This document shows, piece by piece, positions 1 to 24,000 of a stretch of 24,000 nt of DNA. The translations under genes and the position numbers were made by a program. The notes under the pieces were generated by a model. That model was given only the letters and a program-made list of their open reading frames with translations. It searched no databases and had not been told where the DNA came from. Source of the stretch: an uncultured archaeon (GTDB taxonomy: Archaea; Asgardarchaeota; Heimdallarchaeia; Heimdallarchaeales; Heimdallarchaeaceae); the NCBI GenBank assembly GCA_964534625.1, contig CAZHRF010000036.1, positions 1 through 24,000 on the forward strand. The letters are read 5' to 3'. Every line of letters starts with the position of its first letter. Position 1 is the first letter of the stretch.

Positions 1-163
1 GTTACGTACCCAGTTGTACCCAAAAGAACTCATTGAAAAAAATTCAAGGAAAAAGCAATTAGCGGTATCAGTCCAATTTTTACTAATGGGATGTTAACGC
101 CAACTCTTTTTTCATTTTATAATTTATTCTCTAACTTAAACTTTCAACGAAAGGAAAGATCGT

Positions 164-1438
164 CTAATCTTTTTGTATTAAGCCATCTTTTACAAGTATT
201 TTTCCATTCTTTATCACAGTATTTACGTGATTTCTGCCAAATTGATAGGGTAAACTGGCAATTGATGGTATGTCCATAATCAGCAGATTAGCACGCATTT
301 CTAGATCCAATGTTCCCACTTGATTTTCTCTTTTTAATGATTTTGCACCACCATAAGTTGCTGCCTCCAACGCCTCCTTAGGAGTCATATGCATCATATA
401 ACACCCAAGTTCTATTACCGTTTGCATATTAATTAGATAACAATTTGGATTAAAATCTGTTGACAAAGCAACTGTGGCCCCAGCATCTTTAAACATTCTA
501 TAGTTGGCATATTTTTTTGACATTAAAACAAAGGGCGTTCCTGGTAACAAATTAGCTACTACTCCAGCATCCGCCATTGAACTAGCAGATATTGCTTCTG
601 CTTTTAATAAATGATCAGCTGAATCAGCTTTCATTTCAGAAGCTAATAGTGCAGCGCCTACATTTTCCATTTCGTCAGCATGCATTCTTATTTTGAACTT
701 GTAATCTTTCGCAGCACTAAGAAAAACCTTTGATTCTTCAACTGAAAATGCATTAAAATCCGTCCATATGTCTACATATTCAGCAAGATTTTTTCGTTTA
801 ATCTCTGGTAAAAGTTCTATCATTGATTCTACATACTCAAATGAATTACCGATAAAATCCTCCGGCATTACATGACATCCCAAAAAAGTTGGAATGATAT
901 CAACAGGATGCATTTCGTTTACTTCATTGGTTATTTCAAGTAAGTCTAGCTCTTTTTCTTGATTCAGACCATAACCAGATTTAGCTTCGATCATGGTTGT
1001 ACCATGTTTTAACATGATATCCAACCGTTCTAGTGCTAGTTCTTGCAATTCTTCTCTTTTTGCACTTCTAGTTTGTCTTACGGTATAATTGATTCCTCCA
1101 CCCGATTCAGCTATTTTTTGGTAAGAATCTCCTTTAAGTTTCATAGTTAATTCATGACTCCTATCGCCACCAAACACTAGATGGGTGTGCGAATCTACAA
1201 AACTAGGACAAACAATTTTCTTATTTTTGCAATCAATAATTTCATAATCTTTTCTCATAAAATCAGAAAATATTCTTGTAGTTTCTCCTATTGCTATTAT
1301 TTGACCATTTTTAATAACTAGGCAATCAGGATTTTCTTTATTATACACTGGTTCATATTTGGTAATTGCAGACGCAGGTCCAAGCAATAGTTCTGCAATA
1401 TTGGCAATGATAATGCCCTCACTTTCAGAGTTATCCAT
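164..1438 (-). CDS. hutI: Imidazolonepropionase (histidine utilisation; amidohydrolase superfamily)
   Basis: 424-aa ORF. Metal-binding 'FVDSHTHLVFGG' near the N-terminus, plus 'RMHADEM' and 'ALSTDFNPN' motifs in the order typical of HutI. Length is typical. Divergent from hutH. Confidence 0.9.
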   Translation of the reverse strand: MDNSESEGIIIANIAELLLGPASAITKYEPVYNKENPDCLVIKNGQIIAIGETTRIFSDFMRKDYEIIDCKNKKIVCPSFVDSHTHLVFGGDRSHELTMKLKGDSYQKIAESGGGINYTVRQTRSAKREELQELALERLDIMLKHGTTMIEAKSGYGLNQEKELDLLEITNEVNEMHPVDIIPTFLGCHVMPEDFIGNSFEYVESMIELLPEIKRKNLAEYVDIWTDFNAFSVEESKVFLSAAKDYKFKIRMHADEMENVGAALLASEMKADSADHLLKAEAISASSMADAGVVANLLPGTPFVLMSKKYANYRMFKDAGATVALSTDFNPNCYLINMQTVIELGCYMMHMTPKEALEAATYGGAKSLKRENQVGTLDLEMRANLLIMDIPSIASLPYQFGRNHVNTVIKNGKILVKDGLIQKD

Positions 1439-1577
1439 GTGGAAAAGTATCTATCACTTTATTTAATTTTTTTTGGTATGAAAATATCAAAAAGTATAAA
1501 GACTTCTCGAACACAATAAAAGTCCAGTAGTGAACAAAAATAATAAAAAGAACAAGTCAAATTTGGTTTGAGTACTG

Positions 1578-3110
1578 ATGGAGAACGCTTTAATTTCTTT
1601 AACCGGAGAAAACTTAACCCTATCTACCTTAATTTCTATTACTAGAGAAAGTAAAAAAATTAAAATTGCTGATGAGGCTATAAAAAGGATTTGTGAATCA
1701 AGACAGATTATTGAAAACAAAGTCAAACAAAACGAAACTATTTATGGTGTTACAACGGGTTTTGGAAAACTAGCAAATACAGCAATTGAAAAATCTGATC
1801 TAAAGAAACTCCAAGCAAACATAATTAAATCGCATAGTATCGGTTTTGGCAGTTCAATACCCGATGAAATTGTATTAGGAGCGATGGTTATTGCAGTAAA
1901 CTCTTTTTGTAAAGGTAATAGTGGTATTAGATTAGAAACTGTAAACATTTTAGTAGAACTAATTAATAGAAGAATTATCCCCCAAGTTCCAGAAACAGGT
2001 TCATTAGGCGCGAGTGGAGACCTAGCTCCGCTAGCATATATTGCTTGTGTTTTTTTAGGCGAAGGGTACGTAAAATACAATGATACAATTTTTCCTAGTA
2101 CTGATCTTCCCTCTAAATTCAATATCACCCCTCTAGAATTAGAAGCTAAAGAAGGATTAGCACTAGTAAATGGAACACATGTCTTAACATCATATAGTGC
2201 ACATTCAACATTTGATGCTATGAATATCATAAAAAATTCAGCTATTGCAGTAGCACTATCACTAGAAGCATATAGTGGAAATTTAGCAGCTTTTTCAGAT
2301 TTTATCATGAGAATGCGACCCCATAAAGGTCAGATTATATTTGCAAAAACCATTAGAGAATTAACAAAAGGTAGTGAGATTCTATCAGGTAAAAGAAAGA
2401 GAGTACAAGATCCTTATTCATTCCGTTGTTCTCCACAAGTACATGGGGCTGTTTTAGAGACCATAACATATTCTAAAAATATAATCGAAATAGAAATGAA
2501 TTCTTCAACAGATAATCCATTAATTAATAAAAACAAATCTGAAGTACTATCAGGTGGTAATTTTCATGGAGAACCTGTAGGCTTAAGTATGGATTATTTA
2601 GCAATAGCCCTCACAGAACTAGGTACAATATCAGAACGAAGAGTCAATCAATTACTAAACACCGTTCTTTCTGACTTACCGCCATTTTTAACAGACAAAC
2701 CTGGTTTAAATTCAGGTTTAATGATACTTCAATACGCTGACGCTGCCATTTCTTCTGAAAACAAAGTTCTAGCTTCTCCCGCATCAATAGACAATACACC
2801 GGTCTCAGCAGATCAAGAGGACCATGTATCTATGGGTATGACAGCCTGTAAGAAGGCGTATAAAATTGTAAAGAATCTTGAACAAATGATAGGGATTGAG
2901 ATATATACAGCTTGTCAAGCCTTAACATTCATCGAAAATAACCCCTCGCCGATACTTAAAGACATCTACGATACCATAAGAGAGGTTGTTACTCCATTAC
3001 GACAAGATAGAAAGTATGATACCGAGGTTTATTGGATTATCGAAAAACTCAAAGAGAGAAGATTTACAACCATGGTAAAAGAAAAATTAAAATCCCTATT
3101 TAGTGAATAA
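1578..3110 (+). CDS. hutH: Histidine ammonia-lyase (MIO-dependent aromatic amino acid lyase family)
   Basis: 510-aa ORF. 'GSLGASGDLAPLA' contains the Ala-Ser-Gly triad that forms the MIO cofactor. 'YGVTTGFG', 'LVNGT', 'SANQEDHVSMG'-like 'SADQEDHVSMG' are all present. Confidence 0.93.
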   Translation: MENALISLTGENLTLSTLISITRESKKIKIADEAIKRICESRQIIENKVKQNETIYGVTTGFGKLANTAIEKSDLKKLQANIIKSHSIGFGSSIPDEIVLGAMVIAVNSFCKGNSGIRLETVNILVELINRRIIPQVPETGSLGASGDLAPLAYIACVFLGEGYVKYNDTIFPSTDLPSKFNITPLELEAKEGLALVNGTHVLTSYSAHSTFDAMNIIKNSAIAVALSLEAYSGNLAAFSDFIMRMRPHKGQIIFAKTIRELTKGSEILSGKRKRVQDPYSFRCSPQVHGAVLETITYSKNIIEIEMNSSTDNPLINKNKSEVLSGGNFHGEPVGLSMDYLAIALTELGTISERRVNQLLNTVLSDLPPFLTDKPGLNSGLMILQYADAAISSENKVLASPASIDNTPVSADQEDHVSMGMTACKKAYKIVKNLEQMIGIEIYTACQALTFIENNPSPILKDIYDTIREVVTPLRQDRKYDTEVYWIIEKLKERRFTTMVKEKLKSLFSE

Positions 3111-3112
3111 AA

Positions 3113-3970
3113 ATGAAATTCGCAGTATTAGGAGATATTCATGGGAATTTGAAGAATCTGAAAAAGATAAGAGACGAATTAAAACTAGTTGATGCTATAT
3201 TTGTTACTGGAGATATAGCTGGAACAATCTCACTTAAGCATATAATTAAATCAATTATTCATTCTAAGAAGATTTCACGTAATGCATATGCAGAACTAGT
3301 ATACACAAAGTACAGAGAGGAGTTTACCAACTATCAATTAAAAACAACAAAAAAAACCTTGGATTTTTTTATTGATATCCAAAAGCCAGTTTTTGTTACT
3401 CATGGAAATGTGGAACTACCTGAAGTAAGAGAAATGTTGAAAAATTATTCGGTAGATCATCCACTTTTCTATTATTTGGGAAACAAAATTATTGAGTATA
3501 ATGGTCTAATAATAGTTGGCTATGGATATTGTACACCCGCAACATACAGAGAACCTTTACAGACGCCAGGTGAAAAAACAATTACCGAAATAAAAGCTGA
3601 TCTAATTACATTATCAGAAGAGATACGAAAAACTAGGAAGGGAGGTGAAAAGAGACTCATAGGATTGTTTCACGAACCGCCTAAGGGTACTAATCTTGAC
3701 TATATTGAAAAAGAAGATCTACATGGAGGAAGTCAAATACACCTTGAACACATCTCACAGATCAAGTATGATTATGTTTTTGTTGGCCATATCCATGAAT
3801 CCCCAGGATTGATTAAAAAAAATTCAGCAGTATGGTTAAATCCCGGACCAATGGTCTCGGGTAACTGGGCAAAGATAGAATTAAATAGCAACACCATTGA
3901 ATTCTTTGAAATAAAAAGATTAATTTCTATCAAAAAGTGGATTTATACCTTACGAGAAATATTCAAATGA
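3113..3970 (+). CDS. Calcineurin-like metallophosphoesterase, specific function unknown
   Basis: 285-aa ORF with the ordered metallophosphoesterase motifs 'GDIHGN', 'VTGDIAG', 'THGNVE', 'FHEPP' and 'GHIHE'. It starts 2 nt after the hutH stop (taa aa atg), so it is probably co-transcribed. Confidence 0.8.
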   Translation: MKFAVLGDIHGNLKNLKKIRDELKLVDAIFVTGDIAGTISLKHIIKSIIHSKKISRNAYAELVYTKYREEFTNYQLKTTKKTLDFFIDIQKPVFVTHGNVELPEVREMLKNYSVDHPLFYYLGNKIIEYNGLIIVGYGYCTPATYREPLQTPGEKTITEIKADLITLSEEIRKTRKGGEKRLIGLFHEPPKGTNLDYIEKEDLHGGSQIHLEHISQIKYDYVFVGHIHESPGLIKKNSAVWLNPGPMVSGNWAKIELNSNTIEFFEIKRLISIKKWIYTLREIFK

Positions 3971-4007
3971 AAAATAAGAAGAAAGTTATGAGTAAAGTTA
4001 CTTCAAA

Positions 4008-4394
4008 TTAGAGAACACGCTTCTTCTCGTCTCCTTTCCGTTTAATTGTAATAGATGAAGGAATGCCTTCTATTTTTCTTTCTAATTTTTTAATACCGAG
4101 ACGAGAGACTTGTCTTCCCTCTAAATAGCCGATTTTAATCAAATATAATACATTTAAGAATATGGTCTCAGCTGTTTCATTTTTATTTTCATTTTCATAG
4201 AGTTGTTTCCAGTATTCAAAGGCATCGGGTGCCAAAAAGTATTGCATTAATTGAAATTTATCATCTACCGTAACACTTCTAGGCGCTTGTTCAGCTTCTT
4301 TTAAGTCCTCCATTCGCTTCTTTCTTTTGTCTGCCATTTCCATTAATTTTTGAGCTTTTTTCTTTCTTATTGCTTCTAATTCATCAGATGTCAT
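4008..4394 (-). CDS. PDCD5/TFAR19-like double-stranded DNA-binding protein family (small basic helical protein)
   Basis: 128-aa ORF. It has an N-terminal charged helix ('ELEAIRKKKAQKLME'), then a region 'LMQYFLAPDAFEYW...', a helical core and a C-terminal 'ITIKRKG'. This matches the layout of archaeal and eukaryotic PDCD5-family proteins as I recall it. By-eye only. Confidence 0.55.
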   Translation of the reverse strand: MTSDELEAIRKKKAQKLMEMADKRKKRMEDLKEAEQAPRSVTVDDKFQLMQYFLAPDAFEYWKQLYENENKNETAETIFLNVLYLIKIGYLEGRQVSRLGIKKLERKIEGIPSSITIKRKGDEKKRVL

Positions 4395-4460
4395 GAATAT
4401 TCAACTCTATTTAACTCATTAAATAAAGCTCTTTTTAAAGCTTCTAATTGGTGTTAATAC

Positions 4461-4506
4461 CTATGAACCATCATTGCCCATATGCAAATGGATTCCTGGT
4501 TCATAG
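4461..4506. promoter_or_regulatory. Perfect 10-bp inverted repeat (ctatgaacca N26 tggttcatag) in the divergent promoter region upstream of the ubiquitin operon
   Basis: Read directly: 4461-4470 is the exact reverse complement of 4497-4506. An inner ccat/atgg pairing sits within the 26-nt spacer. It lies between two divergently transcribed genes, so it is not a terminator. Its function (operator or small RNA hairpin) is not established. Confidence 0.5.
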
Positions 4507-4677
4507 AAGTAGTCTCAGAAATATAAATCAATACAACCTAATGAGTATTTTGGATTAGAGAATTTAGAGCCTTGCTTAATTATGGAACTTTTCTAAGCGA
4601 TGATAATTTGCTAACATTTAAGTAGGTGAATACATTAGTAGTAAGTAATCAGTAATATTATGTACCGGTGATTAAAA

Positions 4678-4911
4678 GTGAAGATATCAATTGTAACTGC
4701 TATCGGTGGAGGACTAATAGAACTAGATGCTGATCCTCATTCAACTGTAGCTCAATTAAAACGCGAAGTAGCAAGAATCAAGAAAATTCCAGCTAACACG
4801 GTCATTTTAGTTTTTCAAGGACATCAATTAGACGACAGTCAAATCCTTAAAGAAGCAGGCATTATGGATGGAGACAAACTCTATATTATTGCTAGAACGA
4901 AGGGAGGATAA
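4678..4911 (+). CDS. Ubiquitin-like beta-grasp protein ending in a free Gly-Gly (eukaryote-type ubiquitin homologue)
   Basis: 77-aa ORF with a GTG start preceded by GGTGAT (about 4667-4672). It aligns collinearly by eye with 76-aa eukaryotic ubiquitin ('IP' at 37-38, 'LVFQGHQLDD' vs 'LIFAGKQLED', C-terminus 'ARTKGG' vs 'LRLRGG'). The stop codon follows GG directly. Confidence 0.85.
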   Translation: MKISIVTAIGGGLIELDADPHSTVAQLKREVARIKKIPANTVILVFQGHQLDDSQILKEAGIMDGDKLYIIARTKGG

Positions 4912-4951
4912 AGTATTTATTATTTCTCCTTAACTATTTTTAGAGTGAAAA

Positions 4952-5968
4952 ATGTCTGATGATAAATCTCATGATAAATATTCTAGACAAGAATTAATAC
5001 CAGGTTGGGATCAATCTGCTTTAATAAATGCAAATGTAATTATTGCTGGAGTTGGGGCAATAGGGAGTTATGTAGCTACCATACTGGCTTCTTCTGGTAT
5101 TGGAAAACTTATCCTCATTGATATGGATAAGATTGAACTATCCAATCTGAACAGACAACTTTTATTTCGAGAATCAGATCTTAAGAGTTTTAAAGCGGAA
5201 ATTGCAGCAAAAAGATTGAAAAATTTAAATCAAGATGTTGAAATAATTCATTATAATAAAAAAATGGAAAAAGTTCCTCTTAGAGTTTATGAAGAAGCTG
5301 ATGTGATAATTGGATGTCTAGACACATTCATTGGAAGGAGATGGATTAATTCAATGGCTGTTAGACTAAAAAAACCACTCATTTTAGGTGGTATGTTCTC
5401 CTTTTTAGGTGATGTTCAAGTTATTTTTCCTTATGACACCCCTTGTTTTGAATGCCAACCTTTGGTTCCAGATGAAGAATTAGCTCAAGCTTGTACTCCC
5501 TTTGGTGATGTGAGAAAAGATGAACGTGAAGAAGAGGAGGAAGAAGCCAAATTACCGGCAGTAGCTACCCTATCGTCCATTATTGGGGGATGGATGGCAC
5601 AAGAAACAATAAAAATACTTTTGGAAATTGGAAATCCAATCAATAATTATTTGTTTTATGATGGCTTAAATAATGCCTATACAATTGTCCCCCTAGCAAG
5701 AAACAAAAATTGTCCAGCGTGTGGTGAATTATACAATCTTGAACAAATAAAATTTATCACATCCAATAATGAAACTACAAGAGATTTACTAGTACGTTTA
5801 AGCTTGTCTTATGGTCTAGAAAAACCCGAGATTATGATAGATGGAATGATATTAGAACAAGAAAAAAAGATCTCGTCATATAATCTTTCTAATGAGAAAC
5901 TTGCCTTTGTATTAGATACTTCTTTAGCAAAACCAATCAAAGTAGTGTTAGAAATAGTAGACCAATGA
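4952..5968 (+). CDS. E1-like ubiquitin/UBL-activating enzyme (ThiF/MoeB/UBA adenylation domain) with extra C-terminal domain
   Basis: 338-aa ORF. Rossmann ATP-binding 'IAGVGAIGS', 'DMDKIELSNLNRQ', and zinc-site pairs 'CFEC' (C165/C168) and 'CPAC' (C254/C257). A lone Cys181 ('AQACTPFG') sits in the crossover-loop position. It lies immediately downstream of the ubiquitin gene. Confidence 0.85.
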   Translation: MSDDKSHDKYSRQELIPGWDQSALINANVIIAGVGAIGSYVATILASSGIGKLILIDMDKIELSNLNRQLLFRESDLKSFKAEIAAKRLKNLNQDVEIIHYNKKMEKVPLRVYEEADVIIGCLDTFIGRRWINSMAVRLKKPLILGGMFSFLGDVQVIFPYDTPCFECQPLVPDEELAQACTPFGDVRKDEREEEEEEAKLPAVATLSSIIGGWMAQETIKILLEIGNPINNYLFYDGLNNAYTIVPLARNKNCPACGELYNLEQIKFITSNNETTRDLLVRLSLSYGLEKPEIMIDGMILEQEKKISSYNLSNEKLAFVLDTSLAKPIKVVLEIVDQ

Positions 5969-6042
5969 CATATTAAAAAACATAATTAAATGCAATTATT
6001 TTTAAACAGCGATGGTACTATAATCATATAGAAGATAAATGG

Positions 6043-7470
6043 GTGATTACAATTTCTCATGATTACATTCTTGCTACTGAGATGCAACTAATTTATAATA
6101 ATGCGGGAGGATTTGAACCCGTACAAGGCAATTTAAAACGTTGGAAAGGTCAGGTAGGTACAATACAGGGTACATCTATTCCCATTTATGCTGAAATTAA
6201 AATTCAACCAAATTTTCCTCATAGCCCACCGGTTGTTAATATTCAACCCAAGTTAACACATCCTAATGTTAATGAATATGATGTTCTTAAGATGAGGGTG
6301 CTATCTAATTGGAATCCTAGAACACACATATACGAGGTTATTAATGAGATTAAGGCTTTATTTTCTACAGTACCCGCTAAACCTCTAAAATTCAAGCTAA
6401 AAGATAGTCCGTATAAAGAACCATCAAAATTACCTAGAACAGAACAGTCTAAGGATATTCCGCAAAAATTTAAATCTAGAAGCCAAGAGGTACTATTTGA
6501 ACAAGAAGTCAAAACTGATCCGCAAGTGACGAGAATCAGAAAAAAAATCCAAGCATACCAAACAAGGATAGAACAAATAAATAAAGAAATTGAAAGAGAG
6601 AGAGCAACTTTACTTGAAAATGCAGGTGTGCAAGTGAACAAAGATCAAGAGATAGAAGCATCACTCAATGATTTATATCAAGCAGACGTGAATGCCACTA
6701 GCGATCTCATCGAGATCTTAGGGGAAAAATTTGAAGATGGTGACCTTTCTGATGTTGATTATCTTAAATTGCATAGAAAGTATACTGCAAGAGTCTTCAA
6801 AACAAAAAAACAACTACAATTTATGGAAAATGCTGGTGATAAAATGGATAATAGAGATGAAAGAAGATTAGATCTAGAAGCAGACCTTTTTGCAGCAATT
6901 GTAACTTTAGAAAAGATAACTAAAGGATACCAACAACACGAGATTGAACAAATTGCTTATAAAAAACAACTTAGAGCACTAATCAAAAACATATTCAAAT
7001 CGAGAATGAGACTAGAACAAATAGGCGGCTTCAAACTAGACGAGTTTATTGAAAGAGAACAAATGGATCAGAAATATTCATTAGGAGTTAGACAGTTACG
7101 CGTAGCAGAAGGAGTTGAAACACCAGATTCTATTTCCAATGTAGCTTTACCATTTGATTCCTTGAAAAGAATGCCAAGACAAACAGCAGACTTTGTTTCA
7201 TCAGCAATTGAATTAATAGACTTAACGAGATTAAAATCCGTTGCTAGGGCAGATTTAATATTAGCAGATCTAGATGAGTTGATACATATTACAGAGACGT
7301 TTCCAAGTATTCCGGATGACTTCTGGATAATCGATGACATGAAGGATTGGAGAAAAATAGTTTCAAATTATGATACACAAGAAGTATTGAAGGGAGAGGA
7401 TTGTGAGAAACTAGAATTTCAAACCTCTAGATGGCTAAATGAATTCAGAAGATTACTTAAGGATCTTTAA
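6043..7470 (+). CDS. ESCRT-I fusion protein: Cys-less UEV (Tsg101/Vps23-like E2 variant) + coiled-coil stalk + steadiness-box-like segment + complete Vps28
   Basis: 475-aa ORF with a GTG start.
- N-terminus: E2 fold signature 'PNFPHSPPVVNIQPKLTHPNV', but Lys83 sits where the catalytic Cys would be, and there is no Cys in the first 450 aa.
- aa 205-262: 'LGEKFEDGDLSDVDYLKLHRKYTARVFKTKKQL' resembles the TSG101 C-terminal steadiness box.
- aa 275-475: aligns with Vps28 along its whole length, e.g. 'ADFVSSAIELIDLTRLKSVARADLILADLDELIHITETFPSIPDDF' and the C-terminal 'WLNEFRRLL'. Confidence 0.8.
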   Translation: MITISHDYILATEMQLIYNNAGGFEPVQGNLKRWKGQVGTIQGTSIPIYAEIKIQPNFPHSPPVVNIQPKLTHPNVNEYDVLKMRVLSNWNPRTHIYEVINEIKALFSTVPAKPLKFKLKDSPYKEPSKLPRTEQSKDIPQKFKSRSQEVLFEQEVKTDPQVTRIRKKIQAYQTRIEQINKEIERERATLLENAGVQVNKDQEIEASLNDLYQADVNATSDLIEILGEKFEDGDLSDVDYLKLHRKYTARVFKTKKQLQFMENAGDKMDNRDERRLDLEADLFAAIVTLEKITKGYQQHEIEQIAYKKQLRALIKNIFKSRMRLEQIGGFKLDEFIEREQMDQKYSLGVRQLRVAEGVETPDSISNVALPFDSLKRMPRQTADFVSSAIELIDLTRLKSVARADLILADLDELIHITETFPSIPDDFWIIDDMKDWRKIVSNYDTQEVLKGEDCEKLEFQTSRWLNEFRRLLKDL

Positions 7471-7478
7471 TAGATGTT

Positions 7479-7519
7479 TGGTGATATACATAAATGGTTA
7501 TCACCACCACATATTTTTT
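7479..7519 (+). promoter_or_regulatory. 8-bp hairpin (tggtgata N12 tatcacca) followed by T6; sequesters a GGTGAT Shine-Dalgarno-like motif
   Basis: Read directly: 7479-7486 is the reverse complement of 7499-7506, and a T6 run lies at 7514-7519. It is located 9 nt after the stop of the ESCRT-I fusion gene. It could be an attenuator/terminator or a translational control element. No experimental support. Confidence 0.35.
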
Positions 7520-7538
7520 AATGAAAAATCACCACTAA

Positions 7539-7859
7539 TTGGGAGAATGTATTATGGCACACAATGTTTCATCAGAAGCAATCTATCAAGAGATAAGAGA
7601 AGCTATCCTTGAATTGATCAATCTGATTGAAATTGATATTGATGTATCATACGTATTAGAAGAATTGGAAGAAATAAGATTCAAAATCAGAAAGATTAAT
7701 GTAAAAAACGGATCCGTACCAGAAGAAATAAATCAGGTGTTTAATAAGCTATATGACAAATACAAAAATAAAATGTCAGCTCCACTCTCATCAAGAGATA
7801 AAAGAAAACTTATCGAAAATCTAAAAGAATGGCTAATAAAAGCGGGTTCAATGTTCTAA
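7539..7859 (+). CDS. Small all-helical hypothetical protein located between the ESCRT-I and ESCRT-II genes
   Basis: The ORF is 106 aa from TTG 7539. A more likely start is ATG 7554 ('MAHNVSS...'), preceded by tgggag. Heptad-like helical sequence with no recognisable motif. Its conserved-looking operon position is the only functional hint. Confidence 0.55.
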   Translation: MGECIMAHNVSSEAIYQEIREAILELINLIEIDIDVSYVLEELEEIRFKIRKINVKNGSVPEEINQVFNKLYDKYKNKMSAPLSSRDKRKLIENLKEWLIKAGSMF

Positions 7860-7874
7860 TAAAGGCAGCTCGTT

Positions 7875-7892
7875 TAAAAACAATTGTTTTTA
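7875..7892. promoter_or_regulatory. Perfect 18-bp palindrome TAAAAACAATTGTTTTTA abutting a tataat element upstream of the EAP30 gene
   Basis: Read directly. It lies 16 nt after the stop of the 106-aa ORF and about 70 nt before the EAP30 start. It could be a hairpin terminator (stem plus T5) or an operator overlapping an internal promoter. The AT-rich background raises the chance expectation. Confidence 0.4.
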
Positions 7893-7959
7893 TAATGCTT
7901 TTGACAATGTACTTACAGATAAAAAGTGCATAAATCTAAAATATAATGGGGTCATAACA

Positions 7960-8682
7960 TTGGGATTAAGAGAAATAGAAAAAAAATTAAAAATCAAATC
8001 AGCTTTTCAGGTGAAAGAAGCAGAATTAATGATTAAAGAATTAGAGCAAATGATAGAAAACACTAAAGAAACGAAAAAACAACTGCAAAAATTTGAAAAG
8101 AAATATAGCGATAAAATAAAACAGAACAAAGATTATTATGAAAAATTAGAGGGGCTCAGAGAAGAGTTAGGATTACCAAAAGAGATTGGGAGATACGATT
8201 GGAGAGACGCTCCATCTATGAAAGACAAATTAACTGGTGGCGGATACTATGATAGATTGGCTAATGAAATTATTGATTTGGGTAAAGAGTTAACGAAACA
8301 AAATGGAGGGATTATGGCGATAAGTGAACTGTTCACACAAGTTAATAAAGCAAGACCAGGAAACGTAGTTTCAATTGATGACCTGTATAAAGGGTTAGAG
8401 AAGTTAATAAATGCCTCGTTAATCGCACCTTTCAAAATATTGGAATCAGGAGTAAAAATTGTTGAATTCACACCGGTTGAATTCTCTCAAGATCATAGTC
8501 TTGTTTTAAGTTATGCATCCAAAACGGGATATATAACAAGAGAAGAATTACTTATGCAAACAAATTGGACAGAGGAAAGAATTAATCGTTGCCTTGTTTT
8601 CTTTGAAGAAAATAATATAGCGATTAAAGACGACGATTATGAAGAAGGAACAAAGTATTGGTTCCCGGGACTGGGACAATAA
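7960..8682 (+). CDS. vps22: ESCRT-II EAP30-domain protein (Vps22/Vps36-like, tandem winged helix) with N-terminal coiled coil
   Basis: 240-aa ORF with a TTG start. 'NGGIMAISELFTQVNKARPGNVVSIDDLYKGLEKL...KIVEFTPVEFSQDHSLVLSYASKTGYITREELLMQTNWTEERINRCLVFFEENNIAIKDD...YWFPGL' is collinear with SNF8/Vps22 ('GGLITLEEL...', 'MDHTVVLQLAEKNGYVT...WETERARQVLEHLLKEGLAWLD...YWLPAL') as recalled. Confidence 0.85.
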   Translation: MGLREIEKKLKIKSAFQVKEAELMIKELEQMIENTKETKKQLQKFEKKYSDKIKQNKDYYEKLEGLREELGLPKEIGRYDWRDAPSMKDKLTGGGYYDRLANEIIDLGKELTKQNGGIMAISELFTQVNKARPGNVVSIDDLYKGLEKLINASLIAPFKILESGVKIVEFTPVEFSQDHSLVLSYASKTGYITREELLMQTNWTEERINRCLVFFEENNIAIKDDDYEEGTKYWFPGLGQ

Positions 8683-8720
8683 CTTTCTTATCGTTTTTTT
8701 CGCATAGAAAAATAAAAAGA
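8683..8720. terminator. Bidirectional oligo-T termination region between the convergent ESCRT operons
   Basis: The 38-bp spacer contains T7 (8694-8700) on the plus strand. On the minus strand it contains ctttttatttttc (reverse complement of 8707-8719). Oligo-T tracts are the usual archaeal termination signal. Confidence 0.4.
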
Positions 8721-9518
8721 TTAGAAGACTTTTTCATCATCAAAACGCATGATAGTCTTTTCCCTATTCAACCAGTGAGCTACCCCTTTATTCACTAAAA
8801 TATCGACAACATCAATCAAATCCTCAGGAGGTAAAGTTGCCCATTCTTCATCAAATTGTGATAAATCAAAAAGTGAGTGGACTTCCACTACTCGACCAGT
8901 TTCCAACATGAAATTAAGCAAATCTTCAGCAAATTCAGCGTTTGTTTTCCACTTGATTCGGGCTCTAAGTTTAGTTGTTTCTTCCTTTTTTAGCCCAAAA
9001 ATCTTAGCTAACCACGCAAAAAACCCTCGTTTTTGTTCTTCATCCAACCAGGTTGCGTAGTCTTTCTCACCTAAGTAACCAACTAAGTTCCTCAGCTGTT
9101 CAATGGATAACTCTTTTCCTATTTCTTCATTCTTAAATGGGTAAACAGTACGTATTTTATTGATACTAATAATATGAATCACATATAATTTAGTATAATC
9201 AAGAAGAACCTTTGACCATTTATCAGACCATGAACCTATTTTATCTGTACTTTTGGGGGAAATATACATCCACGGTTTGTTCACCCATTTAGGTAACATG
9301 TCCTCGAACTCTTTTTCTAATTTAACTTGTTGATCCTTCTTAGTTAAAAGTCCAGTTTGAGACCTATCTATAGCTTTAGTAGTTTGTAATTCTTCTTCCG
9401 ATATTTCAATTCCTTTCAAACTGGCCTCAATTAATTTAAGTTTCTCCTCTGAAATCTTTTTTTCTTTCTTCAATTCTTCAAGATTCACATCTATTGATTC
9501 TTTTTCTAACGTTGCCAT
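8721..9518 (-). CDS. vps25: ESCRT-II Vps25-like protein (tandem winged helix) with ~80-aa N-terminal coiled-coil extension
   Basis: 265-aa ORF. aa 80-265 are collinear with Vps25 as recalled ('PWMYISP...SWSDKWSKVLLDY' vs 'WQYRFPPFFTLQPN...QLAAWCSLVLSF'; second WH 'LFDLSQFDEEWATLPPEDLIDVVDILVNKGVA'). A GAGGT motif lies 7 nt before the ATG. The gene starts 16 bp after the Vps4 stop. Confidence 0.75.
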   Translation of the reverse strand: MATLEKESIDVNLEELKKEKKISEEKLKLIEASLKGIEISEEELQTTKAIDRSQTGLLTKKDQQVKLEKEFEDMLPKWVNKPWMYISPKSTDKIGSWSDKWSKVLLDYTKLYVIHIISINKIRTVYPFKNEEIGKELSIEQLRNLVGYLGEKDYATWLDEEQKRGFFAWLAKIFGLKKEETTKLRARIKWKTNAEFAEDLLNFMLETGRVVEVHSLFDLSQFDEEWATLPPEDLIDVVDILVNKGVAHWLNREKTIMRFDDEKVF

Positions 9519-9534
9519 CCAATTACCTCATATA

Positions 9535-10683
9535 TTATGCTGAACCAAATTCGGCAGCCCAATCTAGATATTTATTAACTTCTCGCTCATTAACGGAAGG
9601 ATTAATATCCTGTATTGCTCCAATAAAATCACTCATGTTTACATCACGGGCTTGTACAGTTTCATCACCTAATGCACCAATACTGTCCAAATCACGGATT
9701 GGTTTCATAATAGCCTCTCTACATATCATAGCTATATCGGCACCAGAGTAGCCTTCAGTAATCTCTGCGAGCTTACCATAATCAACATCAGATTCCATGT
9801 TAACTTCACGGGTATTATACTTGAAAATACCTTCTCTAGCCTCCAGATCAGGTAAACCAATATAAATACGTCTTTCAAATCGTCTTCTAAATGCAGCATC
9901 AATACCTTCGGGAAAGTTAGTGGCGCCAAGAACAACTATACGGTCTTCGTCTTTACTACTTAAACCATCCATTGAAGTTAATAATTCGTTTTTTACACGT
10001 CGTAAAGCATCATGTTCGCTACCCCTAGAACCCGTCATAGCATCAACTTCATCAACAAATACAATGGAAGGTTGTCTTTCTCTTGCTATCTCGAAAAGCG
10101 TTTTTACTAACTTTTCTGATTCACCCAACCATTTTGACATCAAGGAAGATGCTGAAACATTGAAAAATGAGGCTTCTATCTCAGAGGCTGTTGCACGGGC
10201 TAGTAAAGTTTTACCACAACCAGGCGGACCAAATAATAGAATCCCTTTCCAAGGTCTGCGTGCTCCCCTAAACAAATCGGGTCGCATCAATGGAAGTACT
10301 ATGGCTTCACGTAAGGTTTGTTTTGCAACACTTAAGCCAGCAATGTCATTCATTTTAACATTTGGTTTTTCTGTTACAATAAGGTCATCAATTGCACTTG
10401 CTAATTTATCGTTATCAGAATCCGTTGCTCGTGCTTTGTTCCTTGAACGCTCTTTGATTTTTTCTCTCAATTCTTTTGCACGATCAACGTACATTTCAGC
10501 TTTTTTACGAAGCTGCTTTGCTACCTGGATATTACGTTCAAAACGGATAGCTTGTGTTAAGGCTTCAGCTGCTTCTAGATAATAAGCTACAGCCTCACTA
10601 TATTGTTGATCTTTATCTAAATTGTATGCTTTTTTAGCTTTCTTTGTTGCTTGCTCTATTATACCTCTAGCAGACACGTACAC
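9535..10683 (-). CDS. vps4: Vps4-type AAA+ ATPase (N-terminal MIT domain + single AAA cassette)
   Basis: 382-aa ORF. MIT-like three-helix N-terminus ('YSEAVAYYLEAAEAL...KAEMYVDRAKELREK'). 'RPWKGILLFGPPGCGKT' (Walker A), 'SIVFVDEVD' (Walker B), 'SKWLGESEKLVKTLF', 'RRRFERRIYIGLP', and a C-terminal helix 'YLDWAAEFG'. The start may be the second GTG (10677), which has GAGGTG 5 nt upstream. Confidence 0.93.
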   Translation of the reverse strand: MYVSARGIIEQATKKAKKAYNLDKDQQYSEAVAYYLEAAEALTQAIRFERNIQVAKQLRKKAEMYVDRAKELREKIKERSRNKARATDSDNDKLASAIDDLIVTEKPNVKMNDIAGLSVAKQTLREAIVLPLMRPDLFRGARRPWKGILLFGPPGCGKTLLARATASEIEASFFNVSASSLMSKWLGESEKLVKTLFEIARERQPSIVFVDEVDAMTGSRGSEHDALRRVKNELLTSMDGLSSKDEDRIVVLGATNFPEGIDAAFRRRFERRIYIGLPDLEAREGIFKYNTREVNMESDVDYGKLAEITEGYSGADIAMICREAIMKPIRDLDSIGALGDETVQARDVNMSDFIGAIQDINPSVNEREVNKYLDWAAEFGSA

Positions 10684-10740
10684 ACCTCATCTTTATCTTG
10701 AAAGTTACAAGGGATGATTATAGTTGAAACGATATTAACA

Positions 10741-10754
10741 AGACGATTTCGTCT
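10741..10754. promoter_or_regulatory. Palindrome AGACGA-TT-TCGTCT about 60 bp upstream of the Vps4 start
   Basis: Read directly. It sits in the 219-bp gap that separates Vps4 from the upstream ESCRT-III genes, just upstream (in minus-strand sense) of an aactataatc TATA-like element. Candidate transcription-factor site only. Confidence 0.3.
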
Positions 10755-10902
10755 ATTGTATTAAATAGTTTCCCAATAAAGGTTAAACGTTCTTATTAAT
10801 AAAGTATAGCATATTATCTAACGTAAGGAGTAAACAACCTAACAACATATGTCAGAATAAGAGAAAATAAAAAGAAAAAGAGAGTTATATGTTTAATAGT
10901 AA

Positions 10903-11568
10903 CTAATCATCCGATATTTCTTCTTTCAAAGCTTCTAATTCCGCCTCTAGATCCGATGTATCTTCAACTTGAGAACTTCTTGATTTACCTGTTGAAACAG
11001 AGGGTAATTCATCATCTATATCTATAGATGGAAGATCCCCAGTTGTTTCCATATCCAACTCTGCTTGAAGTTGATCTAATTCATCGTCAATAGATATATC
11101 AAAATCATCTTCGAAAGCACCCTCTGAGAAACTCGTATCACCTAAGATCTCTTGGGACATAGATAATCTATCTTGTTGCATAGCTGCTTTATCCATAACT
11201 TCTGCAACACGTTTTTCATCAATTTTTCCCATTTGTTGCTCTACAACGTTTGTCCCCGTCTCCATCGCCTTAACCGTTTCTGAGGTTGATTTAGCAGTAT
11301 CTATGCTCTCCATTTGTGTTTGGAGATTCATTATCATATTTTGAGCTTGATTGATTTTTTTTAGATAAATTCTTCTTCTTTGCATTGCAGAGCGTGCGCC
11401 ATTTTTATTTCCACTTTTAAGCATCTTTGCAGCGAGTACTTTTTGCTCATCAGAAAGTCGCTCATAATTACGAATATTACGTTCAAGCTTATTTATTTGA
11501 GCTTTTAACACGGAAAGGGCTTGAGCGTCATCTCGCCTTTTGTCACCAAATAACCATTTTTTGACCAT
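10903..11568 (-). CDS. ESCRT-III protein, Snf7/CHMP4 (Vps20/32/60) class
   Basis: 221-aa ORF. Snf7-family core ('AAKMLKSGNKNGARSAMQRRRIYLKKINQ', 'VKAMETGTNVVEQQMGKIDEKRVAEVMDKAAMQQD') is collinear with CHMP4/Snf7 as recalled. Acidic C-terminal tail. A GGTGAT motif lies 6 nt before the ATG. The gene starts 14 bp after the upstream paralogue. Confidence 0.85.
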   Translation of the reverse strand: MVKKWLFGDKRRDDAQALSVLKAQINKLERNIRNYERLSDEQKVLAAKMLKSGNKNGARSAMQRRRIYLKKINQAQNMIMNLQTQMESIDTAKSTSETVKAMETGTNVVEQQMGKIDEKRVAEVMDKAAMQQDRLSMSQEILGDTSFSEGAFEDDFDISIDDELDQLQAELDMETTGDLPSIDIDDELPSVSTGKSRSSQVEDTSDLEAELEALKEEISDD

Positions 11569-11582
11569 AATATATCACCATC

Positions 11583-12194
11583 TTACTCTTCTTTATCACG
11601 AAGTTTTTGTATTTCAGCTTCTAAATCATCAACTTCTGCACCTACTGTGGGTAATGTGGTACCTGTTGTTATACCCATCTCAACTGCAGTTTGTTCAATT
11701 AACCTATCGACTTCTGACTCATCAGTATCACTCACAAGCATATCATCAATACCATCCTCTATTGTTTCCGTACTTGTTTCTATATTGTCGATAGACATTT
11801 CCATGTCTTGAATAACGCGATCCAAATCAGGTATTTGCAGTTGTGCATTAGCCATTCTTAGGGCGTCAGCAACACCGTGCATTTCTTCAGCCATTGAAGC
11901 GGCTGAATCAGCACGCTCTAACTTGAATATGAGACCATTAATTCTAGAAACCAATTTTTGATATCCTAGTGACCACTTGCGGCTGCGAACGATATCTGTA
12001 CTATATAACCTTGCGGCTTCCATATCACCTCGTTCAATAGCTTTACGCATTTTTTGTTCCATCTTTCTTTCATCAGAATCGATTTTACGTTGTGCGCGTT
12101 CAAGTCGTCGGATAGTAAGCTTAAGATTCACAATATGTTCTCTAGGTGAACTACTACCTGACCCAAATAACCAGCCAAAGAATGAACTAAACAT
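11583..12194 (-). CDS. ESCRT-III protein, CHMP1/Did2 (Vps2/24/46) class
   Basis: 203-aa ORF. 'RKAIERGDMEAARLYSTDIVRSRKW' vs CHMP1B 'KKAIQKGNMEVARIHAENAIRQKNQ'. C-terminal 'DDLEAEIQKLRDKEE' vs CHMP1B 'DELSQRLARLRDQV' (MIM1). The N-terminal 'MFSSFFGWLFG' resembles yeast Snf7 'MWSSLFGW'. Confidence 0.85.
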   Translation of the reverse strand: MFSSFFGWLFGSGSSSPREHIVNLKLTIRRLERAQRKIDSDERKMEQKMRKAIERGDMEAARLYSTDIVRSRKWSLGYQKLVSRINGLIFKLERADSAASMAEEMHGVADALRMANAQLQIPDLDRVIQDMEMSIDNIETSTETIEDGIDDMLVSDTDESEVDRLIEQTAVEMGITTGTTLPTVGAEVDDLEAEIQKLRDKEE

Positions 12195-12514
12195 TTTTTC
12201 TCACTTGTCTTTATCGCTTATATTATTTAATCTTTTGGAGTCTTTTATACCTATCTATTCCGTTTCTCTTTTTTGAAGGTTTTCTGGATTACTTTATTAT
12301 TTTCACTTTAATTGGCTCGTTTACTGACACATAGAGTAAAAATATCCTTTGTTAGTAGAGAGTAGGAAATGCTTGTGAATCTTTAACAAAAGATAAACAC
12401 AAATAAACTTAATAATTAAGGCGGAATCATTTCAACGAAGTAAAGATAAGAAAAGAAAAGACCACTTTAATCCGATTGTGGTTCTTTATGTTTCTTTAAA
12501 AAGAGGTAATAAAA

Positions 12515-12883
12515 ATGACAGAAGACAAACCAATTATTCATCCACCATTATCTATGAAGACAAAGAGCTTGAAAGAATTAGCAAAAGTTATCCTATCTGG
12601 AGCCAATCCGCAGAGAGGAGCAGGATATCTAAATTATATCGTGCTTGAGAATAAAACTATATATTTCACAATGCATATGGGAATGGGGTACTATAATCTT
12701 CGTTCTTTGCCAATAATTCTTTGGACTGAGGAAGAAAAACCTCCAACAGGTGGATTTTTGAGATATAGAACATCACCAAAAGAAGAATTGGTGTTTGCCA
12801 CAGATGGTTCTGATCCAAAGTGGGCAACTCTACCCTTAGTAGAATATGAAGAAATTCCAGAAGAATTCAAAGTGTTCGAGTAA
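12515..12883 (+). CDS. Hypothetical protein (122 aa), no recognisable family
   Basis: ORF with a GAGGT motif 8 nt before the ATG. Non-repetitive composition and an acidic C-terminus. Divergently transcribed from the ESCRT-III operon. I recognise no motif. Confidence 0.5.
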   Translation: MTEDKPIIHPPLSMKTKSLKELAKVILSGANPQRGAGYLNYIVLENKTIYFTMHMGMGYYNLRSLPIILWTEEEKPPTGGFLRYRTSPKEELVFATDGSDPKWATLPLVEYEEIPEEFKVFE

Positions 12884-13103
12884 GACCAGTAGAGAGTTGA
12901 AAGTTAACCATCTCATTTAACACCGCTTTAATCTAATTTCAGTTATCATAAAGAACCTACCTAAGGAAACAATTTTCAACCTTTTTGTTTTTTTAAATGT
13001 ATTAATAAAACAATTCCTTTTGATAATTAATTACGAAATAAAACAACGTTTAAGGAAGTTTAAGGAGAGTAAAGAAAAAATAAAGAAATAAAATAGAATT
13101 AAT

Positions 13104-14411
13104 TTAATCTCTTATAGCCTTTTTTCCATCACGTAAAAATTGTGTGAAATTAATTCTTGAAGGACATACATAAGAACACAATCCACATTCAATACAGACC
13201 TCAACATGGAGTTTTCTTAACATATTTACATCATCTTTTTTTGCTGCATCCATTATCAGTTGAGGATAGATATCTACTGGACATACGATATTACAATATG
13301 AACAACGTATACATGGCAAGGAATTCTCATAGGGGTCATGTTCTTCTGCTTGAAAAGCTGTTACTGCAGAAGTAGCTTTTAGAACAGGATATGAGGCATC
13401 ATCTATAGTTGGTCCCATCATAATTGAACCTAAAACTATTCTATTAAATTTTGTCGGAGATAATTTTAGATAATCAAGGATATGATTAACGGGTGTTCCC
13501 ATGCGTACCCACAAATTCTTCCCTTTTGTCTCTTTAGAATAGAAGGTAATACCCCGTGAGACTAGTGTTTCACCATTATATACTGCATCCCAAACTGCAT
13601 AAGCTGTTGCAATGTTATGTACGATTATTCCAATATCAGGCGCATATTGACCTGCTGGAACTTCAATGCCTAAAATTTCTTTTATTAAGAGTTTTTCACT
13701 TCCAACAGAATAATTGGGACGAATACGTTCAATAAGTATATCGTTGTCTCTCAAAAGTGCTTCAAACTCTGGTGTTGTACCTTCCTTTGTTCGTGTAGCA
13801 AAAATAATTTGATCCACGTCAAGCATTTTACCCATCAGTTTTATACCTTTTATTAGTTCCTTAGATTTTTCAACCATCAAACGGAAGTCACAAGCAATAT
13901 TTGGATCGCTTTCTTTGGCATTTATAATCAAGCAAGAAATAGCTTTTGATCCAAGTTTTACATGACTAGGGAATGAAGCACCACCAAGCCCAACTATTCC
14001 CGCTTCCTTAACGCGCTCAATTAATTGCGCTCTTGTTGCATTTTTGGGATCTAGAGGGTCTAAAGCACGCTTTTTTTCTTCATTTTCTGTTTTTATCACT
14101 ATTGCAATTTCATCATTTCCAGAAATAGGATTTTTTATTTCTTTTTTTTCGACTATTTTACCATTAACAGGACTATGAACTGGAGTACAAAGTGCATTTT
14201 CATCATCAATATCACCAATTTTTTGACCATACTTTACACGATCTCCAACTTTTACTAATGGTTCAGCTTTTTTTCCGATATGCTGACTTAAGAACACAAT
14301 CATGTGTTCAGCAGGAGGTACTTCCGTAAATGGGTCATCGACGGCCGTTTTTTTCATATCGATGTTCATCTCAAAACGACCTTTTTCCTTGAAATGTTGC
14401 ATACTAAGCAC
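13104..14411 (-). CDS. rnfC: RnfC-like electron-transfer subunit (RnfC_N barrel-sandwich + NADH/FMN-binding 51K-like + SLBB + 2x[4Fe-4S])
   Basis: 435-aa ORF. 'GIVGLGGASFPSHVKL' (GxGGAxFP), and two ferredoxin motifs 'CIRCSYCNIVCP' and 'CIECGLCSYVCP'. The most probable start is ATG 14402 ('MQHFKEK'), because AAGGAGGTG lies 6 nt upstream of it. Confidence 0.8.
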   Translation of the reverse strand: MLSMQHFKEKGRFEMNIDMKKTAVDDPFTEVPPAEHMIVFLSQHIGKKAEPLVKVGDRVKYGQKIGDIDDENALCTPVHSPVNGKIVEKKEIKNPISGNDEIAIVIKTENEEKKRALDPLDPKNATRAQLIERVKEAGIVGLGGASFPSHVKLGSKAISCLIINAKESDPNIACDFRLMVEKSKELIKGIKLMGKMLDVDQIIFATRTKEGTTPEFEALLRDNDILIERIRPNYSVGSEKLLIKEILGIEVPAGQYAPDIGIIVHNIATAYAVWDAVYNGETLVSRGITFYSKETKGKNLWVRMGTPVNHILDYLKLSPTKFNRIVLGSIMMGPTIDDASYPVLKATSAVTAFQAEEHDPYENSLPCIRCSYCNIVCPVDIYPQLIMDAAKKDDVNMLRKLHVEVCIECGLCSYVCPSRINFTQFLRDGKKAIRD

Positions 14412-15441
14412 CTCCTTTTGATATTACATGTCCGTAAGGTCTTTTCATAATAATTTTATCCAGATATGGGGTTAGTGCATTTAACGCCACAAGTGCAATA
14501 ATTGATCCTCCAAGTACATTTAGAAGTTGTAAAAAGAAAGTCAAAATTGCAAGGGATATACCGAATATATATTGTGATAGTTCAGGCATAGGTGTCGATT
14601 GGGGTTCAGTAGCCATAAAAAAGACCATGAAGATAACACTGCCAGTAAAGACATGAAATGCAATTCTTAAAATGATATCTCCTTGGAATAAACCCATAAT
14701 AAGAGCTAAACCAGTCATTGTCAATAGAGAACTTACTATGATTCTCCATTTGTACCTTAACCAATATGCTGCGATTGATCCTACAATAAGTACTAAGATA
14801 CCACAAGCTCCACCTATCCACCCGTGAGTTTGCCAAAAGAAAAGACTCTGGGCAGCGGACAAATCTTGTCCAAATAGACTTTCACGTTGGAATATCCACA
14901 TTGAAGCATTAAATCCTTCTGAAGTCCATAGGTTTAGATCTAAATGATGGGGATGAAATATCATACCAAGTTTTAGAGGCTCATCCAAAAAGAATAGTAT
15001 CGATAAGACAACCAGAGCTAACACTTTGGCAGCTGCAGCAGGATTCAGATATTTTCTTTCAAAATACTTACCTTGTCCATATTTGAACAAGAGAATAGTT
15101 AATAAGGCAACACCAGCTGTAGTGTAAAAAGGGGAAGCGATTGGCATACATAAACCAACTATCATTCCTGCCACAAGAGGGGACATTGGGGTTTCATAGG
15201 TGGGAGAAATGTTTTTCATTTTCTGGTATGAATAGATTAGACTATGAACAATCAATACCGTTCCTAAAGCGATGATTATATGAACAAATGCATCGACACC
15301 CATAATTATAATTGAAACTACTGCAATTATGGACAACATTAAAAATGTCTTCAGCATTAATTCATCTTTGGTAAATCCAATATGAATATGAGGGGGATTT
15401 ACATCTTTATAATTTACTGTTTTAGATTCTTCTGGGTTCAT
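14404..15441 (-). CDS. rnfD: RnfD/NqrB-family polytopic membrane protein (divergent)
   Basis: 345-aa hydrophobic ORF. 'YLNPAAAAKVLALVV', 'GWIGGACGILVLIVGSIAAYWLRYKWRI', 'FFMATEPQSTP' (cf. FFMATDPVTSP) and 'ALVALNALTPYLDK' appear in the order of RnfD/NqrB family signatures. Confidence 0.75.
   Translation of the reverse strand: MNPEESKTVNYKDVNPPHIHIGFTKDELMLKTFLMLSIIAVVSIIIMGVDAFVHIIIALGTVLIVHSLIYSYQKMKNISPTYETPMSPLVAGMIVGLCMPIASPFYTTAGVALLTILLFKYGQGKYFERKYLNPAAAAKVLALVVLSILFFLDEPLKLGMIFHPHHLDLNLWTSEGFNASMWIFQRESLFGQDLSAAQSLFFWQTHGWIGGACGILVLIVGSIAAYWLRYKWRIIVSSLLTMTGLALIMGLFQGDIILRIAFHVFTGSVIFMVFFMATEPQSTPMPELSQYIFGISLAILTFFLQLLNVLGGSIIALVALNALTPYLDKIIMKRPYGHVISKGGA
14409..14417 (-). promoter_or_regulatory. 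Strong Shine-Dalgarno (AAGGAGGTG) for rnfC embedded in the last codons of rnfD
   Basis: The reverse complement of 14409-14417 reads aaggaggtg. The rnfD stop (TAG, 14404-14406) is 1 nt from ATG 14402. This is a classic translational-coupling arrangement. Confidence 0.6.
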
Positions 15442-15545
15442 ATTTAATCTTTCATAGACAATTATTAAATGTTTTCTTTTTTAAAATTGTGTTAGACAGA
15501 GTTAAAGCACGACTATTTCCACTTCAAGAAAAAACGATTTATTTT

Positions 15546-15974
15546 TTAAGAAGAAAAACTCAATGCATAACCACATTTAGAGCAAAATTCATCTTTTTTG
15601 CTTTTCTTTACGCCACAGCTAGGACAAAACGCAATTTTTTTAATCTTGGATAATTCTTCTCCGCACTTTGAGCAAAACTCTTCTTCTTTTTTAAGTTTAT
15701 TTCCACAACTCGCACAATATTTAATACTTTTTACCACTTGTTGCTTTCTTTGTGGTTTTCTACTCTTTAACAATCGAATCTGTATCAAAACCATCACCAA
15801 CAAAATAAAACCAACTGATGCTATGACAACAAATACTATATCACCAGGTTGAACCAATAGCTTTTTATTATCTATTAGATTTGAAATCAGTCCATAGCTA
15901 CCATAAATGAGTCCAGCTATACCAAACAACAATTCTGTTACAATCCACGTTATTTTATCAATTTGAGATGGCAC
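15546..15974 (-). CDS. Membrane-anchored double zinc-ribbon protein
   Basis: 142-aa ORF with a GTG start. Two N-terminal hydrophobic helices and a basic linker. Then an internally duplicated unit 'C(A/P)SCG..KK..(E/D)EFCSKCG' (four CxxC pairs). Confidence 0.6.
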   Translation of the reverse strand: MPSQIDKITWIVTELLFGIAGLIYGSYGLISNLIDNKKLLVQPGDIVFVVIASVGFILLVMVLIQIRLLKSRKPQRKQQVVKSIKYCASCGNKLKKEEEFCSKCGEELSKIKKIAFCPSCGVKKSKKDEFCSKCGYALSFSS

Positions 15975-16086
15975 AGATAAATATTTACTCCATCATATAA
16001 ATTTATTTTCCTCATTTTAATGTAATTGATAATAAAAAAGAAAAAAACACGTTACAAGCATATTAAATCCAAAATGTAGTATAAAC

Positions 16087-17496
16087 TCATAAATTGTTAT
16101 TAAAATATGATTCAAATTCTTGATTACTCAATATTCTATTCAATTCAGTATCTAATCTACTCTGTTCCATCATCAAACTACGTAATAGTTCATTCATTTT
16201 TCTAGTATTCCCTATTGTTTTTCTTCTTTGAATTAAGGACATTATTCTCCGTCTATTTTCTAAAAGTTTAGCTCTTAAATTATCGATAATTACTCGTTTA
16301 CTGTCTTTTCTTCTAATTTCAGTTCTCACTTCTCGTTTGTTTAACAAATAACCTTTTAAGAACTCCATATGTTCTTCATTGTTACGTTTCAAAAGATTAA
16401 TTGGTACAGTTTGATCCCGTATTTTTTCTATAATCTTTATGTTACTTATATTATAGTCGATATAATTATTTTTAATTTCAAAATACGTAGGAAGTTCATT
16501 AATTACTTTTTTTCTTCCAATCAACTTGTATATATCAGTATTTGTACGGAATTGTAACATTTCACCAAAAAAGAAAGACTCTTCCTTTGTTGGAGAAGTG
16601 AAAGAGAACAAACTAACAACACGGTCTAGTTTGATTCTAACATTGAAAAGTCCTTTCTCCCTTAAGAAATACAGATTATTGGTGGTAAAAACTAAGGTAT
16701 ACTTTTTAATTAAACCATTATTAATCCTCACATTAATTCTAGGAATGATAGCAATCAGTTCTTCTTGGGTTGAAGGTAATACTCTATGTATCTTTTTTAG
16801 TAAAGACCAATGATAGATAATATAATCAGTCTTTTTTTCAACCTTTTTGAATTCAAGTTCAAGATTATTAATTGATTTATTGATATTTTGTTTTAAATTG
16901 TCAAACCGAGTATCAAGAGCAGAAAGTAATTCTTCTGTAATCTCTATATGTTTAAGACTGACAAATCGCAAATAGTTCACAGATTCCAGTCGCTTCTTGA
17001 TCATAGAAAAAGCTTCTGAATCAAATTTTCGTAAGTGGTCAATGAATTCACTAATTTTTACCTGTAAAATAGTCAATTCTTGCTCTATCTCAGGAAATAG
17101 TTTGAGTTTGGCTTGTCGTCCTAGATGAACAATTTTAACTAGGTTATTGAATCTGTCAGTTAGATTCCTGATCGGCCCATAATACTCATATAAGCGGTCA
17201 TAACTTTTGTAAATCCTACTTGGAAGACTCTCATGATATGATTCGCCATCTTCAACGGTAGGACTACCACACATCTTACAAAACTTTAGTGCCATATATT
17301 TGGTGTGGTGTATATTGGTTTTACATTTATTACATATAGGTTCATTAGACTCTCTTTTGCAGTTATAGCAATAATAATTAACACTCCGTGTATAAACATG
17401 TTCTTTACAGAGAATGTTTTTACAAGATGTACAATAATATTTAGCTTGTAGAGAACAATAATTACAGTTAACAACCATGGGCATGAGAACCACCAA
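16087..17496 (-). CDS. Cys-rich (B-box-like zinc finger + zinc ribbons) coiled-coil protein with central beta-rich module
   Basis: The ORF is 469 aa from TTG 17496. ATG 17484 ('MPMVVNCNYC') is more likely, with a GGTGG motif 7 nt upstream. Ligand spacing is C-x2-C-x7-C-x2-C-x4-C-x2-H, followed by three more CxxC pairs. Long heptad regions at aa ~100-235 and ~385-460. A beta-rich segment lies at aa ~245-345. Confidence 0.6.
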   Translation of the reverse strand: MVVLMPMVVNCNYCSLQAKYYCTSCKNILCKEHVYTRSVNYYCYNCKRESNEPICNKCKTNIHHTKYMALKFCKMCGSPTVEDGESYHESLPSRIYKSYDRLYEYYGPIRNLTDRFNNLVKIVHLGRQAKLKLFPEIEQELTILQVKISEFIDHLRKFDSEAFSMIKKRLESVNYLRFVSLKHIEITEELLSALDTRFDNLKQNINKSINNLELEFKKVEKKTDYIIYHWSLLKKIHRVLPSTQEELIAIIPRINVRINNGLIKKYTLVFTTNNLYFLREKGLFNVRIKLDRVVSLFSFTSPTKEESFFFGEMLQFRTNTDIYKLIGRKKVINELPTYFEIKNNYIDYNISNIKIIEKIRDQTVPINLLKRNNEEHMEFLKGYLLNKREVRTEIRRKDSKRVIIDNLRAKLLENRRRIMSLIQRRKTIGNTRKMNELLRSLMMEQSRLDTELNRILSNQEFESYFNNNL

Positions 17497-17967
17497 TAAG
17501 AAAATTTGGTGAGATTCTTTTTAATAAAATGTAATATCCAGAAGATGATTGAGAGAAGATATAATGAACTACCTCACCCTAAAGGATTTTCCCCTCCTTT
17601 CTTAGTTCTTTTTTATTCAAAAAAACTTTGTATTCTAAAAGCGCATTGCTTTTTTTTCGCCATTCATCCCACCCCTCAAGGAGTGAGCATTCTAGCTATA
17701 TTATAGTAAAAGTAGCTTTAAGTAGCTTCAATGAAAGGCAAATAAAATGAGAATAAGAGTGGAGTAGTATAGAGGATATAATCTAAAAACTAATCAATAA
17801 AAACACAAAAAGAGTTTAATGATATCTAAATTAGAGAAGAGCCCAATCTGTGACTATTTATAATAAGGGGGGTGAAATTTATTTATTTTTCTATTCATAG
17901 TCTAACCTTAGAAGTTATAACAGAGAGATGAAAAAGATAATTAAAAACCCTTGTAAGAGGTAAATAG

Positions 17968-19107
17968 ATGATTGAAAAAAAACCTACTCCAACTATGTTC
18001 ATTCTTCATGCTTATCAACCAGTTACACAAGAAAAAAAGGTATTCCAACGTATAATTGAAAATTGTTATGTACCTTTCTTTAAAAGGTTAAGAGAAAATA
18101 AAAACGCAAAAATTGTTTTAAATATTACTGGTTGTTTAATTGAACGACTAGTCAAAGAGAATGCGAAGGTTATTGAATTAATACAAGCCAATATTCAAAG
18201 TGGACAAATTGACTTGATGGGGTCAGCTTTTTATCATCCTATTTTACCCTTCCTATCCCCCAAAGAAATCCAATATCAGATACAAAAACAGACAAATATA
18301 ATACGTAAAGAATTCAATTATGACCCTCAAATATTCTTTCCGCCTGAATTAGCAATTAGCCCGGACATTATTGAATCAATAATAGATGAAGGATTCAAAG
18401 CAATTATTGGTCCAACCAATAGTCACCAATTTACATTCAGAGGCTTATATGAAACATTAGAAAAAAACATCATTATTTTAAATAGGGAAAAAAATATCAG
18501 CAATGGTATTTCTTTTAACGGATACAAGGGTCAAATTGAATCTGTTATTTATGATATTAGAAGTTCTTTTGAGCAACACCAATACCCAGTCATCATAGCC
18601 ATGGACTTGGAAACATATGGAGAACACATCCCCAATTATTATCAATTTTTTTATAGATTAGCTTCAAAACTTTTAACCATCACACACAAAGAATTATTAG
18701 AGCAATTTTCAGTTAAAAAAACCATCAACAATTTGATCCCTTCTTCTTGGTCGACTTCAGTAGATGATTTGAAGCAGGGGATATACTTTCCCTTGTGGGA
18801 TCATCCAGATAATAGCATACATCAATTACAACACTTACATACTTCACTCTTAGATTATTGTATTGAACACGTTTCTGTTGATGAGAGCACATATGACAAG
18901 TATCAAGCATCAAAATATTCATGTCAATATTGGTGGGCGTCAGGACATTGGTGGAGTAAAAAACTAATTAGGTTAGGTTTAGACTACCAAAAAGATGTTT
19001 TAAGCTTGATTTCCCCTCACTTGCCCTCAAATACAAAGCAAGCAGTTATAAAGCAATCTGAAAATATTATTAGACGTATTGACAGAATATTAGATATTAA
19101 GAAGTGA
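17968..19107 (+). CDS. Glycoside hydrolase family 57 protein (alpha-glucan active)
   Basis: 379-aa ORF. GH57 conserved regions in order: 'LHAYQP', 'GQIDLMGSAFYHPILPFL', 'FFPPELAIS' (nucleophile Glu region), 'AMDLETYGEH' (acid/base Asp region) and 'CQYWWASGHWW'. A GAGGT motif lies 7 nt before the ATG. Confidence 0.8.
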   Translation: MIEKKPTPTMFILHAYQPVTQEKKVFQRIIENCYVPFFKRLRENKNAKIVLNITGCLIERLVKENAKVIELIQANIQSGQIDLMGSAFYHPILPFLSPKEIQYQIQKQTNIIRKEFNYDPQIFFPPELAISPDIIESIIDEGFKAIIGPTNSHQFTFRGLYETLEKNIIILNREKNISNGISFNGYKGQIESVIYDIRSSFEQHQYPVIIAMDLETYGEHIPNYYQFFYRLASKLLTITHKELLEQFSVKKTINNLIPSSWSTSVDDLKQGIYFPLWDHPDNSIHQLQHLHTSLLDYCIEHVSVDESTYDKYQASKYSCQYWWASGHWWSKKLIRLGLDYQKDVLSLISPHLPSNTKQAVIKQSENIIRRIDRILDIKK

Positions 19108-19113
19108 GAGATT

Positions 19114-20574
19114 ATGAAGGTTGTATTTTGTTCTGCTGAGGTCTTCCCGTTTTCAAAAACTGGGGGATTAGCAGATGTATCCAATTCTATCCCAAAAGAA
19201 ATAAGCAAGTTAGGACATGATGTAGTTATTATTACTCCATTATACAAATTTATTAACCTAGAAGATTACTCCATTGAGTTAAAAAATGAACACTTGTATA
19301 CATTTATCGGAGACTTCAGAGAAACATTTGCTTTATATGAATCTATTTTACCTGATAGTGATGTAAGAGTTTACTTTGTTAGACATCCATATTTATACAG
19401 AGACGGAATTTACACAGATAATGATGATGAAGAGTATCCCGACAATGCAATGAGATTTTTATTTTTTAGCAAAGTTATATTTGCTGTTTTAGAGTATCTC
19501 TCTTTTTCACCAGATATAATCCACGTTAATGATTGGCATACTGGTCTTGTTCCCTTTTTTCATAAAACGGAGTTTATAAAAAAGTATTATTTTAAAGACA
19601 CAAAAACAGTTTTCACTATTCATAACATAGGGTATCAAGGGAGTTATGCTTTTGATAAAATCAGTCGTGCTGATATTCCGGACAAATATTTTACTGAAGA
19701 CTTTATTGTTCATTATGATTTAGCCAATTTTATGAAGACAGGCATAGTCTTTGCAGATATAGTTACAACAGTTAGTCAACAATATAGTATAGAGATAGGC
19801 ACTAAAGAATATGGACATGGATTGGAAGGTTCAATTCAAAAACGTAAGAACGATTTATATGGCATTGTACATGGTATTGATTACTCACAATGGGATCCTA
19901 AAACAGATCCATATATTGAAACTAATTATGATCATACAGAATTAAAAGGCAAAAAGGAATGTAAGAGGGCGTTACAACAAGAATTGGGCCTTGAACAAAC
20001 AGATAAGCCACTATTAGGCATTGTTTCTCGTCTCGCTTATCAGAAAGGTCTAGATTTGGTACTCGAAAAATTTGATGAAATACTTGGATTAGGTGTCCAA
20101 CTAGTCTTATTAGGGACAGGAGATAAGCAACTTGAAAAACAATTTAAAGAAAAACAAAAAGAATATCCACATAACTGTTCTATAAACATCACTTTCAACA
20201 ACGAACTAGCTCACAAAATTGAAGCAGGAGTAGATCTATTTTTAATGCCCTCACGTTATGAACCATGTGGATTAAACCAAATGTATTCAATGATTTATGG
20301 TACTATCCCTATTGTCAGAAAGACTGGTGGTTTGGCGGATACAGTTCAAGAGTACAATTTGAAAAAGCAAACAGGAAATGGTTTTATATTTGAAAATTAT
20401 GATCCCGATGAATTTTTGGATGCAATTAAACGAGCTGTCCAGCTTTATAAAAACAGACCTAAGTTGTGGAAATCTCTTGTCAAAAAAGTAATGCAAATTG
20501 ATTTTGCATGGAAAAAAGTTGCAAAAGAATGGGAGAGAATATACAAAAAAGTTCATTCTTTGTGTAATATGTAA
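19114..20574 (+). CDS. glgA: Glycogen/starch synthase (GT5)
   Basis: 486-aa ORF. N-terminal 'SAEVFPFSKTGGLADV' and C-terminal 'MPSRYEPCGLNQMYSMIYGTIPIVRKTGGLADTV' signatures. It starts 6 nt after the GH57 stop. Confidence 0.92.
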   Translation: MKVVFCSAEVFPFSKTGGLADVSNSIPKEISKLGHDVVIITPLYKFINLEDYSIELKNEHLYTFIGDFRETFALYESILPDSDVRVYFVRHPYLYRDGIYTDNDDEEYPDNAMRFLFFSKVIFAVLEYLSFSPDIIHVNDWHTGLVPFFHKTEFIKKYYFKDTKTVFTIHNIGYQGSYAFDKISRADIPDKYFTEDFIVHYDLANFMKTGIVFADIVTTVSQQYSIEIGTKEYGHGLEGSIQKRKNDLYGIVHGIDYSQWDPKTDPYIETNYDHTELKGKKECKRALQQELGLEQTDKPLLGIVSRLAYQKGLDLVLEKFDEILGLGVQLVLLGTGDKQLEKQFKEKQKEYPHNCSINITFNNELAHKIEAGVDLFLMPSRYEPCGLNQMYSMIYGTIPIVRKTGGLADTVQEYNLKKQTGNGFIFENYDPDEFLDAIKRAVQLYKNRPKLWKSLVKKVMQIDFAWKKVAKEWERIYKKVHSLCNM

Positions 20575-20597
20575 AGTTCATTCTTTGTGTAATATGT
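20548..20597. repeat. Perfect 25-bp tandem direct duplication (aaagttcattctttgtgtaatatgt x2) at the convergent glgA / GH13 gene ends
   Basis: Read directly: 20548-20572 is identical to 20573-20597. The glgA stop codon TAA (20572-20574) spans the copy junction. The GH13 stop (reverse complement of 20578-20580) lies in copy 2. Confidence 0.9.
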
Positions 20598-23500
20598 TTT
20601 TTACTTTATATTCCGAATCTTCTGCTTTCCTCTTCAAATTTTTCATGGATTCTTGTAAAGCAAATATCGGTTTTTGATCTTCTTCTCCTCTAATGATTTT
20701 GTTTTTATATTCAAGAAGTGATAACAGATATAACCATTCTATAAATGTCTCATATTTTTCTTTATTGAACCATAAGACACCTTTAAAATCGTTTACTTCA
20801 AGATAAGATGTCCCTTTGACATCATTAAACAAGGTATCAAATAGAGTTTTATAGTCCGCTCTCTCTACTGGCATTTTTCTAGTAACTATAAGCAAAGGGA
20901 GTAAATTCAATATCGTCTCAGGATTAAATTCTGTTTTTTCTTTGACAATTTGTTCAATTACGTGTTTTAAGAATAACTCATCCATCATTCCCAAAGTAAT
21001 TGTATTTACATTTTTTGTATCAATAAGCTTCCCTATATCCTTTAACAATAAATTCAGTATTATTATAAGATAGAGTCCTTCTTTCTTGTTTTCCGACAGA
21101 AGATGACCCACATATTCTTCACATAAAATCTTACTTTCCTTTGCTTGTTCTAAATTGTTTTTTAGATAAATTAAATTCAGTAATTGGTTCTTGAAGTGAG
21201 TGAGCATTTCTTCTACTATTTCTTGATTTTTTGTCTCTACTTTTCTAATCACTTCTTCAATAAACACCTTATAACTTGTAAGTGCTGTATCTATTTTTCC
21301 TTCTTTAATACCTTTTGTGCACCTTTCTACACTTTGTTTAAATGCACTATGAACGTGCTTGAAATTAATTAATCTTATTTCATTACGTATACTTTTTGTT
21401 CCTCTCCCCTTTAGCTCTTTGTATACTTCTGCGTATAACTCATTTCTTGTATCTTTTATCTCATAAAAATTAACGAATACATGATATTGATACGCATTTA
21501 GCTCAATATACAAGCCCTTACTGTGTATTTCTTTACTCTTTCTGATATATTTCAATCCACTTATACTATCTTTAAAACAACAAAAATATCCTCTTTTATT
21601 GGTTAAATTGAGAACGTTAGCTAAAGTTGTTGTTTTCTTTATCTTTTCTTCAGCTGTCTTCACCACATATGCTTCTGAATCTTTTATCCAACCTCTGGCT
21701 TCTGCATATTTATTGTGATATAAAACCAATGACTGCTCATTTTCTATGCCATTTGAATATGCAAATATATTTTCTTGTACGTTTCCAGTTCCGTCTTTTA
21801 CATTATATAACCGGAAATTTTTACTTTCAGCAAATAAATACCTTTTTCTAAGCAATGGGACAATTATATTTTCATGTTTATTTACCAGTTCAATATCTTC
21901 TCTTTCATCCCAATACGCCTGTCTATATTCCATCCCATATTTTTCTGAGAAACCTTGAAACTGTCCATGTCCAAACATTGGAAGGCCAGGTAAAGTTGCC
22001 AATAAAACACAAACCCCGAAGTATTTATCTCCTTTCCCAAATTGTATAACAGCCGGTTCTTCATCTGGATTATTCATAAAATTAACAAAACGCTTCAAAA
22101 TTTCTGGATCAAACTCTAATGTGTTTTTTATTGTCTCTCGATATTTTTGATTTTCCTCATTTTTCAACATGTTCATGAATGCACTATTATAGACTCTGTG
22201 CATCCCCAAACTTCTTACAAAATACCCTTCTAATAACCAAAATGCTTCAGCTAATAGAAGCGTATTTGGTGCTTCTTGAGCTATTCTATCTACAACTTCT
22301 CTCCAGAACTCTTTAGGCATTAACTTATCAAATTCTTCTTTTGATAAACCATGTTCTGCACGAGAGGGTATTCCACCCCCTTTTCCCGGTTCAGGATACC
22401 ATAACCGTTGAAAATGTTGTTTTGTTAGGACCATGGCGGCATCAAACCTAATTATAGGAAAGAGTTTTGCTACATGAATTATTTTATTTATTACTGCCTC
22501 TCTCACTCTTTCTTTTAAAAAGTCTAATTGTGCTGTGTCATTCCAAGGCATATCCGTACCGTCATTTCCATGATAAATATAATTAACAGCGCCATTCTGG
22601 AAATCTACTCTTTTAAAGACTACAGCAGCATCAGTTCTAGTATAATAGTGGTCTTCCAAGTATAGTCCCATCCTAGGATCTGAAGACAAGTTTTCTCCTT
22701 CAAAGATATATGAAGGAAAGGGACTTTCTAATACTGATATAAACCAATCTGGATGTTCAATTAACCACTTGGAATCTAAGCCAGTATGATTAGGTACCAT
22801 ATCACCAGATAACCTTATTCCACGTTTTTTTGTTTGATCCTTTAAATATACGTAAGATTCATATCCACCTAGATCTGTGGCTATTTGATAATCATATAAT
22901 GAATACGCAGAAGCTTCTGCTTCCGGATTGCCCATTTTTCGTTTAATTTTTTTAGATATTTTGCTTCTTTCCCAAAGTCCAATTAACCATAAGGCATTAA
23001 ATCCCCATTTGGCCAATTGATCTAGTTCCTCGTCTGGTATTTCATCCAATCGGGATATTGGACGCTTATATTTTTTCGATAATTGATTCAACCAGACATA
23101 AGTATTCTTTGCTACAAGAACTACTTTGGGCATCCAATTTTCATCCGGGCTATATCTCTCTTGTCCTTCTATTCCTTCATAATACAAAATGTGAGCTTCA
23201 CCCGGCCCTCCTCCTCTAAAAACTTGTTCTTCCTCGATTACACCTATACTTGTAAGTATTCTACTTATCATATGTTCTGGCAGGAAATCCCAATTTTTCT
23301 GTATATAATCCAATTGATCTTTCAGATCAGAGGAATGTACAATAGGTTTAAATATAAAATCAACAAGAGTTTCATTTTTGAAAGATTTTGTTTGCAATTC
23401 TTCCTTTATACGATGGGTAAAATCTTTATATTCGGTTATTTTTTTTATGTCTTCATCCGAAATTAAATAACGAGAACCTTCTATTGCCAAATTACTATTG

Positions 23501-23955
23501 TGAATATCTAGTAGCGCTATTTCTGTTAGTGTTTTTATTAATTCAGTTTCATCAGCAAGAATTTCTTCAACGTGTTCATCAATAGTTTTTTTTTCTAATA
23601 AAACATCGAAAATAGGAAAATTAAAGGCATGTACTTTTATTACCTCTCGTAACTCTTCTTTTGTATAAACAGAATCTAATTTGTTAATTATCCCCTCAAA
23701 TGGATTGTTCCCCACTTCTTTTTCGTATGTATGTATCACTTCCCTAAATGCTTGATCTATAAGAGAGACACCGTTCAATTCTCCAGCCCTCACCATCTTT
23801 TGTTGATCTTGACTTTTTTCCTTATCCAGTCTCTCATTAATTATTTTTGCAAATATTCTTGCTTGGTAGATAGTAGACAAATCTAACCCTTTACCTTTAG
23901 ACAAAAAAGATTCATTTATTCCCTCAATTTGGTAAAACTCTCTTCGAATGTACAT
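20578..23955 (-). CDS. Large GH13 (alpha-amylase superfamily) protein with long uncharacterised N- and C-terminal regions
   Basis: 1125-aa ORF. GH13 regions I-IV are recognisable: 'GDMVPNHTG', 'IIRFDAAMVL' (nucleophile Asp), 'LLLAEAFW' (acid/base Glu) and 'FMNNPDE'. About 300 aa N-terminal and about 400 aa C-terminal have no motif I recognise. An AGGTGGA motif lies before the ATG. Confidence 0.85.
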   Translation of the reverse strand: MYIRREFYQIEGINESFLSKGKGLDLSTIYQARIFAKIINERLDKEKSQDQQKMVRAGELNGVSLIDQAFREVIHTYEKEVGNNPFEGIINKLDSVYTKEELREVIKVHAFNFPIFDVLLEKKTIDEHVEEILADETELIKTLTEIALLDIHNSNLAIEGSRYLISDEDIKKITEYKDFTHRIKEELQTKSFKNETLVDFIFKPIVHSSDLKDQLDYIQKNWDFLPEHMISRILTSIGVIEEEQVFRGGGPGEAHILYYEGIEGQERYSPDENWMPKVVLVAKNTYVWLNQLSKKYKRPISRLDEIPDEELDQLAKWGFNALWLIGLWERSKISKKIKRKMGNPEAEASAYSLYDYQIATDLGGYESYVYLKDQTKKRGIRLSGDMVPNHTGLDSKWLIEHPDWFISVLESPFPSYIFEGENLSSDPRMGLYLEDHYYTRTDAAVVFKRVDFQNGAVNYIYHGNDGTDMPWNDTAQLDFLKERVREAVINKIIHVAKLFPIIRFDAAMVLTKQHFQRLWYPEPGKGGGIPSRAEHGLSKEEFDKLMPKEFWREVVDRIAQEAPNTLLLAEAFWLLEGYFVRSLGMHRVYNSAFMNMLKNEENQKYRETIKNTLEFDPEILKRFVNFMNNPDEEPAVIQFGKGDKYFGVCVLLATLPGLPMFGHGQFQGFSEKYGMEYRQAYWDEREDIELVNKHENIIVPLLRKRYLFAESKNFRLYNVKDGTGNVQENIFAYSNGIENEQSLVLYHNKYAEARGWIKDSEAYVVKTAEEKIKKTTTLANVLNLTNKRGYFCCFKDSISGLKYIRKSKEIHSKGLYIELNAYQYHVFVNFYEIKDTRNELYAEVYKELKGRGTKSIRNEIRLINFKHVHSAFKQSVERCTKGIKEGKIDTALTSYKVFIEEVIRKVETKNQEIVEEMLTHFKNQLLNLIYLKNNLEQAKESKILCEEYVGHLLSENKKEGLYLIIILNLLLKDIGKLIDTKNVNTITLGMMDELFLKHVIEQIVKEKTEFNPETILNLLPLLIVTRKMPVERADYKTLFDTLFNDVKGTSYLEVNDFKGVLWFNKEKYETFIEWLYLLSLLEYKNKIIRGEEDQKPIFALQESMKNLKRKAEDSEYKVKNILHKE

Positions 23956-24000
23956 TTACCTTTCCACCTATTCTGTAGCAAAAGATGTTTCTATTTCTTC

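Follow-up and report, generated by a model that had tools for sequence, protein, structure and literature searches.

The stretch of archaeal DNA analysed here (24,000 nt, hereafter the window) raises the question of whether a prokaryotic gene cluster encodes ubiquitin together with ESCRT-I, -II and -III components and Vps4, from which lineage it comes and what it would do. An initial annotation had proposed nine genes. An ORF check recovered all nine at the same positions and on the same strands, and a Pfam scan supports the proposed identity of each except the 101-aa ORF:

4678–4911, plus strand: ubiquitin, 77 aa (Pfam ubiquitin, 4.7e-13)
4952–5968, plus strand: E1-like ubiquitin-activating enzyme, 338 aa (Pfam ThiF, 1.4e-60)
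6043–7470, plus strand: ESCRT-I fusion, 475 aa (Pfam VPS28, 5.7e-12, aa 280-472; UQ_con, 2.3e-10, aa 50-116)
7554–7859, plus strand: Vps28 C-terminal-domain-like four-helix bundle, 101 aa (AF2, Foldseek, hhalign and gene context)
7960–8682, plus strand: Vps22-like protein (EAP30), 240 aa, TTG start (Pfam EAP30, 3e-22)
8721–9518, minus strand: Vps25, 265 aa (Pfam ESCRT-II, 2.8e-13, aa 99-224)
9535–10683, minus strand: Vps4 AAA+ ATPase, 382 aa (Pfam MIT, 1e-10; AAA, 1.3e-41; AAA_lid_3, 2.3e-14; Vps4_C, 3.2e-08)
10903–11568, minus strand: ESCRT-IIIB (Vps20/32/60-like), 221 aa (Pfam Snf7, 7e-21)
11583–12194, minus strand: ESCRT-IIIA (Vps2/24/46-like), 203 aa (Pfam Snf7, 1e-21)

The plus strand carries a recognition module (ubiquitin, E1, ESCRT-I, the Vps28 C-terminal-domain protein and Vps22), on which an execution module on the minus strand converges (ESCRT-IIIA and ESCRT-IIIB, Vps4, Vps25). 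From ubiquitin to Vps22, the successive plus-strand spacers measure 40, 74, 83 and 100 bp; 38 bp separate the convergent Vps22 and Vps25 genes, and the minus-strand spacers from Vps25 to ESCRT-IIIA measure 16, 219 and 14 bp. Hence, the 14-40 bp spacers of the initial annotation hold for some of the gaps but not for those of 74, 83, 100 and 219 bp. Similarly, the two convergent operons that it described are borne out as to the strands, but the minus-strand genes are probably transcribed as two units, separated by the 219-bp gap 3' of ESCRT-IIIB, which contains oligo-T runs. Inspection of the sequence also bears out its translation and termination signals: most starts are preceded, at a distance of 5-10 nt, by Shine-Dalgarno-like motifs of the GGTGA/GAGGT type, and the ubiquitin, Vps22, Vps25 and ESCRT-IIIB genes are followed by oligo-T tracts.

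The core domains all belong to “eukaryotic signature” families, as would be expected if the locus derived from eukaryotic contamination or from a chimeric assembly of unrelated fragments. However, the genes are intron-less, tightly packed and equipped with the signals just described, composition is even over the 24 kb, and the flanks (RnfC/RnfD, GH57, glycogen synthase) are prokaryotic. In addition, positions 5037-8807 are reproduced at 100% identity by three contigs from two independent runs in Logan assemblies, which rules out chimerism for the plus-strand block and the convergent junction. The gene order also recurs in contigs of the type of Heimdallarchaeota AB_125 and on the closed chromosomes of two Heimdallarchaeum species. 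Contamination, already denied in the initial annotation, or chimerism is thus extremely improbable, and chance is dismissed because orthologous genes recur in identical order in other genomes.

Snf7 and Vps4 homologues are widespread in archaea, and the UEV (0.0043) and Vps23_core (0.028) matches of the ESCRT-I fusion fall under the Pfam cut-offs. The locus could therefore be a mere Cdv-type (CdvB/CdvC) division module with a spurious resemblance to ESCRT-I and ESCRT-II. Against this, VPS28 (46.2 bits, cut-off 24.5), EAP30 (79.9 bits, cut-off 26.8) and ESCRT-II/Vps25 (50.7 bits, cut-off 27) all exceed the curated Pfam cut-offs, so that the hits are not of the generic CdvB/CdvC kind only. Moreover, ubiquitin and E1 adjoin, no CdvA match occurs among the ORFs scanned, and the two Snf7 proteins divide into A and B types like those of eukaryotes. 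We give a simple Cdv module almost no weight; the locus is, as first proposed, an Asgard ubiquitin and ESCRT-I/II/III–Vps4 cluster in prokaryotic format.

The C-terminus of ubiquitin (...TKGG) abuts the stop codon, which makes C-terminal processing unnecessary. The protein is 77% identical to the ubiquitin of the AB_125-type locus and contains the ILVFQG hydrophobic-patch region; in AB_125, the V45 patch of ubiquitin is required for binding the UEV domain (Hatano et al. 2022, PMC9192718). The E1 combines a ThiF/MoeB adenylation domain with a C-terminal extension of ~80 aa and has two CxxC pairs (C165/C168 and C254/C257), with Cys181 as a candidate catalytic cysteine. Its NCBIfam matches (MoeB/ThiF/UbaA/Ube1) are all sub-threshold. 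The AB_125-type orthologue, 61% identical, is annotated in AB_125 as “E1, Uba1/Uba5 like” (cog.000308; PMC10936438).

In the ESCRT-I fusion, a UEV domain is followed by a disordered linker, a coiled-coil stalk with a helical hairpin (steadiness-box region) and a full Vps28 with its N-terminal and C-terminal domains. Vps23_core is recorded for many orthologues that are 50-55% identical to the fusion. In the AF2 model (pLDDT 76.8), the N-terminal domain resembles UbcH5-type E2s and the UEV-like domain of VPS37A (~1e-4). The sole cysteine of the protein is at position 454, leaving the UEV domain cysteine-free; the E2 fold without a cysteine agrees with the UEV assignment made initially. Hatano et al. 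2022 characterised HeimAB125_14070, with which the fusion shares 51% identity.

The 101-aa ORF had been described as an orphan helical ORF. It most likely starts at ATG 7554, as in public assemblies, rather than at TTG 7539. Its AF2 model (pLDDT 87.6) has four helices, and the top Foldseek matches are Vps28 C-terminal-domain structures, 2j9w_A/B (TM 0.73, rmsd 2.2 Å) and 2g3k, with a weak E-value for the assignment (0.05) and in a fold class, four-helix bundles, that is common. Comparison of its family with that of the fusion by hhalign gave a single match, on the Vps28 C-terminal domain of the fusion, with a score of 29.6 (200 column shuffles: mean 14.4, maximum 23.1); Pfam VPS28 matches no member of the 101-aa family. 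In Heimdall and Baldr loci alike, the gene has Vps28 on one side and Vps22 on the other. Hence, structural modelling and profile comparison point to a free paralogue of the Vps28 C-terminal domain instead of an orphan, in line with the annotation already published for the AB_125 counterpart (“Vps28 protein, C-terminal region”, cog.004115; Makarova et al. 2024, PMC10936438).

The Vps22-like protein is 68-71% identical to Heimdall orthologues, of which that of AB_125 (HeimAB125_14050) homodimerises (PMC9192718). Vps25 carries an N-terminal helical extension of ~95 aa that is typical of Asgard Vps25, whose N-terminal subdomains have been noted (PMC10936438); it matches PDB entries 9uyv (“ESCRT-II complex subunit”) and 7pb9 (“Tandem WH domains of Vps25”). 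Vps4, 67% identical to Heimdall orthologues, retains Walker A (GPPGCGKT), Walker B (IVFVDE), the pore loop (KWLGE) and an RRFERR arginine motif. A PDB search separates the two Snf7 proteins into the two ESCRT-III classes initially proposed. ESCRT-IIIB, with an acidic C-terminal tail (...DLEAELEALKEEISDD), matches AB_125 ESCRT-IIIB (9ftl, 2e-60) and then yeast Snf7. ESCRT-IIIA, 74% identical to Heimdall orthologues, ends in a MIM1-like C-terminus (...DDLEAEIQKLRDKEE) and best matches CHMP1B (2e-19), CHMP1A, CHMP2A and Vps24/CHMP3.

Beyond the nine genes, three neighbours deserve attention:

4008–4394, minus strand: PDCD5/TFAR19-family protein, 128 aa (NCBIfam NF003268 “DNA-binding protein”, 5e-4, full length, below cut-off)
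12515–12883, plus strand: uncharacterised protein, 122 aa, divergent from ESCRT-IIIA, in a conserved position
16087–17496, minus strand: candidate accessory protein, 469 aa, similar to an AB_125-type neighbour and beyond the range of the initial annotation

The PDCD5-like protein shares 37% identity (1e-13) with a Baldrarchaeia neighbour matching PF01984 (dsDNA_bind), and its gene adjoins ubiquitin and E1 in AB_125-type and Heimdallarchaeum loci, rearrangement notwithstanding (arCOG04179 in AB_125; PMC10936438). The 122-aa protein is without a match in Pfam, NCBIfam or the PDB; orthologues 43-47% identical occupy the same place in Heimdallarchaeum and AB_125-type loci (L001, L002 and L006), where the AB_125 gene is annotated arCOG04275, “Uncharacterized protein” (PMC10936438). 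Judged by position in the loci aligned, both genes are conserved neighbours of the cluster. The 469-aa protein comprises N-terminal CxxC zinc ribbons, a coiled coil, a beta-rich middle and a C-terminal helical region. It has only a weak DZR_2 match in Pfam; along its whole length, it shares 37.5% identity with the 435-aa product of the gene directly 3' of the cluster in AB_125-type loci.

The closest counterpart is the AB_125 cluster, HeimAB125_14010-14100 (Hatano et al. 2022, PMC9192718; Souza et al. 2025, PMC11804906; Makarova et al. 2024, PMC10936438 Table S). In AB_125-type loci (L006–L008), the nine genes keep their order and orientation: ubiquitin, E1, the UEV-Vps23-Vps28 fusion, the Vps28 C-terminal-domain protein and Vps22 converge on Vps25, Vps4, ESCRT-IIIB and ESCRT-IIIA. 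The PDCD5-like, 122-aa and triple-Zn-ribbon/putative PH neighbours are also common to both. In contrast, amino-acid identity is only 37-77%, which indicates a different genus-level lineage. Moreover, the PDCD5-like gene is oriented the other way, and the window has no AtpK gene 3' of ESCRT-IIIA but an insertion of RnfC, RnfD and a TM/Zn-ribbon gene ahead of the gene for the triple-Zn-ribbon protein. Ca. Heimdallarchaeum aukensis and endolithica (CP084166, CP084167; closed chromosomes) share 11 of 11 genes, the nine and the PDCD5-like and 122-aa genes, at 43-74% identity. There, however, a single inversion places the E1-ubiquitin-PDCD5 block between Vps22 and Vps25 and a Ras/Rab-like GTPase gene lies just upstream of ESCRT-I; in H. 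aukensis, a TnpB-like insertion separates Vps25 and Vps4.

The initial annotation had called the contig Loki-like from its AT-richness. GC is indeed low (0.33), and ubiquitin-ESCRT genes occur in Lokiarchaeia too (PMC9192718), but the Heimdall loci compared have the same GC. The only two matches in the genome collection are the two Heimdallarchaeum species, and named homologues of the fusion are all from Heimdallarchaeota or Heimdallarchaeaceae except one Bathyarchaeota-labelled record. ESCRT-IIIB matches AB_125 far better than another archaeal Vps20/32/60-like PDB chain (8e-11), and flanking non-ESCRT genes are syntenic with AB_125. Finally, it is in Heimdallarchaeota that a fused Vps23-Vps28 has been described, whereas Loki genomes have separate genes and two discrete ubiquitin and ESCRT regions (PMC9192718). 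A Lokiarchaeial origin is very unlikely; relatives and gene order designate Heimdall.

Unfused Asgard clusters (Heimdallarchaeota MAG GCA_011364945.1 and Baldrarchaeia MAGs) share the order Vps23-like, Vps28, Vps28 C-terminal-domain-like (~100 aa), Vps22, and in Baldrarchaeia a PDCD5 (PF01984) gene adjoins the ESCRT-I/II cluster. Their Vps23 and Vps28 are separate genes, to both of which the fusion aligns colinearly (L009 and L011), and no ubiquitin or E1 was called within the stretches retrieved. With yeast and human ESCRT, the window shares predicted UEV-ubiquitin recognition and predicted Vps28 to ESCRT-II and Vps25 to Vps20-type ESCRT-III connections, as well as A- and B-type ESCRT-III and an MIT-AAA Vps4. 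Unlike them, it has operons, a single Vps22-like protein, two ESCRT-III paralogues only, and a fused Vps23-Vps28 beside the free C-terminal domain; no homologues of ESCRT-0, Vps37, Mvb12 or Vps36/GLUE were found in the window. The system had also been called complete, but ORF domain scans of the 24,000 nt found no catalytic E2, RING E3 or JAB/MPN deubiquitinase, so cargo ubiquitylation is not inferable from the locus alone. In AB_125, these three lie in a separate locus (Makarova et al. 2024, PMC10936438).

The mechanism that we infer for the locus has steps demonstrated in orthologues with 51-77% identity or in eukaryotic homologues. The ThiF-type E1 would adenylate ubiquitin, mature as encoded, at its C-terminal GG, and an E2 and E3 encoded elsewhere in the genome would attach it to membrane-associated substrates. 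The cysteine-less UEV would bind the hydrophobic patch of ubiquitin, as in AB_125 where binding depends on V45, and the Vps28 part would contact the Vps22 homodimer, probably helped or regulated by the separate C-terminal-domain protein. Vps25, carried by Vps22, would nucleate ESCRT-IIIB on the membrane; ESCRT-IIIB would recruit ESCRT-IIIA, which would tubulate and constrict the membrane. The MIT domain of Vps4 would then bind the ESCRT-III tails and the polymer would be disassembled using ATP. Vps25-ESCRT-IIIB, ESCRT-III-Vps4 and ESCRT-I-Vps22 interactions are known in AB_125 (PMC9192718), where ESCRT-IIIB arrays recruit ESCRT-IIIA and ESCRT-IIIA tubulates membranes (Souza et al. 2025, PMC11804906). 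The order of the genes matches that of these steps.

The same proteins could instead act mainly in cytokinesis or the repair of membranes, and not in the sorting of cargo directed by ubiquitin or the budding of vesicles. Ubiquitin and E1 would then lie beside the ESCRT genes for regulatory reasons, such as turnover of ESCRT-III by the proteasome, as in the division of Sulfolobus. In favour of this, division of TACK archaea is driven by ESCRT-III/Vps4 (PMC9192718), and the cluster lacks E2 and E3. On the other hand, the fusion of a dedicated ubiquitin-binding UEV to Vps28, with ESCRT-II next in line, speaks for a recruitment step that depends on ubiquitin and precedes ESCRT-III, and ubiquitin-UEV binding has been demonstrated for the orthologue (PMC9192718). 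We consider this alternative role unlikely, though by far the most serious of those weighed here.

Overall, we are confident in the joint reading of a Heimdallarchaeaceae-type ubiquitin-ESCRT cluster, gene-for-gene orthologous to that of AB_125 and acting by the proposed mechanism. As initially stated, this class of system had been published for Asgard archaea; so had the exact arrangement, which was also studied biochemically in AB_125. By sequence comparison, the present locus is a further, fairly divergent example (~50-75% amino-acid identity), which in the cell could act in division, membrane repair, the budding of vesicles or the release of viruses.

The coordinates and strands of the nine ORFs that the initial annotation placed in a ubiquitin–ESCRT cluster are exact, and each identity that it proposed is backed by Pfam.

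Genes of the cluster (coordinates, strand, identity and supporting matches)
4678-4911, plus: ubiquitin (Pfam ubiquitin 4.7e-13, 49.1 bits against a cut-off of 25.4)
4952-5968, plus: E1 (Pfam ThiF 1.4e-60, 204.9 bits)
6043-7470, plus: ESCRT-I fusion UEV-Vps23-Vps28 (VPS28 5.7e-12, aa 280-472; UQ_con 2.3e-10, aa 50-116)
7554-7859, plus: ORF assigned below to Vps28_C
7960-8682, plus: Vps22-like EAP30 protein, ESCRT-II (Pfam EAP30 3e-22, 79.9 bits)
8721-9518, minus: Vps25, ESCRT-II (Pfam ESCRT-II 2.8e-13, 50.7 bits; Vps25 matches in the PDB)
9535-10683, minus: Vps4 (Pfam MIT, AAA, AAA_lid_3 and Vps4_C)
10903-11568, minus: ESCRT-IIIB, B-type, Vps20/32/60 (Snf7 about 1e-21; PDB match of 2e-60 to ESCRT-IIIB of Candidatus Heimdallarchaeota archaeon AB_125, 9ftl, then yeast Snf7)
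11583-12194, minus: ESCRT-IIIA, A-type, Vps2/24/46 (Snf7 about 1e-21; best PDB matches CHMP1B, CHMP2A and Vps24)

The ubiquitin sequence ends in a di-glycine (...TKGG) directly ahead of the stop codon. Its gene directly adjoins that of the ThiF-type E1, in which the sequence reveals two putatively zinc-binding CxxC pairs (165/168 and 254/257) and a candidate catalytic cysteine, Cys181. In Vps4, the Walker A, Walker B, pore-loop and arginine motifs are all intact. The two ESCRT-III classes recognized initially are also real, as PDB sequence searches separate one B-type from one A-type protein. Among the Pfam families proposed as a check, ubiquitin, ThiF, VPS28, EAP30, Vps25, Snf7 and MIT/AAA/Vps4_C are all matched; UEV and Vps23_core stay below threshold.

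These two sub-threshold families (0.0043 and 0.028, respectively) concern the ESCRT-I protein, which shows the Heimdall-specific fusion of a Vps28 domain to the C-terminus of the UEV-Vps23 part. Its VPS28 match (46.2 bits) covers the whole profile (positions 2-188 of 188) and UQ_con reaches 40.7 bits, against a cut-off of 27. Cys454 is the sole cysteine of the protein; residues 1-453, including the whole N-terminal E2-fold domain, are devoid of it. A Foldseek search with the AF2 model of this domain returns E2 enzymes and the UEV-like domain of VPS37A. Having an E2 fold and no cysteine, the domain is therefore a UEV by definition. In the steadiness-box region, Vps23_core scores 14.8 bits, under the cut-off of 26.8, AF2 predicts long helices at 208-231 and 238-264, and PF09454 is on record for many orthologues at 50-55% identity. 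Overall, the fusion aligns colinearly with the separate Vps23 and Vps28 genes of other Asgard genomes.

The genes form two convergent blocks, as initially described. Genes of the plus-strand block are separated by 40, 74, 83 and 100 bp and those of the minus-strand block by 16, 219 and 14 bp, with 38 bp between the two blocks where they converge, so that the announced range of 14-40 bp applies to half of them and is exceeded by the spacers of 74, 83, 100 and 219 bp. Direct reading of the intergenic regions bears out the Shine-Dalgarno-like motifs (GGTGA/GAGGT-like, 5-10 nt ahead of most starts) and the oligo-T tracts, seen behind ubiquitin, Vps22, Vps25 and ESCRT-IIIB. Since the 219-bp gap after ESCRT-IIIB carries such a tract, the sequence suggests two transcription units on the minus strand, IIIA-IIIB and Vps4-Vps25; three units are predicted in all. 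A sigma-70 promoter and terminator scan of the window, using a bacterial model ill-suited to archaea, gave background levels, and neither tRNA nor Rfam families were found in the window.

The initial annotation had called the contig Loki-like, given its AT-richness. GC content is 0.33 in the window and equally so in all Heimdall loci compared, so that AT-richness is no pointer to Loki. When one genome was scanned for each prokaryotic species, relatives of the fusion turned up in two closed chromosomes only, those of Ca. Heimdallarchaeum aukensis and Ca. Heimdallarchaeum endolithica (51-53% identity). A larger protein search gave 48 homologues, the named ones all labelled Heimdallarchaeota or Heimdallarchaeaceae bar one; HeimAB125_14070, the AB_125 fusion, is among them (51% identity), and only one Logan protein is closer (93%). 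In addition, the order and orientation of the nine genes are those of the AB_125-type loci, which also have non-ESCRT flanking genes in common with the window, and protein identity to AB_125 ranges from 37 to 77%. With the Heimdall match of ESCRT-IIIB in the PDB, the homologue labels, gene order and GC content lead us to reject a Lokiarchaeial origin. The window represents a separate lineage within or adjoining Heimdallarchaeaceae. Two Heimdall-type UEV/ESCRT-I proteins (P0035 and P0068) carry the labels "Candidatus Bathyarchaeota archaeon" and "candidate division Zixibacteria bacterium", probably as a result of Asgard contigs having been mis-binned in public MAGs.

Eukaryotic contamination, already dismissed in the initial annotation, and chimeric assembly are both excluded for practical purposes. 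Three short, mutually overlapping contigs, assembled independently in Logan from two sequencing runs, are 100% identical to positions 5037-8807, base composition is even over the window, and the synteny recurs in closed genomes. Reads of the source genome are available under SRR7048222 and SRR7048225, and NCBI holds its proteins on contigs of up to 32.8 kb.

The cluster had also been described as complete. This is true of the Asgard ESCRT core plus ubiquitin and E1, but not of the ubiquitin cascade. A Pfam scan of 21 non-overlapping ORFs of the window (ubiquitin and every such ORF of 90 aa or more) found no catalytic E2, RING E3 or JAB/MPN deubiquitinase. The window thus differs from Ca. Odinarchaeum and Caldiarchaeum, where E1, E2, E3 and deubiquitinase form a cascade within one cluster; in AB_125, the catalytic E2, RING E3 and JAB/MPN genes sit in a separate locus, on contig n_00050 (Makarova et al. 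2024 table, PMC10936438). Pfam likewise gave no match within the window to ESCRT-0, Vps37, Mvb12 or Vps36/GLUE, a lack that is usual for Asgard archaea (Hatano et al. 2022, PMC9192718). Hence, "complete" has to be limited to the Asgard core with ubiquitin and E1, and the initial interpretation is right on the system but wrong on lineage and completeness.

The ORF between the fusion and Vps22 (ATG at 7554, 101 aa in the public gene call) had been left as an orphan helical ORF. HMMER, run exhaustively over 1.84 billion representatives, yielded only 11 relatives, against two with a word-indexed search; they are about 100 aa long except for one of 568 aa and one of 72 aa. Pfam VPS28 matches neither the ORF nor its 13 relatives, and a PDB sequence-profile search with the family gave noise only. 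The AF2 model is a confident four-helix bundle (pLDDT 87.6), for which Foldseek ranks two chains of the Vps28 C-terminal domain first and second (2j9w, TM 0.73, rmsd 2.2 Å) and another such domain ninth (2g3k), with weak E-values (0.05-0.8) of the kind that small helical bundles would give. When the family profile was aligned by hhalign to the 479-column profile of the fusion family, a single match was obtained, at columns 391-475, which correspond to the Vps28 C-terminal domain. Its score of 29.6 compares with a mean of 14.4 (sd 2.5, maximum 23.1) for 200 column-shuffled controls. Distant family members, in a Heimdallarchaeota MAG and in Baldrarchaeia, likewise lie between Vps28 and Vps22, although Vps23 and Vps28 are unfused there. 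We considered whether the ORF could be a missing third ESCRT-I subunit, analogous to Vps37, to Mvb12 or to a free steadiness box. This candidate was rejected, since the profile alignment fell on the C-terminal domain of Vps28 rather than on the stalk/steadiness-box region and the fold search gave the same answer. From its fold, its profile match to the C-terminal domain of the fusion and its conserved position between Vps28 and Vps22, the ORF is a free-standing Vps28_C paralogue, and no orphan. This identity is not new. Some Asgard genomes encode the Vps28 C-terminal domain separately besides a full vps28, and the AB_125 counterpart is annotated "Vps28 protein, C-terminal region" (cog.004115; Makarova et al. 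2024 and its table, PMC10936438). For the free Vps28_C, the ESCRT-I/II interface is the probable site of action.

Conserved neighbours are the sole place where functional novelty might remain. A PDCD5/TFAR19-family protein (4008-4394, minus strand, 128 aa) keeps its place beside Ub-E1 in the loci of AB_125 type and of Heimdallarchaeum, even though in the latter, unlike in the window, the E1-Ub-PDCD5 block is inverted and relocated between Vps22 and Vps25. In Baldrarchaeia, too, the ESCRT cluster has a PF01984 homologue right beside it. A sub-threshold NCBIfam match and the published arCOG underlie the assignment, together with homology to a neighbour that is positive for PF01984; the profile found no relative in the PDB. 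The main text of two ESCRT papers does not mention the linkage. On the other side, a 122-aa protein (12515-12883, plus strand) always lies downstream of ESCRT-IIIA, directly or one gene further, in the Heimdall loci compared, with orthologues at 43-47% identity in three other loci. Searches of Pfam, NCBIfam, the PDB and homologues retrieved nothing beyond this protein itself, and the AB_125 gene at its position is listed as arCOG04275, "Uncharacterized protein" (Makarova et al. 2024 table, PMC10936438). A 142-aa protein (15546-15974, minus strand) carries hydrophobic segments near its N-terminus and a double zinc ribbon at the other end; homologues (about 41% identity) directly follow the 122-aa orthologue in both Heimdallarchaeum loci. 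Finally, a 469-aa protein (16087-17496, minus strand) combines CxxC zinc ribbons at its N-terminus with a coiled coil and a beta-rich central part. Since it gave only a weak Zn-ribbon match in Pfam and none in the PDB, its putative PH domain is a label borrowed from the published annotation of its orthologue. This triple-Zn-ribbon/PH protein is displaced in the window by an RnfC/RnfD/Zn-ribbon insertion.

RnfC-like and RnfD-like genes (13104-15441, minus strand), with no further Rnf subunits called nearby, form an insertion relative to AB_125 that separates the ESCRT neighbourhood from the Zn-ribbon proteins. Ras/Rab/Arf-like GTPase genes lie just upstream of ESCRT-I in Heimdallarchaeum (9307-9849 in L001, the H. 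aukensis locus) and a few kb upstream in an AB_125-type locus (4441-4977 in L006), whereas the window has none. The H. aukensis cluster contains a TnpB/Cas12f-like TNB zinc-finger fragment between Vps25 and Vps4 (L001, 15418-16871); as this insertion is missing from H. endolithica, a mobile element has landed inside the H. aukensis cluster. At the edges of the window, positions 164-3970 encode an amidohydrolase, an aromatic amino-acid/histidine ammonia-lyase (2e-178) and a metallophosphoesterase. The AB_125 cluster also has an upstream amidohydrolase, SsnA-like and weakly similar to that of the window (29% over 126 aa). Positions 17968-23955 encode a GH57 protein, a glycogen/starch synthase (Glyco_transf_5 + GT1) and a 1125-aa protein with an alpha-amylase catalytic domain, and look like a glycogen/starch metabolism block.

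The AB_125 system provides a frame for function. There, the UEV-Vps23-Vps28 fusion binds ubiquitin via the ubiquitin hydrophobic patch, Vps22 forms a homodimer, and yeast two-hybrid assays paired ESCRT-I with Vps22, Vps25 with ESCRT-IIIB, ESCRT-IIIA with ESCRT-IIIB and ESCRT-III with Vps4; the Ub-UEV, ESCRT-I-Vps22, Vps25-ESCRT-IIIB and ESCRT-III-Vps4 interactions were shown for AB_125, Odin and Loki orthologues only (Hatano et al. 2022, PMC9192718). Membrane arrays of ESCRT-IIIB recruit ESCRT-IIIA, which tubulates membranes (Souza et al. 2025, PMC11804906). Given that the window has orthologues of all AB_125 relay proteins with the relevant motifs, orthology would make an AB_125-style relay the best-supported model here. 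A ubiquitin-tagged substrate would be bound by the UEV/Vps28 fusion, which would engage Vps22/Vps25; from these the relay would pass to ESCRT-IIIB, then to ESCRT-IIIA and lastly to Vps4. The process served may be vesicle budding, division or repair.

In yeast, ESCRT-I and ESCRT-II are linked by the Vps28 C-terminal domain, which binds a zinc finger inserted in the PH/GLUE domain of Vps36. A rather speculative and, in our estimate, unlikely extension is that Vps28_C, the triple-Zn-ribbon/PH protein, the 122-aa protein and the PDCD5-like protein are parts of the pathway, with Vps28_C and the Zn-ribbon-PH protein in particular rebuilding this link in trans. If true, the latter would give Asgard ESCRT-II the "Vps36 function" that it otherwise lacks, with binding to membrane and to ubiquitin.

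The initial annotation was correct that this class of system has been published for Asgard archaea, and the exact arrangement is the published AB_125 one; the cluster keeps it, and the picture of the system is unchanged. Central evidence that membrane remodelling directed by ubiquitin is older than eukaryotes comes from the Asgard Ub-ESCRT cluster. To this, the window adds a divergent Heimdallarchaeaceae lineage, at about 50-75% identity to the biochemically characterised AB_125 proteins and with gene order kept, which can be used for conservation and covariation analysis and for picking better-behaved orthologues for biochemistry. It also shows which neighbours are linked across genera, namely Vps28_C, the PDCD5-like protein, the 122-aa protein and the triple-Zn-ribbon/PH protein.

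Follow-up and report, generated by a model that had tools for sequence, protein, structure and literature searches.

A single open reading frame at positions 6043-7470, on the forward strand, codes in one chain for both a Vps23-like ubiquitin receptor and a complete Vps28. The stretch of DNA analysed (hereafter the window) comprises 24,000 nucleotides from an uncultured archaeon of the Heimdallarchaeaceae. The gene, taken from the list of open reading frames, begins with GTG, and in its 475-aa product five parts follow one another: a UEV domain devoid of cysteine, a linker predicted to be disordered, a helix resembling the stalk, a hairpin assigned as a Vps23-type steadiness box and, last, a Vps28 of full length. 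In the family alignment, the N-terminus specified by the GTG start lines up with the start methionine of the orthologues. That one reading frame carries the parts of both subunits had been proposed in an earlier note, made from the sequence alone, and this is borne out by Pfam, by an AF2 model, by Foldseek and by the family alignment. We consider it very likely that the gene codes for a Heimdallarchaeaceae single-chain ESCRT-I, orthologous to HeimAB125_14070, which arose through loss of the stop codon between neighbouring genes for a Vps23 homologue and Vps28. The fused architecture itself was published in 2022, and the 475-aa gene is an additional orthologue of a known protein.

Could the fusion be an artefact, with separate vps23-like and vps28 genes merged by a frameshift or by a mistake in sequencing or assembly? 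In other Asgard lineages the split neighbours are only +11, -17 or +20 nt apart, so close that a single-base error could mimic a fusion. However, exactly the same 475-aa protein is called on six contigs, more than 40 protein clusters of 456-489 aa have the fused form (one relative being 93% identical), and 26 species-level genomes have a fused gene, two of these genomes being closed chromosomes (CP084166 and CP084167). Moreover, the seam region is aligned without gap or stop in every one of the 29 family members over which alignment and family-level Pfam counts were taken. Given this occurrence across contigs, genomes and closed chromosomes, together with the continuous alignment, we reject an artefactual origin, the chance of which we regard as negligible. 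Across the same family, UQ_con and VPS28 are each matched in 29/29 members, UEV in 28/29 and Vps23_core in 27/29; HMM domain parsing of the orthologues thus agrees with the proposed domain content, VPS28 being above cut-off and Vps23_core sub-threshold in the window protein itself.

The Vps23-like half

Residues 1-116 (positions 6043-6390, forward strand) make up the UEV domain, as judged from Pfam (UQ_con and UEV), alignment to E2 structures, AF2 and Foldseek. UQ_con is matched at E=2.3e-10 (40.7 bits; cut-off 27) and UEV at E=0.0043, below its cut-off. Residues 1-115 are confidently folded in the AF2 model and the region matches E2 structures in Foldseek with a probability of 1.00, UEV folds being matched as well, so the UEV fold previously claimed for these residues stands. 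The domain is a UBC fold in which the HPN motif is kept (H73-P74-N75). This, the higher score of UQ_con relative to UEV, and the fact that several orthologues are named 'ubiquitin-conjugating enzyme E2' or 'ubiquitin-protein ligase' in sources that include NCBI, would be compatible with an active E2 tethered to Vps28 instead of a ubiquitin-binding UEV. We consider an active enzyme highly improbable, as the translation has no cysteine anywhere in aa 1-116 and, in alignment to E2 structures, the column of the catalytic cysteine, some eight residues past HPN in E2s, holds Lys83, with Ser there in most orthologues. An N-terminal UBC fold without the catalytic cysteine is a feature of Vps23/TSG101, and Hatano et al. 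concluded likewise for HeimAB125_14070, which bound ubiquitin non-covalently (PMC9192718). By analogy with this orthologue, we infer that the N-terminal domain is a catalytically dead UEV that binds ubiquitin.

The UEV domain is followed by a low-complexity linker (aa 117-158; positions 6391-6516, forward strand), which is predicted by AF2 to be disordered (pLDDT <50) and is variable and poorly conserved in the family alignment; inspection by eye revealed no P[ST]xP motif within it. Next comes a charged, stalk-like helix (aa 160-193; positions 6520-6621, forward strand), which is predicted in both AF2 models and corresponds to helix 11-44 of the truncated one. A coiled coil had been suggested at aa ~150-205; a helix is indeed predicted within that span, though aa 117-158, immediately before it, are disordered in the model. 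The order of flexible linker and coiled-coil stalk is, by prediction, that of Vps23/TSG101.

The last element of this half is a hairpin assigned as a Vps23-type steadiness box (aa 208-264; positions 6664-6834, forward strand), with its two helices predicted by AF2 at aa 208-229 and 238-264. In the window protein, Vps23_core (PF09454) reaches 14.8 bits at aa 214-255 (E=0.028; cut-off 26.8), and the best match in the family has E=2.7e-09. Comparison by hhalign shows that the hairpin is homologous to the Vps28-type hairpin that follows it (probability 95%, E=2.6e-08). The earlier note had compared this segment with the TSG101 steadiness box. This pairwise likeness was not recovered: PDB searches with the segment alone and with its family profile yielded no chain of TSG101 or Vps23, and the likeness is therefore not used as evidence here. 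Assignment as a steadiness box is nevertheless supported by the Vps23_core matches in the family, the predicted hairpin, the homology to Vps28-N, and colinearity with split UEV-Vps23 genes.

An alternative is that aa 208-264 are a generic or duplicated Vps28-N-like hairpin, in which case the protein would be better described as a 'UEV plus an extended Vps28'. The lack of a PDB sequence match to Vps23/TSG101, the clear homology to the adjoining hairpin and the sub-threshold Vps23_core score can all be read in this way, but we consider it unlikely. Vps23_core recurs in nearly all orthologues, as counted above, and lineages with split genes encode the equivalent of aa 4-262 separately, as a UEV-coiled-coil-hairpin protein with the architecture of Vps23, one such protein having a Vps23_core match of its own. 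The steadiness-box hairpins of Vps23, Vps28 and Vps37 are in any case regarded as homologous (PMC10936438, the supplementary tables of which do not include the AB_125 accessions), so the distinction between a Vps23 hairpin and a Vps28-N hairpin is largely one of naming.

The Vps28 half and the origin of the fusion

Both halves of Vps28 had been claimed, and both are present. In the N-terminal core (positions 6850-7110, forward strand), a headpiece hairpin (aa 270-327) is followed by short helices as far as aa 356, and the C-terminal four-helix bundle spans aa 377-475 (positions 7171-7467, forward strand). At aa 280-472 the protein matches the Pfam VPS28 profile almost from end to end (profile positions 2-188 of 188), with 46.2 bits against a cut-off of 24.5. 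Searched against the PDB, the family profile matches yeast Vps28-N in 2F66, 2F6M, 2P22 and 2CAZ (E=0.004-0.006) and also the Xenopus Vps28 C-terminal domain (2J9W); the latter is matched by the C-terminal bundle with phmmer (E=0.0044) and with Foldseek (TM 0.84, rmsd 1.4 A, 28% identity). For the N-terminal core, Foldseek gives TM-scores of 0.72-0.78 to ~100-residue chains of 6VME and 0.69 to 2F6M_D. Two AF2 models were used, one full-length and one without the UEV (pLDDT 75 and 80.5, respectively), in which the expected helices are present. With the full-length model, all Foldseek matches fell on the UEV domain; the helical parts were matched with the UEV-less model, with good TM-scores and rmsd but weak E-values (0.03-1.3). 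In eukaryotes, the C-terminal bundle of Vps28 is the module that binds ESCRT-II.

A survey of orthologues for split and fused forms finds both. Alongside the fused genes already described, adjacent genes in the same order, at the distances given above, occur in Baldrarchaeum (GCA_016840465.1) and in another Heimdallarchaeota genome (GCA_011364945.1), supporting the suggestion that this is a Rosetta-stone fusion of two interacting partners. The split Vps23-like protein (252-256 aa) aligns to aa 4-262 of the fusion, and the split Vps28 (202-215 aa) to aa 271-475, with 28-39% identity between the split proteins and the corresponding halves. Because the split forms are neighbours in the same order, sequence comparison indicates that the fusion joined two adjacent genes at aa 262-271 (positions 6826-6855, forward strand).

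Closer inspection of this seam reveals a putative relic of the second gene. Met268 (ATG at 6844-6846) is invariant in the family alignment within an otherwise variable linker, and ATG is found at this position in 22 of 22 unique loci, eight codons before the motif LxLEADLF in 21 of them and five in the other (L009). The spacing is similar to that in split Vps28 genes, where the start methionine is 7-16 residues ahead of LxLEADLF. In the window, the codon is preceded by GGTGAT-AAA, in which GGTGAT is a 6-nt Shine-Dalgarno match equal to those at the ubiquitin and Snf7 starts; among 163 internal in-frame ATGs, just 6 have a match of even 5 nt. We suggest that the Met268 ATG is the fossil start codon of the ancestral vps28, possibly still in use.

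If it is in use, the locus would be functionally bicistronic, giving a free 208-aa Vps28 in addition to the fusion, and the complex would then be more than a plain single-chain ESCRT-I. Besides the conservation, spacing and quality of the upstream motif, this reading draws on the closed Heimdallarchaeum genomes, which have GGAGGA-N6-ATG at the site. However, about half of the family has GGTGAC abutting the ATG with a spacing of only 1 nt, while in others the motif is absent (GGTAGT); the G-rich string is explicable by Gly/Ser linker codons; and shared ancestry among the sequences makes the conservation counts non-independent. We therefore regard internal initiation as rather doubtful, with some chance of being correct, and it is compatible with, rather than exclusive of, the origin by gene fusion that we favour.

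The gene neighbourhood and a possible pathway

The fusion gene is located in a cluster that runs from ubiquitin and its E1 through ESCRT-I and ESCRT-II to Vps4 and ESCRT-III. Upstream, on the forward strand, are genes for a 77-aa ubiquitin with Gly-Gly directly before the stop codon (4678-4911; Pfam ubiquitin, E=4.7e-13) and for an E1-like activating enzyme of the ThiF family (4952-5968; E=1.4e-60). Downstream, also on the forward strand, are a gene for a 101-aa helical protein (7554-7859) and, 490 nt beyond the fusion gene, vps22, coding for a Vps22-like ESCRT-II subunit (7960-8682; EAP30, E=3e-22). These are followed on the reverse strand by genes for a Vps25-like ESCRT-II subunit (8721-9518; Pfam ESCRT-II, E=2.8e-13), a Vps4 ATPase with MIT, AAA and Vps4_C domains in Pfam (9535-10683), and two ESCRT-III proteins of the Snf7 family (10903-11568 and 11583-12194; E=7e-21 and 1e-21). 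Gene order and orientation are the same in AB_125 and in at least 25 other genomes; across the other Heimdallarchaeaceae loci the arrangement is largely kept, two of them being rearranged.

The 101-aa reading frame (product P0108), an orthologue of HeimAB125_14060, is conserved in every locus, with the fusion gene (or vps28) on one side and vps22 on the other. With broader profiles, hhalign, run alongside shuffled and reversed controls, matches it to the Vps28 C-terminal domain (probability 73%, P=3e-05); a narrow profile of the small reading frame gave no match to segments of the fusion. Scattered sub-threshold Pfam and PDB matches to GPAT_N, YtzH, MnmE_helical and eIF3a were taken as noise. 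On the basis of the profile match, the protein is probably a stand-alone Vps28-C-terminal-domain-like protein, and as a candidate additional subunit it could be included in reconstitution. The main text of Hatano et al. (2022) does not mention it.

Together, these genes suggest a pathway. The dead UEV would bind ubiquitin on cargo, the ubiquitin being encoded ~1.1 kb upstream beside its E1. The tandem paralogous hairpins (aa 208-264 and 270-327) would form the ESCRT-I headpiece, either inside a single chain or by a swap between chains, with the protein self-associating, and the C-terminal four-helix bundle would recruit the Vps22/Vps25 ESCRT-II encoded immediately downstream. ESCRT-II would in turn nucleate the two ESCRT-III proteins, to be recycled by Vps4, all from the one cluster.

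Comparison with known ESCRT-I systems

The closest characterised relative is HeimAB125_14070 (OLS31938.1) of Ca. Heimdallarchaeota archaeon AB_125, described as a 'UEV-Vps23-Vps28 fusion' with ubiquitin binding and Vps22 interaction (PMC9192718); the name 'UEV-Vps28' is also used, the UEV of UEV-Vps28 having been tested by SPR (bioRxiv 10.1101/2023.07.25.550441). This orthologue has been purified, and ubiquitin binding through its UEV has been reported by crosslinking, yeast two-hybrid and SPR (PMC9192718; bioRxiv 10.1101/2023.07.25.550441). It interacts with Vps22 in yeast two-hybrid, and it dimerises according to the summary figure of Hatano et al. (PMC9192718). The window protein is 51% identical to it with 99% coverage (aa 5-475; E=1e-169, or E=8.6e-144 in a database search), is colinear over this length, and shares its Pfam content and gene neighbourhood. 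The two nevertheless belong to different species, differ at the position of the catalytic cysteine (Lys in the window protein, Ser in AB_125), and have linkers (aa 117-158) that are not conserved. At this level of identity we infer that the window protein behaves likewise, ubiquitin and Vps22 binding being carried over from the AB_125 orthologue; the headpiece geometry is likewise a hypothetical one. Among GTDB representatives, identity to the window protein is at most 53%, and the 93% identical relative, the closest, is from a read-archive assembly.

A fused ESCRT-I indicates that the partnership of Vps23 and Vps28 predates eukaryotes, and so bears on eukaryogenesis; it also offers a simplified system in which ubiquitin recognition is coupled to recruitment of ESCRT-II and ESCRT-III. 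The AB_125 orthologue has previously served to make both points and, in part, to test them. What is added here is a divergent orthologue in a complete and compact cluster, an origin for the fusion (adjacent genes, a seam at aa 262-271 and a putative fossil start codon), and a candidate additional subunit, the 101-aa protein.

The eukaryotic ESCRT-I core consists of Vps23/TSG101, Vps28 and Vps37 (plus Mvb12/MVB12/UBAP1), as represented by structures 2F66, 2F6M, 2P22, 2CAZ, 6VME and 2J9W. Common to this complex and the window protein are the UEV receptor, both Vps28 domains and, as predicted for the window protein, the stalk helix and the steadiness-box hairpins, but in the window protein two of the subunits are joined in a single chain; the window gene cluster has no homologue of Vps37 or Mvb12. 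The partner complex also differs, in that ESCRT-II in the archaeal cluster is without Vps36, and the Vps28 C-terminal domain would therefore need a contact other than the GLUE or zinc-finger domain of Vps36, be it a homodimer of Vps22 or a different factor.

Split Asgard ESCRT-I, as found in Ca. Odinarchaeum LCB_4 (Hatano et al. 2022), Baldrarchaeum and the Heimdallarchaeota genome GCA_011364945.1, has the same domains in the same order, and the split loci of Baldrarchaeum and GCA_011364945.1 share the downstream small reading frame and vps22. The Odinarchaeota complex has a dimer of Vps23 to one Vps28 (PMC9192718), a 2:1 ratio that is out of reach of a 1:1 covalent fusion without a supply of free Vps28 or some other hairpin donor. 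A live start at Met268, together with the 101-aa Vps28-C-terminal-domain-like protein, would lead to a ratio different from 1:1, for instance two UEV chains per free Vps28 module; judging from the sequence features described above, we think this improbable. Were it true, the assembly would be similar both to the Odinarchaeota complex of a Vps23 dimer with Vps28 and to the headpiece of eukaryotes with its three hairpins.

Gene content and order of the ubiquitin-ESCRT cluster

The window, with a GC content of about 33%, contains a complete Asgard-type ubiquitin-ESCRT cluster. On the forward strand, genes for ubiquitin (4678-4911) and a ThiF-type E1 (4952-5968) are followed by the 475-aa fusion ORF (6043-7470), a 101-aa small ORF (7554-7859) and Vps22/EAP30 (7960-8682); Vps25 (8721-9518), Vps4 (9535-10683) and two Snf7/ESCRT-III genes (10903-12194) lie on the reverse strand. 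The ubiquitin is encoded in mature form, with a C-terminal Gly-Gly and without an extension needing processing, and a Pfam scan of window ORFs of at least 90 aa found no Cys-bearing E2, RING E3 or JAB deubiquitinase.

Adjoining the ubiquitin gene, 4008-4394 (reverse strand) encodes a 128-aa protein that Pfam does not recognise directly. Nearly all Heimdallarchaeaceae loci have it, with 60-71% identity, and it shares 37% identity (E=1e-13) with a 128-aa PF01984 (dsDNA_bind, PDCD5-like) gene of Baldrarchaeum that flanks that genome's ESCRT cluster; a PDCD5-like gene is therefore a recurrent neighbour of Asgard ubiquitin-ESCRT clusters. After the ESCRT-III genes comes a 122-aa ORF (12515-12883, forward strand) which, like the 469-aa ORF at 16087-17496 (reverse strand), has no Pfam match; AB_125 (Candidatus Heimdallarchaeota archaeon AB_125) carries a 123-aa gene, also without Pfam match, at a similar position. 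The metabolic flanking genes (13104-15441, reverse strand, and 17968-23955), which encode RnfC/RnfD-like subunits, a double zinc-ribbon protein, GH57, glycogen/starch synthase and a 1125-aa alpha-amylase-family protein, are unrelated to the ESCRT cluster.

Domain structure of the fusion protein

An earlier note read the fusion ORF as Vps23 (UEV, stalk and steadiness box) joined to the whole of Vps28; that observation is confirmed and its interpretation supported. Pfam VPS28 matches over its full length (aa 280-472, profile 2-188 of 188; 46.2 bits, cut-off 24.5) and UQ_con matches aa 50-116 (40.7 bits, cut-off 27), with sub-threshold matches to UEV (E=0.0043) and, at aa 214-255, to Vps23_core (14.8 bits, cut-off 26.8). 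When 29 aligned orthologues were scanned separately, UQ_con and VPS28 were found in all 29, UEV in 28 and Vps23_core in 27 (best E=2.7e-09), so the weak matches are real at family level. In alignments to E2 crystal structures the catalytic-Cys column holds Lys83 in the fusion and Ser in most orthologues, and the translation has no cysteine in residues 1-116. The N-terminal domain is a UEV rather than an active E2 enzyme.

Two AlphaFold2 models were built, one of the whole chain from the family alignment (pLDDT 75) and one without the UEV (pLDDT 80.5). The models place a UEV at aa 1-115, as had been claimed, then a disordered linker (aa 117-158) and a helix (aa 160-193), where a coiled coil had been proposed for aa ~150-205. 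A first hairpin (aa 208-229/238-264) and a second (aa 270-297/303-327) are separated by a five-residue turn; short helices up to aa 356 and a linker lead to a four-helix bundle (aa 377-474). Among known structures, the model without the UEV resembles Xenopus Vps28-CTD 2J9W (TM 0.84, 1.4 A, 28% identity), yeast Vps28-N (2F6M_D) and ~100-residue chains of the human ESCRT-I headpiece entry 6VME (TM 0.72-0.78, 1.4-2.7 A); with the UEV-less family profile, four ESCRT-I core structures are also found through their yeast Vps28-N (E=0.004-0.006). By hhalign the first and second hairpins are homologues (probability 95%, E=2.6e-08), as would be expected of steadiness-box-type hairpins. The assignment of the first hairpin as a likely steadiness box draws on the family Vps23_core matches, the modelled hairpin, its homology to the second hairpin and the colinearity with split UEV-Vps23-like genes; the likeness to TSG101 put forward in the earlier note was not recovered in PDB searches with the segment and with its family profile, which yielded no TSG101 or Vps23.

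Origin of the fusion and its seam

The fusion is real. An identical 475-aa protein is called on six contigs, the closest relative is 93% identical, and the same architecture occurs in more than 40 protein clusters of 456-489 aa. When one genome was searched for each species, 28 loci emerged, nearly all labelled Heimdallarchaeota. The whole protein was matched in one piece at 26 (Ca. Heimdallarchaeum aukensis and H. endolithica among them, both with closed chromosomes), and the two partial matches are interrupted by contig ends. In all 29 aligned orthologues the seam is continuous, with no gap or stop. Together these results dispose of an assembly or frameshift artefact. Gene order in the window is identical to that of AB_125, and across all retrieved loci it is the same with few rearrangements. 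In the closed Ca. Heimdallarchaeum genomes (L005, L006) the ubiquitin-E1-PDCD5-like block is inverted and moved between vps22 and vps25; because the trio of fusion, small ORF and vps22 remains intact despite this relocation, the arrangement suggests that the trio is a selected unit.

Split forms also exist. The most distant homologues of the small ORF sit in clusters where ESCRT-I is encoded by separate genes without change of order. A UEV-Vps23-like gene of 252-256 aa stands first and vps28, with 202-215 aa, second; the small ORF and vps22 follow, and the ESCRT-I genes are spaced by +11, -17 or +20 nt. One such genome is a Baldrarchaeum, another is labelled Heimdallarchaeota. The split UEV-Vps23-like proteins are colinear with fusion aa 4-262 (E=1e-30 to 1e-33) and the split Vps28 proteins with aa 271-475 (E=1e-36 to 4e-48); the fused gene thus arose by joining two neighbouring genes end to end, its seam lying at aa 262-271 (6826-6855), a textbook Rosetta-stone event, as had been proposed.

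Within the seam, Met268 (6844-6846) is invariant in an otherwise variable Gly/Ser-rich linker. Every one of the 22 unique DNA sequences has ATG here, eight codons before an LxLEADLF motif in 21 of them (five in locus L009), similar to the 7-16 residues that separate stand-alone Vps28 start methionines from the motif. We read Met268 as a putative fossil vps28 start. Initiation might alternatively continue there: besides the conserved, start-like placement of the ATG, it is preceded in the window by a Shine-Dalgarno-like GGTGAT-AAA, the ubiquitin and Snf7 genes likewise have GGTGAT ahead of their starts, no more than 6 of 163 internal in-frame ATGs show a match of even 5 nt at suitable distance, and in the closed Heimdallarchaeum genomes the site reads GGAGGA-N6-ATG. 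However, in many orthologues GGTGAC abuts the ATG or the motif is absent, and Gly codons can explain the G-richness. We consider continued internal initiation unlikely, and favour the fossil start.

The small ORF and the proposed ESCRT-I function

The small ORF, starting at the ATG at 7554, gives a 101-aa product identical to P0108 and is orthologous to HeimAB125_14060, a protein on which Hatano et al. (PMC9192718) are silent in their main text. The ORF is conserved and helical, and always lies between the fusion (or vps28) and vps22, in L002-L032 and in the split-form clusters L033 and L035-L037. Its family is very narrow, a sensitive profile search of 1.84 billion proteins yielding only 15 representatives, and it has no consistent match to Pfam or PDB sequences. 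In broad profiles it lines up over its whole length with the Vps28 C-terminal domain (hhalign: 97 columns, probability 73%, P=3e-05, score 33.2), against scores of at most 16.9 for reversed profiles, 23.6 for 120 shuffled profiles and 20.4 for all other fusion segments. It is probably a diverged, stand-alone four-helix bundle resembling this domain, consistent with the remark that some Asgard genomes encode a Vps28 C-terminal domain separately besides full vps28 (Makarova et al. 2024, PMC10936438), and could plausibly serve as an extra ESCRT-I/II adaptor.

The fused architecture is already known: the AB_125 orthologue HeimAB125_14070 (P0034, OLS31938.1) is 51% identical over 99% of the length (E=1e-169), and Hatano et al. 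described it in 2022 as a UEV-Vps23-Vps28 fusion and modelled its parts on 1UZX, 6VME and 2J9U (PMC9192718). What is added here is the seam with its putative fossil start and the Vps28-CTD-like neighbour. HeimAB125_14070 binds cognate ubiquitin via its UEV domain (crosslinking and yeast two-hybrid), is reported to interact with Vps22 and is stated to dimerise (PMC9192718); ubiquitin binding has been quantified by SPR (bioRxiv 10.1101/2023.07.25.550441). By analogy, the fusion most likely has the same function: the UEV would capture ubiquitinated cargo, the tandem hairpins would build the headpiece and the Vps28-CTD would recruit Vps22/Vps25 ESCRT-II, with ESCRT-III and Vps4 acting next.

The eukaryotic headpiece comprises three hairpins, from Vps23, Vps28 and Vps37 (PMC10936438); the fusion chain contributes two. 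A second fusion copy in a dimer could supply the missing one, as could another cluster product or, as models led Hatano et al. to propose (PMC9192718), the stalk helix. Where ESCRT-I is split, Vps28 is reported to compete with the UEV for the Vps23 domain, relieving autoinhibition (bioRxiv 10.1101/2023.07.25.550441); covalent attachment of Vps28 could keep the fused form open constitutively.

Follow-up and report, generated by a model that had tools for sequence, protein, structure and literature searches.

What does an E2-like domain without a catalytic Cys do next to the genes for ubiquitin and its activating enzyme, and where are the conjugating enzymes encoded? The question is raised by a stretch of 24,000 nucleotides (hereafter, the window) on contig C36 of a Heimdall-group Asgard archaeon, which carries a ubiquitin-ESCRT cluster. 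An earlier note on this DNA offered two explanations: either the conjugation enzymes are encoded elsewhere, or the E1 acts independently of an E2, as in SAMP/UbaA-type systems. We consider it likely that the Cys-less UEV (E2-variant) domain reads ubiquitin in ESCRT-I, with ubiquitin and a UBA3-like E1 encoded beside it and with E2, RING and JAB proteins encoded elsewhere in the genome.

Positions 1-3970 of the window are occupied by unrelated metabolic genes, which makes an E2/RING pair directly upstream of the window in the same transcription unit unlikely. A conserved 128-aa ORF with no assigned function and no Pfam family (4008..4394, minus strand) adjoins the ubiquitin gene; it is 64% identical to a 130-aa ORF located immediately upstream of ubiquitin in Heimdallarchaeota AB_125, but its orientation is flipped relative to that genome. 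The plus strand then carries genes for ubiquitin (77 aa; 4678..4911), an E1-like ubiquitin-activating enzyme (338 aa; 4952..5968; ThiF, 204.9 bits) and a UEV-Vps23-Vps28 ESCRT-I fusion (475 aa; 6043..7470), followed by a small conserved ORF (7539..7859; 106 aa as listed, with a conserved core of ~84 aa) that matches no Pfam family above cut-off. The small ORF is 43% identical to an 84-aa ORF found at the same position in AB_125 and, given this position, possibly codes for a small ESCRT-I subunit. Further downstream are an ESCRT-II Vps22-like gene (7960..8682, plus strand; EAP30, 79.9 bits) and, on the minus strand, genes for a Vps25-like ESCRT-II protein (8721..9518; Pfam ESCRT-II, 50.7 bits), the Vps4 AAA ATPase (9535..10683; AAA 142.6, MIT 41.9 and Vps4_C 33.9 bits) and two ESCRT-III proteins of the Snf7 family (10903..11568, 75 bits; 11583..12194, 77.8 bits).

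The gene order from ubiquitin through E1, the fusion, the small ORF, Vps22, Vps25 and Vps4 to the two ESCRT-III genes is identical in AB_125 and is also found in another genus; no E2, RING or JAB gene is present within 10 kb of either of these clusters. One related genus encodes its E1 on the opposite strand. In the window, ubiquitin and E1 lie directly upstream of the ubiquitin reader and on the same strand, as had been noted earlier, and the gene order and short intergenic gaps suggest that the three genes are co-transcribed. The arrangement has already been described for Heimdallarchaeia (PMC9192718; bioRxiv 10.1101/2023.07.25.550441), and the cluster studied here is an ordinary member of the described system.

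By its sequence, the 475-aa protein is the Heimdallarchaeial UEV-Vps23-Vps28 ESCRT-I fusion and an orthologue of HeimAB125_14070 (OLS31938.1; Hatano et al. 2022, PMC9192718; Lu et al. 2023, bioRxiv 10.1101/2023.07.25.550441), with which it shares 51% identity over 99% of its length, the domain order and the gene neighbourhood. Its VPS28 match (46.2 bits) is above the cut-off of 24.5; Vps23_core scored 14.8 bits against a cut-off of 26.8, and the family (PF09454) is listed for many orthologues. The ESCRT-I parts, which are separate subunits in eukaryotes, are joined to Vps28 in one chain here. The UEV domain spans approximately residues 1-117 (6043..6393, plus strand). The UQ_con score was 40.7 bits over residues 50-116, above the gathering cut-off of 27, and the Pfam UEV family (PF05743), which is present in precomputed domain lists of some orthologues, scored 17.4 bits, below its own cut-off of 27. 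In both respects, and in keeping the HPN motif, the domain differs from that of TSG101.

Read in frame, positions 6259-6300 encode H-P-N-V-N-E-Y-D-V-L-K-M-R-V. The HPN motif (H73-P74-N75; 6259..6267, plus strand) is intact, as the earlier note had it, except for a trivial slip in numbering ("THPNV" corresponds to residues 72-76, not 73-76). Lys83 (codon 6289..6291), located 10 residues past His73, shares its column with the catalytic Cys of UBE2E1 and UBE2L3 in a sequence alignment to solved E2s, and it aligns exactly with the engineered Lys of the UBE2L3 C86K entries. The only Cys of the whole protein, C454, is in the Vps28 part, which bears out the earlier observation that the E2-fold domain has none. 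Since Lys replaces the catalytic Cys, the domain cannot be expected to form a thioester. Active E2s (UBE2E1, UBE2L3 and UbcH5) have the same fold and HPN motif and likewise place the active-site residue 10 positions further on, but in them this residue is the Cys that Lys83 replaces here, and their UBC core is ~150 residues long compared to ~117. The AB_125 fusion, which comes from a different genus, likewise keeps HPN and has no catalytic Cys, with Ser at this position instead of Lys, and the UEV of eukaryotic Vps23/TSG101 is likewise an E2 fold without Cys that occupies the N-terminal part of an ESCRT-I subunit. The earlier assignment of the domain as a UEV rather than a conjugating enzyme is supported in that it is a Cys-less E2 variant within an ESCRT-I subunit.

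The enzymes that write and erase ubiquitin marks were sought by genome-wide HMM searches with UQ_con, JAB, zf-RING_2, U-box, OTU and USP. On contig C36, the UEV domain was the sole match, and Pfam scans of all plausible ORFs of the window revealed no further E2, E3 or deubiquitinase, so that two earlier claims, that the window has no E2 fold besides the UEV domain and that no such enzymes accompany it in the 24 kb, hold for these families. With a Prok-RING_1 match below cut-off (E 0.03, 14.7 bits), a 142-aa double zinc-ribbon protein (15546-15974) is not a RING.

Elsewhere in the genome, UQ_con matched proteins encoded on contigs C1 (117 bits), C72 (93 bits), C5 (a second UEV) and C94 (a weak match). 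The genome encodes two Cys-bearing E2s, those of C1 and C72, and one UFC1-like E2. Three JAB proteins (on C16, C72 and C94) and at least seven zf-RING_2 matches above cut-off, none of them on C36, were also found. The U-box, OTU and USP families had no match in the genome, which is 90% complete, and since the OTU control matched nowhere, this result is not proof of absence; further partners may be unassembled. The searches support the first of the two earlier explanations, namely that the enzymes for conjugating, ligating and removing ubiquitin have their genes on other contigs, in trans. The same kinds of parts (ubiquitin ending in Gly-Gly, ThiF-type E1 with a catalytic Cys, E2, RING and JAB) make up the operons of Ca. 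Caldiarchaeum subterraneum and of Helarchaeial genomes (PMC5654768; bioRxiv 10.1101/2023.07.25.550441), but here the set is split, with ubiquitin and E1 residing among ESCRT genes and the E2 (on C1), RING and JAB genes scattered.

The 77-aa protein scored 49.1 bits with Pfam ubiquitin, above the cut-off of 25.4, and aligned to eukaryotic ubiquitin (residues 5-76) without a gap. Because the chain ends Gly-Gly-stop, no processing is needed. Its best single-domain PDB matches (E 9e-16 to 5e-15) were four entries deposited as "Ubiquitin-like protein", which we take to be Caldiarchaeum ubiquitin. The protein has His49 at the position of K48 and Val45 at the position of I44; the latter residue is shared with the ubiquitin patch that is bound in AB_125.

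The E1 consists of a ThiF adenylation domain with catalytic Cys181, four zinc Cys and a C-terminal ubiquitin-fold domain (approximately residues 266-336). C181, C165, C168, C254 and C257 are conserved without exception in 35 orthologues. The model of the protein (pLDDT 85.9) has a beta-grasp C-terminus, and among known structures it matches UBA3 best (Z 33.5, rmsd 2.7 A over 312 residues, covering model residues 5-337), whereas MoeB and ThiF align to residues 4-258 only. All three features of canonical UBA3/Uba1-type enzymes are present: a ThiF domain, a crossover-loop catalytic Cys and a ubiquitin-fold domain at the C-terminus. As judged from the model, the enzyme is of the E2-dependent type by virtue of its UBA3-like ubiquitin-fold domain, the part that recruits E2.

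One E2 stands out as a likely partner. The orphan E2 encoded on C1 (198223-198690) is a 156-aa protein with catalytic Cys85, which is invariant in seven aligned sequences. E2s of this type are present in all 31 genomes of the family (75-82% identity), although in one of them the E2 is split over two contigs. Pfam scans of the proteins encoded next to it (a 320-aa coiled-coil/Pro-rich protein, a 202-aa Zn-ribbon protein and a 60-aa ORF) gave no match above cut-off. The Pro/Thr-rich coiled-coil proteins that adjoin the C1 E2 and the C5 UEV were considered as possible paralogues; BLASTP detected no significant similarity between them.

In Ca. Freyarchaeum deiterrae, orthologous genes form a Ub-E2-E1 operon, whose products find their best matches here in the C36 ubiquitin (47% identity), the C1 E2 (47%) and the C36 E1 (48%). 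The Freyarchaeum E2 matched the C1 E2 with 140 bits (62 for the next match) and the Freyarchaeum E1 matched the C36 E1 with 321 bits (164 for the next match). On these sequence comparisons, the C1 E2 is the orthologue of the E2 inside the Freyarchaeum operon. The predicted complex of the window E1 with the C1 E2 scored 0.70, and the best of three controls scored 0.03; among solved complexes, 58 of 80 attained that mark, as did 2 of 110 mismatched pairs, and a pass may reflect likeness to solved E1-E2 complexes rather than binding of this particular pair. Contacts agreed between runs by at least 82%, with a partner pLDDT of at least 89. In the predicted interface, the ubiquitin-fold domain of the E1 (residues 293-330) meets helix 1 of the E2, and both C181 of the E1 and C85 of the E2 are among the touching residues. 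Orthology to an operon of another class and the predicted complex together make the C1 E2 the likely partner of the window E1; the two other E2-type proteins of the genome could cross-react with it.

These results bear directly on the second earlier explanation, according to which the cluster E1 would pass ubiquitin straight to its targets in the UbaA/SAMP manner, so that the ESCRT pathway would need neither E2 nor E3. The composition of the cluster, which is devoid of E2, E3 and deubiquitinase genes here and in relatives, agrees with such a scheme, as does a ubiquitin that needs no processing, and Haloferax SAMP/UbaA indeed resembles the locus in having a ThiF-family E1 beside a small beta-grasp Gly-Gly modifier and no nearby E2. 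However, the E1 of the window carries the E2-recruiting domain that lies beyond the region aligned with MoeB and ThiF, the modifier is above the Pfam ubiquitin cut-off and gapless to eukaryotic ubiquitin, and the genome encodes conserved E2s, including the orphan with a catalytic Cys that every genome of the family possesses. In Freyarchaeum, the orthologues of ubiquitin and E1 flank the orthologue of this very E2, and an E1-E2-RING cascade of Helarchaeial origin is functional in vitro (bioRxiv 10.1101/2023.07.25.550441). Since writers are encoded elsewhere, the E1 has a UBA3-like ubiquitin-fold domain with an invariant Cys and the orphan E2 is conserved, we consider E2-independent transfer very unlikely and do not retain the second explanation.

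Whether the E2-like domain is a UEV or an E2 was also approached through its fold. An AlphaFold model of the domain (pLDDT 82.8) has the UBC/UEV fold. Foldseek aligned it to E2s (UBE2E2, UbcH5) with TM-scores of 0.65-0.71, active E2s ranking first, and VIA structural matches included the UEV-like domain of VPS37A (Z 14.6), Ube2V1 (Z 13.7) and active E2s (Z 12-13). The best PDB sequence matches were active E2s as well (E 8e-8 to 1e-7). Fold comparison failed as a means to tell UEVs from E2s, with UEV-type and active E2 chains tied within ~1-2 Z units.

Ube2V1, being one of the two best structural matches, brings up a role of the Mms2/Uev1 kind, in which the domain would pair with an active E2, hold an acceptor ubiquitin in position and build chains at the ESCRT site, instead of or besides reading cargo; an active orphan E2 is indeed present in every genome of the family. 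We give this possibility very little weight: the tie just mentioned places ordinary E2s alongside the top structural rows, the fusion to Vps23 and Vps28 parts fits a cargo reader, and a published phylogeny puts Asgard UEVs with eukaryotic Vps23 (PMC9192718).

The HPN motif is invariant in 28 of 28 orthologues of the fusion, and the Cys column contains Ser in 24 of them, Lys in 2, Asn in 1 and Ala in 1, and Cys in none. With HPN present throughout and Cys nowhere, the combination is not due to chance. Lys at this position is confined to the lineage of the genome studied here. The UEVs of Tsg101 and Mms2 have lost HPN, and TSG101 has Tyr at the Cys position. The Pfam scores, with UQ_con above and UEV below cut-off, count against the UEV reading, as does the retention in every orthologue of HPN, which is a motif of active E2s; on account of this motif, the domain appears more E2-like than classical UEVs, and it may conceivably have a residual chemical role. 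No discussion of the HPN motif of Asgard UEVs was found in the literature searched, and a minor new point is that HPN does not vary in Heimdall UEVs, whereas Ser, Lys, Asn or Ala may occupy the Cys position.

A chemical role could take the form of a reader that is covalently self-loaded, the E1 charging the Ser or Lys of the UEV so that ubiquitin would be stably attached to ESCRT-I through an oxyester or isopeptide bond. Next to the invariant HPN, a Ser or Lys nucleophile occupies the Cys column in 26 of the 28 orthologues, the adjacency of the Ub, E1 and UEV genes is conserved, and K83 matches the engineered Lys of the UBE2L3 C86K entries, which are stable E2-Ub isopeptide mimics. If true, self-loading would be a natural counterpart of engineered E2 Cys-to-Ser and Cys-to-Lys conjugates, would leave ESCRT-I pre-ubiquitylated or self-regulated and would account for the UEV gene being accompanied by ubiquitin and E1 but by no E2. 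The Asn of HPN also serves the E2 fold in a purely structural way, which speaks against the proposal. We regard self-loading as very improbable, since the column also admits Asn and Ala, which are not acylatable, and since the AB_125 orthologue binds ubiquitin non-covalently in the absence of E1 and in a V45-patch-dependent manner (PMC9192718).

Our preferred reading remains that of a Cys-less UEV that reads ubiquitin in ESCRT-I while the writers are supplied in trans. Binding of ubiquitin by this UEV may be expected from experiments on its 51%-identical orthologue, as the UEV of HeimAB125_14070 was found to bind ubiquitin via the V45 patch by chemical crosslinking and yeast two-hybrid analysis (PMC9192718) and also by SPR (bioRxiv 10.1101/2023.07.25.550441). 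The orthologue resembles eukaryotic Vps23/TSG101 in binding the hydrophobic patch of ubiquitin (PMC9192718).

According to the preferred reading, the 77-aa ubiquitin would be made ready to use, ending in Gly-Gly. The UBA3-like E1 would adenylate it and then hold it as a thioester on Cys181, and the C-terminal ubiquitin-fold domain of the E1 would recruit a separately encoded E2, most likely the C1 orphan. RING ligases and JAB deubiquitinases from other contigs would complete the cycle. The UEV would read tagged cargo by non-covalent binding of ubiquitin, and, past the Vps23-type stalk and steadiness box that follow it in the chain, the Vps28 C-terminal domain would hand over to ESCRT-II, ESCRT-III and Vps4, which are encoded just downstream.

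The link between ubiquitin and ESCRT in Asgard archaea holds a central place in ideas about the origin of eukaryotic membrane trafficking. For the genome studied here, our analysis adds that writers exist and are encoded in trans, that the E1 is, as modelled, of the E2-dependent type, and that the C1 orphan E2 can be named as a candidate for reconstitution.

Read in frame, positions 6259-6300 encode H73-P-N-V-N-E-Y-D-V-L-K83-M-R-V of the 475-aa UEV-Vps28 fusion protein, with Lys83 located exactly 10 residues past His73. HMMER alignments to solved E2s place K83 opposite the catalytic Cys of UBE2E1 and, in UBE2L3 entries, opposite a Lys engineered at that site. Direct reading and alignment thus bear out the claim of the earlier note that Lys83 occupies the E2 active-site position next to an intact HPN motif; the only slip was in numbering, THPNV being present at aa 72-76 and not 73-76. 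As was also claimed, the E2-like domain has no Cys, the sole one in the fusion being C454. Among 28 UEV-Vps28 orthologues, HPN is invariant (28/28), while the Cys column varies: 24 have Ser, two have Lys (the window protein and a relative at 93%), and one each has Asn and Ala.

Residues 1-126, modelled with AlphaFold (pLDDT 82.8), adopt the UBC/UEV fold. Foldseek matched it to UBE2E2 and UbcH5 with TM-scores of 0.65-0.71, and VIA gave Z scores of 14.6 for the VPS37A UEV-like domain, 13.7 for Ube2V1 and 12-13 for many active E2s. Since UEVs and active E2s score alike, the fold is certain yet does not separate the two; it is the missing Cys, not the fold, that sets the domain apart as a UEV. The fusion gene (6043-7470, + strand) matches UQ_con (40.7 bits) above and UEV (a weak 17.4 bits) below the Pfam cut-off, along with VPS28 (46.2 bits) and, weakly, Vps23_core (14.8 bits). 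Judged by these scores and the invariant HPN, the UEV domain is more E2-like than classical UEVs.

The reading of the domain as a UEV is correct and has already been published. Along its whole length, the fusion shares 51% identity with HeimAB125_14070, the Heimdallarchaeota AB_125 UEV-Vps23-Vps28 fusion, which lacks the catalytic Cys and whose UEV binds ubiquitin in a manner dependent on ubiquitin V45, as determined by crosslinking and yeast two-hybrid analysis (Hatano et al., PMC9192718). UEV-Vps28 binding to ubiquitin was measured by SPR, and UEV-Vps28 was stated to co-locate with ubiquitin in Heimdallarchaeia (Lu et al., bioRxiv 10.1101/2023.07.25.550441). The window ubiquitin aligns without gaps to eukaryotic ubiquitin, V45 being at the I44 position. 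We conclude that the window cluster belongs to an already described system, as a new member in a different genus. A second Cys-less UEV paralogue of 219 aa is encoded on contig C5 of the same genome (L020:6307-6966, - strand); it keeps HPN, has Ser in place of the Cys, continues into a coiled coil and is without Vps28, and its UEV domain shares 44% identity with that of the window protein.

In E2s, a Lys at the Cys position has been engineered to trap a stable ubiquitin isopeptide, and a Ser there gives oxyesters in mutants. One can thus conceive of the UEV being loaded covalently with ubiquitin by the neighbouring E1, as the prevalence of Ser in the column and the Lys of the window protein would allow; however, Asn and Ala also occur there and ubiquitin binding by the AB_125 protein needs no E1, which makes covalent loading very improbable.

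The genome (3.37 Mb, 120 contigs, 32% G+C) is 90% complete, and the window covers the opening 24 kb of contig C36, which is 32.8 kb long. By ORF reading and Pfam matches, genes for a 77-aa ubiquitin with a C-terminal Gly-Gly-stop (4678-4911) and a ThiF-type E1 (4952-5968) precede the fusion gene, which is followed by a small ORF (7539-7859), an EAP30/Vps22 gene (7960-8682), and, on the minus strand, Vps25, Vps4 and two ESCRT-III genes of the Snf7 family (8721-12194). On either side are Pfam-recognised genes of unrelated metabolism: upstream, those for an amidohydrolase, a lyase of the histidine ammonia-lyase type and a phosphoesterase; downstream, those for Rnf subunits and glycogen enzymes. 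Between the Rnf and glycogen genes lie those for a 142-aa protein (15546-15974, - strand) with a double zinc ribbon and an N-terminus weakly matching, below threshold, small membrane-protein families, and a 469-aa protein (16087-17496, - strand) with a weak DZR_2 match; both were rejected as RING proteins. An ORF at 4008-4394 (- strand) encodes a basic, helical 128-aa protein without a Pfam family that is 64% identical to the product of an AB_125 ORF directly upstream of ubiquitin and is inverted here; judged by position only, a 133-aa ORF occupies the matching place in L023, the cluster locus of a third genus (a GCA_054001415.1 contig). The 128-aa window ORF may be an unrecognised cluster component.

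AB_125 shares the gene order from ubiquitin through ESCRT-III and L023 shares most of it, and no E2, RING or JAB gene is found within 10 kb of either cluster. In L023, the E1 gene (8767-9819, - strand) is flanked by the ubiquitin and UEV-Vps28 genes but is on the opposite strand. Thus, a single transcript is not universal: the cluster is conserved, its operon structure is not.

Whole-genome HMM searches revealed no second UQ_con match on C36 and none for JAB, zf-RING_2, U-box, OTU or USP there, in agreement with the absence of E2, E3 and deubiquitinase alongside ubiquitin and E1 noted earlier. Of the two explanations then offered, the first, conjugation enzymes encoded elsewhere, is the one upheld: the writers are on other contigs. 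On C72, a second set is complete and lies on a single strand, with an HPN- and Cys-bearing E2, a JAB protein, a RING-H2 membrane protein, a modifier whose last residues are Ala-Gly, and an E1 of its own. A third set on C94 (L017, 1-6461) comprises an E1 truncated by the end of the contig (1-789), a 357-aa JAB protein (795-1868), an 87-aa modifier ending in Val-Gly-stop (1929-2192) and a 165-aa E2 (2301-2798) whose best Pfam match, UFC1 (22.8 bits), is just under the cut-off; EAP30/Vps22-like (2935-3987, 25.7 bits) and SPFH/Band-7 (4029-4676) proteins follow, so that the set looks like a UFM1-type system adjoining an ESCRT-II-like gene. C1 encodes an orphan 156-aa E2 with a catalytic Cys and the strongest UQ_con match in the genome (117 bits), C16 an orphan 289-aa JAB/MPN protein (L034:3708-4577), and seven zf-RING_2 matches above the Pfam cut-off are on contigs other than C36. 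The published AB_125 inventory, two Cys-bearing and two Cys-less E2s (PMC9192718), agrees with that of the window genome. About 7 kb from the orphan JAB/MPN protein, a 687-aa protein (C16 28346-30409; L034:11347-13410, - strand) has weak sub-threshold PCI (E 6e-8) and two winged-helix matches, no stretch passing alone, and a C-terminal RING match under the cut-off (20.8 bits).

The second explanation, an E1 acting independently of E2 as in SAMP/UbaA-type systems, is not supported. Canonical E1s recruit E2 by their ubiquitin-fold domain. The predicted E1 model (pLDDT 85.9) has a beta-grasp domain at its C-terminal end (~266-336), and VIA aligned residues 5-337 to UBA3 12-442 (Z 33.5, rmsd 2.7 A, 312 residues), a span that includes the ubiquitin-fold domain of UBA3; MoeB and ThiF align over 4-258 only. 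Such a domain argues against a UbaA-like, E2-free mechanism, and the window E1 is of the E2-dependent kind. Its crossover-loop Cys181 and four zinc-binding Cys are invariant in 35 orthologues. A 417-aa relative on a 2-kb contig (P0143, 51% identity to the window E1) has ubiquitin and ThiF Pfam domains in one protein and is either a natural fusion or a mis-called gene pair.

The C1 E2 is the candidate partner. It is present in 31/31 family genomes at 75-82% identity (apart from one in which it is split across two contigs) and is better conserved than the E1 (61-70% among the closest, Heimdallarchaeaceae-level matches) or the fusion (about 51-55% among relatives, bar one at 93%); its Cys85 is invariant in 7 aligned sequences. 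Active orphan E2 orthologues of the largest genus have H-A-N, not H-P-N, before the catalytic Cys, whereas the Cys-less UEVs have H-P-N throughout. When the E1 and the C1 E2 were modelled as a complex, the prediction passed its controls, scoring 0.70 (best of 3 controls, 0.03), a mark reached by 58/80 solved complexes and 2/110 mismatched pairs; at least 82% of contacts agree between runs and partner pLDDT is at least 89. The predicted interface would set the ubiquitin-fold domain against E2 helix 1 and include both catalytic cysteines. As E1-E2 complexes have already been solved, the prediction shows likeness to them, not binding of this pair.

The E1 orthologue of Ca. Freyarchaeum deiterrae is part of a Ub-E2-E1 operon, whose products find their best matches in the window genome in the window ubiquitin (47%), the C1 E2 (47%, 140 bits vs. 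62 for the C72 E2) and the window E1 (48%, 321 vs. 164 bits). The Heimdall genome thus resembles a split version of this operon, its ubiquitin and E1 genes being set beside ESCRT-I.
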